This document shows positions 1 to 64,000 of a stretch of 64,000 bases of DNA, one piece after another. The position numbers and the translations under genes are program-made. The stretch is from a virus (taxonomy: Duplodnaviria; Caudoviricetes): IMG/VR virus record IMGVR_UViG_3300020202_000003, positions 265-64,264 of that record. One strand, written 5' to 3'. The notes under the pieces were generated by a model. The model was not told the DNA's origin. It worked only from the letters and a program-made list of their open reading frames with translations, and did not search any database. Each line of letters opens with the position of its first letter. Positions within the stretch are counted from its first letter, which is position 1.

Positions 1-159
1 GAACGCGCCCTTGGGCGTCCCGAATCCTGGCGAGGTGCAATTGACCGTGCCACCGTTCGAGGTCGGTAAGTCGGCCTGGCACACTTCAATGGAATTCGCG
101 GCGAGGACCGGCGACGAGAGGCTAAGGAGAAGACTGAGCGCGAGAACGAACCGTTTCAT
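1..159 (-). CDS. N-terminal part of a signal-peptide-bearing repeat-domain virion-module protein (runs off left edge)
   Basis: ATG at 159 overlaps the upstream TAA (TAATG); MKRFVLALSLLLSLSSPVLA-ANSIEVCQ...PGFGTPKGAF stays open to position 1; the GFxP motif recurs in the 63019-64000 ORF. Confidence 0.8.
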   Translation of the reverse strand, partial: MKRFVLALSLLLSLSSPVLAANSIEVCQADLPTSNGGTVNCTSPGFGTPKGAF

Positions 160-554
160 TATGGGAGCCCCAATTTGCTGCGCACGAGGGCCGGGGTGTT
201 GTAACCAGGGGCTCGCACTTCCGCTAAGAGGAAAATGGAATGGACGCCATCGAGATACATGGCCTTGCGCGCGATATCGATAGCCGTGGTGCCCGTAGGA
301 GCCAAGGCGGCCAAGGCGTCGTATTCCGTGACCTCGGCGCCAGTGATGCCGAGAATGGCAATCACCTGGTCCCGCGTGAGCTTGCCCTCGATCCGTTGAT
401 GGTTCGCGGCAAAGAATTTATGGACGGAGATATTCGGTCCGGGCGTGACCCCGTCATCCGCCAGCCCCATGAGGCGCTCCACGAGCGCGGCCTGCACGAG
501 GCCGGGAACCATGAAGAAGAGCACGAGCATCACAAGCAGGACGACACGAGGCAT
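159..554 (-). CDS. Hypothetical protein with Sec signal peptide
   Basis: MPRVVLLVMLVLFFMVPGLVQA| n/h/c regions; AGGAGG RBS. Confidence 0.8.
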   Translation of the reverse strand: MPRVVLLVMLVLFFMVPGLVQAALVERLMGLADDGVTPGPNISVHKFFAANHQRIEGKLTRDQVIAILGITGAEVTEYDALAALAPTGTTAIDIARKAMYLDGVHSIFLLAEVRAPGYNTPALVRSKLGLP

Positions 555-567
555 AGGACCCTCCTGG

Positions 568-1632
568 TTAGTCGCTCAAGGAATTGACGAGTAGTTGAAT
601 CAACGCCTCGCCGCGGAGAAAGAAATCCGTCAGCTGCACCGACGTAGTCAGCGTGGCGTCCACTTGACAGGCCCCGATGATGATGGCGTTCTCGGCGATG
701 GTCCCGCCGATCGTGATCGCGGCCGACACGCCGGTCACTTCCCGGTTCGTCACCGCCGGCGTGAGCGTCACGGCTTGCTCGCCGATGGTTTGGTGCGCTT
801 CGCCGGTATCGGTGCCAGGACGGTAGGATTTCCCGTTGCAGTGGAGGACGATATTGCCGGAGGGTGAGCCGGCATCGCTCACCCCCCAGAGGCGCACCGT
901 CATGGTCGTGGCGCCTTCCATCCTCTTGGTGACCGGGAAGTGGAAGCTGAACCCATCGCTATTCGAATCGGTCAGCGTGCCCCAATACGCTTTGGGCTGC
1001 CCTGTGACCGGGTTCGTCAACGTCATCGTGGTGGTGCCGGTGTCCGCCTCGAGCGGCACGTAGAACGACGCGAGCGGTTTATAGCCACTTGCAAATACAT
1101 AGCGACCGTTCGTGGTCGGGGAGTCCGGATCGAACGTGAACGCAGCGGCTCCCGCTTCAAGGTCGTACCAACTCCACGTGAAGCCATTGGGCACGAGCGT
1201 CCGCACGTTGGAGTCCGTACAGGGCCGAATCACCGGCCCGAGGGTGACATCGGTGTAGTGGCACATCGGCGTCACGCCGTCGCCGATCCGCACGGCATTC
1301 ACCAAGCTATTCGCGCCGGTGATCGATTTCCCGACGGCAAATGCGGCTTGCAGGTCTTGCGCTTCGACAAGGACGTTGACCGGCTGCCATTCATCCTCGT
1401 CATCGTTCCAAAAACAGAGACTCCGGGCCGTGCCGCCGCCCTCCGTGCAATCGCCGATCGATGTTGCGGTGGTCAAAAAGAAGAGTTGGTCGGCAGTGGG
1501 GCTGGCCGGGAAGGTCGCGCCGCTGTCGACGCCGCTGCCGGTGCCGCCTCCACTCCCGCGAATGATCTGCGCGGAGACCTGTGAGGCGAAGAGCAGTGAG
1601 AACGCGAGAATCAGCGCCAAGAGTCGTTGCAT
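568..1632 (-). CDS. Tail-fibre/appendage-like protein with Sec signal peptide
   Basis: MQRLLALILAFSLLFASQVSA|; beta-rich, G/T/S-rich; 'ATFPASPTADQLFF..T' fibre-type motif; paired Cys. Confidence 0.7.
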   Translation of the reverse strand: MQRLLALILAFSLLFASQVSAQIIRGSGGGTGSGVDSGATFPASPTADQLFFLTTATSIGDCTEGGGTARSLCFWNDDEDEWQPVNVLVEAQDLQAAFAVGKSITGANSLVNAVRIGDGVTPMCHYTDVTLGPVIRPCTDSNVRTLVPNGFTWSWYDLEAGAAAFTFDPDSPTTNGRYVFASGYKPLASFYVPLEADTGTTTMTLTNPVTGQPKAYWGTLTDSNSDGFSFHFPVTKRMEGATTMTVRLWGVSDAGSPSGNIVLHCNGKSYRPGTDTGEAHQTIGEQAVTLTPAVTNREVTGVSAAITIGGTIAENAIIIGACQVDATLTTSVQLTDFFLRGEALIQLLVNSLSD

Positions 1633-1647
1633 GTCATCACCTCACCA

Positions 1648-1667
1648 GTAACTATCGCGCACGTTAG
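1648..1667. repeat. 20-bp palindromic motif, copy A
   Basis: GTAACTATC-GC-GCACGTTAG at a gene junction (degenerate). Confidence 0.6.
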
Positions 1668-1879
1668 TCCGGCAACCGCATGGCTGGCATGCGGACCATC
1701 GCCCGCACCTGAAACCGGCAATGCCGATGATGGGCAGCCGGTTCATCCGTCTCCTGAAGCATCTGCAGCAGCGGAGCCGCTTCCGGAACATCCACATCTG
1801 GAGCCGCGACGGGCGTCGTCGATTCGGCCCAGAGGTCCTTGAACCAGGTCGTGAATTGGGTCGCCCAGGCCTTGACCAT
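1664..1879 (-). CDS. Hypothetical protein
   Basis: Fills the gap in the co-oriented operon, 71 aa. Confidence 0.5.
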   Translation of the reverse strand: MVKAWATQFTTWFKDLWAESTTPVAAPDVDVPEAAPLLQMLQETDEPAAHHRHCRFQVRAMVRMPAMRLPD

Positions 1880-1882
1880 GCC

Positions 1883-2743
1883 TTACCCCGAATACCGCCA
1901 TTTCAGATCGACGCGGTTCTGGGCGTTCGCCACGCTCGTCGCCGCGCAAATCGCGTCACAGGCCGGCGGCAGATAGATGTCCTGCCCGCCGATGTTCGTC
2001 AGCAAATCGCCGCTCGCAATGTTCACCGTGGACATCACGATGTGACCGAGGGTGGCGATGGTCGCCTGGCCCCGCGTCGTATCCGGCGCCGTGGTCGACT
2101 TCACGACTAGGAGGTACTGCGAGGGGGCCGTATACCCCAACGCCGTGAGGTTGCTGCGGCCATGCCGGTTCACAATAGCCGTGGCGGGCAAGACGCGATG
2201 CCAGTCCGCCGGCGCATCGAACCAAATCACCTGTTCGCCGGTATTGCCGGCCCCGAAAGACGGCGCGACATAGAAATTCTCGATCTCGGTAAAGTTGTTG
2301 GAGAATCCGGTCCCCGCCGTCACCTTGGAGTAATAGACCTCCCACGCGGTGTTGGCGTTACTGACTTGGGAGATGTTCAACGACACCATGTTGAACGGCA
2401 CGTCACAGCCGATCGCGAAGCCGTCGTTGTTCGTCCCGACCGTATCGAGGTTGAGATCCCCCGCGTCCGCGTCCTGCGCGTCCGCTGTGTCGTCGGTCAG
2501 CACACTCCCCGCGGCGTAGTTCGCGTCCGTCCAGCTATAAAACTTCCAACAGGAGGCTTGGATGCGGCCGCCAATGCCGAGCACGGCCGCCGAGCCGGCT
2601 CGGTTGTGCAAGCTAAACTCGCCGATGACGAACCGCGTCCCGTAGCTGTGCTGCGGCCGAGTCGCCAGGGTGATCAAGTCCGAATGCGAGTTGAGGAACT
2701 TGGTCCCCCAGGCCTTACTGACCGTCTCGTAGGCGTAGCGCAT
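1883..2743 (-). CDS. Putative virion structural protein
   Basis: 286 aa, beta-rich, GAAAGGA RBS, downstream of capsid gene. Confidence 0.65.
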   Translation of the reverse strand: MRYAYETVSKAWGTKFLNSHSDLITLATRPQHSYGTRFVIGEFSLHNRAGSAAVLGIGGRIQASCWKFYSWTDANYAAGSVLTDDTADAQDADAGDLNLDTVGTNNDGFAIGCDVPFNMVSLNISQVSNANTAWEVYYSKVTAGTGFSNNFTEIENFYVAPSFGAGNTGEQVIWFDAPADWHRVLPATAIVNRHGRSNLTALGYTAPSQYLLVVKSTTAPDTTRGQATIATLGHIVMSTVNIASGDLLTNIGGQDIYLPPACDAICAATSVANAQNRVDLKWRYSG

Positions 2744-2757
2744 GGTAGGTCCTTTCT

Positions 2758-2777
2758 CTAACTATCGGGAACGTTAT
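2758..2777. repeat. 20-bp palindromic motif, copy B
   Basis: CTAACTATC-GG-GAACGTTAT overlapping a stop codon, just before the next RBS. Confidence 0.7.
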
Positions 2778-3577
2778 CGCCGAGCCCGGCTGGTCCGGCG
2801 CCCACTGCCGGCACCGACCAATTGCCGTCCAGGCTTCTCGTCCTCGTCGTCCTCGTCTTCCGCGCGTTCGGCGTTCTGGGCTTCGAACTTCCGGCGCTCT
2901 TCGGCCATTTCAATTTCGATATCGCTTTTTTCGGGAGCCCGTTCCACGATCGAGTGGAACTGCGGCGTGGGATGCCATTGCCGTGTGGGTTCATCGATGA
3001 TCTGCCCGTTCGGCAACTTGCGTTTTTCAGTATGCTTAAAGTCCAGGGTGTAATAGCCCGACTCCGGACGCCCGGGATCGGCCCAGACCGCCCCTTCCGG
3101 CAAGCTGAACGGCACCGCGCCCGGGACCGGATTGTGCTGGTCCTGGCCATAGCCGTCGCCGTGGGAATTCACCGGCCCAGCTTGGTTGATGGAATCGGCC
3201 ATCGGCTCCAGCGTTTGCTGCATCGCTAAGAGCATCCGATCCACGATGTTATCGGGGATTCTACTGATCAAACTCACAAGCTGATCGCGCGAGGATTGCC
3301 CATCGTTCAAGGCCGGTGCCCCGCCCTGCACAACCGGCGTGGGTTGAATTTGAAGCGTCTTGATACGATCCAGCCACTTCTGCACGTCGTCCCTCGTCCC
3401 TGCATCGAATTCCGCCACTTGCTCGATGCTCGAAATAATGACGGCATCCCGGCCCTTGCCGAATTGCCATTGTCCGTTCGGGAGCTCGTATAACTCCTTC
3501 ACCGTCATGTTCCCCTTCTCTCCGACCGCCACCTGTACTGACCGCTTGACCGTGAAATCACCCGCTAACCGTTGCAT
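2774..3577 (-). CDS. Hypothetical protein (acidic/basic C-terminus)
   Basis: 267 aa, GGAGG RBS. Confidence 0.75.
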   Translation of the reverse strand: MQRLAGDFTVKRSVQVAVGEKGNMTVKELYELPNGQWQFGKGRDAVIISSIEQVAEFDAGTRDDVQKWLDRIKTLQIQPTPVVQGGAPALNDGQSSRDQLVSLISRIPDNIVDRMLLAMQQTLEPMADSINQAGPVNSHGDGYGQDQHNPVPGAVPFSLPEGAVWADPGRPESGYYTLDFKHTEKRKLPNGQIIDEPTRQWHPTPQFHSIVERAPEKSDIEIEMAEERRKFEAQNAERAEDEDDEDEKPGRQLVGAGSGRRTSRARR

Positions 3578-3610
3578 AGGTCCTCCGTTGGGTAAGGGAT
3601 AAGGTTGATC

Positions 3611-3699
3611 CGATGCCCAGCCGAGGCGGCCAAGACGAGCCGAAGCTCGTCCTGGCGCGTCCCATGCAGCCCGATCGTGAGTGATCGTTCAGGCATCGG
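3611..3699 (-). ncRNA. Candidate three-way-junction structured RNA (intergenic)
   Basis: Outer stem CCGATGCC/GGCATCGG; inner CGATC/GATCG; GCCAGGACGAGC-UUCG-GCTCGTCTTGGC; G-U pairs favour the - strand. Confidence 0.5.
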
Positions 3700-3701
3700 G
3701 G

Positions 3702-4661
3702 TTATGTGATAGCGATCACCAGTGTGCCGCCATCCGTGGCACCGACCCCGGAATCATAGTTCTCACTGATCTCGGCCTCGCCCGCGTCGAAGTTATCGAC
3801 GAGCTTGGTCACCAGTGAGCCGGCCCGGTTATCGTGAATCCAGACACCTGAGGCGAGTGACGCCCCGGTGCCATCGACCCCGACGGTCATCGCCGTGCCG
3901 TAGCACATGAACCGGTTCCAGGCGATTTCGAGGCCCTTGGTCGCGGCTCCGCACAAAACCGCTGCCGCCCAGGTGCCCGCGTTGTTCTGGAACAAGCAGT
4001 CGCGAATTACGGAATCGAGCAGGGCCGTCGCCGTAATGGCGGGCCCTTGGGCTCCGTCAGAGAAGAAGCGCGAGCCGCGAATCGAGACGTAGCTCGCCGC
4101 CCCCGTGGCCGCAATCCCGATGGTCGAGGTATGCGCGGCTGGGGTGTAGAGATCGAAGTGGCACTTGTCGACCAACAGGCCGTTGGCCACTGCCGAGAAA
4201 TCGATGCCCTTCGCTTGCGTGATCGGTCGGATGGTCAAGCCGATCAAGGCGACGTCCGGTGCCGTGATATTGGCGATTTCATCCCCGGCGATGCTGGTCG
4301 TGAGAATGGCGCTCGGTGCTTGCGCATCGAGTCCCATCCACGCCTCAGGGCCGAAGATCTTCACGCCCGTTTTGTTCAACGCGAGGGACGCCGTGGACAC
4401 CGTATGGGTACCCGACATACAGAGGATCGCATCCCCGCGTCCGTCCTGACAGGCATCGTGCGCCAGCTTGACGGAATCAAAGACGTAGGGATGGACGTTG
4501 CGCGCCCAGCTCCCAGCGCTGCCAATAGAGAAATCCGAATCGTAGGCTGTCGTCGGTGCGACGACATGCACCTTCCCCGGGACGGCATATTCCAACCCGG
4601 TCCATTTGCCTTCCCGCGACCGATTGAAGAGGTACCTATCGCGAACGTACATGCCAGACAT
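3702..4661 (-). CDS. Parallel beta-helix (pectate-lyase-like) virion protein
   Basis: 'DAILCMSGTH' cap followed by repeated I-x-x-C/N-x-F beta-helix strands. Confidence 0.7.
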   Translation of the reverse strand: MSGMYVRDRYLFNRSREGKWTGLEYAVPGKVHVVAPTTAYDSDFSIGSAGSWARNVHPYVFDSVKLAHDACQDGRGDAILCMSGTHTVSTASLALNKTGVKIFGPEAWMGLDAQAPSAILTTSIAGDEIANITAPDVALIGLTIRPITQAKGIDFSAVANGLLVDKCHFDLYTPAAHTSTIGIAATGAASYVSIRGSRFFSDGAQGPAITATALLDSVIRDCLFQNNAGTWAAAVLCGAATKGLEIAWNRFMCYGTAMTVGVDGTGASLASGVWIHDNRAGSLVTKLVDNFDAGEAEISENYDSGVGATDGGTLVIAIT

Positions 4662-4724
4662 GGAGCCTCCTTCTCATGAATCAGGAGGCGGATAAGCCGC
4701 CCCCTGTCATGCCAAGTGAACGGG

Positions 4725-5390
4725 TTAGGACACTTCGAATCCGGTCGACAGATTCTCGAACTCTTCCGCCTTCGGGAATCCGAGCACGAACGCCAACGCT
4801 TCCGTCCCCAACGTGCAGGCCGTGGCGACATCGACATCGATGCTGTTGCCCGGGTTGACCTGAATCGGCGAGCTCATCCGCTTCCAATTGACGGCGCCAA
4901 TGGCTTGCGCCGTGGTCGCATTGGGCGCCGTAATGGTCCCCTGCGTGCCGTCCAGATTGGCTGCGGTAATGGTTCCCTTGGCGTTGATCGCCGGGTACAG
5001 ATCGAAGTCAATCTTCGCGGGCGTGGTCGTCCCGGCCACCCCGAAGGTGAATCCGATGATGTCCACCAAGAAGTAATCGAAGACGTTGAATTGCCCTTCC
5101 GAGCCGGTGCCGCTGAAGTCCATGACGCCCGCGATATCGGGATGGAGCCAGCGTCGGCTGTCGTCGCCGTAGAGTCCGCCCCTCAAGGCGGGGAGCGGAT
5201 TGGCAAGAAATTCGAGGCCCAATGCCTGCCGCATCGTCCGCATCGACGGCGCCCACCATTGGCGGGCTGTCACGCGATAAATGTCGCAGGCCAGGGGAAT
5301 GTCGCTCTCACGCTGCACGAGCTTGGCGAGCGGTGCCGCCACCGCCCCTAAGACTCGCCACAGCCCGTTGAAGTTGTACTTCTTAAACAT
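4725..5390 (-). CDS. Putative capsid decoration protein with 72-aa leader ending LPALRGG
   Basis: Directly after the capsid gene; beta-sandwich-like C-terminal part. Confidence 0.65.
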   Translation of the reverse strand: MFKKYNFNGLWRVLGAVAAPLAKLVQRESDIPLACDIYRVTARQWWAPSMRTMRQALGLEFLANPLPALRGGLYGDDSRRWLHPDIAGVMDFSGTGSEGQFNVFDYFLVDIIGFTFGVAGTTTPAKIDFDLYPAINAKGTITAANLDGTQGTITAPNATTAQAIGAVNWKRMSSPIQVNPGNSIDVDVATACTLGTEALAFVLGFPKAEEFENLSTGFEVS

Positions 5391-5436
5391 GATCAGTCCT
5401 CCCTCAAGAATGGATGAATGTCCCGCGTCCTCCTGA

Positions 5437-5456
5437 CTTACTTTCCAGACAGTGAA
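5437..5456. repeat. 20-bp palindromic motif, copy C
   Basis: CTTACTTTC-CA-GACAGTGAA abutting the capsid stop codon. Confidence 0.8.
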
Positions 5457-6413
5457 CTAGGACGACGTGAAATAGACGCTGCGTGCCTCGCCATCGTTGG
5501 CGCTATCGCCCCACACGTTGGCAAAGCCCAGGACCCCGAACCAGGCCACAGCCCGCTGACGGCCGAAGTCCGCAGGAATGCCGGCCAACAGCTCCGGCGC
5601 TTCCACCTCGGCCAAGGCCAGGATGTCATCGCCGAAGAAGATCGCTTCGCCGACGGCGCTGCCCGTGCCGCGTTCCGTCAACACGTTGTCGTGATCGACT
5701 TCGATGAAGCGGACCTTCTCGATCTCCCCGATTTCGGCGTTGTGGAACACTTCGCCGGGCCGGAGATACTGCCGCCAGGAATGAAACTCGGGATCGTCCT
5801 TGACGCCGCGACAGGCTTTCGTGGACGCCAAGCACATATAGGCCTGGCCCTGATACGGATCGACGTGGAGCGTCTTCCGCATGTAGTCGCGGATCAACTT
5901 CACGTGCGCGACCGTCATGTTGTTCGTCCCGGTCACAGAAGTCGTGCCGGCATCGGTCGTGAACGTTCCGCCCACGGCGCTCGTGGGGCCGAAGCGGATC
6001 TGACAGGACTTCATGGCCGTCCCGGCCACGGTGTCCAACGTCAGCTTCATCTGCTTCTTGAGCGATTTCTGAATCGCGTTTTCCGGGTCGAACTTATTGA
6101 GCAACTGCACGAGCCGCGTGTAGCCCACGCCGCGGCCAAACTCGGTGACGGTGATCGATCGCGTGGACATGGCCATCTGATCGATCGGAATCTTGCCGGT
6201 TTGACTCAGGACCGCCGACGTCGGCTCCGCGATGTTGCGGATGCGCTGAATCGTCACGGACTCGCCTTGATGGGCCCCAAAGCCCGGTTCTGGCCGCGCA
6301 AACTGCAGCACCAGCGTTTCCGCGATGCTGGCGTAGCGCAGCTCCGAGCTCAGCGCATGATTGCGCGAGACCCCTGAGGTAATGCTGCCACTCCACTCAA
6401 AATTCCCTGCCAT
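5457..6413 (-). CDS. Major capsid protein (N4-gp56-like, HK97 fold)
   Basis: 318 aa; GESVTI, ITVTEFG, EIGEIEKVRFIE, DFGRQRAVAW motifs; follows scaffold and portal. Confidence 0.85.
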   Translation of the reverse strand: MAGNFEWSGSITSGVSRNHALSSELRYASIAETLVLQFARPEPGFGAHQGESVTIQRIRNIAEPTSAVLSQTGKIPIDQMAMSTRSITVTEFGRGVGYTRLVQLLNKFDPENAIQKSLKKQMKLTLDTVAGTAMKSCQIRFGPTSAVGGTFTTDAGTTSVTGTNNMTVAHVKLIRDYMRKTLHVDPYQGQAYMCLASTKACRGVKDDPEFHSWRQYLRPGEVFHNAEIGEIEKVRFIEVDHDNVLTERGTGSAVGEAIFFGDDILALAEVEAPELLAGIPADFGRQRAVAWFGVLGFANVWGDSANDGEARSVYFTSS

Positions 6414-6455
6414 GATTCAGTCCCTCCCTGGGTAAGGCCAGGCCGTGACGAGGGC

Positions 6456-7442
6456 TTAGCGGGTCCGCAACATTCTGGCGCTGTCTCTCAACCGCTCTTT
6501 CCTTAAGCGAGCGATGTCAGCCAGAGAGGAGCCAGGGCCTTCTATGTCGTCCCCGTCGTCCTCCTGTCGGCTGCCGCGCCGTGTCGTGGCGGTTTCGCCA
6601 AGTACGCCGTCCTGGTCTTCCCGGTGTCGGCGTTTCTCGTCCTTGAAGGCTTGGCTTGATCGTTTGCCTCTCATCAGTCGCTCCTTGAATTCCTTCACCA
6701 GCTCGGGGATCTGCTCGGCGTCCGGCACCCGCTTGAACCAGTCCCGATCGGTCACGAGCTTGCTGGCCGCCATGTCCTGAACGAGGTCAAGGTATTCTTG
6801 GGGCAATCCTTGCCGTTCCAGTTCTTTCAGCGTCAGCCGCTCCGACCGTTCGGCCTGTTCCTCGCGCGTCAACCGTTGCTCGACCACACGGGACGAGCGT
6901 TGATCGATCTCCGACATGAGGCGTTCCCGCTCGACCCTGAATCGCTCTTCGTTGTGCTTTTCGATCAGCGCATACACTTTCTCCGTGCGTTCAGGATCAT
7001 CGTTCGCAATGGCCCTGACCTTGGCGGCCAGTTCACGGGCGCGGGCTTCGGCTTGGGCGTTCGCTTCGTCGGTTTGCCGGTTGACATCCTCGCGGGTCTC
7101 CCGTTGCTGTTCGATCCGCGCGAGCCTGGCGTTGAAGTCTTCAATGAGCTTGTCTTTGCGTGCATTCTCGGCAATGAGCCGATCGCGTTCTGACTTCAGT
7201 GCGTCATAGGCTTTCGCCGATTTGTCAGACTGGTCAGACCGTTTGCCTCTTGGCTGGTCGTCAAGGTCGTCGTCATCCAACCGATCGTCCTCGTCGACTA
7301 TGTGGGTGTCCTTCTCCTCAAGGTCTTCCTCGTCATCGACGGCAGCGGACCCTTTCGGATCATCCCGATCGATGGTCAACAGGTGAGCATGGCGATGGAT
7401 GTCACCAGCGGCCCACCCTATTTTGCGTAACAACGTGTCCAT
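6456..7442 (-). CDS. Capsid scaffolding protein
   Basis: Acidic N-terminus, long coiled coil, between portal and capsid; likely start MDTLL at 7442 with GAGGA RBS. Confidence 0.75.
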   Translation of the reverse strand: MDTLLRKIGWAAGDIHRHAHLLTIDRDDPKGSAAVDDEEDLEEKDTHIVDEDDRLDDDDLDDQPRGKRSDQSDKSAKAYDALKSERDRLIAENARKDKLIEDFNARLARIEQQRETREDVNRQTDEANAQAEARARELAAKVRAIANDDPERTEKVYALIEKHNEERFRVERERLMSEIDQRSSRVVEQRLTREEQAERSERLTLKELERQGLPQEYLDLVQDMAASKLVTDRDWFKRVPDAEQIPELVKEFKERLMRGKRSSQAFKDEKRRHREDQDGVLGETATTRRGSRQEDDGDDIEGPGSSLADIARLRKERLRDSARMLRTR

Positions 7443-7470
7443 GCAGTCCTCACGTACTCCGTGGAAGCGG

Positions 7471-7490
7471 CTTACTTTCTGGAAAGTAAG
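7471..7490. repeat. 20-bp palindromic motif, copy D (perfect 9-2-9)
   Basis: CTTACTTTC-TG-GAAAGTAAG, intergenic upstream of scaffold. Confidence 0.85.
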
Positions 7491-7511
7491 CAATCGACAC
7501 GGGTGAAAAAG

Positions 7512-7670
7512 TTAGCAGTCGCCTTTCATCTTCTTCTGCTTCCAAAACGGGCTCTTGAGCGGATGCTTCTCGAGCCGTTTAGTGCCCGGATCATGTCCGC
7601 CGTTCGTGTTCATCGATCCACTCGGGGCTGCGGCTTTGCTCATCTTCATGTTGTCGCCGTAGTCGGCCAT
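7512..7670 (-). CDS. Small hypothetical protein
   Basis: MADYGDNMKM..., AAGGAG RBS. Confidence 0.55.
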   Translation of the reverse strand: MADYGDNMKMSKAAAPSGSMNTNGGHDPGTKRLEKHPLKSPFWKQKKMKGDC

Positions 7671-7695
7671 GGCGCACTCTCCTTTCTTGGTCCGC

Positions 7696-7992
7696 TTAGG
7701 ACCAGGGTTGGGTATCGCCCACCGCTTCCCGCACTTTCTTGTGCGCGGCTCTGCGAATGGTCGATTCGATAGACCCCAGATCACCAGCCATGTCGGTTAT
7801 CGCCCTCAAGACACCCAAGGCCTGATAGCGAATGGCGAGGGCTTCCACTTCGGTTTTGTCCGGATTCATGAGTTCACTCATGAGGCCGATTACGGTTCGC
7901 TCAAACTGCCGGACAACGAGCACCTTCGTGCCCTCATCGAGCATGGCCGACTGCAACTGGAGCGCTTCGCGTTTTTCTTCGACGGAGTTCAT
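7696..7992 (-). CDS. Hypothetical protein downstream of portal
   Basis: ATGA overlap with the portal stop; helical; 98 aa. Confidence 0.7.
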   Translation of the reverse strand: MNSVEEKREALQLQSAMLDEGTKVLVVRQFERTVIGLMSELMNPDKTEVEALAIRYQALGVLRAITDMAGDLGSIESTIRRAAHKKVREAVGDTQPWS

Positions 7993-9890
7993 AGGCCTCC
8001 TGCTTGGGGCTGGCTCGGGGCCGCGCCCGGTTGTGGTGCTGGCTTCTGAGCCGGTGCGGCCGTCGGCTGCCCGGTCGGGGTTGCGGTGCCCGGATTGTTC
8101 TGTCCGCCCAGCAACAGACTATTGAGCAGCATTTCCTGCTGTTGCTGTTGCTGCATGAGCTGCATTTCGTCTTCGCTCCGGATCGTTTCACTGGCGTCCA
8201 GCGCGTCCGCCATCTTCCGGATCAACACGTCGTCCTTCGAATACGGCGCGAAGCGTGGGCTCTCGGTGAGCTTCACCATGTTGATCAGGCGATCGATCAG
8301 CTCGGACTTCTGGAACATGATCGACACGCCGCGGATTTCGATATCGGTCTCCTGTTTCAACGCTTCGATGCGATCTTCCGGAGACATCATCGCGATGAAG
8401 CCCAACAGCCGTTCGTGCTTGCGCCCCAAGACTTGGATGTAGCTGGGGGAATCCCACGGGTCCCAGTACGTCGTCAGAATGTCCTGAAACATTTCGATGC
8501 ACTGCTCGCCGCCGTACTCCACGTCCCGGCCAATGCCTTCGAACACGCCCATGGCTTGCTGCGTTTTGATCTGCACTTCGCCTTTGGTGATGTCCTTCCG
8601 CTCGCCGGTTTCGCCCTTGAGCAGTTCGGTGACGAAGACCCCGTTTTGGTACAGGTTCCCGGTCAAGGCCATGAGCTGTTCGACGATCGGGAGAAAGTCC
8701 TTGTCGGTGGGAATCAGCCGGTAGGCGTCCCGCATGCCGAACTTCATGGGCTTGGTGCAGCCGGGAAAGAGTTCCTTGTCGGCAGGATTCAGGAGCTTCC
8801 CTTCATCGACTTCGTAGGCACCGTTCAGCACGAACGACAGCTTGTCCGCCGTCATCGAGAGCAGGTTGCAGCGGAATTTCCACATCTTGAGCATGCCCTC
8901 GTTGAGCGAGTAGCCGTGGAAGTTCCGCAGGTGTGGGATCGCGGCGAATTGGTGGATCGGCCATTTGATCCGTGGAAACTTGACGGGCTTCGGCTTGGCA
9001 ATGACGGTGCGGTTGGCCACGGTGAAGCGGCACTTCGGAAAGCGCATCTCGCCGTTGTGATCGAGCACCCCGCCCCAAAACTCTCGGACGAAGACTTGCG
9101 GCCGGAACCGGTTGGAGTAATCGACCAAGCCCCGCTGCCGGCGTTCTTTCTGCCGGGTCCATGTGCCTTCATCGCCCTTGTCGCGGAGACAATTCCTGAC
9201 GTTCTGGTAGTAGCCCTTCTCTTCGCCATCGAGCAGGGTGTAGTAATCCACCCAATCTTGATGCACCAAAAAGAGGCCGGATTGCGGCTCTCGGGACATG
9301 GCGTCGACGTCGCGGCGAATCTTCCAGGGTTCGATTTTGATGGTTTTCAGACCCTCGATCCCGTTCTCGTCGACGCTCCATATCCCTTTGAGCGCCATAC
9401 TCGTGCCGACCGAAAAGGCCATTTCGGTCAGGTCCGGAAAGGTGTGCGTGAGCTTGACGCGCTTGGCCCACCAGCGGAGCGCGTCCTGCCAGAAGTCAAC
9501 CTTCGCCATCACCATCGGGTCCTCTTCGAGTTCCGTGGTGACGTTGATCCAGTCGGGCCGATCGACGATCGCCTTGCGGACGAGCATCTTGGCTTGAATG
9601 GCGGTCTGGAAGGGTTCGTTCGTGGTGATCTTGGCTTGCCAGTCTTCCTTGAGTTGCAGCTCGCGCATCTTGCCTTCGTGCGCGTCCCACAGTTGTTCCT
9701 CAAGCTTGATGCGATCTTTGTAGACGGATTCGGTGTGGCGGACGCACTCCTCGACATATTCGACGAGGTGGCCATCGGGGATGTCGTCGGTCTGGTCCGC
9801 AAAGAGTTCTTCCAACTCTTCGTCGGGGAGATCCTGCAGCTCTTCGATGGCAGCGGCGAGCGCGGCGTCGGTTTGTCCAAACGCAGCCAT
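7989..9890 (-). CDS. Portal protein
   Basis: 633 aa; position before scaffold/capsid; 'TKGEVQIKTQQA' motif; Q/P-rich C-terminal tail typical of podovirus portals. Confidence 0.85.
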   Translation of the reverse strand: MAAFGQTDAALAAAIEELQDLPDEELEELFADQTDDIPDGHLVEYVEECVRHTESVYKDRIKLEEQLWDAHEGKMRELQLKEDWQAKITTNEPFQTAIQAKMLVRKAIVDRPDWINVTTELEEDPMVMAKVDFWQDALRWWAKRVKLTHTFPDLTEMAFSVGTSMALKGIWSVDENGIEGLKTIKIEPWKIRRDVDAMSREPQSGLFLVHQDWVDYYTLLDGEEKGYYQNVRNCLRDKGDEGTWTRQKERRQRGLVDYSNRFRPQVFVREFWGGVLDHNGEMRFPKCRFTVANRTVIAKPKPVKFPRIKWPIHQFAAIPHLRNFHGYSLNEGMLKMWKFRCNLLSMTADKLSFVLNGAYEVDEGKLLNPADKELFPGCTKPMKFGMRDAYRLIPTDKDFLPIVEQLMALTGNLYQNGVFVTELLKGETGERKDITKGEVQIKTQQAMGVFEGIGRDVEYGGEQCIEMFQDILTTYWDPWDSPSYIQVLGRKHERLLGFIAMMSPEDRIEALKQETDIEIRGVSIMFQKSELIDRLINMVKLTESPRFAPYSKDDVLIRKMADALDASETIRSEDEMQLMQQQQQQEMLLNSLLLGGQNNPGTATPTGQPTAAPAQKPAPQPGAAPSQPQAGGL

Positions 9891-9899
9891 TAGTGCTCC

Positions 9900-10148
9900 C
9901 TACCCACGGTGATAGAGTCCTCCGCGTAAATCCCGCTCCAGCTGATCCGCTTGCATGGCATGCCCCAGGTTGCGGAGCTTGATGTCACTGATACAGCCAG
10001 TCACGGGAGGATCGCCTTGGGCCGCGTACCAGACCTTCGTGCAGTTCCCGCACTTCAGGACTTCCTTCTTGCCGTCCTTGATCGCCCGAATTTCCTGATA
10101 GCCTTGAACCCAATCGTGCCGGCCGAGTTCGCGTCTGATATTCGCCAC
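9900..10148 (-). CDS. Small CxxC protein ending DLRGG-LYHRG
   Basis: GTG start, GAGG RBS, CGNC. Confidence 0.65.
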   Translation of the reverse strand: MANIRRELGRHDWVQGYQEIRAIKDGKKEVLKCGNCTKVWYAAQGDPPVTGCISDIKLRNLGHAMQADQLERDLRGGLYHRG

Positions 10149-10178
10149 TGGGATTTCCTCTAGAGGCTCGTTTTGGGC

Positions 10179-10232
10179 AAAAAAAAGGAACGGCCCGCCA
10201 GATCCCCCGAAGAGGACCCAACGAGCCGTTCC
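10179..10232 (-). terminator. Rho-independent terminator upstream of portal operon
   Basis: 21-bp stem (6 G-U), C(UUCG)G loop, followed by U8 on the - strand. Confidence 0.85.
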
Positions 10233-10292
10233 TAGAACAATACGTCTGGATTAGGCTAAACTAGTATTTTTTCTTACCGCTCTTTTTTGTCT

Positions 10293-10454
10293 TCATCGCT
10301 CCTCATCTTCGCTAAACTTCTTCACACGAAATTTATTGATACTTCCTCCAGTACCACAGTCCATTTCAAACGTCAAGAACATCTTGCCTTGAATCATTGG
10401 CAGATTCGAAAACTCATGAATCACCCGCTTCATGAACTTCTCAGGCAGTTTCAT
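10293..10454 (-). CDS. Small hypothetical protein
   Basis: MKLPEKFMKR..., 53 aa, precedes an AT-rich intergenic region. Confidence 0.55.
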   Translation of the reverse strand: MKLPEKFMKRVIHEFSNLPMIQGKMFLTFEMDCGTGGSINKFRVKKFSEDEER

Positions 10455-10456
10455 GG

Positions 10457-10744
10457 TTATAGTTTGAGATCGCTCTTCCAGTGACCACAGTTCGGACAGT
10501 AGGCCCCGTCCGCATGGATGTGAAACAAATCGTTCCCGCACGAGCAGGTGAAATGCGGCCCAGGGATTTCCAAGCGATAGGAATACGTACCCATCATGCT
10601 CTGGCAGTTCGGACACTCCAGCCAGGTGGTACCGACCGGCGCCACTGCGACCCACTTATGCTGACACCGCACGCAATGCGCCTTCCCGCTGACATGCGGT
10701 GTCCGGTTCTCGCGTTCGGCTTGGAGGTCAATCACGTCGCCCAT
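10457..10744 (-). CDS. Multi-CxxC zinc-ribbon protein
   Basis: CVRC, CPNC, CSCG, CPNC. Confidence 0.7.
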   Translation of the reverse strand: MGDVIDLQAERENRTPHVSGKAHCVRCQHKWVAVAPVGTTWLECPNCQSMMGTYSYRLEIPGPHFTCSCGNDLFHIHADGAYCPNCGHWKSDLKL

Positions 10745-12741
10745 TATCGAAAGTCCACCTTGCTCGCATCTTCAGCCTCTACTGCCACCATGAACTTATG
10801 AATCTGTATCTGCGTGTCGATCGGCACCTTGGCGTGCATCATGGCATCAGAGAACACACCGAGCGCATAGTATCGCCCACGAAGGAAGCCCTCTCGGTAC
10901 CGATCCGTGATGCCAAACAGCCGCATGAGCAAGCGTTTCATCATCGACCCTTGATCTCGACAGTGATAGACCGACCGTAATCCTTCACGGTCAGATTTTC
11001 GGGCAGGCTCTTATCGACCTTCTTTCGGTCGGGCGCATCGCCAAACCAAAACTCGGTCGCCTGCCCCTTGTGATGCACCGCAATGGTGACCGTGGCTTTC
11101 CAATCATCGAGGTTCCGCCCTTGCATCTTTAATTGCCGACGGGCTTCCTTCACGATCCGATTGACCATCGCTGTCACTTCGTCCCGTAACTCGGCGTCCA
11201 TTTGGTCCTGGCTTATGCAGACATTCTTGAGATTCCCGCCCGGCGTGAGATCGCGTTGCACACCATCCGTGATAATGGGATAGCGGCCAGGCAGATGCAC
11301 CTGTCCGCCAATCACTTCACGGCGATCTTCTGACGGCAGACCGCCGACCGTGAGGGCTTGCTCTGGGCTGGGGAGTTCTTTCATCGCGTCTTCGCCGTGT
11401 GTCGATTGAAAAAGTCCCACAGCGGTTTATTGTCCTCGGTCCACGTGAGCGAGACTAAGCGGGCCAGCCATTTGCGCCACCCGCTGTTGGCTGACACCAC
11501 ATAGATCTCAATCGGTTCGTCTTTATGAAAGACATATGTGGTGGAGAGCACGCGATAGTCCTCAATGGCATGCTTGGATTCTTGAATCGATGTCCGCACA
11601 GAATCATAGAGAAACGGACTGACCCGTATCCTTCTGAACGTCTCCTTGTCGTCTGGAAACACCCCTGCTGTCGCTCGACCATAGAGTTTCATAGATCCCC
11701 CACCCTCGGCGTCGGTTGCCGGTTATCCGCGACCCAGACTAATTTTCCTTTGTGCATAATCGTCATGACTGTTCGCCTGTTCGTCGGCACGCCATTCTCG
11801 AATTCTTCCAGATAAAATGTGCCATCGTTGTTGAGGCCATAGGCGTAGACCGTCCCGTTCGGCGCGGTCATCATGACGTACTCGACGGTGCCATACGCCA
11901 CATTCATCGTCCTGGCAAACAGGCCAAAAGCCGGGCTGAAAAACTCCCACCGCTTGGCTACAGATCGGTTCGGCGATACGAAGACCGGCTCTTGAATGAT
12001 TCCGTTTTTGTCCACATGAGACGGCAAGGCATTGAGGTCGTGATGCGAACTCAGCGTTGGTACATTGTTCGCGATGTAGAGGTAGTAATAATCGAATGGC
12101 ACACTTAATGAGGAGGTCCGGTATGCCCGCATGCGAAACGCCATGGCTTACCTCTTCTGTTTGACCGGCTTCACTTCACCGCAATACTTGCACTGGATCG
12201 ACACTTCCTTCCCGTCAAAACTTCTCCATCGTCCATGGACCTGTTTCCAGCATGCGAGCCGTCGCCCCCGACCTTTCTGCTTCCACTTGCCATGGAGTGG
12301 CTCTTCCACGAATCGTATGTTCTTAATGATGCCGATTTCTCTAACCACCTGCATCGCCATTGGCTCACCTCATGTCGTCAATGAATCGAACCCGCTCAAT
12401 GACTCCAATTTCTACCCCAGGTCGTCCGTCCGGTGTCGTCCATCGAAACCCACAGATCCGGCATTGCTTGAAATAGCCATGATACGCTTTGAAGAACGGC
12501 CGGCCCCGATGACAGAGCAGCGTGCCGCCGCGCCCCTTCAACCGCCATTTGCCGTGGCCTGGAGCAGCGTTCATGCAAGCACCAGCTGATGAAAGGCCTC
12601 GCGGAACCGGCTTATCGGAATCTGCGGGTTGGCGAAGGCAATGCGATCGGCCAGTCTGATATCCCCACATCGCATCGCCCGCTCGAACTCCCACAGGATC
12701 ATGCGATTGTTCAGCTCCGTCAGGTTCGGGCCGGTGCGCAT
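10744..12741 (-). CDS. Cluster of about seven small hypothetical genes (10744-10944, 10941-11384, 11381-11692, 11689-12144, 12148-12360, 12365-12574, 12571-12741)
   Basis: Tightly packed, mostly ATGA stop/start overlaps. Confidence 0.6.
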
Positions 12742-13130
12742 AGCGTCTCCGCTCCCTGGAAATAGATCATCTGGTAGATCCGGTCGTGCTTCTCGTAAAT
12801 CCGGATCTCTTTCGGGTTCAGCCCGACAATGACCATGAGCAACGGCACGCGCGCGATCGACAGGGCGTCCATGAGCCGGTAATCCTTCACCGAGCCGTGC
12901 GCCCCCTTCGTCGGATGGGAATGGACAATGGCCCATGGATCCTCCCCGCACTGCTTCAGCGCCGACAGGAATTCTGCATGGGTCATTTCAAAGTCGTGCT
13001 CCGGGTTCGCCGCCACGTTCGTCGCGCGATAGAACCCCTTCCCACGAAACAGCAGCCCGCACATTTCATGCGGAACGGCGTCCGTCGCGGCCTGCAGCAT
13101 GTCGGCGATGTCGGTGTCGGTCAGCATCAT
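12720..13130 (-). CDS. JAB/MPN (Mov34-type) metalloprotease
   Basis: PHEMCGLL ... IVHSHP-x7-S-x2-D-type JAMM motif (HSHPTKGAHGSVKD). Confidence 0.88.
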   Translation of the reverse strand: MMLTDTDIADMLQAATDAVPHEMCGLLFRGKGFYRATNVAANPEHDFEMTHAEFLSALKQCGEDPWAIVHSHPTKGAHGSVKDYRLMDALSIARVPLLMVIVGLNPKEIRIYEKHDRIYQMIYFQGAETLCAPART

Positions 13131-13312
13131 TTCTTGGGATCGAATGGAACGCAATCGTAGATGCGCTTCTGGCCCTCTTGCACGGCACCTTGCGCCAAGC
13201 TCTGCGCGGCTTGATTGCACGCCGTCTGCGTGGAGAACCGTTGTGGAATGCTCGATTGCACCGTGTTCGGACTGGTCGCAAATAACGTGATCAAAATCCA
13301 GATTGTCTCCAT
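13127..13312 (-). CDS. Small exported protein with a Cys pair
   Basis: Hydrophobic N-terminus, F-S-x3-AC ... CVP; GGAGG RBS. Confidence 0.65.
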   Translation of the reverse strand: METIWILITLFATSPNTVQSSIPQRFSTQTACNQAAQSLAQGAVQEGQKRIYDCVPFDPKK

Positions 13313-13380
13313 GAAGCCTCCGTGTTGTGAAGGCATTGCCGCCTTCTACTAAAATGTACTAATTCTGCCGAAACTAGTAG

Positions 13381-14232
13381 TTACCGTCTCCCCTTCACAT
13401 TGACGGCCTGATTCGCAATGTTGACCGCTGTGGCTGATCCGGTCGCCGTCGCCTTGGCACCTCCACTGGCGGCCACACCCGCGCCAATCGAGCCCCCGAC
13501 AATCGCTGCGCCGACAATCTCCGGTCCGGCCCCGCGGGACTGATCGCCTTCCCACTCGGCTTGTTCTGCCGCCGTCAGCAACCGGCAGTTCTTGAAGTCC
13601 CTCTCGAACCAGAAGAACCACGGCTCCTTCTCCACGTCGCACCGCTCAAGGCGCGCAAACCCGTGATTGGTCCCGAACACGGACCGCTCCTCCGTCTTGG
13701 CCGGCTTGGTGTATTGGCCGTTCACTTCCTTGTGAGGGGTGATGCAGCCGGATAAGAGAACGGTAATCGCAGCGATTGACGCGGTTTGCGCTACGACTTG
13801 AGCGGTCAGCGATGTCCTTGCTTTTGTCACAGCCCATCCGAGTATGGCTAAGGCAATTCCTCCAAAGATAAAGCCATCACCGATACTTAATCCCCAGTAT
13901 TGAACATGATCAGCAAGTGCGAGAAAGACGTGCGCTTCCGTAGCGGGTACCCATATGCTGTGAGCGTCGTCCGTCATCCCCACGACCGGCATAAGCCCGC
14001 CGTTCGCAATCGTCACGGTAGCATTGAGCGGAAGCCCTATAGCCACGGTCCATCGAGACAGCAAGCTCCACGGTGACGATGCGGATGCTATAAACGCATA
14101 GAGCCAGAGTGCAGATAACGCCCAGACGATGACACATGGAAGGAGACCAGGCATTGTCTCCCACCATGCAAACCTAACAAGTATCGCGAACCAGGCACTC
14201 AGTCCACCAATGACAATCATTGTCTGTTTCAT
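13381..14232 (-). CDS. DUF5317-like membrane domain fused to a lipoprotein-like domain
   Basis: LNATVTIANGGLMPV...LAD...SIGD membrane motif; internal LLSG|C lipobox; glycine-zipper C-terminus. Confidence 0.6.
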   Translation of the reverse strand: MKQTMIVIGGLSAWFAILVRFAWWETMPGLLPCVIVWALSALWLYAFIASASSPWSLLSRWTVAIGLPLNATVTIANGGLMPVVGMTDDAHSIWVPATEAHVFLALADHVQYWGLSIGDGFIFGGIALAILGWAVTKARTSLTAQVVAQTASIAAITVLLSGCITPHKEVNGQYTKPAKTEERSVFGTNHGFARLERCDVEKEPWFFWFERDFKNCRLLTAAEQAEWEGDQSRGAGPEIVGAAIVGGSIGAGVAASGGAKATATGSATAVNIANQAVNVKGRR

Positions 14233-14270
14233 CTTCTTTCCTTCTCCTTGGTTAAAGGGTCACTGCACTC

Positions 14271-14528
14271 TCACACTCCCTCGTCATACGTCTCCATCCC
14301 TGCCTGCTCGATCTTCACGCGATACCGGCTGTGGCCACAGAGCGGCTTCGTGATGTCGATCTCGATCCCCTGCGCTCGGTTGAAGTAGATCTCCCGGTTG
14401 CAGTCACACGAATAGTTGCCTTCTTCCCAGATAAATGGGGGCCATCCGTTGTCTTCGTCAATCTTTTCGTCCGGTTCCGTGAGCTGGACGGTCTGCCCGG
14501 TCCTCATGTCTTTGATCGTGATGATCAT
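14271..14528 (-). CDS. Hypothetical protein (WEEGNYSCDCNR motif)
   Basis: 85 aa, GGAG RBS. Confidence 0.65.
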   Translation of the reverse strand: MIITIKDMRTGQTVQLTEPDEKIDEDNGWPPFIWEEGNYSCDCNREIYFNRAQGIEIDITKPLCGHSRYRVKIEQAGMETYDEGV

Positions 14529-14529
14529 G

Positions 14530-14826
14530 TCACTTCACTCCTACGATACCCTGATTAAACCATCGCGCCACCGTCTTGAGATACGCCCAGGTCCACAGCT
14601 CAAAGGCATCTCGGTACGGCAGTTCGACTTTCCGCCGACCGTCAATCATGTCGTGATGGATCTGACAGACATGGACGGTGTAATAATCCGGCGCTTTGAT
14701 CCCGGTTCCTTTGCCGAGCGCGACACTGTTCGCATGCGCGGCCACGGTCGTCCCAATCGACTCACAAATCACGCAGGCCTGGCCTTCAGCGGACGCGAGC
14801 AGCTTCTTGTTGCGGTAGTGGCTCAT
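14530..14826 (-). CDS. DUF1364/DUF968-like HNH-type small nuclease
   Basis: C-x2-C...AAH...GKGTGIKAPD...C-x2-HH..ID. Confidence 0.7.
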   Translation of the reverse strand: MSHYRNKKLLASAEGQACVICESIGTTVAAHANSVALGKGTGIKAPDYYTVHVCQIHHDMIDGRRKVELPYRDAFELWTWAYLKTVARWFNQGIVGVK

Positions 14827-15281
14827 TACGCCAACGCCTTCACGGCCCGAATCGCCGCCTCGATCTCGGCCAATTGCTGGTTCAGCCAGTCGCGCCGATC
14901 GCTCAGTTTGAGGATCGTTTTGACCCGCCAGCTTGGCCCGTCCTCTTCCTTAGGTGCCGGCAAGATTGTGATTCCTCCTGGCGTCGGAGGCTTCGCATCT
15001 TTCAGCGCCTCAATGCCATCATCCATGGTAACAACCGGCTCATTCTCCTTCTTCCGCTTCGCTGCCCGTGCGGCCTTTTGTGACGCGATCCACTTCGCCC
15101 GATGCTCTTCACTCTGAAACTTCGGCATGTCCACCCCCTTGGCTTTCGACGCTTGCCGGTTTTGATACGTTAACCAATCGAGCACGCACCCACATTGCAG
15201 ACAGCGATAGACGTTGCACGGGACAAAGAAATCATAGACCGTCTCGGCGACCATCAATCCGCTGCACTTCAGGCATACCAC
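14826..15281 (-). CDS. CxxC...CxxCG zinc protein with basic/coiled C-terminus
   Basis: MVCLKCSGLMV...YRCLQCGCVLD...NR. Confidence 0.7.
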   Translation of the reverse strand: MVCLKCSGLMVAETVYDFFVPCNVYRCLQCGCVLDWLTYQNRQASKAKGVDMPKFQSEEHRAKWIASQKAARAAKRKKENEPVVTMDDGIEALKDAKPPTPGGITILPAPKEEDGPSWRVKTILKLSDRRDWLNQQLAEIEAAIRAVKALA

Positions 15282-16398
15282 TCAGGGCTCCCTCTTCTTG
15301 ATCTCCCAGGTAATCGTAATGTCATAGTCTTCAATGAAGGCCAATTTCGATTCGTTCACCGCTTCAGGAATCCGGCGTTTCAGGTAGCCCAAGCCCACCT
15401 CGGGATTAGATAGAAACATGACAAGGCTTTCCTTCAGCCGACCTCGAAGGCGTTCCTCATTGGACGGCATAACTCTTCGCCCTCCGCTTCTCATCAATCT
15501 CAAACCCCGGAATATCCCCTTGCGGCGTCCCGCACACGTGCGTTTCGAGGTTGTGCTTGATTACCCCACAGTGCGGACAGAGCTCCATGCGGCCCTGTTG
15601 GGTCATCGGCTCCAAGGCGTAGGCAATGGCTTGTTCGAGATCGCCCATGGTTCACCACACCCCAAACTCTTCCCAGCGGTCATGGCATTCCAAGCTCAAC
15701 CGATGCACCTCCAAATGCTGCGTCACGTCGCTCGCTCCGTAGAGGATGGCCGGGATAAACCCGATGGCCTCGCCCAACTCCATCCGTTCAAAGAGTCGTT
15801 GCTCCTTGCTCATCACCGTTACCCTCTCCCCTCCGGCCCCTTCCACTCGGGAAGCGTGGTCCCTGGCGGGACCTGGACAATAGGCGACTTCTTCAGCAAC
15901 TCCTGTTGAATATGCAGCACCGCCCGATATGAGGCGAAGTCGAGCGCCAACGTGGCCAGTCGCAACGCCAGATGCGGCTGATTCGTCGGCGCGTTGGTGA
16001 AGTGTTGCCCCTCTTTGTTCATGGCCGTAATGATGAACGCGGCCGGGTCAAAGCTCGGTGGACACACGAAGGTGAGGGTGACTTGCTTGTAGGCTTGATC
16101 CACGGGAACTTCCGGTTGCCCGGCTTCATCGGTCTTGTTCATGGTCTCCTCCACGAGGCGTAAGTGTTGATGATAGGCTCTTGGTTTCTTGCGGATCTTA
16201 AACATGGGACGAATTCCTCACGGGTTCATTCCCTGCGCCAAAGACTTTCGATCGCAGGACGCACAGCACCCGTATCACTTCGTTATCGTCATAGGTGTTG
16301 CCGCCAAGACACTTCGATAGATCATGCTTGGCAATTTCTCGATCGAGCAGGGCCAGGATGATATCCTTGTCGCGGTGCGTGATGCCTTCGATGTTCAT
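15282..16398 (-). CDS. Cluster of about five small hypothetical genes
   Basis: ORFs 15282-15503, 15457-15648, 15652-15846, 15819-16205, 16198-16398; co-oriented and overlapping. Confidence 0.5.
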
Positions 16399-16735
16399 GG
16401 ACTCCTTTCTACGTCGTTAGGGAAGCCGCAGGCCGATGCATCGCGGCTTACCGCCACGGTCTGTTCCACCCAGAAGGCTGACCGTGAACTCTCCCTCACA
16501 AGGATCAACAAGACGCCAAGTCACCATCTCAACGCCTCTCCCCTCTCGGCTCTGGAAGAATTGGAGGGGGCCCCCACAGTTACCCGGTTAGGCGACATAG
16601 CCGACCATTGCTGGCTGTGGCTTACCCGTCCCTCATGCCTGGACGCCGGGGATTCCGATTGCTCGGAACGGACGGACTCGCTCATTTCAGGCCCCCCGGG
16701 CTTGCGCCCGCGCTCAGTAGTCATGGACTCCTTTC
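16395..16735. other. Hairpin-rich segment bounded by a 15-bp direct repeat
   Basis: TCATGGACTCCTTTC at 16395-16409 and 16721-16735; at least five stem-loops between them. Confidence 0.6.
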
Positions 16736-18144
16736 AAACCCGCGTTTCTGCCACTCGAAGTTGTAGAGTTTTTGCAACGTCTTCTGAAGCTTCAGCCCTT
16801 TTCGATAGCTCTCCTCGTCCTTCGTCCACTGGATGTATTCCAGAACATCACTCATCGACGCCGGCCGAAGACAGGGGTTCTGCATCACATCACCCTCCGC
16901 TTCCTCGCCGCCTCGGCCCGTCGCGCGTGCCGGTTCGGCACAGCCGTCTTCGGTTTCAGGTCCACCTCCGGCACATCGACCACCACGCCTTGTGTGGCAA
17001 AGGCGGCGATATATTGCTGCGCCTTATCCGGGACCCGCTGATACAACCGAGGATCGTCGACGTAAATCACTGTGCGCATAGGCTCACGTTCCCGATAGTT
17101 AGTGCTGAAACACCATGGCCAACAACAGATTGACGAACACCGCGAACATCATCCCAAAGACAAAAATCACGAACGGCGGCGGCTCCTCGATCGGCAAGCG
17201 AATCTCGTCTTCGCCGTCGTACTGCGCTTGGCCCATGACCCCGAGGCGATATTCCGCCTGCTCTTTGGTGTCGGCCTGAATCGGGATTTCGTGCCGTTCC
17301 CCATGCCAATGGTAGGAGAAGAGAAAGGTTTTCATGAGACACCTCCGCTGAAGAGGTTGAACGCCAGTCGGTCGGCAGTTCGTCTCCCAGCCTCCCGTCC
17401 AGCCTGCTTCGCAAACTCTCGCCGCAGATGCTCGCTGTAGCGATCGGTGTCATGGACCTTCCGTCCGCAGACTATACGTTTGACGCCCTGTTCATCGGGT
17501 ATCCATCGGCAAGACTGACAGTGATATTGCATGGCGTTTTTGAGGTTGTACGCTTCATACCCAATCTTCACGACTCCCATCGTGCGCCCTAGAATTTCTC
17601 CGTCATCGTCATGTACAAATCCACAAGATACGCCCGACAGATCCACTCGACGCGCGAGCACCTTGCGCGTCCCATCCTTCAACCGCACGACGCGCTTGGC
17701 GTAGACTGCTTTTGGTTCACGAGGTAGCAACGGCCTCCATCCAGGATATGCGTCGGGCTCCTCATCCGCCAACGGCCGATTGCCCCACTCCAGGAGGCGT
17801 TGACGCACACGCTGGATTGTGTCGATCGTGAGGGGAGGACCCGGCTCGAATGCACGGGATTGGGCTGGGACTTCGTTGATTCGACCATCAGAACCGACGA
17901 ACATCACACTCGTACCAACCGTGGCGACCTCGCCCGGCGCCGGAGGGCCGTAGACAAACGATAGGGTTCTTTGGCGAATCTCTTCATTGACCCGTTGAGC
18001 AACCCGCGCCATTTCTTGCCGTAACGCTTCGGTCATCGGCACCGGCTCACCGAACGCGCGAGAGAGTTGCGTGATGACCACACGGCTCGGCTCATTGCCG
18101 GCTGGATCGATACTCACCTGAGGGCGCTCCTCATCCCGCGACAT
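16721..18144 (-). CDS. Cluster of hypothetical genes (16721-16885, 16885-17079, 17099-17335 with C-terminal TM, 17332-18144)
   Basis: Overlapping stop/start codons. Confidence 0.55.
17083..17102. repeat. 20-bp palindromic motif, copy E
   Basis: CTCACGTTC-CC-GATAGTTAG between a stop and the next ATG. Confidence 0.75.
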
Positions 18145-18373
18145 ACGCTGTGGCCACCGTTTTCTTGGTCTGCGACAGGTTCGCCGCCGCATCATACGGC
18201 TGCATCATGAAATGCACGGGCTTGCCGGGTGGAATCTCCACGTTGAGCGAGAGCGCCAGCGTGTCCTTCGGCAGGTACAGCGCACGCTCCTCGGACTCGC
18301 CCGTGCTCCAACTGATCCGATACCCCGACGCCCCTGTCACCGCTGCCCATTTGATCTCCACTGTCATCCGCAT
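18131..18373 (-). CDS. Stand-alone fibronectin type III-like protein
   Basis: W-x2-V-x-GA-x-GY-x-I-x-W ... YDAAANLS pattern; AAGGAGG RBS. Confidence 0.6.
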   Translation of the reverse strand: MRMTVEIKWAAVTGASGYRISWSTGESEERALYLPKDTLALSLNVEIPPGKPVHFMMQPYDAAANLSQTKKTVATAYVAG

Positions 18374-18391
18374 AGCGCCTCCTTGGTTAGT

Positions 18392-18658
18392 TCACTGACC
18401 CGCAGCGTTCCTCAGTGCGCGAAGCGTTTCTTCGAGGTCTGTCTCCAAGACCCGCTCCACCGAGATCCATTGACCATCACCAAACGCCATGATCCACTCC
18501 GTCATACTCCCTGGCCCCGACAGCATGAACACGAGGGCGCCGTTCTGAATCTCCCAGTAGGTGGCTCGCACGTCCACGACTGGGTGTCGAAAATCCGTGA
18601 GGCGCACACGGAAGGTGTTCCTGACGTACCCATCCGCATCAAAGGTGTCAGATCGCAT
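18392..18658 (-). CDS. Hypothetical protein
   Basis: Overlaps the end of TerL, 88 aa. Confidence 0.6.
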   Translation of the reverse strand: MRSDTFDADGYVRNTFRVRLTDFRHPVVDVRATYWEIQNGALVFMLSGPGSMTEWIMAFGDGQWISVERVLETDLEETLRALRNAAGQ

Positions 18659-20819
18659 ACTGATTCGCTCGCTTCGTTTGCGGCTGCTTGTTCTTCGCCG
18701 GCGGATTCACTTTTCTCGCAAACACCCGCGACAACCCATGCCCGATGGCTTCCCCCACCGACGTCAAGGGATGAAACTTGCGCGGCTCACTCTTCGAAAT
18801 CACCCCGCTCTGATCCTTCCGATACGCATAGCCCCCGCTCAACGCTTCGTGAATCCAGTTCTTCTCCTCGCCCGGCGTGCGAGCCGCATTGACCGTGAGC
18901 CGATCGGTTTGGCTCAACAAGCCGACAATCGCATTGAGGCGCGTGAAGAAGTTGACTTCCCCCGGCTCGGGGCTGCCGTCCAACAACGATTGGATGATCT
19001 GATCCAAGTGATGCTCGCTCGGATCGCTGTTCGCCGACTTCGGCCCGTGGTTCGTGATGTCCCGCCAGTTCGTACAGCCGCGGTAGTCGGCGGACATGAG
19101 CGGAATGACCTTCTGCTGAATCAATTGCTCGATCGTCGTCGATTGCTCGCCGAGCACGCAATCCAAGAGCACAATGCGCCCGGTCGACCACTGTTGCCCC
19201 ACGACGCAACAGGGATAGACGCCCTGATACCAGAACCGGAAGCATTGCAGATCGCCTTGCACGGGTTTCATGGCGCGTGGCGATTGGTGGAAGCGTGCGG
19301 AGTATTGGGGCGTGATGGCAATGCCGGGATCTTCTGGTTTGTAGAGCACATCCATAGCTTGACTCCAGGTATCCACTTGATCGTCATGGGAGGCGTTCGG
19401 GAAGGTCGCGCACTCGTCAATGAACCCGTTGACCCACGGCGCAATGGCCGGATGCGGCAGATAACAATTCCCCGCACTCGGCAAATGCGAGTACGCCGCC
19501 GCGCGCGCTTGCTTCTCGCCCTGGACACCCTCGGCGCGCAGCCCAGGCAATTCGCGCTTGAGTACGGACACGATGGCGGGCCCGTTGGCCGTATCCTCGA
19601 CCACTTTCTCACTCGGGAGCGGCCACGTCTTGTTGAACGCCCGTACTGCGTTGAGCGTCATCGTGAAATCCATCTGTCCGCGGACCTGATCCAAGAGAAA
19701 CGCATCCGGCCCTTTCTTGCCCCACTGCTGGCCGACCACGTAATCGTTCGTCGTCAGATCCTTAAACGTCATATCCCAGGACTGGGCTTGCCGATCGAAG
19801 GCATACGGCAACGGTATCGGCTTGATCTCGAGGAACGTCCCATCGGCGAGTTTCATCCGGACCGGCGGTAAGGTGTCTTCTTGACCGGGATAACACCAGT
19901 ATTTCCACCAATGCCGCTTGAGAATGCCGCCCTCGGCTGGTGCGGGCCGCTGTTGCAACTGCGCCGCGGCCCCGTACTCTTTCAAATCCTTCTTGAGCTG
20001 TTGGATTTCCTCTTTGCCGTACCGATCCTTCCACAACGGCTCGCCGTCGACCGTGCGCGGATCCTTGTCCCAGTGAAAGACACAGCCCGTCACAATGCAC
20101 TTTCCACCCTCGTACTCAGCCGGCAGATTCAAGTGATGCCAGCCGCCTTGCTCCAACAGATGCCCGGCTAAATCGTGTTCATGGACGCGCTGCATCACGA
20201 CAATCCGCCGCCGCTTCTTGGGATTGTTGATGCGCGTGCTCATGACGTTCGACCACCAATCGATCGCGCCCTCGCGCATGACGTCACTCTCACGCTCTTC
20301 AACATTGTGCGGATCGTCGACGACGATGATATCGCCGCCTTCGCCGGTATTGGACCCGCCGACCGACGTGGCCATGCGATAACCGCTCTTGTCGTTCTCA
20401 AACTTCAGCTTTTGGTTTTGATCCGAGGTCAGAGAGAACACATGGCCCCACCGCTCGCGATACCAGGGCGACTCGATCAAGCGCCGCATCTTCACACTGT
20501 CCCGGATCGACAGGCTTTGCGCATAGGAGGAATACAGCCAGCGCAACGAGGGTTCTTGCGTCCACACGAACGCGGGGAACATCACCGCCACTTCGATACT
20601 CTTCATGTGCCGCGGTGGCATGTTGATCAGGAGATCATTGATTTCACACTGCCAGACCGCTTCAAGGAATTCCGCGAGAACGTCCAGGTGCCAATTGGGA
20701 ATGAAGGGGGTGGCGGGTTCGAGGATCGGCCAGGCGAGCTCCGTGAACGCGGCAAGGCCCCAGCGACGGACTGCCTCGACATCCTCCTCAACGTCGGTGA
20801 ACTGTTCAGCCGTTAACAT
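18648..20819 (-). CDS. terL: Terminase large subunit with C-terminal extension
   Basis: INMPPRHMKS (Walker A), IIVVDDPH (Walker B), VMQR, QSWD...DDQVD nuclease motifs. Confidence 0.93.
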   Translation of the reverse strand: MLTAEQFTDVEEDVEAVRRWGLAAFTELAWPILEPATPFIPNWHLDVLAEFLEAVWQCEINDLLINMPPRHMKSIEVAVMFPAFVWTQEPSLRWLYSSYAQSLSIRDSVKMRRLIESPWYRERWGHVFSLTSDQNQKLKFENDKSGYRMATSVGGSNTGEGGDIIVVDDPHNVEERESDVMREGAIDWWSNVMSTRINNPKKRRRIVVMQRVHEHDLAGHLLEQGGWHHLNLPAEYEGGKCIVTGCVFHWDKDPRTVDGEPLWKDRYGKEEIQQLKKDLKEYGAAAQLQQRPAPAEGGILKRHWWKYWCYPGQEDTLPPVRMKLADGTFLEIKPIPLPYAFDRQAQSWDMTFKDLTTNDYVVGQQWGKKGPDAFLLDQVRGQMDFTMTLNAVRAFNKTWPLPSEKVVEDTANGPAIVSVLKRELPGLRAEGVQGEKQARAAAYSHLPSAGNCYLPHPAIAPWVNGFIDECATFPNASHDDQVDTWSQAMDVLYKPEDPGIAITPQYSARFHQSPRAMKPVQGDLQCFRFWYQGVYPCCVVGQQWSTGRIVLLDCVLGEQSTTIEQLIQQKVIPLMSADYRGCTNWRDITNHGPKSANSDPSEHHLDQIIQSLLDGSPEPGEVNFFTRLNAIVGLLSQTDRLTVNAARTPGEEKNWIHEALSGGYAYRKDQSGVISKSEPRKFHPLTSVGEAIGHGLSRVFARKVNPPAKNKQPQTKRANQYAI

Positions 20820-21438
20820 TCTGCTCCTGAATCATGGCCTTCTTCCGCAGCCGCATATGCTCTTTGAATTCCTCGTCCGTCAGCTTCGACAGATCGTAGC
20901 GCGGCCGCGTCGGCCCATTGCCCGCCGCCTTGTCCTTCGGCGTCGGGATATCCCCGGCCAGCTTCGAATAATTCATGATCGCGGTTTGTTTATCGTGAAC
21001 CTTGACCTCCAACACGAAACTGACGGGATCGACTTTGAACGACTGAATACAGCGCCGAATATGCTCCGGCATGTCACGAATCGATTTGAAGTGATTGAGG
21101 TCGTCAAACATTTCGAGCGGGTCCAGTAAGGCCATATTGCCGAGCTCTTCCATGCGACGTTGCAAACTAATCAGCGTGGGTGGTGAGGGTTCAGGCAGGA
21201 CGGCAGGAGCCGTGACCGATTTCGTGGCTAGGGTGATGGCTAGGGTAATGCGCTTATCTCGCAGGAGTTTGGCGGCTTCGACGGAGATCGCTTTCTTGCT
21301 CATCCCTTTCGCATCGAACGCTTTCTTGTAGGCGTCCGAGGGATGAAACCCGGCGAGAATGGCGTCACGAAAGGCAGCTTGTTTCTGGGTGAGTGGTTTT
21401 GACCGAGGGGTTTGCCTAGTTGACTTTTCGTCAGGCAT
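20806..21438 (-). CDS. terS: Terminase small subunit
   Basis: LTQKQAAF...SDAYKKAF...AAKLL HTH; VHDKQTA; upstream of terL. Confidence 0.85.
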   Translation of the reverse strand: MPDEKSTRQTPRSKPLTQKQAAFRDAILAGFHPSDAYKKAFDAKGMSKKAISVEAAKLLRDKRITLAITLATKSVTAPAVLPEPSPPTLISLQRRMEELGNMALLDPLEMFDDLNHFKSIRDMPEHIRRCIQSFKVDPVSFVLEVKVHDKQTAIMNYSKLAGDIPTPKDKAAGNGPTRPRYDLSKLTDEEFKEHMRLRKKAMIQEQNVNG

Positions 21439-21451
21439 GTTGGCCGATCCT

Positions 21452-21471
21452 ATCACTTTCTGGAAAGTAAG
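21452..21471. repeat. 20-bp palindromic motif, copy F
   Basis: ATCACTTTC-TG-GAAAGTAAG between rep stop and terS; extra half-site GTCACTATC adjacent. Confidence 0.85.
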
Positions 21472-21477
21472 TCACTA

Positions 21478-22377
21478 TCACTGCACCATTCGCATGCTGC
21501 CCCTCAACCGGTCCAGCTTCGCCGCGACTTCCGGCGGACAGGGGTCGACTTTGGATTCATCGATTTTGGGGGCAGGTTGGAATGCCTTGGGGACCGGATC
21601 TCTCGGTTTCTTAGGTTCTGACGCCGACGAAGGTTGCACTGGGTCAATCCAGTCGCGCCACGGTTCATGGCCCTTCCCGTCACGGAGAAACCGCTTGGGA
21701 TCTTTCGCACTGATGCCCTGGTCTTTCAGCGCCTCGGCATAGTTTCGAGCGGCTTGCACCGCAAGGGCCTGGTCTTGGATGGAAAGCTTGCGAAAGAGGG
21801 CTTCTGTTGCTGCCTTCTCAAGCTTTTTCCCATTCCGTGCTGGATAGGCCTGCCAGAACTCCTGAAAGCGTGAGCCGGTGCCGTCGTCTTCAGGCACCGG
21901 TTTAAAAGCGGGATTCGAGGATCGGGATTCGGGATTCGGGATTCGGAGATCGAGAGAATCTGTGCGCATCTGTGCGCATGTGTGCGCATCCTTTGTTTCT
22001 CGCGTAGTTAGTAGATGGGGTACTCCCGACACAGGGTCGGGGTACTTCGACTCCTTGGCGCGTCGGTAGATATGGATGTCAGCGGTGTTTATCTGAAGGT
22101 AAGACTTGGATCCGACTTGATAGATCTTAATCATAGGTTCTTGGTCTTTCGCGCGGAGCGTCGCCAACTCATGAAGACATCGACTCACCTTAAAGATGTT
22201 CCACCCCTTCGGCACTCGCTGAAAACAGGTCGTAAACACCACTTCAGGATCAGCCTCCATCCGGCCAAAGTCATCGACGGAAGTAATCAACCGGTACCAC
22301 AATCTCTCGGCAGCATCGGAGACAATCTGCAAACTAGCGCTGCGTCGATTACATTCTTTTAAGTCTCTGTTTGGCAC
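21478..22377 (-). CDS. Phage replication initiator (lambda O/DnaD-like architecture)
   Basis: MPNR...LITSVDDFGR N-domain; FQEFWQAYP...K.KA C-domain; internal iterons. Confidence 0.8.
   Translation of the reverse strand: MPNRDLKECNRRSASLQIVSDAAERLWYRLITSVDDFGRMEADPEVVFTTCFQRVPKGWNIFKVSRCLHELATLRAKDQEPMIKIYQVGSKSYLQINTADIHIYRRAKESKYPDPVSGVPHLLTTRETKDAHTCAQMRTDSLDLRIPNPESRSSNPAFKPVPEDDGTGSRFQEFWQAYPARNGKKLEKAATEALFRKLSIQDQALAVQAARNYAEALKDQGISAKDPKRFLRDGKGHEPWRDWIDPVQPSSASEPKKPRDPVPKAFQPAPKIDESKVDPCPPEVAAKLDRLRGSMRMVQ
21909..21990. repeat. Putative replication-origin iterons within the initiator gene
   Basis: GGGATTC x3 tandem (21924-21944) and TGTGCGCAT(C/G) x3 tandem (21961-21990). Confidence 0.7.
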
Positions 22378-22379
22378 AG

Positions 22380-22946
22380 CTAGACCTCTTGCATAAAAGG
22401 TTGAACGCTTGCGAGAAGCGTCTCAGTGGAATAATCAGTCAGGTAGGAACATACCTCTGCGGCTGGCTGGAATGGCTCATCTTTAATCTCTTTTCCTGTG
22501 AATCGAAAGGTGTGAAGCCCAAGCCTGGCTAAGTCCCGATCCCGCCTCTTCTCATATCGGCGCTCTTGCTCGGTCCGTTCATGCCATTGCTGGGAATCAC
22601 ACTCGACAATGACGCTTTTCGGCTCAGGCGTACCGTTTGGGTTGTAGCCGAACCAACGAATATAAAAATCAACTCTGTATGTCTGGATCGAAAACTGTGG
22701 CTGAATGAGCATCCCGAAAACTCGGTCACGCCCATCGATCACGAAGCAATCATGTGTTGGAATGTAATTCAGCTCTAAAATCGTCTTGAAGGCAGAATAG
22801 AATAACTGCTCAATCGGAGACTGGATTTCACAACTTTCATATTCACACAACACATCTTGGGTGAAGGCATCCCGTGCACGAACAGCCACGGACAGGGCAC
22901 AGCGATCCAAATGAGCAACAACCTCTTTTGAGTACTCAGTTCCCAT
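22380..22946 (-). CDS. DUF559/Vsr-like endonuclease
   Basis: SPIE...Q..I..YRVDF...VECDS..WH...RD..L...G....RFTG. Confidence 0.85.
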   Translation of the reverse strand: MGTEYSKEVVAHLDRCALSVAVRARDAFTQDVLCEYESCEIQSPIEQLFYSAFKTILELNYIPTHDCFVIDGRDRVFGMLIQPQFSIQTYRVDFYIRWFGYNPNGTPEPKSVIVECDSQQWHERTEQERRYEKRRDRDLARLGLHTFRFTGKEIKDEPFQPAAEVCSYLTDYSTETLLASVQPFMQEV

Positions 22947-22993
22947 ATAGCCTCCAAGCTAGGGGTTTCCCGGGTCCCTGTGGACAAATTTTT

Positions 22994-25900
22994 TTAGACT
23001 GACTTTCTCGATAGTGAGCGGTTCTTACCGGCCTTCTTTTTTGCTGGCTTTGCTGATACCTTGGCCTTCGTCGACGCCCGATCGCGGGCCTTGAGGGCGT
23101 TCTGTGCGGCCGTCAGGGCGTCTTGTAACTCATCAACTCTTCTGCAGACCCTAATACGAAATTGTTCATCAAACAAACTGGCCTCCCCACCACCAAAAAG
23201 AATCAACTGGCCCATGCTTCTCCAGGCATGGTATTCAATCGCCACAGCTTTAAATCGCGAAAGCACTGCCTCTCGAGACTGAACCGCCACATCGATCGCC
23301 TGTCGGAGCGAGACAGCATTGAATTGCGCATCCTGCAGCTCTTTGAGCACCGTGTCATAGTCCTTCTTCCGCACAAACCCCGGCATTTCTCCGTCCATCA
23401 CGACTCCTTTCGTTCGGCCACAATCCGATAATAGGCACCATGCTCGGCACTTTCTTGAAACACCCAGCGCACGACATACCCTTGTGCCACGATCTCATTC
23501 AACCGCTTATCCAGACTATACGGAGCACACGGGTCCGCGACCCATTGTTCGCTCATTGGACGCACTCCTGCATGACTTTCCGCCAATACTCCGCTAGCTC
23601 TTTATCCTCTTGCGGAGGCAGCTTCGCTGTAATGCGTGCACCGCTCGGCTGATAATTCGGCACGTATCCATTTGCTCGACGCATCGCCTCCCGCATCTTG
23701 GCGAGACACACGGCCATTGGGTCATCCTTCGCAATATGGGCCCCAGCCGGGCACATAGATCCGGCAGCATGTACGCTCGGCTTCACCGTATATTCATTTT
23801 CCCCAGTTTCGATCAGGTCGGCACGGTACGCTCCACATTCATCGCCACGAAGGAAGCTTGAATTTGCGCTTTGCACCCGGTGTTTCGTCTGCACGTAGTA
23901 CCATTGCCAATCTTTAAGATCCCCCGCCCCCACCACACCTGGCAGGAGGATGGCTAGCATTACCAACGTATAGATTCGCATGCCTCTCCTTGCCTCCATG
24001 AATATCGATGGATATGCCCGTCGGGCTCGCTCACCTCGCACCAATGCTCGCCGGTCCTCCAATCGTGATACGTGTGGGCCTTTGCACATCCGACTGATAC
24101 GATAATGGCGACTAGCAAGAGGATCATTGGCTACGCTCCTCTCGTTCCCACCGATCAGGCTTCTTGGTCATGGCGCTCCTCTTTCTCCTTGTAGAACACC
24201 TGCCCCCACATTGTTTCAACGCGCATGACCCAACGTAGCCACGCTCGTTTCCCGGTGTATTCCCAACGGACACCATCAAAGTCGAACTCAGCAATCTTGA
24301 CTGGCCACCAAGCAAAGTACGGTTTATGTGGGATCATGGGCGCTCCTCGCGTGGGTTTCACCACCGTTTCCATATGACCTTCGCGTTGCAATAGCATTGC
24401 ACGCACCAAAATAATCCCCGGCCAATCCGTTCACAGATCGTTCCACAGCCTTGATGATGCGGATATTTCTTAGGCAATCTCATGACTTCCCCTCGGCCCT
24501 CTGCTGATCGAGCCATTCCCTAAACTCAAGCACCACATTCAGTACGGATCGCTCGTCGTTAGCCAATCGAACCTCTAGATTGTCCTTTGCATCAGCCAGC
24601 GCGGCCTGGTAGCCTGCCTTGATAAGCCCTCGGTCATCGGTCAACGGCGTAGCATCGATAATCTCGCTGATTTTCTTATCAAACTCTTCAGGCGTCATGA
24701 TGGCTGCTCCTCGTTGAGGGCTAGTTTGACCACTCTCACGACGGCTAAACACACGTCGCATTGACACCCATCAAGCGCACCAGACTCAAGATGCTTGGCT
24801 ACCTCCAATTCTTTCTGCTTGAGTAAATCAGCCTCTCGCTGCTTCGCCTCGTCTCGTTGTTTCCGCATGAGGACATTGGCTATTATCACCTTTGCCATTA
24901 CGGTTCCCGGCTCGGGCATATCTACCATCAGTTCACCTGCTGCATCTTTAAGATCCTGCCTCGCCTGCGCCAGGTCTTTCTTGACGGCATCCAGCTCAAC
25001 GCCTTGCTTGTTGAAGTCTAGGAACTTCGCCGTAAATTTACCGTGCCACTCATCCCGCTCCGCCTTCAGCGCCTCGACTTCCTGTTGATGCCGGATCTGT
25101 TCACAAGGCGTCCCGTTCTGCTTGTCATACCAGGCTGTTAATGTTCTAACCTTGTCCTTCAGCGTGGCGTTCTCTTCCTGGACAGCGCGATACGCCCCGA
25201 TGACCTCGTCCCTGAATTTATTGTGATGCCGTATGTCACATTCAGGGTGATTCATCAGGTTCAGGGTATCAACAAATAGGTTCACGTCTAGAGCACGATC
25301 CATCACAACCCCCTCCTTCACGGCTCCCGCTAACAATCATCTAAGTCCCATCCCATCACCTTCTCCACCTTCAACCGATTGATCGCGGGCGCTCATGGCT
25401 TCCCTTTTCGCCGTGACTCAACTTTCTTGATGAGGCTCTTGGCGTCCGTCTGACCACTGAACACAAAATCCGAGATATGCCCATACTCCTCTTCCTCACC
25501 CAGCGCCAGCATGAGCTTTCGCTCAACTTCCCTAAGGTGGTCGTAGTAGTGCCTGGCCAGCATTAGCCACGCGGTCACTTCAAGCTCCACTTTGCTTAAG
25601 CCAATTAAGTCACTTTGTTTCATGCTCCACCTCCCCGAGTTCCTTCAGGATTGCCCTCGCTTTCAGACAATGATTGCATTCATCAGCCGTCAATGGATGT
25701 TCACAGTACCGTTCTGTTTCTTCAGCGAGAGACCGCGCCAGGGTGGCGAGCTTCTGATAGTCGCTATGGAATATATAAACCCCGTTTTGGCGCTGCCGAA
25801 GTACGCCGCCCACATTGTCAAATCGCCTCACCATGCCGCCCTCCGTTCACTGCTAAACAGGTTCCTCTTGCTGCTTTACCTCTCCGGCTTCAGGCCCCAT

Positions 25901-27190
25901 TAGCGCCTTGATGTAATCTGGAGACAGCAACTTAAACTCAAACAACCGTGCGTCCAGCTTAAACTTTAAGCGAAACCCGCGCATTTCCTCACAGGCATAG
26001 AACGGCCAGTCAATAGCATTGCATCTCAGAATGTCTCCCTGCCATGAACGATCGGTAGGTATCCTGAGATTGTTCACGATCGTAAAATATGACCCTACTT
26101 GAATTTCATCCATCCCCCGCCTCCTGTTCGTGGCCCGGTTACCGCTTCATCACGTCCCGAATCGCCTTTTCAATACACGTCGTCGTACAGCCCTTCCATT
26201 CTGCAATCGCCGCAACCGACCATCCACGGCTAAAGGCCCTCGCTACAGACAGCTTCGTCACCCCTCGTGGGAGCTTCGTTCTCAGCATAGTTCGTGGCCC
26301 ACTGCGCGTTAGCGCTGATCCGCCATGGCAGCCATGCACTGGCCAACTCCATCTAGAAACGCTTTCATTTTCTCCGGCTCCCACCTTACTAGCTCCGCCA
26401 TCTCCACCCTTACGCCAACATGTACTTGCACGGAACCGGCTGGCCTGTGAGATAGCAAAGCGGATTTTACTCTCGTTTTCATTTTCCCTCCTTCCGTAAC
26501 ATCCTCCCCGCCTGCCGTGTCGCGTGCGGCTATGATCGACGCTTCTTAGTGCGAATCTGACGAGCCTCTGAAAGCTCTTCCCAATGCGCACCAGACTCAT
26601 TTCCTTGTTTGGCTATAAGCTGTCGCTTGAGTTTTCTTGCGCCGTAGATCATGGCTGCTTTCGCTCTCGGATTAAGCTTCGATCTGGGCGGCGATAGTTG
26701 CGCAGCTCGTCCTTGATAAAGGCCCCGTTCTTTCTTGCATGGACCGTATAGTGCGGCTCGTCGTACTCTAGGCGATCGTGCAATTCTCCTAGCATCAGCA
26801 CGAACCTCGATTGCCACTCACGCGGCATGCGCTCCAACACCGAGCGCGGGTAGACGAGATACGAGGCATAGGTTAGCCCGAACGAGTCATGCACCGGCGT
26901 TTCCGATTTCGCAAACATCTCGAATATATTTAGATCATCTTCCATCATTGCCCCCGCCTCCCCGGCACGTCCCGCCCCCGGCACGGTCAGGGCCAGGGTG
27001 CGCATCATGAATGCACTCGTTTCACTCCAAAGCCTGTCCGCATCTCTTCATCTGTTCTGGCTGTGATAAAGTACGCCGTCTTCCCTTTGTATCGATCCTT
27101 ACGACGTAAATGCTTGACCCTCACTCTGGCCTTTGAAGCATTCTTGACTCGTATCAATGGCCCGTTATCAAACCGTATGGCGAATACCAT
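22994..27190 (-). CDS. Run of about 15 small early/middle hypothetical genes (including a coiled coil 24695-25303 and a small HTH 26139-26288)
   Basis: Co-oriented, overlapping ORFs with RBSs; no recognised catalytic motifs. Confidence 0.5.
22999..23018. repeat. 20-bp palindromic motif, copy G
   Basis: CTGACTTTC-TC-GATAGTGAG in the last codons of a gene. Confidence 0.8.
23553..23981 (-). CDS. Exported Cys-containing protein
   Basis: MRIYTLVMLAILLPGVVGA| signal peptide, 4 Cys. Confidence 0.65.
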   Translation of the reverse strand: MRIYTLVMLAILLPGVVGAGDLKDWQWYYVQTKHRVQSANSSFLRGDECGAYRADLIETGENEYTVKPSVHAAGSMCPAGAHIAKDDPMAVCLAKMREAMRRANGYVPNYQPSGARITAKLPPQEDKELAEYWRKVMQECVQ

Positions 27191-27206
27191 CGATTAAACT
27201 CCTTTC

Positions 27207-27413
27207 CTACTCGCACCCCAGCGTTAACGCCTCCCACCGCAGCACCGTCGCCTCATTGGGAAATTTGCCGGCTGCCGCAATCATGTCAGACTCGGCAATG
27301 ACGGTTGCCTTGGCCGCCGAGCACCGCGCTTCCATTTCATGATCCGTACACCCCACGAGCGCCCAGACCGACGCGATCACTAAAAATAAGGTCCACGTTT
27401 GGATCAGCTTCAT
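27207..27413 (-). CDS. Small lipoprotein
   Basis: Lipobox ALVG|C. Confidence 0.65.
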   Translation of the reverse strand: MKLIQTWTLFLVIASVWALVGCTDHEMEARCSAAKATVIAESDMIAAAGKFPNEATVLRWEALTLGCE

Positions 27414-28291
27414 GATGTCCCTCCTTCATGTGGGAATTGCCGCACCCGGAGATCCGCCGGCCACTCGTCCGGATCGCCGCCTTTCTTGTCTTTCAGTTGC
27501 AGCGGAAATTTGATGTTCATTGGTTCTGGATACCGACGTTCTCTCCCTTCATACGGTTTCGCGCCGAGCTGCTTCACAAACACCGGCACGCCCGCCGCTT
27601 TGCACTGCTCCACGATCGCGCGAATGTGCGCGAGGTCCGTCGGCCGCGCCTTCGGTCCGGACTCGCCACCGACGACCACCCAGTCGAGCATGCGTAGTCC
27701 GTCGTACTCATTGACGAACGGACGTCGGCCACCGTCTTTATCTTTCCATCCGTCCCACGCCGCCCATCTGAGCGACACCGGCCCGAGCAACGGCTCCGCG
27801 CTGATCCACCGCACCGCCGCCGGCGTCTGCAAGAGAATCGGAATTCGCTCGTCCGCCGTCTTTTGGTCTTCGACGGAGACCCCGAGCCAGACATGTGTAT
27901 AGAAACCATTGGCCCACCCCATGAGTTCCTTGCTTCGAATGAGGTTCATGACTTCCAGCATCCGCGCCGGGCGCTTGGTCAAAATCTGATAGGTATGCTG
28001 TGGCGTCTGCCTAATCGTGGAGAAAACCCAATGAATGAAATCAAACGGCACATCCTCGTGAAACAGATCCGAGAGCGAATTGACGAACACCCGGCGCGGC
28101 TTTTTCCAGTGGAGAGGGATATCGAGGCGATCATGATGCAACTGCACCGGATCGCCGAGCTTGCGCCCTTCCATCCGGAAGGGTGGCGTCCGCTCGATGT
28201 AGCATGACCTACAGCCCTCAGAGACTCTTGAGCATCCAGTCGTTGGATTCCATGTGGTGTCCGTCCACTGAATAGATGTTTTATCTGCCAT
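27410..28291 (-). CDS. DUF5131 (phage Gp37/Gp68, radical-SAM-like) protein
   Basis: IQWTD.TWNP.TGC..VS.GC..CY, FVNSLSDLFH, LTKRP, SAEPLLG, WVVVGGESG, FVKQLG. Confidence 0.92.
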   Translation of the reverse strand: MADKTSIQWTDTTWNPTTGCSRVSEGCRSCYIERTPPFRMEGRKLGDPVQLHHDRLDIPLHWKKPRRVFVNSLSDLFHEDVPFDFIHWVFSTIRQTPQHTYQILTKRPARMLEVMNLIRSKELMGWANGFYTHVWLGVSVEDQKTADERIPILLQTPAAVRWISAEPLLGPVSLRWAAWDGWKDKDGGRRPFVNEYDGLRMLDWVVVGGESGPKARPTDLAHIRAIVEQCKAAGVPVFVKQLGAKPYEGRERRYPEPMNIKFPLQLKDKKGGDPDEWPADLRVRQFPHEGGTS

Positions 28292-28715
28292 GTCGGGCCC
28301 TCATGTTATGACCGGAGATGAACTTTCTCGGACGACCGCTACCGTCGTATTTCGGCAGTTGAACTCCACAGCCACACGCGCATGCCACAGTGGGATTCTC
28401 CTCACCGGGAAGTCGGCGCATACAGGAGTGATCTCTGTGCTGGAAAAGATGGTCTGCTATGCTGGCAGTTACTTCTATATTTGAAGGATCGTTGTTTTGT
28501 TTGTTGTGATCTAGATGATGAACAATCTCACCATCCCGAAGACGACGACCTAATTTTTCTTCAGCAACAAGTCTGTGCTCATAGGCGTACCCTCGAATAT
28601 CGGCAAGGTGATGCTGCTTGCCGACAAAAATCAGGACATATCCATTAGAGGATATAGATTTTCCTCCACGCCAAGCGTTCCCGCGCTTTTCATCCGTCCA
28701 TTGGATCGTGGTCAT
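28281..28715 (-). CDS. HNH homing endonuclease
   Basis: YEHRLVAE...EIVHHLDHNKQNNDPSNI; C-terminal CACGCG...FISGHN; lower GC than flanks. Confidence 0.88.
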   Translation of the reverse strand: MTTIQWTDEKRGNAWRGGKSISSNGYVLIFVGKQHHLADIRGYAYEHRLVAEEKLGRRLRDGEIVHHLDHNKQNNDPSNIEVTASIADHLFQHRDHSCMRRLPGEENPTVACACGCGVQLPKYDGSGRPRKFISGHNMRARHGR

Positions 28716-28716
28716 A

Positions 28717-29052
28717 TCAGGACCCTCCAAACTCCAACCGCATTTGCGTCATAAACTGTTCAATCCCCGCTGCCCCCTGAGTCGCCTTGATCAGCGAGAA
28801 TAACGCCCGGATCCTGGCGCGATAGTTCATTAGGGTGGCGTCTATTTCCTCCTGCGTTTCCGGCAGGAAGTAGCCCGGATTCGTCGCATCGCACGAGGAC
28901 CCGATCAGCATCTCGTCCGCCAATTCCCGCTTCAGCCGCCGCACCTGGCGCGGGTCCGTCCCCAGGAGCTCGGCCAACGTCTGCACCCGAATGGCGTTCT
29001 TCAGGCCTCGATGCCGGCTCAGAATCTCGCGGAGTTGGTCCGTGGTCGCCAT
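28717..29052 (-). CDS. Winged-helix DNA-binding protein
   Basis: AI...TLAELLGTDPRQVRRL...GYFL..T.EE. Confidence 0.7.
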   Translation of the reverse strand: MATTDQLREILSRHRGLKNAIRVQTLAELLGTDPRQVRRLKRELADEMLIGSSCDATNPGYFLPETQEEIDATLMNYRARIRALFSLIKATQGAAGIEQFMTQMRLEFGGS

Positions 29053-29054
29053 GG

Positions 29055-29074
29055 GTTACTTTCTCGATAGTGAC
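29055..29074. repeat. 20-bp palindromic motif, copy H
   Basis: GTTACTTTC-TC-GATAGTGAC fills the intergenic gap. Confidence 0.85.
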
Positions 29075-29322
29075 TAATCGGCATACGGCTGACGGTGTAC
29101 TTGCACCACCTGCTTCGCTAACGTCGCTTCGACCGCCTTCACGGCTTGCCGGATCACGTGTTGATGGGACGGCCCGTTTCGTGCGACTCGATGGTAATGA
29201 TGCACTTCCCGTTGCAGATGCCTACTCACGAGGCCCCAATGTGGCAGACACATCAGCTTGCTATTGGGCACCATCGATTGACAGCCCGCGACCGGACACC
29301 GATGGTAGGCAGATGACATCAT
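29074..29322 (-). CDS. Small Cys/His protein
   Basis: HRCPVAGC...LMC..HW. Confidence 0.6.
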   Translation of the reverse strand: MMSSAYHRCPVAGCQSMVPNSKLMCLPHWGLVSRHLQREVHHYHRVARNGPSHQHVIRQAVKAVEATLAKQVVQVHRQPYAD

Positions 29323-29458
29323 TGGTGTAGCCTTTCCCGGTAGCAGATCGGTCCCTCCCGCTTGTCGGAACATCCTCCGAGAGGGACCGAACGCCATCAT
29401 CGCGGGCGATCCAGGGCTCAGCCCGCGGCCCTCTGCCCATGGCACCGCATGGGCATAC

Positions 29459-30634
29459 TCAGAACTTCGACACCGCCACAATCATTCGCCCGAGATATTC
29501 GATCACCGGCACCGTGACGGCGTTCCCCATCATCCGGTACCGCGGCCCATCGGGACACTTACACCGGTTCGAGTCATAGGCTTTGATTGGCTGGCAGAGA
29601 CACGTCCAGCCATCGGGGAAGCCCTGAAGTCTTTCTGTTTCTGTCGGTGTCAAGCGACGAACGCCAACCGCATGTTGCTTCCCAGCTTGCAGCGTGAACA
29701 TTGGATCGCCTTCTTGACCAATCCCGCAGCCATTCCGACCACCGCCCATTTGGGTCTTAGCTCCCACCTCGCTGATCGGTACCAACGGCGTCCCTCGGCC
29801 GGTTCCATCCTCGCTCGCGTCGAAGCCTTCCGCTCGGAGGGTATGCGTCACCAGATGTTCACCGGGTTCAGTCCTGAACCCGCCACTATTGCCACCGCTG
29901 TTGAGACAGGCCGCAATCACCAGCTTAGATTCATCGCCAACTTGATCGCCGCGACTATGACCGCATATAACCGGCGCACATACGAGGTTCATATCGTCTT
30001 CCCCGCTTCGGCCTGGCGGGCTGACGCCAGGTCTCTTAGAGCGGCTTCTAAGACTGGCGGCAAGGTGCGCCCCCGTTTCTGTGCTCGCCGCAAAATCCCG
30101 GCCGCCGCCTTGGGACTCAAAGAGTATTTGCTCAACACATTCGACTGTAGGACCGCCGACAAGGAACACGCGCCGACGACGTTGCGGGACTCCGAAATAC
30201 TGGCTGTCCAGCACTGCGTAGCCGACCACAGGCCAGCATTCCCGAAGTCCTTCAAGGACCGCGGCCATATCCCGTCCGCCGTGAGAGCTAAACAACCCTG
30301 GAACATTCTCGAAGAGTCCATAGGTCGGCTTGAGCGCCTTGGCGATTCGGACGATTTCATAGAAGAGGCCGGAGCGTTCGCCGGCGAGGCCAGCGCGTCG
30401 TCCGGCAACGCTGAGGTCTTGGCAGGGGAATCCGCCGACGAGGAGATCAACAGGTTGAAGCCCGTCGCTCTGCCACTCCCGCACGTCAGTTGTGCGGGTA
30501 ACGTGTGGCCATCGAGCGGCGAGGACTCGGCTTGCGTCTCGGTCTCGTTCAACTTGCCAGATGATTTCACAGCCAACCCTTTCTAGCGCCAAATCAAACC
30601 CACCCACCCCCGAAAACAACGAACCCACCCTCAT
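29459..30634 (-). CDS. C5 DNA cytosine methyltransferase
   Basis: SLFSGVGG (I), GFPCQ (IV), ENV (VI), QRRRRV (VIII), RLTP..ERLQGFP (IX), GNAV (X). Confidence 0.95.
   Translation of the reverse strand: MRVGSLFSGVGGFDLALERVGCEIIWQVERDRDASRVLAARWPHVTRTTDVREWQSDGLQPVDLLVGGFPCQDLSVAGRRAGLAGERSGLFYEIVRIAKALKPTYGLFENVPGLFSSHGGRDMAAVLEGLRECWPVVGYAVLDSQYFGVPQRRRRVFLVGGPTVECVEQILFESQGGGRDFAASTETGAHLAASLRSRSKRPGVSPPGRSGEDDMNLVCAPVICGHSRGDQVGDESKLVIAACLNSGGNSGGFRTEPGEHLVTHTLRAEGFDASEDGTGRGTPLVPISEVGAKTQMGGGRNGCGIGQEGDPMFTLQAGKQHAVGVRRLTPTETERLQGFPDGWTCLCQPIKAYDSNRCKCPDGPRYRMMGNAVTVPVIEYLGRMIVAVSKF
29989..30360 (-). CDS. Nested alternative-frame protein resembling the beta polypeptide of M.EcoHK31I-type MTases
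   Basis: CSLSAVL...KYSLSPKAAAGILRRAQKRGRTLP..L..AL lies entirely inside the MTase gene. Confidence 0.65.
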   Translation of the reverse strand: MKSSESPRRSSRPMDSSRMFQGCLALTADGIWPRSLKDFGNAGLWSATQCWTASISESRNVVGACSLSAVLQSNVLSKYSLSPKAAAGILRRAQKRGRTLPPVLEAALRDLASARQAEAGKTI

Positions 30635-30692
30635 CGCATCGCCACCAGTAAGCCGTTCCCACACACCAGCATGATCATGCGGACGAGTTCCA

Positions 30693-31295
30693 TTAACCGA
30701 GCTCCTTCTCGGCCTCACCCATCGCCCAGTTCAATTCCTGCATCTTAGCTTCCGATCCGCCATGGTCCGGATGATGTTTTTTACACAGCTCTCGGTAGTC
30801 GGCCTTCAACCGCTCTGGAGAAATCACAGCATTCTCGATGTACCCAAACACAGACCGCCAGGTGTTCGGCGCCGGCAATGCCGTGAACCCGATGAACGCC
30901 CGCTCTAAGATCATCGCGCCACCATGCCGCTCGATCGCGCGCATGGCCTCGAGCGTTGCCGCGACGGCCGCCAGGTTGTCAGCGACCTTCGTATAACGAT
31001 CAACGGCCAGGACCTTATGGATCTTGTCGTTCTTCCCCTTCCAGTACACAGCTACCCCGGGATCACTCGGCTCGGCCTGCGACGAGCGTGGCCGACCGCT
31101 CAACGTCGGTTGCACATTCGTACTGATAATCACGTCAGTCTCTCGGACCCCCATCATGCCCAGAGAGTGCAGAACCCGCTCAGCCCCATCCGCCACACTT
31201 AGACGCTCCCGAAAACTTTTGAAGTTGGCGTCTTTGCGGGCATAGCTCTGCGTGCGCTTCCATCCACTCGGCCAGCTCAACGGATAATTTGTCAT
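30693..31295 (-). CDS. Phage J-domain (DnaJ-like) protein
   Basis: YPLSWP.GWKRT N-domain; C-terminal YR.L.KKHHPDHGG J-domain. Confidence 0.85.
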   Translation of the reverse strand: MTNYPLSWPSGWKRTQSYARKDANFKSFRERLSVADGAERVLHSLGMMGVRETDVIISTNVQPTLSGRPRSSQAEPSDPGVAVYWKGKNDKIHKVLAVDRYTKVADNLAAVAATLEAMRAIERHGGAMILERAFIGFTALPAPNTWRSVFGYIENAVISPERLKADYRELCKKHHPDHGGSEAKMQELNWAMGEAEKELG

Positions 31296-31394
31296 GATTC
31301 CCTTCTCATTCGATGTGGCGACCGCTGAGAAAGCCGATCGCCACACCGGGATGTCACGTGCGAGTACAGCCAGGAGACTTAACCGGCCAACGGC

Positions 31395-31934
31395 TCAGCA
31401 GGAACGCTCGGCTTGGCTGAAGATTTCGCCTTGGGCGCCTTGCGCTTGACCGCTTTCTTTTTGGTCGCTGCCATATCGCTCACCCCCTTTCAGGTTTAAA
31501 TGCCGCTCGGTAAACTCGCTTGCCCTCTCCACGGTCAGTTCATCGATCCGCACGATCATGCTCGGAATATCGGCATAGTATTTCTTCACGTTCACATGGA
31601 CCACTTGCGAATCGTCGACATAGAAGATGCCCGTGAGGGCATCCTTCAGGGTTCGCAGAAGCTTATCGGTATCGGGCTTTTTCAAGTGAAACGAATACCG
31701 GCGCTTCGGGAGGCTGGTCGGCTTGGGCATTTGAAACCAGACCGTCATGGCGACCGGCCCGCACCACAGCGGATCTCGCCGAAACTCTAAGACCGTATTC
31801 GTAATTTGTTGCGCCCATGGCTTGGTCTTCTTGTTCGCCGCCGTGATGATGGGACGATTCCAGCCCTTGGGCGTAAACATCCGACTGCTCCCCTTCGGGA
31901 TCGGCACCCCAAACACTTCAAACTCGATGGGCAT
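31395..31934 (-). CDS. rusA: Holliday junction resolvase, RusA family
   Basis: G.P.PKGS...KPDTDKL.R...DALTG..Y.DDSQVV....K.Y. Confidence 0.9.
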   Translation of the reverse strand: MPIEFEVFGVPIPKGSSRMFTPKGWNRPIITAANKKTKPWAQQITNTVLEFRRDPLWCGPVAMTVWFQMPKPTSLPKRRYSFHLKKPDTDKLLRTLKDALTGIFYVDDSQVVHVNVKKYYADIPSMIVRIDELTVERASEFTERHLNLKGGERYGSDQKESGQAQGAQGEIFSQAERSC

Positions 31935-32429
31935 TACGCCTCCTCGGCTTTAGACTTGTAGGGTGAGAGGAGACGTGTGCCCTCTGCTTGACCAGGCCGA
32001 GCATGTGACAGATCAGTTGCCCTCCACGGCTTGCGCCCTTCAGGTCTGCTATCCACGCCGCCCCTCACCCATTCGTCTGAAATCTCAATGGTTCGACCGC
32101 CAGTCCGCACCTTCACGCTGCCGATTCCTTCTGTCCGCCACACTCCCCGCATCGCACAATCTTGGTCAGGCGATATCCACCCGGGCTGACATAAGATTCC
32201 TGTTCATGTCTTCCCAGCCAGAACGCCAGTTTGCGCGCGAGCGCCTCCTTGCGAAGCGTCACCGGATCAACGGGTTCCAACGCAGGCTGTTCGAGTATTC
32301 GGTTTTTCTTAGGCATTCTGACTCCCTATCGGAAACCCTAGCTGTCGAAAAAGGTAAAAAAATATATGGGCTCGTTGTGCTCCGTTCTGTGATTCCGCTT
32401 CGGCTCCCTCACTACACACGGCAAAATTT

Positions 32430-32789
32430 TTAGCGCCGACTCCGCAAATGCACCTTGCGCTCTTCGCCGTCCATCGCCCGTTCTTCGATCATCTCCCCAG
32501 TATCCATGCGATAGACGCGAATGGCGTTCTTGGTGATGTCGACTTCTTCCCGGCAGGCTACTTCCACCATTTCGACGCCTTGGCTAATCGCCGTCGCACA
32601 GATGTTGACCTGCCGGACATGCCGCTTGATTTCCTCTTTCAGGGATTCCTGCACCCGTTTCATGTGGTCTTCGATCTTCTTCGCCTCGAGCTGACTCGTG
32701 GCCATCTGATCGGCCAACGCATTCTTGCGATAGCTGTCCACCGTCACCGGCAGAAACCGCTTGACCACGAGTCCCTTTTCCTCCGACAT
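32430..32789 (-). CDS. Hypothetical protein
   Basis: 119 aa, AAGGAGG RBS, 'RMDTGE.IEERAM'. Confidence 0.7.
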   Translation of the reverse strand: MSEEKGLVVKRFLPVTVDSYRKNALADQMATSQLEAKKIEDHMKRVQESLKEEIKRHVRQVNICATAISQGVEMVEVACREEVDITKNAIRVYRMDTGEMIEERAMDGEERKVHLRSRR

Positions 32790-32799
32790 GCCACCCTCC

Positions 32800-33855
32800 T
32801 TACAGCTTCGCCCAGTCCAGCGTCACGCCCTGCTTCTTCGCCTCGTCTTGCAAATTCGTCACAAACGCCGCGCGATGGTGCGGAGCAAGGGTACTGACGT
32901 TCTTCAGCCCGCCGTTAAAGATCGCCTTTACGGCCATCATTACCTTCATCCGGCCATTGTCGTTGCTCATGTAGAGCACCACCTTTTTCCAGGTGTCGTT
33001 GTCCTGCACATTAAACGGTACCGACGTGCCGCCTGGATCTGCGTGTGCGGCTTCCTGGGCCGGTTGCGGGTCCTGTGCGTCTCGCTCGGTGTTCTCCTCT
33101 GACGCTGCTTCGCGCTCCGTCGTCTTCGTGGGTACATCGACGGTCGTTGTCGTGGGCGCAGCCAGTGACGCCATCCGCTCCCGGACTTCCTGCACTTTCT
33201 CTTTCCCTTGTTCAATCGAAACGCTATAGGCCCCATCGGGCCCCTGCTCCGTCTCGATATCCATCTGCTCCTCGTAGAACTTGAAGCCTTTCAAGATGTC
33301 GCCGAAGTTGTCGCGGAGGTTCCAGCTCCGAGGCCGAAACATCATCATGCGTTGAGGGACGGTGCACCAGGGCGTCGGGAACCCGTTGGCCCCCTTCTTC
33401 TCCCACAGCCCAGCCCGCTTCGCGTCTTCGATGGAGTAGTTCGTGATCCTCAGTTTACAGCCCTTCCGCTTGGACATGCAGAACGACACCACGGCCTTCC
33501 CGTCGTCCGCCAACTTGAAAATTGGGAAAGAATTTCCATCAATGCGCTTCCCATCAATTTCAAACCACTCGTCGAAGTCTTCGAGCAAACCAGACGAGCG
33601 AACCAAGGCGAGCGCGGCATCCCCATAGATCGACGGCACGCCATTGACGACGGCAATCGATTGCAAGGCCTGAAGCGGCTGAAAGCCCAGCTCCATGCCG
33701 TGCATGATCGCGACAAGGATATCGTCCGGTTTCCCTTTGTAGGCCTTGGGGATCATGTCCGTCGCTGCCAGGACCTTACAGTAGGCTTGAATGTCCGGCA
33801 GGGTGTTGAGCTGGAGCGAAATGGAAACGGTTCGTGTAGCGACTTCTGTACTCAT
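32800..33855 (-). CDS. RecT/Redbeta-like single-strand annealing protein
   Basis: IPKAYKGKP.D...AI..G.ELG..P.QALQ.I.VVNG.PSIYGD; PW...PQRM...R...LRD.F.D.L.G. Confidence 0.82.
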   Translation of the reverse strand: MSTEVATRTVSISLQLNTLPDIQAYCKVLAATDMIPKAYKGKPDDILVAIMHGMELGFQPLQALQSIAVVNGVPSIYGDAALALVRSSGLLEDFDEWFEIDGKRIDGNSFPIFKLADDGKAVVSFCMSKRKGCKLRITNYSIEDAKRAGLWEKKGANGFPTPWCTVPQRMMMFRPRSWNLRDNFGDILKGFKFYEEQMDIETEQGPDGAYSVSIEQGKEKVQEVRERMASLAAPTTTTVDVPTKTTEREAASEENTERDAQDPQPAQEAAHADPGGTSVPFNVQDNDTWKKVVLYMSNDNGRMKVMMAVKAIFNGGLKNVSTLAPHHRAAFVTNLQDEAKKQGVTLDWAKL

Positions 33856-33868
33856 GATGATTCTCCTT

Positions 33869-33888
33869 CTTACTTTCTCGATAGTGAG
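33869..33888. repeat. 20-bp palindromic motif, copy I
   Basis: CTTACTTTC-TC-GATAGTGAG between a stop codon and the RBS of the RecT-like gene. Confidence 0.85.
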
Positions 33889-34632
33889 CTATATGGATAA
33901 CAACGCTTGCGTCGTGGCTGGCTGGGCAATGACGCTCAACGCAGCCTCCACTCTGACTTGTGCAATACGGCAAAACTCACATTGCGGGTTATGGTCGGGC
34001 TGGGCACCGGTCATACAGGCCACCGCCCGTTCGATCGTATCGAGGGCTCGGTTCGAATCGGCCTTGAGCCCATAGACTTTACAGCCCATGTTGAGACGTG
34101 TGCCGACAGACTCCACCGGGTAATAGTAGGCCAGGTAACCAGTGTCCGACATCTTCCAATCATTCAACAGCCCGGCCAAATTATAGATATCGATCTGTGT
34201 CCCGTAGTACTTCGCCCCGTCGTCCTTCGGTTCATCCCCCTTGCTCTTGGCATCGAGGTTGGCAATTCGCCCATCCGGCAGGACGAGCAGATCATCGTAG
34301 GCCATGATCAAGCTGACCGTGTAGCCCGACTTGGTTTTCACGGTCGGCTTATGCGGATTCGACTTCCAGTGTCGAAACTTCTTCATCTGCTCGTTGGTAC
34401 CGTACAGCTTCGTGCCATCGGGTAATTTCCCAATCAGCTCCATCGGGAGAATGCCCTGTTGTCGACAGGTGTCGTAATGCTCCTTGATCACCCGATCCAA
34501 TCCACCCATCAACGTCGCCATGATGCCCCGGTAGTTGATATCCTTGTTGACCATATCCCAGAAGCAGCGCGGACAGTCGTTGAACTTATTCAGCTTGCTT
34601 GGTGACAGACTGATATCCCAGCGTTCACCCAT
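33889..34632 (-). CDS. PD-(D/E)XK (RecB/Cas4-like) nuclease
   Basis: LSPSKL..F.DCPRCF, D...D.KS, Q..IY, CEFC. Confidence 0.8.
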   Translation of the reverse strand: MGERWDISLSPSKLNKFNDCPRCFWDMVNKDINYRGIMATLMGGLDRVIKEHYDTCRQQGILPMELIGKLPDGTKLYGTNEQMKKFRHWKSNPHKPTVKTKSGYTVSLIMAYDDLLVLPDGRIANLDAKSKGDEPKDDGAKYYGTQIDIYNLAGLLNDWKMSDTGYLAYYYPVESVGTRLNMGCKVYGLKADSNRALDTIERAVACMTGAQPDHNPQCEFCRIAQVRVEAALSVIAQPATTQALLSI

Positions 34633-34978
34633 TGGCGTTCTCCTTCATGTGGTTAAAGAGTGCATCGACGGTCGCAAATGGCGAGGTATCGTGCTTCCAC
34701 TCAAAACTACAAAAACCAAACCGCCCGGTCTTGATGTAGCCGGTGTCGTCAGGTGCCGAGATCCCGTATGCCGACACCTGGATACAGGTCGGCTGCCACC
34801 GTTCGCCAAGCATCTTCATTGCCTCGCGGCGATTGATCGCCCAGCGAATCCCATCAAGAATGGCTTGCCTTTCACTCGGCGATTCAAAGAGGATGCGCAT
34901 GCTCTTCTCATAGATCCGTTTGTCATGCTCATCGTAATAGTTATGCGTAAACATCACTTCCCATACGTTCGTCGTCAT
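34625..34978 (-). CDS. Hypothetical protein
   Basis: GGAGG RBS, ATGA overlap. Confidence 0.6.
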   Translation of the reverse strand: MTTNVWEVMFTHNYYDEHDKRIYEKSMRILFESPSERQAILDGIRWAINRREAMKMLGERWQPTCIQVSAYGISAPDDTGYIKTGRFGFCSFEWKHDTSPFATVDALFNHMKENANG

Positions 34979-35583
34979 CGTCCCGCCCTCCACTTCAGGA
35001 CTTGCAGTGCATTCATGAAACAAGCTTCATCGGCTAGGTGCTTGATTGGATTGATCGGACGCAGTTCATAGGTCCCGTCCGCTCGCACGTACAAATCAAA
35101 CAGCCGATCGCACAATTCGCATCCTTCCATCTTGGAGTAGGTGATGATCTGGATCGGATCGGTCGGCGTCTCCTCGCCGGTCTTCAGATCCACGATGTCA
35201 AACTTGCCCGGCCGTGTATCGGGGAAGCGGAGATCCGCGTCCCGTGTCCCCGCGACACCCAGCTTGCGATTGAACGACGAGGTTTCGACGCTCACCGGCC
35301 ACGGGCGTTTCTCGGCCATGAACGTATCGATCGCCAAACAGTAGCCACGATATTGCGGTAGATGTTCTGGGGCTTCACAGATGCCGCGCAGCGCACCCAG
35401 CTTCAGCGAGAAATAGATATGCAACAGTTCCCCGCGAACTCTCGCCGCTTCCAACGTGTCATACGGGACCCGTCGCAACCCGTCCCACATGACGTCTCGT
35501 ACCTGGCTCACCGAGAAGAAACACTCTCCCGTCTCAGGATGCCGGTACTCGTAGCGTTGGCCGCGCTCGCAGATCAGTTTCAC
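34975..35583 (-). CDS. Second PD-(D/E)XK exonuclease-like protein
   Basis: SVSQV, RG..LH, AGTRD, IVDLKTG, Q...Y. Confidence 0.78.
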   Translation of the reverse strand: MKLICERGQRYEYRHPETGECFFSVSQVRDVMWDGLRRVPYDTLEAARVRGELLHIYFSLKLGALRGICEAPEHLPQYRGYCLAIDTFMAEKRPWPVSVETSSFNRKLGVAGTRDADLRFPDTRPGKFDIVDLKTGEETPTDPIQIITYSKMEGCELCDRLFDLYVRADGTYELRPINPIKHLADEACFMNALQVLKWRAGR

Positions 35584-35585
35584 CG

Positions 35586-36668
35586 TTACCGCTTGCCTCC
35601 CCGGCGTGACACTTCTTCCTCGGTCGTCTCCACCCCTTCGAACTTCTGCCCATCCTTCACCCGCTTTTTCAGTCGGGCCATGTCCAACACAAAGAGATCA
35701 TCGGGTAAGGCCTTGAGCCGCGCATCGTCGCGGTAGTATTCCCCCTCAAGCGACAGCCCACCGGGCAGACAGACCGGAACCGTCACGGTCGTATAGGTCA
35801 TCTTCTTGCCGGTCGGCAGGGTCACGGTGCGTTGCACCTGTTGCACGACGGTGGGCGCAATGGTCGCTGCGACCAGTTCCGCCTGTTGGGCCTTGGCTTC
35901 CAGTTCGACCGCGCTGACCTCGTTCGAGAGTCCCGCAATCCGCTCGGTCAATTGCCGCTCCAAATCTTCCAGCACGAGCACGTCATCGTCTTCGCCCTTC
36001 GCTCGGGCAATCGCCTTCCGCTGTTGCACGCCCGTGAGCTCGGCTTGCAATTCCTCTTTGGTCTGTGCCACTGGGGACGCGCCGACCAATTGCTTGATTT
36101 CCGTGGCGCGTTGCGCCAGGACCAGTGCAGTGTCTTCATCGCCGTTCTGTGCCGCCGCCGCCTGCTGCCGCTCAATCTCGGCAAGGCGGTTGCGTTCTTG
36201 TTCCTCCTCGGCCTCTCGCTTCGCCTTCTCCTCGGCCTGCCGGCGCAATTCCGCCGCCTCGGCTTCGGCTTTCGCTTTCGCAATCCGGACGCGCTCGATC
36301 TCTTTCCGCTGGGCCTCTTCCCGCTCGAGCTGTTGCTTTCTCCGGAGATCCTTCACGAGTTGATCAACGCGCGAGCCAAGCGCCTTACAAAGCGTGGTGT
36401 ACGGTCGATAGTCGTCATTGATTTGCTTGACCTCGGTGTTTAATGGACGCACTTCGCTATCCCGGAACTGCTCCAAGAGGTCATGCAGATCCCGCATCCC
36501 CTGAACAAAGACCAGGCCCACACTGGCCGAATGATCATCGTGGACGAGTATTGATTGAGCCTGGATCTCAGCGTCACGGACCTTCTCAAATAAGGCTATT
36601 CGCTCAGCCCGAATCTGATCCTTCGACTTCGTTGCAACCGATTCAACAAGAGCTAGATTTCCGTTCAT
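35586..36668 (-). CDS. Coiled-coil protein of the recombination module
   Basis: Long E/A/R/Q-rich heptads; C-terminal D...LK..VK.G...EGV. Confidence 0.7.
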   Translation of the reverse strand: MNGNLALVESVATKSKDQIRAERIALFEKVRDAEIQAQSILVHDDHSASVGLVFVQGMRDLHDLLEQFRDSEVRPLNTEVKQINDDYRPYTTLCKALGSRVDQLVKDLRRKQQLEREEAQRKEIERVRIAKAKAEAEAAELRRQAEEKAKREAEEEQERNRLAEIERQQAAAAQNGDEDTALVLAQRATEIKQLVGASPVAQTKEELQAELTGVQQRKAIARAKGEDDDVLVLEDLERQLTERIAGLSNEVSAVELEAKAQQAELVAATIAPTVVQQVQRTVTLPTGKKMTYTTVTVPVCLPGGLSLEGEYYRDDARLKALPDDLFVLDMARLKKRVKDGQKFEGVETTEEEVSRRGGKR

Positions 36669-36671
36669 GAT

Positions 36672-37201
36672 TTACTCCATCCCCTTCAGTTGTTTGCGCC
36701 GATCCGCCCACTCGTTGAACACCTGATTCCGGTCATACTTTTTCTTGGTTTTCCGGATCTCCTCAATGATCGTGTCTCTTAATTCGAGGTACGTCTGCCG
36801 CAGCGTCCACCCGAACACGGTGGCCAGGAACGCCTGGAACACATAGCCGGCCCACACCAGCCCACCCGTCAGAAACGCCGCCAACCCCGACAGGAAGAAG
36901 GCCACCAGCACCAGGCATTCAAACCACCCGAGTCGGGTCATGACTTTCTCCGCTCGATGATCAGTGCATCGCCTTTCCATGCCCAGCGATAGCCATTTGG
37001 CAAAGCACTTGAATGAAAAACGTCCTTTACGTTCAGCGCATAGCGAGTACTATAACTAACTATCGGGCATGTGATGTACGCCAACTGTCGCGTACACTCT
37101 TCCCATTCCTCAGGAGGAGGCTCCAGACGTTTGGGCTTCAGCAGGTCGAGGATTTCGACTAAGAGCTGCTCAATCTTTTGTTCCATCACGTGTTGGTCCA
37201 T
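36672..37201 (-). CDS. Two small genes: two-TM membrane protein (36672-36941) and hypothetical (36938-37201)
   Basis: ATGA overlaps; hydrophobic segments in the first. Confidence 0.6.
37056..37075. repeat. 20-bp palindromic motif, copy J (intragenic, degenerate)
   Basis: CTAACTATC-GG-GCATGTGAT. Confidence 0.55.
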
Positions 37202-37341
37202 GACTTCCTCCTATCGTTCCGCAACGATCCAATCTGCCCGCTCGTCTTCCACATCGATCAGGCACTCGCGGCAGGGCAGATTGCGCTCGTGCTCTTCACA
37301 CACGGTCGGTTCATCTTGTTCGTGATTCGCGACACTCATGG

Positions 37342-37533
37342 TTATGCGGCCACACAGAGCCGAGCCGCCTCCTGCTTCGCTTTGTTGCGCGCAATGATTG
37401 GATCGGCGTAGGTGCCACACAGCAAACAATGGTAGGTGGCCGAGCGTTCCGTTTCGCTCATGTCGACGAACGAGGCATGAAACTGGAGCGGGACATCGAG
37501 CAGCATGTGAGCGGCACACTTTGGACAGGTCAT
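37342..37533 (-). CDS. CxxC...CxxCG small zinc protein
   Basis: MTCPKC..HM...YHCLLCG...DPII.RN; AAGGAG RBS; same pattern as the N-terminus of 14826-15281. Confidence 0.7.
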   Translation of the reverse strand: MTCPKCAAHMLLDVPLQFHASFVDMSETERSATYHCLLCGTYADPIIARNKAKQEAARLCVAA

Positions 37534-37712
37534 GGAAGACTCCTTTGAAAATCGCCCGGTGTGCGAGTGAGGAGTCGGCTTCCATTCCAACGCCTCGGCC
37601 TTAGTTCCGCACCAAAATGATGCGGCGAGTGGGGCACGCTCGAACACCGAGCCTAGTGGTGAATAAAGAAGGGGGAGCAACATGGAAGTAACTCCTTTAC
37701 TGACAACCGACG

Positions 37713-37892
37713 TCAGCACAGGCCCGGTTTCACCGGGCCCATCTTGGTCGCAAGACCCGCTTGGGCTTGCGCGTACCGTTGCACACAGGTTTCGACAATC
37801 TCGCCGATGGGTTGCTTGGCCAGGTCCGCCAAGAACTTCAGGACGAACGCGCAATCAGGACTCACGGCAATGGTCAGCTCGACCTTCGGCAT
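37713..37892 (-). CDS. Ribbon-helix-helix-like protein (not in ORF track)
   Basis: MPKVELTIAVSPDCAFVLKFLADLAKQPIGEIVETCVQRY; TAATG-coupled to the upstream gene. Confidence 0.6.
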   Translation of the reverse strand: MPKVELTIAVSPDCAFVLKFLADLAKQPIGEIVETCVQRYAQAQAGLATKMGPVKPGLC

Positions 37893-38032
37893 TAGGCGGC
37901 CCCTTGCATCTCGCGCTCGATAAGCCGCTTGATGACCCTGGTGATCTTGTTATGCTTCTGCGCTTTCGCGATCTGGCGCAGAAACGTCTTCTCCTCTTTC
38001 GTCAACCTGATGCTGGTGGGATGTCCGGCCAT
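37892..38032 (-). CDS. Ribbon-helix-helix (CopG/Arc-like) regulator in Cro position
   Basis: PTSIRLTKEEK..L..IA......ITRVIKRLIE; GGAGG RBS; first gene of the leftward operon. Confidence 0.75.
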   Translation of the reverse strand: MAGHPTSIRLTKEEKTFLRQIAKAQKHNKITRVIKRLIEREMQGAA

Positions 38033-38063
38033 CTCGCCTCCGTGTAGTGATTCTGTAGTGCGA

Positions 38064-38092
38064 GTTGTAGCACTAGTACTAGCACTTGTCAA
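38064..38092 (-). promoter_or_regulatory. Leftward sigma70-type promoter
   Basis: TTGACA-17-TACAAC with extended -10 TG; spacer contains the palindrome CTAGTACTAG. Confidence 0.7.
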
Positions 38093-38145
38093 GAGGGATA
38101 CTTACATTGTGCGTAAAAGAACAACACTCTCTTTCGTAGGGGGGC

Positions 38146-38174
38146 TAGACAAGCACCGGGACTAGCACTACAAT
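38146..38174 (+). promoter_or_regulatory. Rightward sigma70-type promoter
   Basis: TAGACA-17-TACAAT. Confidence 0.7.
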
Positions 38175-38246
38175 TGCGCTACATGGCCGCACGCATACGG
38201 CCAAATGCACTGGGTCTTGATCGTGAAGGAAGGGGGGTGAGGCGCA

Positions 38247-38447
38247 GTGATCAGTAGAGAGAATGCTCAGGTGTTCGGCATCGTGCCCAACGATGTGAAG
38301 ATGCGGATCAAGCGGATTACCAAACGCAGCCGCGAGTGGAGCGAGAGCAAGATTATCAAGGAGGCGTTATTGCGAATCTTGCCGGAGATCGAGGGGCAGA
38401 ATAGCCCGAATCATGACAGCCCCCGCCGCAAGAATTCTGCGGCCTGA
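38247..38447 (+). CDS. Ribbon-helix-helix-like regulator in repressor position
   Basis: AQVFGIVPNDVKMRI..I......SESKIIKEAL; divergent from the Cro-position gene. Confidence 0.65.
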   Translation: MISRENAQVFGIVPNDVKMRIKRITKRSREWSESKIIKEALLRILPEIEGQNSPNHDSPRRKNSAA

Positions 38448-38543
38448 TTCGGGCAGCACGTGGGGCAGCTCGGTAGTGTGACTGCGGAGAATTGATGATG
38501 CGGGATGAACGGATGGACACACTCAGCTTCACGTCTCGACGGA

Positions 38544-38597
38544 TGGTCGGGGCGAGAGGATTTGAACCTCCGATCTCCTGCTCCCAAAGCAGGTGCG
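38544..38597 (-). other. attP core: 3' 54 nt of tRNA-Pro(TGG)
   Basis: CGCACCTGC-TTTGGGA-GCAGG...GGTTCAAATCC...CGCCCCGACCA; 5' acceptor strand and D-arm absent; ~150 bp upstream of the integrase. Confidence 0.9.
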
Positions 38598-38745
38598 AGA
38601 GGGAAGACATGAACCGGTCATATGTACTAGGGGGGTTCGGCATAGCTCGGATGGGTCCGTCTAGCCTCAATAAGTCCTCACTGCCTCTAGTGAGTTCACG
38701 TCTGGTTTCGGTACAACGATCCCTCCCATCACCAAGGAGGGTTCG

Positions 38746-39828
38746 ATGTACACCAACTCATTTGATCTCACCGTCGCGTATCTAGAGAGCATGAAAGATC
38801 GTGCTGGCTATGACCGTGCGGTGCGAGTCGCAATGCAATGGATCTTGCAACAGCGGACGACTCCGACGCGAGCACAGATCCTTGCGCGACATATCAGCAA
38901 GGGCCAGGGGGACTATCAGCCAGGAAGCGAGCAGGCGAACAAAGAGCTGGCGCTTCAACGGGCGGCGTTCCGCTGGGGCATTTATCACGGAGTCTGGGAG
39001 GGCGGCGACCCCACACTCGGCATCAAGCGGTTCAAAAAGAAGAAGCGCAAACGGATCGCCAAGTTTTTAGAAGTGCGGGCGCTCCTCACCCTGTTTGAGT
39101 TCTCACCGTTCGACAAGCTCCTCGCCTACCGGCGTTATCTTGATGACGGGTACACCAAACATCGGGCGCGAGAGAAGGCCGATTTTCACTGTACGATTGA
39201 TGTGCGGCAGGCCGTGACGGAGGTTAGGAATCGCGCGTTCTTCGGCATCTGTCTGTTGACCGGATGCCGCCCAAGCGAATTCCGGCTGGCACGGCTGGGG
39301 TCCATTACGCCCTACGGGGAGATGGGCTGTTGGAAGAAAGGTCCCCTGAAGAATGGCGAAGACGGCGTTGAAATTCCGGTGCCGAAGCAAGCGATGCAGT
39401 GGTTGACTATGTGGCTGCGCGTGCGCGACATGCACTGCAACGCCCCCGAGAACCCGTACATTTTCCCCGGCTATACGCCTCGCGGGTTCCTGTGCGATGA
39501 TGCGCTCCGCAAGGAATGGCGGAAGCTCCGGGCTGAATTGGGGATCTCCGGACTCTGGAACTATGATCTTCGCCGCACCCTGGCCAGCTATCTCAGTAAT
39601 GAGCTGAACGTCCCGGATAAAAAGATTCAGGCGATCCTGAACCATTATGACGGACGCGCCCTAAGCCATTATTGCCACGTCTCGTTTGACGCGCTCGTGC
39701 CGATCGTGCAGCAGTATGCCGACTGGCTCTGGCAACTCAAGCCAGCGGATGACGCGCAAACCACCATGCCGTTCCTTAAGCAGATAAGTAATTCCCCCAA
39801 TTTGAATCTCGTAAGGGATGCGTCTTAA
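38746..39828 (+). CDS. int: Tyrosine integrase
   Basis: TGCR, KNG, YDLRRT (HxxR variant), ILNH, HY; AAGGAGG RBS. Confidence 0.92.
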   Translation: MYTNSFDLTVAYLESMKDRAGYDRAVRVAMQWILQQRTTPTRAQILARHISKGQGDYQPGSEQANKELALQRAAFRWGIYHGVWEGGDPTLGIKRFKKKKRKRIAKFLEVRALLTLFEFSPFDKLLAYRRYLDDGYTKHRAREKADFHCTIDVRQAVTEVRNRAFFGICLLTGCRPSEFRLARLGSITPYGEMGCWKKGPLKNGEDGVEIPVPKQAMQWLTMWLRVRDMHCNAPENPYIFPGYTPRGFLCDDALRKEWRKLRAELGISGLWNYDLRRTLASYLSNELNVPDKKIQAILNHYDGRALSHYCHVSFDALVPIVQQYADWLWQLKPADDAQTTMPFLKQISNSPNLNLVRDAS

Positions 39829-39853
39829 CATGGACGCCCACCAAGGAGCTACT

Positions 39854-40391
39854 ATGAATATCTTTCTACTCGCTTCCCTATTAGGCGTGCTTGCCATTCC
39901 ACTCGTCGCGATCTTCTGTTGGCATCACCATTCCCTGTCGTACCCTGTGCGGCTCTCCATTTGCATCCAGGCTGCGGTCATGCTCGTCTGTCTGGCGTGC
40001 ATCTATGCAACCGGGCTCTTCGGTGAGACCGTCATTCTTGATCCATAGGAGGAGCACCATGTATTACCTTATTGCAATTCCGTCAGCCATTGCGATCACG
40101 GTCGCGCTGTGGTGCAGAAAGCTCATGATGCGAGGTACGAAATGATGTGTGAACTACCTGGTCTCATTTACAACTGGACCCTCGCCGTGCTCATCGTGGT
40201 CTGGACTGCCTGCATGACAGTCCTGGCGGTCTATGCCTGGAGGAGCCTGATAAGAGAGCCGCGCTATGGACGGAACTAAACTGTTCTGGACCATTGCGGC
40301 GCTGGTGTTCGGAGCCTTCAGCCTCATCCTTCTCGTGGCGGGCATCTGTCACGAACTGCCGCGAGGGACAGCGAGCACCTGTTTTCAATAA
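39854..40391 (+). CDS. Four coupled small membrane proteins (39854-40048, 40059-40145, 40142-40279, 40266-40391)
   Basis: 64, 28, 45 and 41 aa; each with 1-2 hydrophobic helices; RBSs or overlapping starts. Confidence 0.6.
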
Positions 40392-40479
40392 TGCCGTTCA
40401 CCGTGCTAGGCTTCTCACGGTCTGTATACTTTCGTGGCGAATCCGTCGCTGCGCGTTCTCAACTCGGAGAGGATCGTCG

Positions 40480-40758
40480 ATGCTCAAACACCGTTCTAAA
40501 CATGCCGACCTGATTGAGGCTGCGCTCAAGAAAAAGAATATGGAGCAGCAAGAACTGGCCGACGCCATCCAGATCACGCCGGCCAGTATTTCAAAATGGC
40601 TCACCCATCACCGACCGGATCCGGTGTCGCCGCTCTTGTGGAAAGCTGTCTGTGCCGCGCTCGATATCCCCCTTGAGAAGTGGATTCGCGTGGCGAAGGA
40701 AGAGCGTCCGAAGGATGTCCAGAAATTTCAGCGGTTGGTGCGCTTACTGTCGAGATAG
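40480..40758 (+). CDS. XRE-family HTH regulator
   Basis: KKKNMEQQELADAIQITPASISKW...AVCAALDIP; GGAGAGG RBS. Confidence 0.88.
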   Translation: MLKHRSKHADLIEAALKKKNMEQQELADAIQITPASISKWLTHHRPDPVSPLLWKAVCAALDIPLEKWIRVAKEERPKDVQKFQRLVRLLSR

Positions 40759-40762
40759 TTCA
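40743..40762. repeat. 20-bp palindromic motif, copy K
   Basis: CTTACTGTC-GA-GATAGTTCA overlapping the XRE stop codon. Confidence 0.65.
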
Positions 40763-40786
40763 TGATGGGAGGTTATGGAGGTGGCT

Positions 40787-40960
40787 GTGGCTCAATTTGT
40801 ATGTCCCCAATGTCCCAATCAGACATGGGTGATGCGTCAATCTCTGGAAAACCAAGAGTTTCTTAGCAGTCCAGAACCAGTGTACGTGATGGAGTGTACG
40901 GAATGCCGTTATAGTCTGTTGCTGAGAATCGCATGTATCCAGTCTATTGCCAGGCATTAG
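40787..40960 (+). CDS. Small zinc-ribbon protein
   Basis: CPQC...CTEC; GGAGG RBS, GTG start. Confidence 0.55.
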   Translation: MAQFVCPQCPNQTWVMRQSLENQEFLSSPEPVYVMECTECRYSLLLRIACIQSIARH

Positions 40961-40974
40961 GATGGAAACGCTAA

Positions 40975-43900
40975 TCAAAAAGCCAGCTCGGGCGTATAGT
41001 CGTGGTCTGGGGTGAGCCAGCCTTGATCTTCAAGACGATGCTCGAACCGGTGCCGACGTTCGACGGGGAGCACTTGCATGATCACATCACGGTAGTATTG
41101 CTCGGCCTTCTTGAGCGTCTGCCGTTCTTTGGTGTCCAGCTGCGCGACAATCGCCGCCCGTTCGGCTTTGTTCACTCCGGCCAGGGGAGCCTTCGCCCGC
41201 AACGATTGCTCCATGTCGTGCCACATCTTGGCGCGGCTGAACTTCTTCCCGTGCTTCTCGCGTTCCAGCCGTTCATATTCCGCTGCCCAGGTGGCTTGCG
41301 CGTTGGCGTCTTTGTCGGCCATGGCCCGGCCCCAGTTCGCCAGCGCCTCGCCGCGGGGAGAGCGCCAGAAGACCGCCGAGGAATCCTTGCCCATGCGTTC
41401 CAGATATTTCCGCTCAATGCCGTTCCACGTGGAATAGGCGGCCCCTTTGGGGTCCGATCGCTGCACAAGCAGGCCCGTCAGATCCTCGACCCCATAGAGC
41501 GGCTTCCCGGGTTTCCCGCGTAAGGCGCCCAGTTCCGGTCCCAGCGTGACTTGATGGCCGAGGTAGTCCACGCGATCGTTGATCGGACGCGGGTTGAACA
41601 CATCGGGATAGGTACTCTCGCGGACAGCCATCTCAAGCGGCATTTTCACAGCCGGCGTGAGTCCTTGCCAGATCTTATTGACCGGTGCCTTGACCGTGTT
41701 CTTGATCGCCTCGCCGATGGTCATCCGGTCGTGCATGATATCGCCGACCAGGCCCGGGAAGGCATCCAGCCCGAACCAGGAGAGAAGATCGCCGAGCGCC
41801 CCAACGCCTGACAAGTATTGAATCTTGCCGTTGTCGTCCCGGCCAAAGAGAATATGGGGGCGGTTGGCCACGGTCGGGTTCGCCAATCGCAGTTCTTCCT
41901 CGTCATCCCCGAACATGAGATAGTTCCAGGCTTGCAGCATCCCCCAAAAGGCTGACAAGCGAATCATGAACCCGGCTGCTTGCACCGTCGACACCACCGC
42001 GCCCCGTCGCAAGGCACCCGCGTTTCCTCCATCGAGGGCGTTCTTGACCAGCCGGAAGTAGCGCGTACTGTTCACTTCCATCCAGCTATAGAACGGAATC
42101 CAGAAATTCCGAATGGTCTGGCCAGCCACACTCACCCGGTCATACGCCCCCAGCAATTCATTCGACAGCTTGAACGCCCGATCGCGGATGTCCGGTAAGG
42201 CCATTACGGTTTCCGGTCGTGAAGCGCCGAAGTTCTTGGGCCGTCCGTTGTTCGCCTGCATCTGCTTCAGGTAATCGAGATAGGCGGCGTACCGCATCAT
42301 GGCTTCGCGATAGTCGGTCGCGAGCCGGGCCGTCTTCCAATAGGCGTTCCAGGTCTTGGCCGGAATCGACAGCACCCCACCCTTACTCGATTGATCCAGC
42401 GTCTTTTGAAACGCCTTGAGGTCGTTGAGGTCGCCGAGTTCTTGGAACTGTAACGTCGTCCCGTACCCGCCCCGTTCCGCCCATTCCTTCGCTTCGCCGG
42501 TCAGCTGCGCCTCTTTGAAGATCACCGGGATCAGTTCTTTCGCGGCTTGCGGGAGTCGCTTGAACGCCGAGGGATTGCCGACGAAGAGGGCGTCGGCGTC
42601 ACCCGTCAGGTTGCGGACGTTGTAGCGAATCACCTTTCTCGGCGCGATGAGCATGAGCTGTTTCCAATGCCCTAAGAGCTGCCGGTTCATTTCCACGAAC
42701 CAGCTCGGCGCGGGCTTCGCCAGCCCGTCGAGCGTGGCCGCGGCTTCCTTCGGGATCACATATTCCTCGCGGGCGCCTCCTTGGGCCAGCACCTTGCGCA
42801 ACTTCTCGATCGGAAAGCCCGCCTCTTCCAGCATCCCTTCTTGGAGCGCCTTCATCAGGTTGGCCGGGATGGAGTCCGCCATGTAGAAGACATTCCCCTC
42901 GCGCGGCTGCCAGATTTCATGCGTGTCTGGGACGAGCCGATCCCACGTCATGAACTTGGGACCGAGGAGGTCCTTCGTGTAGGCCTTCCGTTCACTGATC
43001 GCCTTCAGGACGCCGCGCGCGGAGAGATTTCCCGGACTCTCTAGGTCGTCGGCAATCTCGGCAATCTGTTCCATGGACAGCTCGTCGTCTTTGTCGAGCT
43101 CGAGCGCCTTCTTGAGCATCGCCATGTGCATGCCGATCCGCTTCTTGAATTCCTTCATCTGGATGTCGATGAGGGCGCCGGCTTCTTCGTTCTCGGCAAT
43201 CAGATCGGCCAAGGCTTGCCGGTTGAGACTCTTCGCCTCCTGCTCGAGGCTCTTCCGGATATTGTGGTGCCGATCGACGTTCTTGATCACCTTGGCGAGC
43301 TGGGTGTCATAGACCATCTGCGCCATGACTTCGAATTCCGCTTGCACGTAGTTCGCATTGATATCGTAGGTGGAGCCTTTGCGCGACTTCAGAAACCCGC
43401 GCCCGGTCGGCGTCCGGACCTTCGAGCCTGTCCCCGAGACGGCGCGTTGCTTCGCATGCTCCAACACTTGATGCCGGAAGTAGTCTTGCTTGGTCAGCTT
43501 CTTCGACACATCGAAGCCGATCGCCTCCATCGACGCTTTGTAATTCGCCTTGAGCCGGTCCCAGAGTTGTTGACGCTTGGTCCAGGCCTCTTGCACCTTC
43601 GGGTCTTGCGCGATCAGTTCATCCAATCGCGCGAGGTCGGTGTCGACTTTCTCCGGCGTGTAGCCAAAGGGGAGCGCATGCCCTTGCTCGGCTTCGCGTT
43701 GGAGGTCCGCCAGGAGCGCCTTCCATTCCAGCTGATCGTATTGCTTGCGGGAGAGCGGTTTGATGATGTCCGCCAGGTCGCGCTGGATCTTGTCGGCGGC
43801 AATACCCTTGTACTTGTTGAGGCGTAGCAGATCGTTCCGCAATACCGAGAATTCCGCCGTATCGGGCAGTTCTTCAAACTCCCGCGACACCAGTTTCCAG

Positions 43901-46900
43901 ACCCGCGCCGTGTGGTTCTTCAGTCGCGCATAGAGGGATTCCGGTCTGATGCCCTTCTTGGCTTCCCGTACTCGCTGCTCAATTTCCTGATCCGCCGACT
44001 GAAAGCCAATCAAGTCTTCCTGGGCGCGTTGCTGCCGGTAGCGTGCGGCTTCGCCGGCATAGGTCGGTTTGGTCGACACCGGCACCGATCCGCGTTCCTC
44101 TTTCAGAATCTCGGCCCCACGACGGATCACCTCGATGATCGGCTTGAACTTGAGGATCTTCTCCAAGACCCGTTCCCCGAGTGTCTTGTCGGTCGGAATG
44201 AAATAGCGTGTCGCGTATTGCACTCGTTCCGCAAAGGCCCCGTACTGTTTCAATTGCTCGGCCGACCGGTACACGTCGGACCCTTCAATCTCAATGCGTG
44301 GTTCGTTGTTCAACCGGACGCGCTTGATCTTCCACTCATTCGCAAGCTGTAAGGTCGCGCCGTCGTCCAGCACCGCGTCAAACGATTCTGCCGGCGTGAG
44401 TTTCGGGACGGTCTTCGACCCCTTGCCGAGCTTCACCTTAAAGCTCGCCGCCTGCTCTTCCCGCAACATCCGGCCTAAGAGCCGTTCCCCATCGGTGGTT
44501 TGCAGCCGGCGGATCTTGGCGAAGTCTTTGGGCAGTCGATCCCACACACTGAGAATGGAGCCGGTCGCCATGTAAAACTTTTCCGACGTGTGCGACGGTT
44601 CGCTTTCAATCTGTTTCTCCCAGGCCTTTCGCCCCTCGATCTTCTCGAGGTCGGTATAGAGCCGTTTTAGGTCGGCCTTCTCCACGTACTGATACCGATC
44701 GGCGTTCGGCGCTTGGAGCATCGTGACATGAACGACTTCCCCAGAATCTTTGGTGCGCGTATGATCGTACAGCACCGCCCAGATCTTCCCGCTATTGGTG
44801 TTTCGCACGTACCGCTTAAAGTCTTGGTGCTTCTCGATCGACTCGGCCGGCGTGAACCGGACACTATGCTTCGCTTCCAGATGCACGAGTTCGACCTTGG
44901 CTTTCGTGGTCGGATCTTCGTGAATCACGCCCCGATCCAGCACGGTAATGCCGCCGTCGGCGCGGTAGGTTTCCATCCCGACATCGAGCGTGCCTTGCGC
45001 TTGGGCGTACTCCACGGCCCGCTCCAGCCGGTTCGCAAAGTGGTCAAAGAGCCGGTTCTGAAACGCTAGATCCACCGACAAGAGCCGGTTCAGGAATTGC
45101 GGGACGGACGGAATCCGCTCCTCGAGCAAGTTCCCATCCTTATCGATCAGGTTGTTCAGCCCGAGCTTGCTGGTGATGTCCTTAAACGCCATCCCCTCCA
45201 CTTGCCCGCGGAACAGATCCCGGAAGAAGGATTTCACGCTGCTCACGGCATAGCCGTTTTCCAGGTTGTCCTTTGCGTCGATCAGGCCCGAGCTGCCCGC
45301 CTGCCGTTGGCCCTTCGTCAATGCCCCGAGCTGGTTCAAGCGCCGGGCAATCGTCGAGATAAACCGCTTGTGGCCTTTGATATCCGTCGTCGACAACACC
45401 CATTCCGGCGCACTCGCTTGATTGGTACGATGGGATCGGCCTAGCCCCTGCACCGCTTTGTCCGCCCGCCAGCCGGGTTGAATGAGATAATGTACGCGCT
45501 GCTGTTGATTCTTCTTGGTCTTGTCGGCGTGATAGCTTTCCCCCGTGCCGCCCTTGTCGGAGAAGACGAGAATCCGTTTCTTTCCCTCCATGTAGGCGGC
45601 CACATCCTCGCGCACCGCGGCCGGACTGCGCTTCTGCCGCTTCACGGTTTCGGTGCCGTCGTCGTCGTTCTTGAGCCGCACGACGCGCTCTGACCGGCCC
45701 GTGACTTCCGCCACCAGATCCGGACCGAAGGTATTGAGAATAATTTCTAACGGCCCTTCCGGAACCCGCATGGCCCCGAGCTTCTCTAACAGCTCATCGC
45801 GCATCTTCACCGCTTCGGCGTTCAGGACCGGCACACCTTTGGAGTCCGTCACGATGCGGGAGCGGACGTTCTTATTCTCGTCGGTGTACTCCTCGAACTG
45901 CGCCACGGGAAACGACTTCTCGATGTACTGCATGAGGTTTTGCCGGGGCGTCATGTCGAGGCTTTCGAGGTCGGCGCCCGACTGATCGGCGGATTGGAGT
46001 TGCCGATCCATGATCGCCTCGTTCGTATTGACGAGCTGCACGAGGAGCGATTTCCCGTTTTCAAGCTGCTGCTTCATGTCCTCGATCACCGAGGGCATTT
46101 GCATGGACGTAAGGATCTGATTGAAGAACCGTTGATTCGCGCCCCAGAATTTGCCATACGCGGCGGACTTCGCCATCGCGTTCTTGGTCTTCATCTGGCC
46201 GGTCTTCCCGGCCCCCATCACGCCGGTTTCTTCCAGCGCCTTTTCCAGATTGGACAAGACGAGCTGCCAGCCCTTCGCCATTTCGTCATAGATCTCGCGT
46301 TGCACCGGTGTGAGCTTGTGCTCCACGCGCCGACAGCGCACGTCGGAATAGTCGAGGCTCCGGGAGATATAGGACCCCATCCCCTTCATGTTCTGCGCGA
46401 CGATCTCCATCGCGCCCAAGCCGCTTGCTTCGATCGCTTGAATGAAGTCGGTCTTCGTCGGGAACGGCGTCCCTTCGCCCCACAACCCCAGCCGATCGGC
46501 ATAGGCCAGCCCATCGACGCGCGTGGCGGCCGTCGCCGAGGCATAGACAATCCGCGCCTTCGGGAGGCGCTGCTGCAGGGTGACGGACGCCAACGCCTTC
46601 GCCGCGGGTTTGCTCTCCCCGCGTTCCGATTCTTGCTCCAGGCTGTTCTGCATGTTGTGCGCTTCATCGAAGACGATCAGGCCATCGAAGTCTTTGCCGA
46701 GCCAGTCAATGACTTGATCCAAGCGGGTCTTAACCGACACCCCGATCTTCTCGCCTTTGGCCTGTTTCGCTTTGAGCTGCCCCCCTGCCAGGACGTCCAG
46801 TCCGCTTGCCATCGTCGTGTAGGTCGTGTAGAGAATGCCCTGTGGCCGATCGATCGGTTGATCCCGTTTGAATTTATCGAGGCCCACGATATCGGCGGCT

Positions 46901-49900
46901 TTCCCGCCGAGGTCCTGCCAGTCACGGACCGCCGAGTTCACGAGGTTTTGTGTCTCGCTGATCCAGACTGTTTTCTTGCGGCCCTGCTGCCAGTTGTCGA
47001 GAATGATCGCGGCAATCTGCCGGCCCTTCCCCACGCCCGGCCCATCGCCCAGGAAGAACCCGCGCCGTTCCCCATTGGGTAACGTACTTGTGTGCGCTTG
47101 CCCGGCATACACGACGGATTCCAGTTGGGCGTCAGAGAGCTTGCCGTGGTCAATGACCGACTTCGGCAGGTGCGGTTTGTAGGTGGCGTCCGGTGGATCG
47201 CTGGAGGAGAGCGCGGCACTTTCGACGAGCTTGCCCGGATGCCGCTTGGCTCCGGCAATCTTCACTTTGCGCGGCGTGTAGGATTCGTAGACGGAATCGG
47301 TCAGCGCGTCGGTGTTCGATTTCTTCTCAGCCGTGACCGTTTCGACGGCTAACGGTTGGGATACTTCGTCGGCGGGTAATCCAGCGTCTCGTCCACCGTC
47401 ATGCGCAGATCCAGTGCGTTCAGCACCACGCGCGCGGCCTGCTTCGCGGACATCGCTTTGCGGAGTTGCCGCTTGGTCAGGAGTGGACTCTGCTTGTCGT
47501 CCGGATTGTCGCGGAGATACGTCAGCGCCTTTTCTGGATCCCACGTCAACAGGTTCTCCAGGGACGCCTGCACGGTCGCCCGCCACTCGTCGCTCGGGAG
47601 TTTGAGCTTGCCGTGGTCCAGGCCCCACTGCGCCAACTGGATCAGATAGAGGCTGCTCGGATCGGGTACCTGTTGCTCGAGCCGCAGGTACTTCTTCGCG
47701 AGCTGGTTCAGCGGATCGTAATTCGTGTGGAGCTCTTCCGGACTCAACGCGGGTTGGGCTGTGGCGAGCATCGCGCACCTCCTTGAGGAGCGGCACGGCG
47801 TCCAGCACATCGGAGACATTGGCAATGACCGGTGCCTTGCCGTCTGGCTCTATCTTATCAAAGATTATAATCTGATTATCGTACGTCGTCCCATATTTTT
47901 TATAGCCCTCTCCCGACAATCCCACCCGCGCCCGATACGCCCAGGATTTCGCCATCTTCGAGAGCCAGTCTTCCAACACTTTCGGGTCCGCCCACAGCTT
48001 CCATTTGCCGATCAAGGCGACCAAGCGGCCTCCCGGCTGCAAGCGTTTGAAGGCCTGCTCCAAATGCGGAATGACGTTGGCCGTACTGCGCGAGCCCTGC
48101 ATCCGGCCCGCCGTCGAGGAGAAGGGCGGATTCATGATGACGACGGTAGGTTGAATCTCTTGCCGTAAGATATTGTGGAGCTGTTCGGCGTTCTCCTCGT
48201 AGACACTCCCGATCTTCATGCTCCGCAAGAGTTCCGCACGACGAGGGCTGAATTCATTCATTACGACATAGGCCCCGGCATTCTTCGCAAACACGGCCAG
48301 TCCGCCAAGGCCTGCCGAGGGTTCGAGCACGACATCGGACGGAGAAAGATTCGCCGCCCAATTCATCGCGTAAGCCAGATCTGGGGGCGTGGAGAATTGC
48401 TGAAATTCCTCTTGTTCTTCCGTCCGTCGATTCTGCTGAGAGGGAACGCGATCGAGCAATCTTCGGATATCGGCGATGGTCGGCTGTGGTTTATACCGAG
48501 GATCAAATGATGATCCGTACTCGAGCATGTACTGGTTGATCCCCAGTTCCATCGCATCGTGCACATCCTTCGGTGTGTACTTGCCTTGCGCCTGGGTCCC
48601 GCCGAAATCGTAATCCCCTCGCTTCGTGAGGTCTGCCGTACTGAAGGCCAGCACACCCGGCGCCGTCTTCTTGTTCAACTGATCGGTCACAAACTTCGCG
48701 AGCGCGAGGGCGCCGTCTGTCGTCTCACGAACCGGTGCCTTCGGTTCAGGTGTCGCGGCAATCGCCTCCGGAGTGGCAGGAAGTTCCGTCTGCTCCGCAT
48801 CCTTCTCTTGTGCCGCCTTCGAGAACAACGGCGCTTCTTCGGGTTGCGCTTCCCGGCCAATGATAGGACGTGAGCCGATCGTCTCCGGTGGGATCTCGAT
48901 TGACATCTGTGAGGCTTTGGGCGTATCCTTAGACTTCTGTGCCTGACCGCCTGATTGAGGCGCCGTCAACACCAAATCCGGAGTTGGCGGCGTTTCTTTT
49001 TGTGCTGGCCTCTCAATCCAACTCGGCCATTCCCCGCGCGCAATCGCGTCCGCATCCTCTCCCCACGGTGTCTTGTTGAATTCCCGGTCTCGCAGTAACG
49101 CTTCCTTGACTCGCTCAACGGCTGCTCCAACATCCACGCCATGATTCTTGATGATCTTCTGAATGGCCGTCTCGATCTGCTGGCGCTTGAGGGGACGCGG
49201 CCCGGTGGTCAGTTCGGTGTACCAGTCCGGTGCGGCCGACTGCAGGCTGGTGACCTCCGGTGTGCCGCCTTGGCCTGGCACATCGTAGTCGAGAATCTTC
49301 CGCCGACCTGTCTCCTTCCCGGCAATCTCCAAGTCGGCTTGCGCCTTCTCGGCCCGGAGCTGCATCTCCATGTTTTGCTCGATCGGCAATTCAGAACGTG
49401 GCTTTTCAATGAGCGGGTTCGTGACCTGATCCGGTGTGGGGTCTGCCTCCCGGGGCGCGTTGTAAGCCTTGATGGGGTTCTGTGTCGCCTTTGGATCTGA
49501 AGCCCATCGCTTGAAGGCCTCAAGCGATAAGATCCGCATGCCATCATAGCCCTTCCAATCGTCGGCGTAGTTTTCGCTATAAAGCTGTTTTGCCTCACTG
49601 CTCGATGAAGCCCCAAGAATCACCTTATGCTCATCAAAGCGTCCGGTCTTGGGGTCCATCTGATCAATGACATACACGCTGCCTGAATAGTCTTCCGGCG
49701 TCCCTGGCTTTACGAACACATCGATATGATCCTTATCCTTCCCCTTGGTCCCGCGAATGTACCCGTAGTGCGACTGCATTTCGACGGACCACGGCTTCCC
49801 CTTCTTGTCGACGCCGGTGCGCACGGAGCCTTGCGGGTTTTCGATGGAGATATCGAGTCCGGCAATGCGCACATGCCCCTTCGTGTAGTTCCCGGCTTTC

Positions 49901-52500
49901 TTCTGTGCCTCGGTCGGTTCTGGCAGTGGATTGGTCGGGGAGGTCGCGGCTTGGTGCGCGGAGGACTCTACGACAGATTCGGGCGTGGGGGATGAAGTCT
50001 TCTGCTTGATGAACGATCGCGGGTCAGGCGCAGTGGCAGTTTCTCCCTTCCCCTTCGCCCGGCCAGCTTCGATCACAGCATTCCGGTAATCTTGGGCTAA
50101 CGAGCCGACGTTGTAATCGTGCGGCAGATTCAGAACATGCCGGATCCGGCTCACCGCGTGCTCGACGTCAAACTCGCGATCGCCCTTCGCCGCCTTCTGT
50201 AAGCGGCTGGTAAAGTCAAACAGTTCGGCATGGAGGGGATCGGCAAATTCAATCCGGCGCTGCCCATGCTTCCCGAGGAAGATTGATCGGCTTCGGTCGG
50301 GCGTGGCCTTCTTAGGTTCAGATAGCTCCGGCGTCGGCGCGACTTCGGCGCGACTTGGCGCAACTTCCGGTTTTTCGACTGAAGGTGAGGCGAGTTCAGG
50401 AGTGGGCGTGCGCTCGGGCATCCACTCAGAAACAATGCTGCGTATCAAAGATTGCCGTGCATGACCTTTCAACCCAGAGTCCAACGCACGTTGGATGTCC
50501 TCACCAAAAGCCCGCATGTCATCCACGCTCTTGATCCCGCCAGCGTCATAGACGAGCTTGGCCGATTGCAGATACGCCGATGGCTTCCCGCCTTCAGTGG
50601 TGTCACCTTTTTGCACCTTGTCCCACACGGCTTGGTAATAGTTGTCAGCCATGGCCTTTCCTGCGCCTCCGAGGAGTTGACCCATTTCCTCGGGCGTATT
50701 GGCTAAAGTGGTCGCTTCCGGTGTTGCGGCCAAAGAAGGCGGTGGCTCAATGGGAACAGGTCTCGTCGGAATCGTCGGCGTCTGCACGATGTTCGGCGTG
50801 CGGCCTTCCGGCCCGGTCGGCACCTGTACCGGCGTCATCGGGATCGCCTGCGTCTGCGTAATCGTAGGAGCCAACGGGACCGCTTCCGGTGTTGCGGGGA
50901 TGGGTGGTGCCACAACAGCGGGTTGAGCTGGCGCCGTTGGCTGTCCCGCAACCGGCATGGACTTCTTCACGAGGAACGGCTGCCGCTGCGTAATGTTCAG
51001 GTTGTCGGGAATGCCAGCGACGAGATCCGGCGTCGCGGGCTGTTGAGGCGGCTGTGAGGGAGCCGGTGGTTCGCCTGCAAACGGCGATTCACTCGCCGGC
51101 GCCTCTTTCGCCTGCTGCTGCTTCCGGACCTTCCGACCCTGCAGAATGCCGGTGACCAATCCCGTCACCGCGCCAACAACCCCGCCGGCTTCTGCCGAAA
51201 TGCCCGCGTTCTCAAAGAGGCTGCGATGTTCGTCGTAGAGCTGTTGCGCAATCGCGTTGCTGCCGACCTGCTGACTCCATTCCTGAATCGCTTCCTGTGC
51301 GGCTGTCACGCCGCCTTCCTTCAGGACCTTCATGATGCCGCCGCCCGTCGCAGCATTGAACCGCTTGAAGAGCGCGGCGACCGGCAATCCCTCAGTGGCG
51401 CCCACGGCACTGCCGAAGAGGAAGGCTTTCCGCTTCGTGGCGTCGTCAGCTTTGAACTGTGCGGCTTCTTCGTACTGATCGGCGCCTTGCACACCCGCCC
51501 CGAGCACGGCGGCCGCGGTACCCGGCGCTTTCACGGCGGCCCCCGCGACTCCACCAAAGAGAAACCCGGTCATGCTGCCAAAGGCACGCGGGAGCACGTT
51601 GAGCACAAAATCTTTCTGTCGCGCCGGATCGGTCGGAAAGGTTTTCTTGGCGAGCTGTTCAATCGCGTTCCCGAGCTTATAGGTGAAGCGATCTTCGACC
51701 GCCTTGGGATCTTTGAGCATGTCCGGCAAGAGCGCATCGAGCTCTTTCGACGCAATGGCGACCGACTTCAACGCGCCGGCGGGAATATCGGCCAGGCCTT
51801 GGAAATAGTTGTTCTTCGCTTCATGGAAGGCCTGGGCAAAACTAAGCGGCTTCGGTGGAGCGGCTGGGACCGGTGGCACGGCGGCGTCTGGTGTGAGCCG
51901 GCTGGCTGTCACTCGTACCTCTGGGACTTCAAGTACCGGCTCATCATCCGGCGCGTCGATCAGATGTCCGCTGCTCTTCAACTGCCGCTCAATGAGGTCC
52001 TTTTCTTCCGGCGTCGAGAGGGAGTTGAATTGATCCGGCGACACAATCTCGCGGTTCTTGGTGTCGATGATTTCGCCGTCTTCCACCTGGAAGCGGGCGC
52101 CCGGCACGGTCAACGGCTTCGTTGGCTTCATGACCGTGGGTCGCGGCGGCACCACGGATTCAGGGGTATAACCAGGCTGGGGGACGTCGGGTTTGACGTC
52201 GGGACTGAGGAACGACGGGACACGTCCGATCGTCCGATCAAAGAAGCGTTCGACCTTCGGATAGGGATGGAGTTCCGCTTCTTTCGCACGGGCCTGCTTC
52301 ACCTGATCGGTCAAGGCCAGCCGGTCGGTCTTAAGCTTCGAAAACTCCTGCCGACCGGATTTCAGAAAGGCGTCGGGATTATCGCCCGGCCACTTCCCGA
52401 CTTCTCCCTCGGCCATGACTTGCTCGCGCTCTTCCGTCCGGACTTCATACGGCGCGAGCTTCGAGCGAAAGGCTTCTAAGCGTTCTTCCAGTGTCGCCAT
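40975..52500 (-). CDS. Giant DarB-like polyvalent ejection protein: pyrophosphatase-like, N6-adenine MTase and Strawberry-notch SF2 helicase domains
   Basis: PTEAQKKAGNY.KGH...YGYI.GT.G.D.DHIDVF...DEHK; QQFSTP, LEPSAG.GGL, MNPPF; LGDG.GVGKGRQ, FDEAH, YASAT, QGLGRSHRTNQ. Confidence 0.88.
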   Translation of the reverse strand: MATLEERLEAFRSKLAPYEVRTEEREQVMAEGEVGKWPGDNPDAFLKSGRQEFSKLKTDRLALTDQVKQARAKEAELHPYPKVERFFDRTIGRVPSFLSPDVKPDVPQPGYTPESVVPPRPTVMKPTKPLTVPGARFQVEDGEIIDTKNREIVSPDQFNSLSTPEEKDLIERQLKSSGHLIDAPDDEPVLEVPEVRVTASRLTPDAAVPPVPAAPPKPLSFAQAFHEAKNNYFQGLADIPAGALKSVAIASKELDALLPDMLKDPKAVEDRFTYKLGNAIEQLAKKTFPTDPARQKDFVLNVLPRAFGSMTGFLFGGVAGAAVKAPGTAAAVLGAGVQGADQYEEAAQFKADDATKRKAFLFGSAVGATEGLPVAALFKRFNAATGGGIMKVLKEGGVTAAQEAIQEWSQQVGSNAIAQQLYDEHRSLFENAGISAEAGGVVGAVTGLVTGILQGRKVRKQQQAKEAPASESPFAGEPPAPSQPPQQPATPDLVAGIPDNLNITQRQPFLVKKSMPVAGQPTAPAQPAVVAPPIPATPEAVPLAPTITQTQAIPMTPVQVPTGPEGRTPNIVQTPTIPTRPVPIEPPPSLAATPEATTLANTPEEMGQLLGGAGKAMADNYYQAVWDKVQKGDTTEGGKPSAYLQSAKLVYDAGGIKSVDDMRAFGEDIQRALDSGLKGHARQSLIRSIVSEWMPERTPTPELASPSVEKPEVAPSRAEVAPTPELSEPKKATPDRSRSIFLGKHGQRRIEFADPLHAELFDFTSRLQKAAKGDREFDVEHAVSRIRHVLNLPHDYNVGSLAQDYRNAVIEAGRAKGKGETATAPDPRSFIKQKTSSPTPESVVESSAHQAATSPTNPLPEPTEAQKKAGNYTKGHVRIAGLDISIENPQGSVRTGVDKKGKPWSVEMQSHYGYIRGTKGKDKDHIDVFVKPGTPEDYSGSVYVIDQMDPKTGRFDEHKVILGASSSSEAKQLYSENYADDWKGYDGMRILSLEAFKRWASDPKATQNPIKAYNAPREADPTPDQVTNPLIEKPRSELPIEQNMEMQLRAEKAQADLEIAGKETGRRKILDYDVPGQGGTPEVTSLQSAAPDWYTELTTGPRPLKRQQIETAIQKIIKNHGVDVGAAVERVKEALLRDREFNKTPWGEDADAIARGEWPSWIERPAQKETPPTPDLVLTAPQSGGQAQKSKDTPKASQMSIEIPPETIGSRPIIGREAQPEEAPLFSKAAQEKDAEQTELPATPEAIAATPEPKAPVRETTDGALALAKFVTDQLNKKTAPGVLAFSTADLTKRGDYDFGGTQAQGKYTPKDVHDAMELGINQYMLEYGSSFDPRYKPQPTIADIRRLLDRVPSQQNRRTEEQEEFQQFSTPPDLAYAMNWAANLSPSDVVLEPSAGLGGLAVFAKNAGAYVVMNEFSPRRAELLRSMKIGSVYEENAEQLHNILRQEIQPTVVIMNPPFSSTAGRMQGSRSTANVIPHLEQAFKRLQPGGRLVALIGKWKLWADPKVLEDWLSKMAKSWAYRARVGLSGEGYKKYGTTYDNQIIIFDKIEPDGKAPVIANVSDVLDAVPLLKEVRDARHSPTRVESGRAPHELRSAEPAREEVPAARATGTRSEQPLSDPVGAVGPGPRQAQTPERRVAGDRAGVPGEPVDVGSRKGADVSPRQSGRQAESTPDQAATPQSDVREAGRARGAERTGSAHDGGRDAGLPADEVSQPLAVETVTAEKKSNTDALTDSVYESYTPRKVKIAGAKRHPGKLVESAALSSSDPPDATYKPHLPKSVIDHGKLSDAQLESVVYAGQAHTSTLPNGERRGFFLGDGPGVGKGRQIAAIILDNWQQGRKKTVWISETQNLVNSAVRDWQDLGGKAADIVGLDKFKRDQPIDRPQGILYTTYTTMASGLDVLAGGQLKAKQAKGEKIGVSVKTRLDQVIDWLGKDFDGLIVFDEAHNMQNSLEQESERGESKPAAKALASVTLQQRLPKARIVYASATAATRVDGLAYADRLGLWGEGTPFPTKTDFIQAIEASGLGAMEIVAQNMKGMGSYISRSLDYSDVRCRRVEHKLTPVQREIYDEMAKGWQLVLSNLEKALEETGVMGAGKTGQMKTKNAMAKSAAYGKFWGANQRFFNQILTSMQMPSVIEDMKQQLENGKSLLVQLVNTNEAIMDRQLQSADQSGADLESLDMTPRQNLMQYIEKSFPVAQFEEYTDENKNVRSRIVTDSKGVPVLNAEAVKMRDELLEKLGAMRVPEGPLEIILNTFGPDLVAEVTGRSERVVRLKNDDDGTETVKRQKRSPAAVREDVAAYMEGKKRILVFSDKGGTGESYHADKTKKNQQQRVHYLIQPGWRADKAVQGLGRSHRTNQASAPEWVLSTTDIKGHKRFISTIARRLNQLGALTKGQRQAGSSGLIDAKDNLENGYAVSSVKSFFRDLFRGQVEGMAFKDITSKLGLNNLIDKDGNLLEERIPSVPQFLNRLLSVDLAFQNRLFDHFANRLERAVEYAQAQGTLDVGMETYRADGGITVLDRGVIHEDPTTKAKVELVHLEAKHSVRFTPAESIEKHQDFKRYVRNTNSGKIWAVLYDHTRTKDSGEVVHVTMLQAPNADRYQYVEKADLKRLYTDLEKIEGRKAWEKQIESEPSHTSEKFYMATGSILSVWDRLPKDFAKIRRLQTTDGERLLGRMLREEQAASFKVKLGKGSKTVPKLTPAESFDAVLDDGATLQLANEWKIKRVRLNNEPRIEIEGSDVYRSAEQLKQYGAFAERVQYATRYFIPTDKTLGERVLEKILKFKPIIEVIRRGAEILKEERGSVPVSTKPTYAGEAARYRQQRAQEDLIGFQSADQEIEQRVREAKKGIRPESLYARLKNHTARVWKLVSREFEELPDTAEFSVLRNDLLRLNKYKGIAADKIQRDLADIIKPLSRKQYDQLEWKALLADLQREAEQGHALPFGYTPEKVDTDLARLDELIAQDPKVQEAWTKRQQLWDRLKANYKASMEAIGFDVSKKLTKQDYFRHQVLEHAKQRAVSGTGSKVRTPTGRGFLKSRKGSTYDINANYVQAEFEVMAQMVYDTQLAKVIKNVDRHHNIRKSLEQEAKSLNRQALADLIAENEEAGALIDIQMKEFKKRIGMHMAMLKKALELDKDDELSMEQIAEIADDLESPGNLSARGVLKAISERKAYTKDLLGPKFMTWDRLVPDTHEIWQPREGNVFYMADSIPANLMKALQEGMLEEAGFPIEKLRKVLAQGGAREEYVIPKEAAATLDGLAKPAPSWFVEMNRQLLGHWKQLMLIAPRKVIRYNVRNLTGDADALFVGNPSAFKRLPQAAKELIPVIFKEAQLTGEAKEWAERGGYGTTLQFQELGDLNDLKAFQKTLDQSSKGGVLSIPAKTWNAYWKTARLATDYREAMMRYAAYLDYLKQMQANNGRPKNFGASRPETVMALPDIRDRAFKLSNELLGAYDRVSVAGQTIRNFWIPFYSWMEVNSTRYFRLVKNALDGGNAGALRRGAVVSTVQAAGFMIRLSAFWGMLQAWNYLMFGDDEEELRLANPTVANRPHILFGRDDNGKIQYLSGVGALGDLLSWFGLDAFPGLVGDIMHDRMTIGEAIKNTVKAPVNKIWQGLTPAVKMPLEMAVRESTYPDVFNPRPINDRVDYLGHQVTLGPELGALRGKPGKPLYGVEDLTGLLVQRSDPKGAAYSTWNGIERKYLERMGKDSSAVFWRSPRGEALANWGRAMADKDANAQATWAAEYERLEREKHGKKFSRAKMWHDMEQSLRAKAPLAGVNKAERAAIVAQLDTKERQTLKKAEQYYRDVIMQVLPVERRHRFEHRLEDQGWLTPDHDYTPELAF
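47349..47771 (-). CDS. Nested alternative-frame gene inside the giant protein (140 aa)
   Basis: AAGGAGGT SD 5 nt before ATG; globular helical composition while the host frame is a low-complexity linker. Confidence 0.7.
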   Translation of the reverse strand: MLATAQPALSPEELHTNYDPLNQLAKKYLRLEQQVPDPSSLYLIQLAQWGLDHGKLKLPSDEWRATVQASLENLLTWDPEKALTYLRDNPDDKQSPLLTKRQLRKAMSAKQAARVVLNALDLRMTVDETLDYPPTKYPNR

Positions 52501-52502
52501 GG

Positions 52503-53249
52503 TTAGTAGGGCGTCGTGAGCGCGTCCATAAACCCGCTCTGAATGAACCGGTCAAACTGCTCGTCGCCATCATCGCCCCCCCACGGATCTTCAGGGAGGG
52601 GATCTTTCGGCCCAATCTTCACCCCATACTTCTGGAGACGAGAACGCAATTCATTCTTGGCGCGTTCGGCCTGCTCAAAGCGTTTGGCCTGTTCCCGCAC
52701 GAGCGCCAGCGTGCGCGGATCGTCGGGTGGATAGAGTTCGGGATAGGTCTTCTGCAAGTTCTCCAGGTCCTCCATGGCGCCGACGTGGCGGTTGAGGTCG
52801 TTGTAGAGCTTGCTATATTCCCGCGCCTGCTTCCGCCGCATCCGCCGCGAATCGACGGCTTTGCGATAATTCTGCGCGGCACGCTTGGTCTTCTCGTACA
52901 TGGCGCGGCGTTCCGGCGTCATCCAGTCCGGTCCCCCGGCGCGTGGCTTCGTTGGCTGTCCCATCATCTGATCCGGTCGAGCGGCGACCGAATGCACCAT
53001 CGACGGATCCGGCCCGGACTCCCGGTCCATCGGCATCGCCTCCGGCATCGCGCCCGGCATCGGTTCCGCACCTCCACCGCGCATCGCGAGCGCTTCGGCT
53101 GGCGACATCCCGCCGCCTGCGGGTGGCCCCTCGCTTACTGTCGGGATCGTGAGTCCCGGTTGTGGCGGCATTGCCGATCCGCCATATTCCTCGCCCGGGT
53201 TGATCTCGTAGCGTTCCCCACGCAGTAGTTGTAACGCGCCCATGGTCAC
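52503..53249 (-). CDS. Putative internal virion/ejection protein
   Basis: P/G/M-rich N-terminus and helical C-terminus; precedes the giant protein. Confidence 0.6.
   Translation of the reverse strand: MTMGALQLLRGERYEINPGEEYGGSAMPPQPGLTIPTVSEGPPAGGGMSPAEALAMRGGGAEPMPGAMPEAMPMDRESGPDPSMVHSVAARPDQMMGQPTKPRAGGPDWMTPERRAMYEKTKRAAQNYRKAVDSRRMRRKQAREYSKLYNDLNRHVGAMEDLENLQKTYPELYPPDDPRTLALVREQAKRFEQAERAKNELRSRLQKYGVKIGPKDPLPEDPWGGDDGDEQFDRFIQSGFMDALTTPY
53134..53153. repeat. 20-bp palindromic motif, copy L (intragenic)
   Basis: CTTACTGTC-GG-GATCGTGAG. Confidence 0.6.
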
Positions 53250-53258
53250 ACTCCTTTC

Positions 53259-53807
53259 TTAGAACGGTCGACGAAAGCCACTCCGCATCATCGACATCGG
53301 CGGCAGTGGGGTGTTGGGACGAACCACGTTCGGCTGACGAACGCCTGGGCTGGCCGGTGGTGCGGCCGGTCTGGCGGCCATGGGTCCGGCTGGTGCCGGT
53401 TCCGTCGGTGAGGGAAAACTGCGTCCTCGTCCCGGTTCCGTCGGACTCCCCATTGTCCGCCCTAAGGCGAGCGTTTCGCCGGGCGTCATTCCGCCACCGC
53501 GCGTGGTATAGGTCGGTTCCTGCTTTCCGAAAATGCGATCCATGAACCCCTGCTTGGGGGCCGGACGGGTCACTTGATACGGCTGCCCGCTGCCATCGGT
53601 AGTCACGCTCGCATTCGGGTCGCCTGGCGCGGAGGCTTCCCCCTCGAGCGGAGATGGGCCACCGTAGAACCCGTCCTTCCAGGCCTGATCGAGCGCCAAC
53701 CGATCGTAGAAATGCTTGTCCTCCTGCTTCATCCGCATGACCGGTAACGCAAACCCGGCGATCTGCTGCACGCCCTGTGCTAACCCTTGTCCGACTCCGT
53801 ATGCCAT
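53259..53807 (-). CDS. Putative internal virion/ejection protein
   Basis: MAYGVGQGLAQGV glycine-rich N-terminus, GAGGAGG RBS. Confidence 0.6.
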   Translation of the reverse strand: MAYGVGQGLAQGVQQIAGFALPVMRMKQEDKHFYDRLALDQAWKDGFYGGPSPLEGEASAPGDPNASVTTDGSGQPYQVTRPAPKQGFMDRIFGKQEPTYTTRGGGMTPGETLALGRTMGSPTEPGRGRSFPSPTEPAPAGPMAARPAAPPASPGVRQPNVVRPNTPLPPMSMMRSGFRRPF

Positions 53808-53821
53808 GATGTCCTCCTCTC

Positions 53822-53850
53822 TTGACGAAACGCCCCTGTGGGCCTACTGT
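53822..53850 (+). promoter_or_regulatory. Sigma70-type promoter for a leaderless moron gene
   Basis: TTGACG-17-TACTGT; ATG at 53857 lies at the expected +1. Confidence 0.7.
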
Positions 53851-53856
53851 ATGAGT

Positions 53857-54114
53857 ATGTGGCTCATCCTCTCACTGGCTCTCACGTTGACTGGCTGCGC
53901 CTCGTATGGCTTCGACGAGGCCTATCGTCAGTACAATGTCCGGCCCTGTACCCATAACTGCTGGGATGTCCTCCCACTCTCGGACATGCGCCCTCGCCGC
54001 TTTTACGATCCGTCACGTTCATGGCAGATGCTTCGGACTCCCTCCGGTGCGCTGTATCATCGCTACGGCAACATGATCGTCGGTCCTTCCGGGGACCTCA
54101 CCACCGTCTACTAA
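53857..54114 (+). CDS. Lipoprotein moron (possible superinfection exclusion)
   Basis: MWLILSLALTLTG|C lipobox; opposite strand to the tail module. Confidence 0.72.
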   Translation: MWLILSLALTLTGCASYGFDEAYRQYNVRPCTHNCWDVLPLSDMRPRRFYDPSRSWQMLRTPSGALYHRYGNMIVGPSGDLTTVY

Positions 54115-55172
54115 AGTGCCAGCGCCATCGCGGGCGTCAGTGGCTCCTCGTCCAACACCCAATAGTCGGCATCGACGTCTCGGCCTTTCACGAGCCGATC
54201 CAGCTCGCGAATGCTTCCCGTGAGCAAACCTAAATACGACACCAGATCCACGGCCTTTCCATTCGACACGGTGCGCGGCATCTTGTCGGCCATGGCGCCG
54301 ATATGCTTCGTGCCGTCGTGCTTATACTTCCATTTCTTGACCGGCATCCGTCGCAGCGCGGCCAACAGTTCCGCGTCACTCACCGGCTCAATGTCCGTTT
54401 TCGCGTCGGGATCGGACAGGAACGCCATCCCGGCCATCCCAGCGAGGCCCAGCCCCGCACTGATATACCCCGCGCGATCCTGGCCGGCCGCCACGTTGCT
54501 TTGATATTGCATGCCGCGCGTGTAGTTGTCCTGATCCCGCGCCGACGACAGGGATTGCTGCGCCGGGATCAACATGCGGGCCTGTGCGGCAAACGGGTTT
54601 TCGATCTGGCTCGCTTCGACGGAGCGGCTATTCTGGCGGTTCAAGGCCAACGCTTCCGCCGTTGTGAGCATGTCGCGCTGCTCGGCTTCCTGCAGCGCAA
54701 TCCGGTTCCGATCGAACGCCTCTTGCTTTAAGGTGCCGGCCGTGGAGTGTTTGTGGCCCGGCCCCCCCTTCCGATACAGTTCTTCATCGAGGCGTTGCTG
54801 CCCCAATTGAAATTCCCGCTGCAGCGTCTTACTGACGGGTAGTTCCCCCTTGAGCGCCTTCTGACTGCGCTCCAACTGCATGCGCTCAATATCGCGCTTC
54901 ATTTGCGTCAGGCTCGGGTCCACATCCTCATAGGTCTTCGTGTCCGGGTTGTATCGGAGCCCAGCCCGCTCCAAAAGAATGGGCTCCAACTTTTTGCTTC
55001 GGTTGGCGTTCTGAGTCTGCAGATCCAACAGCATATTCTGCTTTCTGACCAAGTTCGGATCTGCCGCGGGGACCTCCGGTCCATCCCCACCCTTCAAGAC
55101 AGGGAACAAGCGCCCGTCGTCGAGCACGACAAATTCGAGCCCGTTCTGCCACACCCGGTTATGCTGCGCCAT
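54111..55172 (-). CDS. Internal virion protein with C-terminal peptidase S74 (intramolecular chaperone) domain
   Basis: SDPDAKTDI...W.YK...HIG.MA; glycine-rich TM-like segment before it; leader ending FPVLKGG. Confidence 0.75.
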   Translation of the reverse strand: MAQHNRVWQNGLEFVVLDDGRLFPVLKGGDGPEVPAADPNLVRKQNMLLDLQTQNANRSKKLEPILLERAGLRYNPDTKTYEDVDPSLTQMKRDIERMQLERSQKALKGELPVSKTLQREFQLGQQRLDEELYRKGGPGHKHSTAGTLKQEAFDRNRIALQEAEQRDMLTTAEALALNRQNSRSVEASQIENPFAAQARMLIPAQQSLSSARDQDNYTRGMQYQSNVAAGQDRAGYISAGLGLAGMAGMAFLSDPDAKTDIEPVSDAELLAALRRMPVKKWKYKHDGTKHIGAMADKMPRTVSNGKAVDLVSYLGLLTGSIRELDRLVKGRDVDADYWVLDEEPLTPAMALAL

Positions 55173-55578
55173 GATGATGCCCTCCATATCGACTCACAAG
55201 ATCCTTCACGGTCTTCGGCAGGTGCGCGCGGTCGGCTACTTTGCGGAAATGCCAATGGTCTGCCGTCTCGGCGTACAGTTCCGCGCCGACCATCTCCGTC
55301 CATTGCCGCATCGCCCAATTCCCTTTCCGAATCACTTGTAACCAGCCGACAATGCCCTCGGCTTCCAAGTGATGTTCCAGCCGGTTGATTTCCCCCAGGA
55401 GTCGGCGAATCCCGTCCCGATGCCCGTCGAGTGGTGGCAAGCTATCCAACTGCACCCATACCTGATTCGCCTGGGAAATTCGCTTTTGCACCCCAAACAA
55501 TGGCCACTCCTCATGATCCTGGAGCCCACAGCGTTCGAGCCACGCGAGCTTGCGCTGCTGGTACCAACAGGCCCTCAT
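55159..55578 (-). CDS. GNAT-like protein (T7 gp13-like position)
   Basis: I..GN.AM..W....G motif; lies between nozzle and ejection genes. Confidence 0.55.
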   Translation of the reverse strand: MRACWYQQRKLAWLERCGLQDHEEWPLFGVQKRISQANQVWVQLDSLPPLDGHRDGIRRLLGEINRLEHHLEAEGIVGWLQVIRKGNWAMRQWTEMVGAELYAETADHWHFRKVADRAHLPKTVKDLVSRYGGHHHGAA

Positions 55579-57425
55579 GAATGCTTCCTCCAATTCCCCG
55601 GCGTATACCGCACCGTGATTTTCGAGACCGAAAATGAGGAATTGAGCGTATTGTTCTCGCCCACGATATAGAATTTTAGGCAATCGCCAGTGAGCCGCAT
55701 CCACCGATTCGAGTCGGTCAAGGTCTTCGTTTTCGCGAGCGTGCCGTTTTGATAGACCTTGATTACGATGCTGTTGTTCGAACTGCCTGGCGCGAAGGTC
55801 ACTTCCAACTCTTTCATGTTCGCGTTCTGCTCGCCGCCGTAGGGATAGAACTCTTTGGTCGTGAAGCTGCCCATGTACCCCGCACTGTCCTTGGAGCGCG
55901 CTGTCTGATCCAGCTTGTAGATAAAGCCGTTCGAGGCCCCGGCGAGCAGCACCGGCTCGCCCGTCGAAGGATCTCGGTAGATCGCTAGCGATTCACACTC
56001 GTCGCGCGTTGAGACACCGACTTGCACATCGCGAATGCCAGCCTGGGCGTCGGAACGATGCAGGTCCAAGCTGATCAGTACCTTATTGACGGGAAAGCCT
56101 TGGGCCGATGTGACGTTGGGTTTAGCCGAGAACGCAAAGAGCACCTTTTTCTTGGTGGCGTAATAGACGCTTTGTGGTTGCGGATATTGCGACCAGGTAC
56201 TGAAGGCGGCTGTGCCTAGTTTGGAGAAGTCGGTATTCTGACGGATGTACGCACCGAGCTCCATGGGCTTGATTGCAGAGGAGCGGACGTCGCCTTGTTC
56301 CTGAACGGAAGACAGGGCATGGATGTAGCCGTCCGGCGAGACGAAATACACCTCGTCATCCGCCTCGACAATCGATCCCGGCCCCACGGCCCCCACATAG
56401 CGCGACACCCGTTTCCATCCCCACTCGGCCGTATCGACGCTCGAATCATCCAGGACGTAAATCCCTTTGGGGTACTTGAAGACATAGGCCTTCTGCCGGA
56501 AGGAAATGCCTCCCACGATGAGATCGCCCTCACCGGGATAGACCGGAAAGTACAGCGCCCCAGAATTCTTGAAGTCCTGATGCAGATTGAGCTTGGACGT
56601 ATACACATCATGCGGATGATCGGACGATCCTCCGGCGAACATGCGTCCGCCATGCTGAAACCCCCAGATCGGGTTGCCGAGTCCAGTCCCGACCCCACTA
56701 TCCCAGTCCACCGGGATCGTGGACCGATGCACGGAATGTGTGCCGGTGCCATTCGTGGTGAAGTTGATAATCCCTGCCCCTCCAGCCAAGGACGAGAGCT
56801 GAAAGGTATTCGCCGCAGTATTCGCCACGAAATACAGGCTGTCCGCAGAGAGGCCAGCGGGGAGCGCCCCCCCACTATTGGTCACAAATACCCGCTCGTC
56901 ATTCGCGAGTCCGTGCGCATTGCAGGTGAGCACATCCGTTCCGGCGTTGGCTGTAAAGGTCCCGACTCCCAGGCCGAACTGATACGCCGTCGAGTCGCCG
57001 GTATACACCCGTGGCCGGATTCCCGCCGAGCCGTTGAAGTGGTAGAGTCCCTTCCCCGATCCGGTCGAGCCTTCGACGAGTGGCGAATGGCGAAAGGCCG
57101 CCCCAGCGATATCGGCTACCGTCTTCGTGACGCCCGCCGCACCCACGATCACTATGCGATCTTGTTTGGTAACACACACCAGCTCATGCACCCCGGCATC
57201 CGTGCGGAAATGGAACATGGCGCGAATCTCGGGATCGTTGTCCGCCGAAACCGGCACGGCCACGCTATTGAACTTGACGGCCCCGCCCTCTTTCTGCCAG
57301 GTGTCCTGCTCCAGCGTGATCGATTCCATCGCCGTCAGATCCGTGTCTCGCAAGAGATCCGGACTTTTCGACGCATTGAGCCCGCCGACGCCACAGATAA
57401 TGTCGGTCTTGTCCAAGACGCGCAT
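55575..57425 (-). CDS. Tail nozzle / tail tubular protein B (beta-propeller) with inserted domain
   Basis: GGLN start, HGGRMF, G.IVG, FK..GIY.L, VGAVGP.SIV, VYFVS.DG; insert NAHGLA...LP.GL....YFV...FQLS. Confidence 0.78.
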   Translation of the reverse strand: MRVLDKTDIICGVGGLNASKSPDLLRDTDLTAMESITLEQDTWQKEGGAVKFNSVAVPVSADNDPEIRAMFHFRTDAGVHELVCVTKQDRIVIVGAAGVTKTVADIAGAAFRHSPLVEGSTGSGKGLYHFNGSAGIRPRVYTGDSTAYQFGLGVGTFTANAGTDVLTCNAHGLANDERVFVTNSGGALPAGLSADSLYFVANTAANTFQLSSLAGGAGIINFTTNGTGTHSVHRSTIPVDWDSGVGTGLGNPIWGFQHGGRMFAGGSSDHPHDVYTSKLNLHQDFKNSGALYFPVYPGEGDLIVGGISFRQKAYVFKYPKGIYVLDDSSVDTAEWGWKRVSRYVGAVGPGSIVEADDEVYFVSPDGYIHALSSVQEQGDVRSSAIKPMELGAYIRQNTDFSKLGTAAFSTWSQYPQPQSVYYATKKKVLFAFSAKPNVTSAQGFPVNKVLISLDLHRSDAQAGIRDVQVGVSTRDECESLAIYRDPSTGEPVLLAGASNGFIYKLDQTARSKDSAGYMGSFTTKEFYPYGGEQNANMKELEVTFAPGSSNNSIVIKVYQNGTLAKTKTLTDSNRWMRLTGDCLKFYIVGENNTLNSSFSVSKITVRYTPGNWRKHS

Positions 57426-58354
57426 TACGTGAGCCCCAACGTCGCCGAGTGTTGCGGCCTGACCCACACCCGTCCGCTTTGCGACGGGATGTACTGATTC
57501 ACCATTTCTTGTAACTTGCCTCCACCCATCGTGGCGTAGTCCTTGGACTTGGTGTCGTCCTTATTGAGCAGCAGCAACGACGCGGCAAAGTTCGCTATGA
57601 TCACCCGATGTTCTCGCGGGATTTTGGGGGTATCGGTGGCTTCCGCCCCCGAAAAGTCCAAGTCATGGAAGACGGTGTAATCGTGCTCGATGTTGAGGGC
57701 ATCCTCACTCCACGGCGCAAATCGGACCTGCCGCAGCATGTTGGTCGATGTGCCGTTTGCGTCATAGCCTTGCGGATGCACTTCACAGGCGGCTTCGATG
57801 AAGCCTGCACCAAATGCCCAGGCCGACCCTCGCCCATAGCGCTCTTCAAAGAGCGTTTTATCGAGCAACGGAATGGGATTATTGCGCCAGCCCCGGAGCC
57901 ACATCGGATCCCAGACGCGCAAGACATCGGGCGGTAGGGTGTATTCATCTTGGAAAATGACTGCGGGCCCGGTCTCCTCCGTCTCCACATAGGTCGCGTC
58001 CAGAACGAGCGTCGGCGTATTGTTCGTGTGCGCCAGAATGCGGTAGACGGCTTGCGTCGATTCGAGATACACCTTGCAAAACTCCGCGCTCGGCGTAAGG
58101 TTGGCGCTCAACGTCACGGTCGCACCTGTCACCCCCGAAAATGTCACCCGCTGCGAGGCCCTAGTGGTAATGACGTTCGGGTTCGGCGACATCGCCCATG
58201 GCCAACGCGCATGCGAGAGGACCGACCAATACGCTTGTCGCACGGCGCGCGCTGCATCGCTGGCATAGTCGCCAGACCCCGAGTCGGATTCCCCCGCATC
58301 CAGCAAAGCGGCTTTATAAATATCGAGGCCCGTTTTCAGATCTTCCGTGGCCAT
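57425..58354 (-). CDS. Head-tail adaptor / tail tubular protein A-like
   Basis: WPWA, YTLP.D, DTPKIP..H..II...A motifs; upstream of the nozzle. Confidence 0.7.
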   Translation of the reverse strand: MATEDLKTGLDIYKAALLDAGESDSGSGDYASDAARAVRQAYWSVLSHARWPWAMSPNPNVITTRASQRVTFSGVTGATVTLSANLTPSAEFCKVYLESTQAVYRILAHTNNTPTLVLDATYVETEETGPAVIFQDEYTLPPDVLRVWDPMWLRGWRNNPIPLLDKTLFEERYGRGSAWAFGAGFIEAACEVHPQGYDANGTSTNMLRQVRFAPWSEDALNIEHDYTVFHDLDFSGAEATDTPKIPREHRVIIANFAASLLLLNKDDTKSKDYATMGGGKLQEMVNQYIPSQSGRVWVRPQHSATLGLT

Positions 58355-58364
58355 ACGCTCCTCG

Positions 58365-58469
58365 CTATTTCCAGATCACCGCCATCCAGAACAACAGGAT
58401 CATCGTCAGCCCAATGAGTCCCGCCGCAATAACAGCGGCTAAAATTGGTGGCGCGTTGCGGTTACTCAT
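58365..58469 (-). CDS. Small single-TM protein
   Basis: MSNRNAPPILAAVIAAGLIGLTMILLFWMAVIWK. Confidence 0.5.
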   Translation of the reverse strand: MSNRNAPPILAAVIAAGLIGLTMILLFWMAVIWK

Positions 58470-59070
58470 CGTCACCCCCGGCCTGCCTTTTGGTGTAAAA
58501 CTCCTGTTCGGCCCGATGCTTGTCTACGGCCCACTCAGAGAGTCCGCGGTGTTGGATCTCGCACTCTCCCCATCCTTCGGTGAGTTCCTGGAGTCGTTCG
58601 AAGGCATCCAGCGTGGTAGGGCTTTCTTTGGCTTCCACAACAGGCTCGACGGCGGCTCCACCGGCATCGGGCACACGCTCGTCGGCGGTCGCGTCGTTGA
58701 GCACGCGAGCAAACTCATTAACAATCCGAATAGCGTCATTGTCGATACGACGAACCTGATTGAATTTCGCATAGCGTTGAATCTCCTGATGGGCGTTCGC
58801 CAGTTGCGCTTGAAACGCTTCCTTTTCCTGGGTCACGGCTTCGACCTGTTTCAGTGCGTCGGCCGCTTGCTTGGCGTAGGCCTGCGCGGCTTCCTGGGCT
58901 TGCTGTCGCAGTTCCCGCTCCTGGGAGGCTTCCGCCTGGAGTCGCCCTTGCCACTCGTGATATTCCCGCTGCGCGGCGTACCAGCCCCAGGCCACGACGA
59001 TGAGCGCGACAATCGCGCCGTACTTAATCAACGGGGACGCGGCTTTCCAGGCTGTCCACACGGGAATCAT
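58462..59070 (-). CDS. Rz-like inner-membrane spanin
   Basis: N-terminal TM, long coiled coil, C-terminal Cys. Confidence 0.78.
   Translation of the reverse strand: MIPVWTAWKAASPLIKYGAIVALIVVAWGWYAAQREYHEWQGRLQAEASQERELRQQAQEAAQAYAKQAADALKQVEAVTQEKEAFQAQLANAHQEIQRYAKFNQVRRIDNDAIRIVNEFARVLNDATADERVPDAGGAAVEPVVEAKESPTTLDAFERLQELTEGWGECEIQHRGLSEWAVDKHRAEQEFYTKRQAGGDDE
58524..58772 (-). CDS. Rz1-like outer-membrane spanin embedded in Rz
   Basis: Lipobox LLA|C, Pro-rich mature part, alternative frame. Confidence 0.72.
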   Translation of the reverse strand: MRNSIRFVVSTMTLFGLLMSLLACSTTRPPTSVCPMPVEPPSSLLWKPKKALPRWMPSNDSRNSPKDGESARSNTADSLSGP

Positions 59071-59079
59071 AAGGGCTCC

Positions 59080-59400
59080 TTAATGCGGGTCCACCGGCCC
59101 GGACTTCGCGATAATTTCAGTCTTCCGGTCTCCGCTTTTCGTGGTCCCGTAGATCCACATCACAAACATCATCAGGGCATCGCGCAGCGTCGTGGTCAGT
59201 TCATGGATCGCCGACTCAGATCCCTTCTGAATATTGACAAAGATCATGAGCAAGGCCGTGCCGAAGTAGATCGACAGAATGATGCTGCCGACGACATACG
59301 GTCCCTTCTCCGATTTCGTCTTGCGGTTCGGAATGACCGTCGCCGACTTCTGCTCCACCACCGTGCCGCCGACTGGTTCCTGGTCGTTACCCATGTCCAC
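59080..59400 (-). CDS. Putative holin (2 TM)
   Basis: Two hydrophobic helices, YGTTKSG..K tail; lysis cassette. Confidence 0.65.
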   Translation of the reverse strand: MDMGNDQEPVGGTVVEQKSATVIPNRKTKSEKGPYVVGSIILSIYFGTALLMIFVNIQKGSESAIHELTTTLRDALMMFVMWIYGTTKSGDRKTEIIAKSGPVDPH

Positions 59401-59647
59401 CCCCTACCGCATCCCACAGAGCCGCAATATTCCTCTTGTTTTCTTCGTGTCGTTCATTCTGAAGGCGCTCTTGCAGTTTTGCCCACATTTCCATGGAACC
59501 CAGGCGCTCGCTGATCGTGGTCAAGGTGCGGTTCATTTGATCTTGCCCATCGATAAACCGCTTGAGGAAATAGCCCAAGGCCAAGACTAGCAGCGCAAAC
59601 AGAAATGCCGCGAAGGGATAGACAATGATGGTAAGAACCTCGTTCAT
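59387..59647 (-). CDS. Holin/antiholin-like protein (1 TM plus coiled coil)
   Basis: N-terminal TM; between endolysin and holin. Confidence 0.6.
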   Translation of the reverse strand: MNEVLTIIVYPFAAFLFALLVLALGYFLKRFIDGQDQMNRTLTTISERLGSMEMWAKLQERLQNERHEENKRNIAALWDAVGGGHG

Positions 59648-59748
59648 CGTTTCTTCCTCTTCGGACACGTATGCTGCATGTGGTTATGGACATCTTTGTG
59701 TTGCAGCATCGCCCCACAGAGCCCACATTGGTACAGTTTCGGTTTCAT
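59644..59748 (-). CDS. Tiny zinc-finger peptide
   Basis: MKPKLYQCGLC...HNHMQHTCPKRKKR; ATGA overlaps at both ends. Confidence 0.55.
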   Translation of the reverse strand: MKPKLYQCGLCGAMLQHKDVHNHMQHTCPKRKKR

Positions 59749-60269
59749 ACCGGCACACTCACGGGTTGCGCCTTGAACTGCGCGTGAATCACCTTGAGCT
59801 TCCCCTCCTGATCCGTCACCCAGTCCAACGGAATGCCGTGCTGCGGCAGGCTGCGGATGGTAGACATGATCCGGTCCGCTGTCGGCTTGTCGAACAGCCC
59901 GTTCTTGAGTCGGGGATACTGGATATCGAAGGCATCCCCGCGTACATGCGCCATCTTGTTGAAGTCCTCCGCGAAGTGCTCTTGCAGCTGATCGTAAAAT
60001 CCCCGCGTGAGGACTTTGTAATCCGAGCACGCCTCCCGGTGTTCCTCCATGTAGGTCATGAGTACCGCGACCATGCGCCGATTGCGATAGGTGTCGCTGA
60101 TCCAGCTGGGTCCGTATTGAATCGCGTTCTGGGCCATCACCCGCGCCTGATCCATGAGATCGCGCCTGCCTGAGGTAAAGACCGCATCCGGATGCGCCTG
60201 CTTCACAAGCAATGCTGCCTTCTCGGCCGTCGGTGACAACCGCAGTTCTTGGATCGTGAGACCAGCCAT
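59745..60269 (-). CDS. Endolysin, peptidase M15-like
   Basis: FTSGRR...AH-x6-D (AHVRGDAFDI)...VIHAQF. Confidence 0.75.
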   Translation of the reverse strand: MAGLTIQELRLSPTAEKAALLVKQAHPDAVFTSGRRDLMDQARVMAQNAIQYGPSWISDTYRNRRMVAVLMTYMEEHREACSDYKVLTRGFYDQLQEHFAEDFNKMAHVRGDAFDIQYPRLKNGLFDKPTADRIMSTIRSLPQHGIPLDWVTDQEGKLKVIHAQFKAQPVSVPV

Positions 60270-63022
60270 CAGAACCCTCCTCCTGCAACGGTCGGGATCA
60301 CATCCATATGAGCGGGAACATCGCCCGCCGCGTTCAGCTCTTCGCCGTTGTCTTTGAAGACCTTGCAATCAATCGCGTCGTTCTGCGCCGCGTTGAGCCG
60401 GAGCACCGTCCTTAGTTCATAGTGCTGGCCCACTGTCAGGGGCGGGACAACGATCACCGTCGCCTCGTCGCGCAACACTTTCCCGCCGACGTAGCTCCCT
60501 GCATTCAATCGTTGCGTAAGGTCCGAGAACGAGGCCGGGACTTGTTCGTCGGTCGCTTCCGCGCCGGCTCCGTAAAACCGAAAGACGTTGGAGCCGAACG
60601 TATTCATCACGCGCGCGTAGTCGCCGCCGTTCAAGCGGCAGTACAGGTGCGCGCCAAACGAGGCCGTCGTCTCGACGCTCCCCGTGAGCTCGACCTGAAA
60701 CCCGACCATCGCCGTGGGCATGACGGGCCGCGCGGTATTCACGGTGCCAGAAATCGGCGCACCATCTTCCGAGCCGATGGGATAGATAAACTGGTACTGC
60801 GTTTGGGTCACGACCCCGCTCCCTGGTGGATCCGGGGATTCGGGCAGGACCGGTACGACCACATAGGTCCAGAGGTTATTGCCGCCCATCGACCCGCCAT
60901 CACCGAAGACGCCGCCGTTATTCCCTGACTGCGATACGCTTGCGAGCCGTAAATCTCCGGCCGTCGCGGTGTCGTTGAGCAACGTCTCGTTCGCTCCGAC
61001 GGCGAAACTCGTTCCGCACTCGCCGTCCGAGGGATTGCACTTGGCCCCTAAGAATCCGTAGAGCGTCTGCCCGCTTGCAGTGCTAACCGTCACGCTCGGC
61101 GTCGAGCTCGCCGTGGCCGTGCCAGCCGCCACGGGCGTGCCGAACGATCCCATCTCCGCAATGTAGATCGACTCCGCCGCCATGAAATCCGTACCCGCTG
61201 CGCCACTCACGGAAATGGTGCATGTGCCGGTATTCGGGCCGGTGATGCCGAACACTTTCGTCCGTCGGTACGGAGGACTCGTGACGGCTTCGCCACCGGA
61301 CAACGCCGTGACGCTCTGCCCACTACAGGCCGTTGGCGTCCCGATCGCGCCGACGCTACCCTGCGTGTCGTAGGCCGTGACCGCCACAAGAAGCCCCTGC
61401 GTCAAGGCTGGAATCGTTTGATTGATGGACACGCTTGTCGTGCCGATGCCGGTTGCATGGTTGGCCGGTCCGCTTGGCGTGCCCGCGACGCCATACCCAG
61501 ATGGGAAGGTGCACCCGCCCGTGTTCACATTGAGCCGCGTATGCACGTCGTACAGAGAGGTGCCTGCTACCCGATTGAGTCCATCCGCCGTCGCCGCGCC
61601 ATGAGGAAAAGCACCCGTGGTTGGATCCCATAAAGGCGTGGACGTTAACACGCCATCCACGTACCGATAGAGAATCGTCGCGTTGATGTCACTCCCACCC
61701 GTGCCCGCGCCTTTGACCGCTGCCCCAACAGGAGCCCAGAGCTTGCACGTTCCCATGCCATGTGCGGACGTCGACGTATTCGTCAGATTGGGGGACGAGG
61801 AAGGACTAAACGCGGTCGTGTTCCCTACTGAAAACACTTCATTCGCGGTCCACGTGTTAAAGCCCGTGACATTAAGTCCAATATCCCCGGCATTTGCCAG
61901 TAAAAGATTAGTCATGGTCACGGAATTATCCGCAGCCGTGACTCCATCCGGATCATCGTCTAACGTGATGCCCCGCGCCCCTACTCCGGTGCCCAGCACC
62001 GTGAAATGATCGACCCGGCAATTCCCATAACAGTCGCTCAACCGCAGGGCGTTGGCCGTGCTCGCCCAATCCACCACGGCGATATCGCGGATGAGAATGT
62101 CTTGCACAGTTCCATTGATGCCAGGACGGCGAGAGCTGGGGAACACCGCATTGCCATAACTGCACACCCGGCAGATCGAGCCGAGGATCTTGTTGTTGAT
62201 GTTCGGCATGGGGCTGGAAAGGATTGGAGTACCCGTGTATTCAGCATTGACTTCGATCAGATAGGTCGGCCCTTCCGCAATCACATTCTCCACCACGCTG
62301 TCTCGTGCGGGGTACAAGCTAATACAGGCATCGCCACGCCCCGCGCCATTTTGCGACGTCCCCTGCCCGCCAGGGATGCGCCCGGTGCGAGGATGACAAT
62401 AGAGCCGGCGGATAATGACATCGGACGACCATTTGACGTTCACTCCGTGGCGGTGGTAGTCGTAAATTTCGTTATCCTCAAACAGCACATGCGTGGAATA
62501 GTAGATCCCGTTGCCGGAACTCGAGTACTTGTTAGGATTGTGATACACGCCATTTCGAGCTGTGACGTGGTGGCTTTCACGGATATAGAGCGGCACCCCG
62601 ATTTGAGAGGTCGTAAAACTAGAGTTGTTGGTCGATTTCGCAACCAGCCCGTCGAGGACGATATACTCGCTCTGAAACACCCGGATGGCGTTACTTGATC
62701 CATCGTCGACAATCTTCGCCTGTCGTTGATTTTCCGCACGAATCGTCAGTTCGTTGCCGAGGGTGCACACCAATCCATTGACATCGATCCGCGAGGTTCC
62801 CGACGCGCCTCCGGCCGACGTCGGTCCGTAGATGCCATTTTTGACAAGGAGGATGTCGCCGCACGACGCGCGTGCTGGATTGATGGCATGGCTGAACGTT
62901 TTCCAGGGGCTCGCGCTAGATCCGGTGCCAGTCGAGTCGTTCCCCGTGTCATCGACGTAAAACGTCGCGCTGAACACGGCAGACGGCAGACTGAGCATGA
63001 GCAGGAACGCCAGGATAATCAT
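60269..63022 (-). CDS. Beta-helix (pectate-lyase-like) tailspike-like protein with Sec signal peptide
   Basis: MIILAFLLMLSLPSAVFS|ATFYVD..GND..GS...PWKT..A; GD..LVK.G.Y; further beta-sandwich domains. Confidence 0.8.
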   Translation of the reverse strand: MIILAFLLMLSLPSAVFSATFYVDDTGNDSTGTGSSASPWKTFSHAINPARASCGDILLVKNGIYGPTSAGGASGTSRIDVNGLVCTLGNELTIRAENQRQAKIVDDGSSNAIRVFQSEYIVLDGLVAKSTNNSSFTTSQIGVPLYIRESHHVTARNGVYHNPNKYSSSGNGIYYSTHVLFEDNEIYDYHRHGVNVKWSSDVIIRRLYCHPRTGRIPGGQGTSQNGAGRGDACISLYPARDSVVENVIAEGPTYLIEVNAEYTGTPILSSPMPNINNKILGSICRVCSYGNAVFPSSRRPGINGTVQDILIRDIAVVDWASTANALRLSDCYGNCRVDHFTVLGTGVGARGITLDDDPDGVTAADNSVTMTNLLLANAGDIGLNVTGFNTWTANEVFSVGNTTAFSPSSSPNLTNTSTSAHGMGTCKLWAPVGAAVKGAGTGGSDINATILYRYVDGVLTSTPLWDPTTGAFPHGAATADGLNRVAGTSLYDVHTRLNVNTGGCTFPSGYGVAGTPSGPANHATGIGTTSVSINQTIPALTQGLLVAVTAYDTQGSVGAIGTPTACSGQSVTALSGGEAVTSPPYRRTKVFGITGPNTGTCTISVSGAAGTDFMAAESIYIAEMGSFGTPVAAGTATASSTPSVTVSTASGQTLYGFLGAKCNPSDGECGTSFAVGANETLLNDTATAGDLRLASVSQSGNNGGVFGDGGSMGGNNLWTYVVVPVLPESPDPPGSGVVTQTQYQFIYPIGSEDGAPISGTVNTARPVMPTAMVGFQVELTGSVETTASFGAHLYCRLNGGDYARVMNTFGSNVFRFYGAGAEATDEQVPASFSDLTQRLNAGSYVGGKVLRDEATVIVVPPLTVGQHYELRTVLRLNAAQNDAIDCKVFKDNGEELNAAGDVPAHMDVIPTVAGGGF

Positions 63023-64000
63023 TCCGGAAACACCATGGGCGAATAGGTTCGCCGCGCTGAAGCCGGCGCTTGCACAAAGAGGAGCGCGCGCTGTTTGGCG
63101 CCGCCGACGTTGACGGTGTAGTTCAAATCGCCGCCATCACTGGTCCATTGTGTGAACGTGCACGTGGCATAGTCGTCGTTGGGCGTGCCTTTGCGGGTCC
63201 GGCACACTTTGTTATCGGTCACGCTTTCGGTGTTGCTCGTGCCGTCGCTGTCTTCGTTGTAGGCCGCTGTACTGGCCGACGCCGAGGCAGTAAAGGCACT
63301 CAAGCCGAAGACTTCTCCATCGTCCACACCGTAGGTGGTATCGACGGCGGTAAACTCGCCTTGGAGCATCAGGCCGAATTGAGGCCGGAAGCCGACGCCC
63401 GTAATCGACTCCGAACCCGTGCCGGCCGGCGCCGGATCGGTCATGAGCTTGACGGACAGACCGGACAACTTGACGGCGATGTATCCGAACGTCGGCACGC
63501 CCGAGGTGGAATCCCGCGTCGTGACGGTAAAGCCGTTCGCGTCGAAGGATGTGAGTTCCAGCGTGGAGATTGCGACGGGGTTCGTGATCAATCTGTCCGT
63601 CGCCAGGCGCGAGGCGACGGTCATGCTTGCTGAATTGTCCGAATCGTTGCTGCCAATCGACCGTTGCACGATCGTCGGGCCCGCCTCTCTCGTCGCCAAC
63701 CCCACGCTCATCCGCCAATGCCCGGTTCCGTATGTGGCCCAAGCGATCAGCATGTCCGGTGTAAAGCCCGGTGCGCTGACGGCCGTGGTCCCGCCGATCG
63801 CTCCGTTCCCGGTCGCCGTGCCCACATGGACGTTCGACACCCCAGCCCCGCCAAAGAGGACGACATTGACGCGATAGGCTGCCGGTGGCGCGTCCGCACA
63901 GGTGAAGCGCACCCCATCTGTGATAAAGGAGAGGGTACAGTCGCCGTCTTTGACGTGCGCCGGATCTAGTGTAATCAGAGCTGAATCGGCATCGGTGGCG
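63019..64000 (-). CDS. C-terminal part of a repeat-domain virion-module protein (open to right edge)
   Basis: Frame open from 63999; repeats GFTPD/GFRPQ and SF..DG/NG; likely the same gene as 1-159. Confidence 0.8.
   Translation of the reverse strand, partial: ATDADSALITLDPAHVKDGDCTLSFITDGVRFTCADAPPAAYRVNVVLFGGAGVSNVHVGTATGNGAIGGTTAVSAPGFTPDMLIAWATYGTGHWRMSVGLATREAGPTIVQRSIGSNDSDNSASMTVASRLATDRLITNPVAISTLELTSFDANGFTVTTRDSTSGVPTFGYIAVKLSGLSVKLMTDPAPAGTGSESITGVGFRPQFGLMLQGEFTAVDTTYGVDDGEVFGLSAFTASASASTAAYNEDSDGTSNTESVTDNKVCRTRKGTPNDDYATCTFTQWTSDGGDLNYTVNVGGAKQRALLFVQAPASARRTYSPMVFPE

Follow-up and report, generated by a model that had tools for sequence, protein, structure and literature searches.

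Four adjacent genes of a probable Nitrospira phage encode predicted Sec-exported proteins at the usual fiber and spike position

Why would proteins encoded where a tailed phage usually keeps its fibers and spikes carry signal peptides? The question is raised by four adjacent genes, here called A to D, in a 64,000-nt stretch of phage DNA (the window, meaning all of the DNA analyzed here). The structural and host-recognition proteins of tailed phages fold and assemble in the cytoplasm according to the textbook rule, and to our knowledge tailed phages do not export such proteins by means of signal peptides. Against that rule, the whole cassette appears to be built for Sec export. A literature search for Sec-exported tail fibers or virion proteins of tailed phages found nothing relevant in the portions of the sources available to us.

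The phage genome is a circle of 64,137 bp. It is represented by an IMG/VR record of 64,264 nt, 127 nt of which are a terminal repeat; the window covers record positions 265-64264, i.e., the circle minus 137 nt. The missing segment (record 128-264) belongs between window positions 64000 and 1, and window 63874-64000 is the second copy of record 1-127. Because these 137 nt are absent from the window, the direct join of position 1 to position 64000 in the original prediction is out of frame; the junction gene itself exists, with 159+137+982 nt encoding a protein of 425 aa (P0143). From MAG labels and homology, the source is probably a temperate tailed phage of the nitrite oxidizer Nitrospira, temperate because a Phage_integrase family protein is found by Pfam at 38746-39828. 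No tRNA genes were found within the window. A 3,841-aa ORF was considered as the virion RNA polymerase of an N4-like phage and rejected, since Pfam instead matches it to an Sbno-like helicase (AAA_34, Helicase_C_4) and to an InPase domain. Of 301 genomes sampled from the family of G001, one matched the portal protein, at 76% identity, on short contigs of G114 that do not cover the cassette region; the four genomes behind loci L016 and L018-L020 gave no portal match. A literature search on Nitrospira phages returned nothing specific in the portions of the sources at hand.

The ORFs of all four predicted leader-bearing genes were confirmed, all on the minus strand (Table 1). The cassette is placed between the head and tail genes, directly upstream of the putative lysis cassette, and its genes are translationally coupled: a gap of 13 nt separates A from B, B and C overlap by 1 nt, and C and D overlap by 4 nt (ATGA). 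Shine-Dalgarno sites are good for A and B and weak for C and D, and promoter- and terminator-like sites at the cassette are not above shuffled expectation. The gap at 1633-1882 upstream of A was tried as a regulatory gap and rejected; an ORF of 71 aa lies there, and the RNA fold of the region is unremarkable (z = -0.73). The gene following D has no leader and gave no Pfam, PHROG, or PDB sequence match; since the PDB sequence search found none, it is called an endolysin by position only. Inside the Rz-like gene, an embedded out-of-frame ORF at 58524-58772 has a lipobox-like LLAC motif and, read by eye, resembles an Rz1-like o-spanin.

Table 1. Features of the signal-peptide cassette and its surroundings, in window coordinates
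Feature	Position	Strand	Description
Gene A	568..1632	-	354 aa; predicted signal peptide 1-21, Gly-rich stretch, fiber-like, 6 mature Cys
Gene B	159..554	-	131 aa; predicted signal peptide 1-22, then small Cys-free protein
Gene C, start	1..159	-	First 53 codons: predicted signal peptide 1-20 and mature start; continues into record 128-264
Gene C, end	63019..64000	-	Last 982 nt; all-beta, three jelly-roll-like repeats, single chain
Gene D	60269..63022	-	917 aa; predicted signal peptide 1-18, beta-helix ~18-490, beta-rich C-terminal half 521-917
Putative endolysin	59745..60269	-	175 aa; by position only; strong Shine-Dalgarno site; 1-nt overlap with D stop
Two small ORFs	59080..59668	-	93 and 106 aa; hydrophobic stretches; candidate holin/antiholin by position
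Rz-like i-spanin	58462..59070	-	202 aa; weak PHROG matches to Rz-like spanins, E 0.002-0.009
Leaderless tail fiber	54111..55187	-	358 aa; Peptidase_S74 intramolecular chaperone domain; outside the cassette

Leaders were scored with a heuristic of our own, which looks for a charged n-region, an uncharged hydrophobic h-region, and small residues at -3/-1, over the 93 greedily called ORFs of the circularized genome. Six of the 93 scored at least 4, and A to D are four of these six, with B leading at 7.66, followed by A at 6.25 and C at 5.84, and D in sixth place at 4.23; also above this mark are a lipobox ORF at 27207-27413 (4.96) and, on the plus strand, an ORF at 37929-38165 (4.59). With predicted cleavage marked by a slash, the N-termini read MQRLLALILAFSLLFASQVSA/QIIRG for A, MPRVVLLVMLVLFFMVPGLVQA/ALVER for B, MKRFVLALSLLLSLSSPVLA/ANSIE for C, and MIILAFLLMLSLPSAVFS/ATFYV for D, so written that the sites VSA/Q, VQA/A, VLA/A, and VFS/A follow an uncharged h-region, for which ~8-17 residues are expected. 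The n-regions of A (MQR), B (MPR), and C (MKR) are positively charged, and that of D consists only of M, without positive charge. None of the four n-regions has the RR of a Tat signal, and a lipoprotein (signal peptidase II) signal is likewise missing, with no Cys at the cleavage sites and 0 Cys in the leaders.

Homologs of the cassette proteins, most of which sit in Logan contigs, support the proposal that these proteins are exported and disulfide bonded in the periplasm. By the same heuristic, leader-like N-termini are kept in 81 of 93 D homologs and 40 of the 49 in the A set, and are present in 35 of 72 C homologs. Dozens of diverged sequences repeat the n/h/c layout, small residues at -3/-1 included, conserved mature sequence begins directly past the leader (ATYYISP..., AEFAVVQ...), and leaderless relatives begin precisely at the predicted cleavage point. 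The Cys motifs quoted in the original prediction are present, all four of them, and the mature proteins contain 6 (A), 0 (B), 6 (C), and 16 (D) Cys. An even mature Cys count is found in 40/40 leader-bearing homologs of A, 34/35 of C, and 77/81 of D, compared to 17/37 leaderless relatives of C; in alignment A2 (50 rows), the count is even in 25/25 leader-bearing rows versus 11/25 leaderless ones. Columns 120/133 and 365/379 of the C family are, pair by pair, both Cys or both not, never single, and at all six Cys columns the 25 leaderless rows lack Cys. In a quick tree, the leader state changes only twice among 50 mature C sequences, a number as low being reached in 0 of 500 shuffles; the basal groups are all leaderless under a midpoint root, which serves for drawing only. 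Conserved leaders, even Cys counts, Cys pairs gained together, and the addition of leaders in families that elsewhere lack them together support the export claim well, and Sec export of A to D, as predicted from these comparisons, looks real.

Related loci suggest that the genes travel together. D alone, used as a query in viral contigs, retrieved 0 related loci, and alignment A1 retrieved 12. The same run of four leader-bearing genes occurs at L004/L079 and L078. At the three positions upstream of D in 8 loci, 14 of 24 ORFs are leader-like versus 16 of 101 other ORFs (Fisher p = 5e-5). D homologs also occur in unrelated backbones (L005, L007, and L009), where the small ORFs that come next have lipobox-like or hydrophobic N-termini, and the cassette is mosaic across phage backbones. 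Judged by gene order, the four-gene cassette is a unit conserved across several unrelated phage backbones. At L067, a leaderless C homolog adjoins a leader-bearing beta-helix protein, and cassette partners therefore need not share a compartment.

Pfam and PHROGs gave no match for A, for B, or for either piece of C, and PHROGs gave none for the complete C protein or for its leaderless relatives. The ancestry of these genes can nonetheless be approached through their homologs. B is homologous to leaderless ORFs of 104-124 aa that lie directly upstream of leaderless C-like genes and start where mature B starts (L068, E 8e-9; L080 and L061, ~2e-5, in a small local database). Leaderless C relatives are the N-terminal domains of proteins matching PHROG tail and minor-tail families (phrog_538, E 1e-29 and 2e-16; phrog_1082, E 2e-98), and a C-like domain is also fused to Pfam Sipho_Gp37. 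The nearest Atlas clusters of A are viral, which we take as leads only. A variant of the A family, P0121, has a tail-fiber N-terminal domain directly behind its leader: its residues 27-98 are 39% identical, when aligned, to residues 6-76 of a leaderless protein annotated as "tail fiber protein" in Oceanospirillum phage vB_OliS_GJ44, a weak match (database E 3e-3) and the one match in 50,697 phage records. By homology, then, B, C, and the N-terminal domain of the A variant are traceable to leaderless tail-module proteins. Since B and C are leaderless in other phages and the A variant holds a leaderless tail-fiber domain, this comparison indicates that tail-module families gained signal peptides in this cassette.

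The model of C (pLDDT 93.8, pTM 0.91) has as its top four structural matches among 48,161 chains the engineered single-chain C1q/TNF trimers (C1q, Cbln1, APRIL-BAFF, and adiponectin), over residues 19-413, with middling Z scores of 7.6-6.4, an rmsd of >5 Å, and a Foldseek TM of ~0.3. Taken singly, the C domains resemble, at low Z scores of 2.5-4.8, domains at the C-termini of phage tailspikes and baseplate proteins. A complex prediction for mature C with mature B scored 0.00 in a run without controls and speaks neither for nor against binding.

Structure comparison of the D model (pLDDT 80.8), including by Foldseek, assigns its N-terminal half to the right-handed parallel beta-helix fold of the Pel9A-like, pectate-lyase superfamily type. 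Z scores run from 28.6 to 25 against the AlgE6 epimerase module, the Dettilon and Sf6 tailspikes, PL6 lyases, and RbmB; the AlgE6 match (Z 28.6) has an rmsd of 2.5 over 324 aligned residues, and Z is at least 8 in 365 of 988 chains. Alignments to the helix begin at model residues 16-20, which is the predicted cleavage site, and the model contains no particle-binding or adaptor domain N-terminal to the helix. In sequence searches D falls short of the Pfam gathering score for PF13229 (Beta_helix; 16.9 versus 25.9 bits), has only a weak tail match in PHROGs, and, like C, P0194, and P0097, gave no tblastn match in the 50,697 phage records. Residues 1-520 are 48-52% identical to Nitrospira MAG proteins of 520-530 aa that bear leaders of their own, one of which, P0043, just passes PF22842 (26.6 versus 25.2 bits) over its first 54 residues only. 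The gene neighbors of these relatives include two DegT aminotransferases, Bac_transf+Polysacc_synt_2, a GNVR/AAA_31 chain-length kinase, UDP-glucose dehydrogenase, a carbamoyltransferase, and a GT2 glycosyltransferase; read from this gene context, the relative is a predicted secreted enzyme of exopolysaccharide gene clusters. The C-terminal half of D has 36 matches among 1.84 billion representatives, all within the D family, and therefore offers no independent clue to docking; its nearness to viral Atlas clusters (features 0.91; TM 0.84, residues 735-915) is a lead only.

The cassette does not hold the only candidate fiber. No other tail fiber had been recognized in the window, which proved wrong: the leaderless protein listed in Table 1 carries Peptidase_S74 (PF13884, E 7e-7, 29.8 versus 22 bits, residues 258-302), and both it and the product of 55575-57467 match PHROG tail-fiber and virion families. 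From its domain content this fiber can serve as the putative receptor-binding protein of the particle itself. A second leaderless beta-helix protein is encoded at 3702-4661, on a weak match.

We tentatively favor, at not far short of an even chance, the reading that A to D are exported late proteins acting as free or loosely particle-associated factors that bind or degrade matrix. Comparison supplies the leaders and their conservation, the Cys pattern, the family ancestries, the fold of D, and the gene arrangement; we infer that the proteins are in fact exported and processed, as well as the substrate, the timing, and their free state. Sec would carry the four proteins unfolded into the host periplasm, where the leaders would be removed and folding would proceed with up to 3, 0, 3, and 8 possible disulfide pairs (A, B, C, and D, respectively). 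D would be a polysaccharide depolymerase, its beta-helix and leader having been taken from an enzyme of a Nitrospira exopolysaccharide or capsule cluster. Fiber-like A, the small partner B, and C as a lectin-like pseudo-trimer, all of presumed tail-module ancestry, would have acquired leaders and would therefore occupy the same compartment as D. The proteins would build up in the periplasm until the neighboring holin/endolysin/spanin cassette fires and would be released with the progeny; the overlap of the D stop with the next gene, the small hydrophobic ORFs, and the Rz/Rz1-like genes downstream provide the link to lysis. Once freed, they would strip polysaccharide around the burst cell and its microcolony neighbors, so that progeny could escape and reach new cells. 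The alternative offered in the original prediction, secreted depolymerases or adhesins, fits at least as well as docking to particles. Several observations tell against free factors: a set of four with fiber- and adaptor-like members, shuffled among backbones, resembles a branched receptor-binding complex more than a kit of soluble enzymes, leaderless C relatives are domains of tail-family proteins, the A variant keeps the domain of an annotated tail fiber past its leader, the 400-aa phage-specific C-terminal half of D could be a docking domain, and the leader of D lacks a charged n-region.

Assembly of the virion in two compartments is a real possibility, though clearly below even. Heads and tails would form in the cytoplasm, and A to D would be particle appendages (side fibers, a spike, and an adaptor) that need the oxidizing periplasm to fold and that dock onto finished particles only once the holin has opened the inner membrane or the cell has burst. 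Descent of B, C, and the A-variant domain from tail-module proteins lends this reading support, as do the pairing of B with C in leaderless phages, the fusions of C-like domains to PHROG minor-tail and tail families and to Sipho_Gp37, the weak fiber match of P0121, and the placing of the cassette between head and tail genes, with a mosaicism like that of receptor-binding modules. Also counted here are the low-scoring likeness of C domains to tailspike and baseplate C-terminal domains, the viral Atlas lead for the C-terminal half of D, and an extended periplasm reported for Nitrospirales in the part of the source seen (PMC13049253); proteins at micromolar concentration in the periplasm could, by our reckoning, dock within seconds of holin triggering. 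Docking is weakened by the lack of an N-terminal particle-binding domain in D and by the leaderless S74 fiber elsewhere in the genome, and further by the leaderless beta-helix protein with its weak match, the mixed pair at L067, and a literature search that found no precedent in tailed phages in the material available. In a more specific version of about the same probability, tailed phages of Nitrospira would make two-compartment particles; a disulfide-dependent exoenzyme of the host, taken over as a spike, would have forced B, C, and A-type fibers to gain leaders and follow it, and docking would fall within the few seconds after the holin is triggered and before the outer membrane ruptures, in a host with an unusually large periplasm.

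Action on the producing cell, by masking or destroying the receptor polysaccharide from the periplasm or the cell surface (superinfection exclusion or protection of progeny against adsorption to debris) or by lysogenic conversion, we consider improbable. Exported phage exclusion proteins such as T5 Llp and Cor are known, and the phage is temperate by its integrase; the cellular relative of D presumably trims polymer during export, as proposed for WceF in the part of that report available (PMC7949094). Four large proteins are, however, much for exclusion, B, C, and the A-variant domain have tail-module ancestry, and the cassette is coupled within a late structural and lysis string in which promoter-like sites do not exceed chance. 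Lysogenic-conversion factors, named in the original prediction as a fallback, are unlikely because A to D are translationally coupled in a late operon adjoining lysis genes. Very improbable is a reading of the hydrophobic N-termini as uncleaved membrane anchors or start-codon artifacts, which could draw on the uncharged n-region of D and the weak Shine-Dalgarno sites of C and D. Against it stand the recurrence of the n/h/c layout with a conserved mature start in diverged homologs, leaderless relatives that begin at the cleavage point, Cys counts whose evenness fits export, and start codons fixed through overlaps with upstream stops.

Compared with known systems, D resembles the virion tailspikes of P22, Sf6, HK620, and Dettilon and the K5A lyase in its beta-helix fold (Z ~25-28.5), its similar place in the late string, and a likely surface-polysaccharide substrate. 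Those proteins fold and trimerize in the cytoplasm, are not known to have leaders, and bear a particle-binding domain at the N-terminus; D lacks such a domain and differs further in its leader and its 16 Cys. Endolysins exported by Sec or released from a signal anchor include Lys44 of Oenococcus phage fOg44, P1 Lyz, and phage 21 R. Like them, A to D would be late, use host Sec, wait outside the cytoplasm until lysis, and are encoded in or beside the lysis cassette; those endolysins are single peptidoglycan hydrolases, whereas the cassette combines four non-lytic proteins of fiber, lectin-like, and depolymerase types. Free, non-virion phage depolymerases make plaque halos, and D would share with them the degradation of polysaccharide in soluble form, release at lysis, and action on neighboring cells, but the free depolymerases known to us are cytoplasmic surplus or alternative-start products, not Sec substrates, and lack three exported partners. 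Residues ~16-490 of D also resemble RbmB of Vibrio cholerae and PL6 alginate lyases, which are secreted matrix beta-helix lyases (Z 25-27); these are bacterial dispersal or catabolic enzymes, and the likeness is structural, below the Pfam Beta_helix cutoff. WceF of Pantoea stewartii is, in the part of the report available, an exported tailspike-like glycosidase from the stewartan EPS cluster (PMC7949094). WceF and the ~520-aa Nitrospira relative of D are both beta-helix enzymes of EPS clusters with an export signal and a tailspike-like fold, a likeness that indicates traffic between host EPS enzymes and phage spikes. WceF has a Tat leader, a bacterial gene, and a tailspike-like N-terminal head domain; D, in contrast, is phage encoded, with a Sec-type leader without twin arginines, no N-terminal domain, and an extra C-terminal half of 400 aa.

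Either free action or docking would be an undescribed phage means of handling an exopolysaccharide matrix, in a host group that is uncultured and biogeochemically central, comprising nitrite oxidizers and comammox of wastewater and soils. If docking is true, it would be a new assembly pathway; if the free-factor reading is true, the cassette would be a Sec-dependent, disulfide-stabilized kit for escape and spreading that is tied to the lysis cassette. For annotation, the rule would be that a protein with a signal peptide may still descend from the tail module, and the D family provides candidate enzymes against Nitrospira biofilm polysaccharide.

The virus record is 64,264 nt long and carries a 127-nt repeat at its two ends, so the genome is a 64,137-bp circle, 137 nt of which are absent from the window (record positions 265 to 64264). 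Almost all genes of the window lie on the minus strand, and the main features are collected in the table. The integrase marks the phage as temperate. The small ORF embedded in the Rz-like gene matches the classical embedded Rz1 arrangement, which would imply a diderm host. The 3,841-aa ORF seems to encode a giant polyvalent protein that is probably injected; a virion RNA polymerase was considered for it and dropped, its domains being those of an inorganic pyrophosphatase and an Sbno-like helicase. The 68-aa ORF of the early/middle region may encode a lipoprotein that acts in exclusion or in the envelope. The 319-aa leaderless protein matches Beta_helix below the threshold (E = 0.0087, 16.1 versus 25.9 bits) and might be another spike-like protein, this one cytoplasmic.

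Features of the window, following the minus strand from the portal gene
Feature	Position	Strand	Remarks
Portal	7989-9890	-	PHROGs; first in transcription order
Major head protein	5457-6413	-	PHROGs; after portal
Four unassigned genes and a 71-aa ORF	between major head protein and A	-	
319-aa leaderless protein	3702-4661	-	upstream of A by three annotated genes and the 71-aa ORF
A, 354 aa	568-1632	-	
B, 131 aa	159-554	-	after A; A-B gap 13 nt
C, 425 aa	spans record ends	-	after B; B/C overlap 1 nt
D, 917 aa	60269-63022	-	after C; C/D overlap 4 nt
175-aa gene, then two small hydrophobic ORFs	downstream of D	-	overlap of D with next gene 1 nt
Rz-like spanin	58462-59070	-	embedded out-of-frame lipobox-like LLAC ORF at 58524-58772 (-)
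Tail-type genes	past lysis-type genes	-	include 358-aa fibre with Peptidase_S74 domain
3,841-aa single ORF	40975-52500	-	InPase 864-1000; AAA_34 1753-2073; Helicase_C_4 2251-2510
Integrase	38746-39828	+	
68-aa ORF	27207-27413	-	lipoprotein-type leader …WALVGC/T

The original prediction, that the four adjacent genes A to D begin with Sec-type leaders, was borne out: each N terminus shows the n/h/c layout, with small residues at positions -3 and -1. A heuristic scan for this layout gave a leader-like score of at least 4 to six of 93 ORFs, namely A, B, C, D, the lipobox ORF and one plus-strand ORF. The gene drawn across the junction is real, its full-length product being a database entry (P0143), but the direct join of window positions 1 and 64000 is out of frame because of the 137 missing nucleotides. 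The Cys motifs quoted for these proteins are all there, and the mature forms of A, B, C and D have 6, 0, 6 and 16 Cys residues, respectively.

As judged from sequence, A to D are very probably exported. The same heuristic finds a leader in homologs of D (81 of 93), of A (40 of 49) and of C (35 of 72), with conserved mature sequence directly behind it, and leaders are kept despite divergence of the proteins to 30 to 50% identity; among the 12 D homologs that escape the call, several are cut at the N terminus or have longer extensions. Leader-bearing proteins nearly always have an even number of mature Cys residues (D, 77/81; A, 40/40; C, 34/35), whereas leaderless C relatives do so at chance level (17/37), although these counts are taken over related sequences and are not independent events. 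In a 50-row alignment of the C family, the Cys pairs at columns 120/133 and 365/379 are gained or lost jointly, never one alone, and leaderless rows have no Cys at any of the six positions. Leaderless C relatives begin with Met at the exact start of the mature leader-bearing proteins (MAEFAVV... versus ...A/AEFAVVQ..., the slash marking the predicted cleavage site), and leaderless B relatives likewise start where mature B does. On a quick, midpoint-rooted tree of the mature C parts, leader state changes only twice, a value as low being reached in none of 500 shuffles, and the basal groups are all leaderless. The leader is thus a derived character that has been inherited and retained.

Structural comparison of the predicted model of D gave a right-handed beta-helix over residues ~18 to 490, below the Pfam Beta_helix threshold at the sequence level, with Z scores of 28.6 to the AlgE6 epimerase module, 28.5 to the Dettilon tailspike, and 25 to 27 to PL6 alginate lyases, RbmB, the Sf6 tailspike and K5A lyase. 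D would work like a tailspike or secreted depolymerase, but it differs from a tailspike in having no N-terminal particle-binding domain, since the helix starts at the predicted cleavage site. Its N-terminal half is 48 to 52% identical to 520- to 530-aa proteins of Nitrospira metagenome-assembled genomes (MAGs), themselves leader-bearing, which were present in 10 of the 301 genomes sampled from that family and correspond every time to this half only. At two loci (L019 and L020) the cellular gene lies inside an exopolysaccharide or capsule biosynthesis cluster, together with two DegT aminotransferases, Bac_transf+Polysacc_synt_2, a GNVR/AAA_31 kinase, UDP-glucose dehydrogenase, a GFO-hexapeptide transferase, a carbamoyltransferase and a GT2 glycosyltransferase. 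The situation is the same as that of WceF of Pantoea, a glycosidase of the stewartan cluster that PMC7949094 describes as exported and tailspike-like, and the cellular relative of D would work like WceF. A neighbor of the D-like enzyme within the L019 cluster, encoded at L019:6450-7805 (-), is 451 aa long and contains "Viral BACON" (BACON_2, E = 7e-23) and fn3 domains. The C-terminal half of D (521-917) is beta-rich, and its 36 matches among 1.84 billion representatives all belong to the D family, as the C-terminal half of 860- to 1,040-aa proteins or as fragments.

The confident model of C is all-beta (pLDDT 93.8), and its best four matches among 48,161 chains are engineered single-chain C1q/TNF-type jelly-roll trimers (residues 19-413, Z = 7.6 to 6.4). 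These matches suggest a natural single-chain pseudo-trimer, though with scores that are only middling. Leaderless relatives in other uncultured phages are 430- to 440-aa proteins or the N-terminal 400 residues of 660- to 1,190-aa proteins, the remainders of which match the PHROG "minor tail protein" phrog_538 (E = 1e-29 and 2e-16), phrog_1082 (tail category, E = 2e-98) and Pfam Sipho_Gp37 (E = 2e-22). Mature B is homologous to a 104- to 124-aa ORF immediately upstream of the leaderless C-like genes, and at one locus (L073) the pair is flanked by the genes for the major head protein and head-tail adaptor. B and C are thus an old phage gene pair, here with leaders on both. In many C-family members, leader or not, the last beta-strand is followed by a short, basic C-terminal tail (…RRR…P or …RRRNQ), which might be a docking peptide. 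A polysaccharide lyase domain stands beside a C-like domain in one case, a 715-aa protein (L065:7122-9269; Polysacc_lyase 25-257, E = 5e-26, ahead of the C-like domain), which is a different enzyme fused to the same putative pseudo-trimer module. In other viral contigs, large leader-bearing proteins lie beside leaderless C-like tail proteins at L060:1306-4629 (1,107 aa), L062:103-2595 (830 aa), L067:5310-7985 (891 aa) and L067:9300-10508 (402 aa), so that export of proteins encoded within or close to tail modules may extend well beyond the A-to-D cassette.

Members of the A family share the C-terminal three quarters and vary in their N-terminal parts, nearly all of which are preceded by a leader. 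In one variant (P0121), residues 27-98 align with 6-76 of a protein from Oceanospirillum phage vB_OliS_GJ44 that has no leader and is annotated "tail fiber protein" (39% identity; E = 3e-3 in the database search, 8e-10 pairwise). The clusters closest to A in the Atlas are viral, which serves as a lead only.

The same leader-bearing run of four genes (small protein, A-like, C homolog, D-like) recurs at L004/L079 and L078, and at five other loci (L006, L007, L008, L009 and L016) the ORF immediately 5' of the D homolog is leader-bearing once its start codon is read correctly. Of the 24 ORFs that occupy the three positions upstream of D at eight loci, 14 are leader-like, compared with 16 of 101 others (Fisher p = 5e-5). 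The cassette moves between backbones, since these loci have little else in common with the window. Small membrane and lipobox ORFs of lysis type follow it in the window, L005, L007 and L009.

The host is probably Nitrospira, an assignment resting on MAG labels and homology that is not proof. The D helix is closest to Nitrospira proteins, and full-length D homologs lie on Nitrospira-labelled contigs, one of 4.41 Mb. A MAG of the Nitrospira family (G114) includes phage fragments whose portal is 76% identical in protein; these short contigs (C43, C81 and C122; L098-L103) are 64 to 80% identical in DNA to window positions 1989-10452, and the cassette region was not on those found. Nitrospirales are described in PMC13049253 as having an extended periplasmic space, and their typical strains as growing in large microcolonies.

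Sec export is known for phage proteins of lysis (exported and SAR endolysins, spanins) and for exclusion lipoproteins. To our knowledge there is no precedent in tailed phages for an exported fibre or spike cassette, and a literature search for Sec-exported fibres or virion proteins of these phages found none. We propose that A to D would be made late, taken out by Sec, freed of their leaders and folded with disulfides in the periplasm, where they would wait until the adjacent lysis cassette fires and frees them; the target of D would be the host's own exopolysaccharide. By a narrow choice, and tentatively, we favor the reading that after lysis they bind and degrade the matrix, either free or loosely attached to particles, helping progeny to leave the slime and reach neighbors. 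We prefer it because it needs no unprecedented step, because D has no adaptor domain, because the cassette travels with lysis genes, and because the particle has a leaderless S74 fibre at its disposal.

Somewhat less probable, and still a serious contender, is that A to D are genuine appendages, which would attach to completed particles when the holin has opened the inner membrane. Docking is favored by the descent of B, C and the A-variant domain from tail modules, by a mosaic composition of four parts, as is usual in receptor-binding complexes, and by the unexplained C-terminal half of D. Roles in exclusion or conversion are unlikely, and non-cleaved anchors or start-codon artefacts, set beside the retention of the leaders among homologs, are very improbable.

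The observation of four leaders is real and reaches beyond this genome. The interpretation first put on it, that the proteins are exported, disulfide-bonded in the periplasm and joined to particles at or after lysis, or else are secreted depolymerases or adhesins, is half supported. That a genuinely new two-compartment assembly route lies behind the cassette is rather doubtful, if far from negligible; we file A to D as phage depolymerase and receptor-binding modules rebuilt for Sec export.
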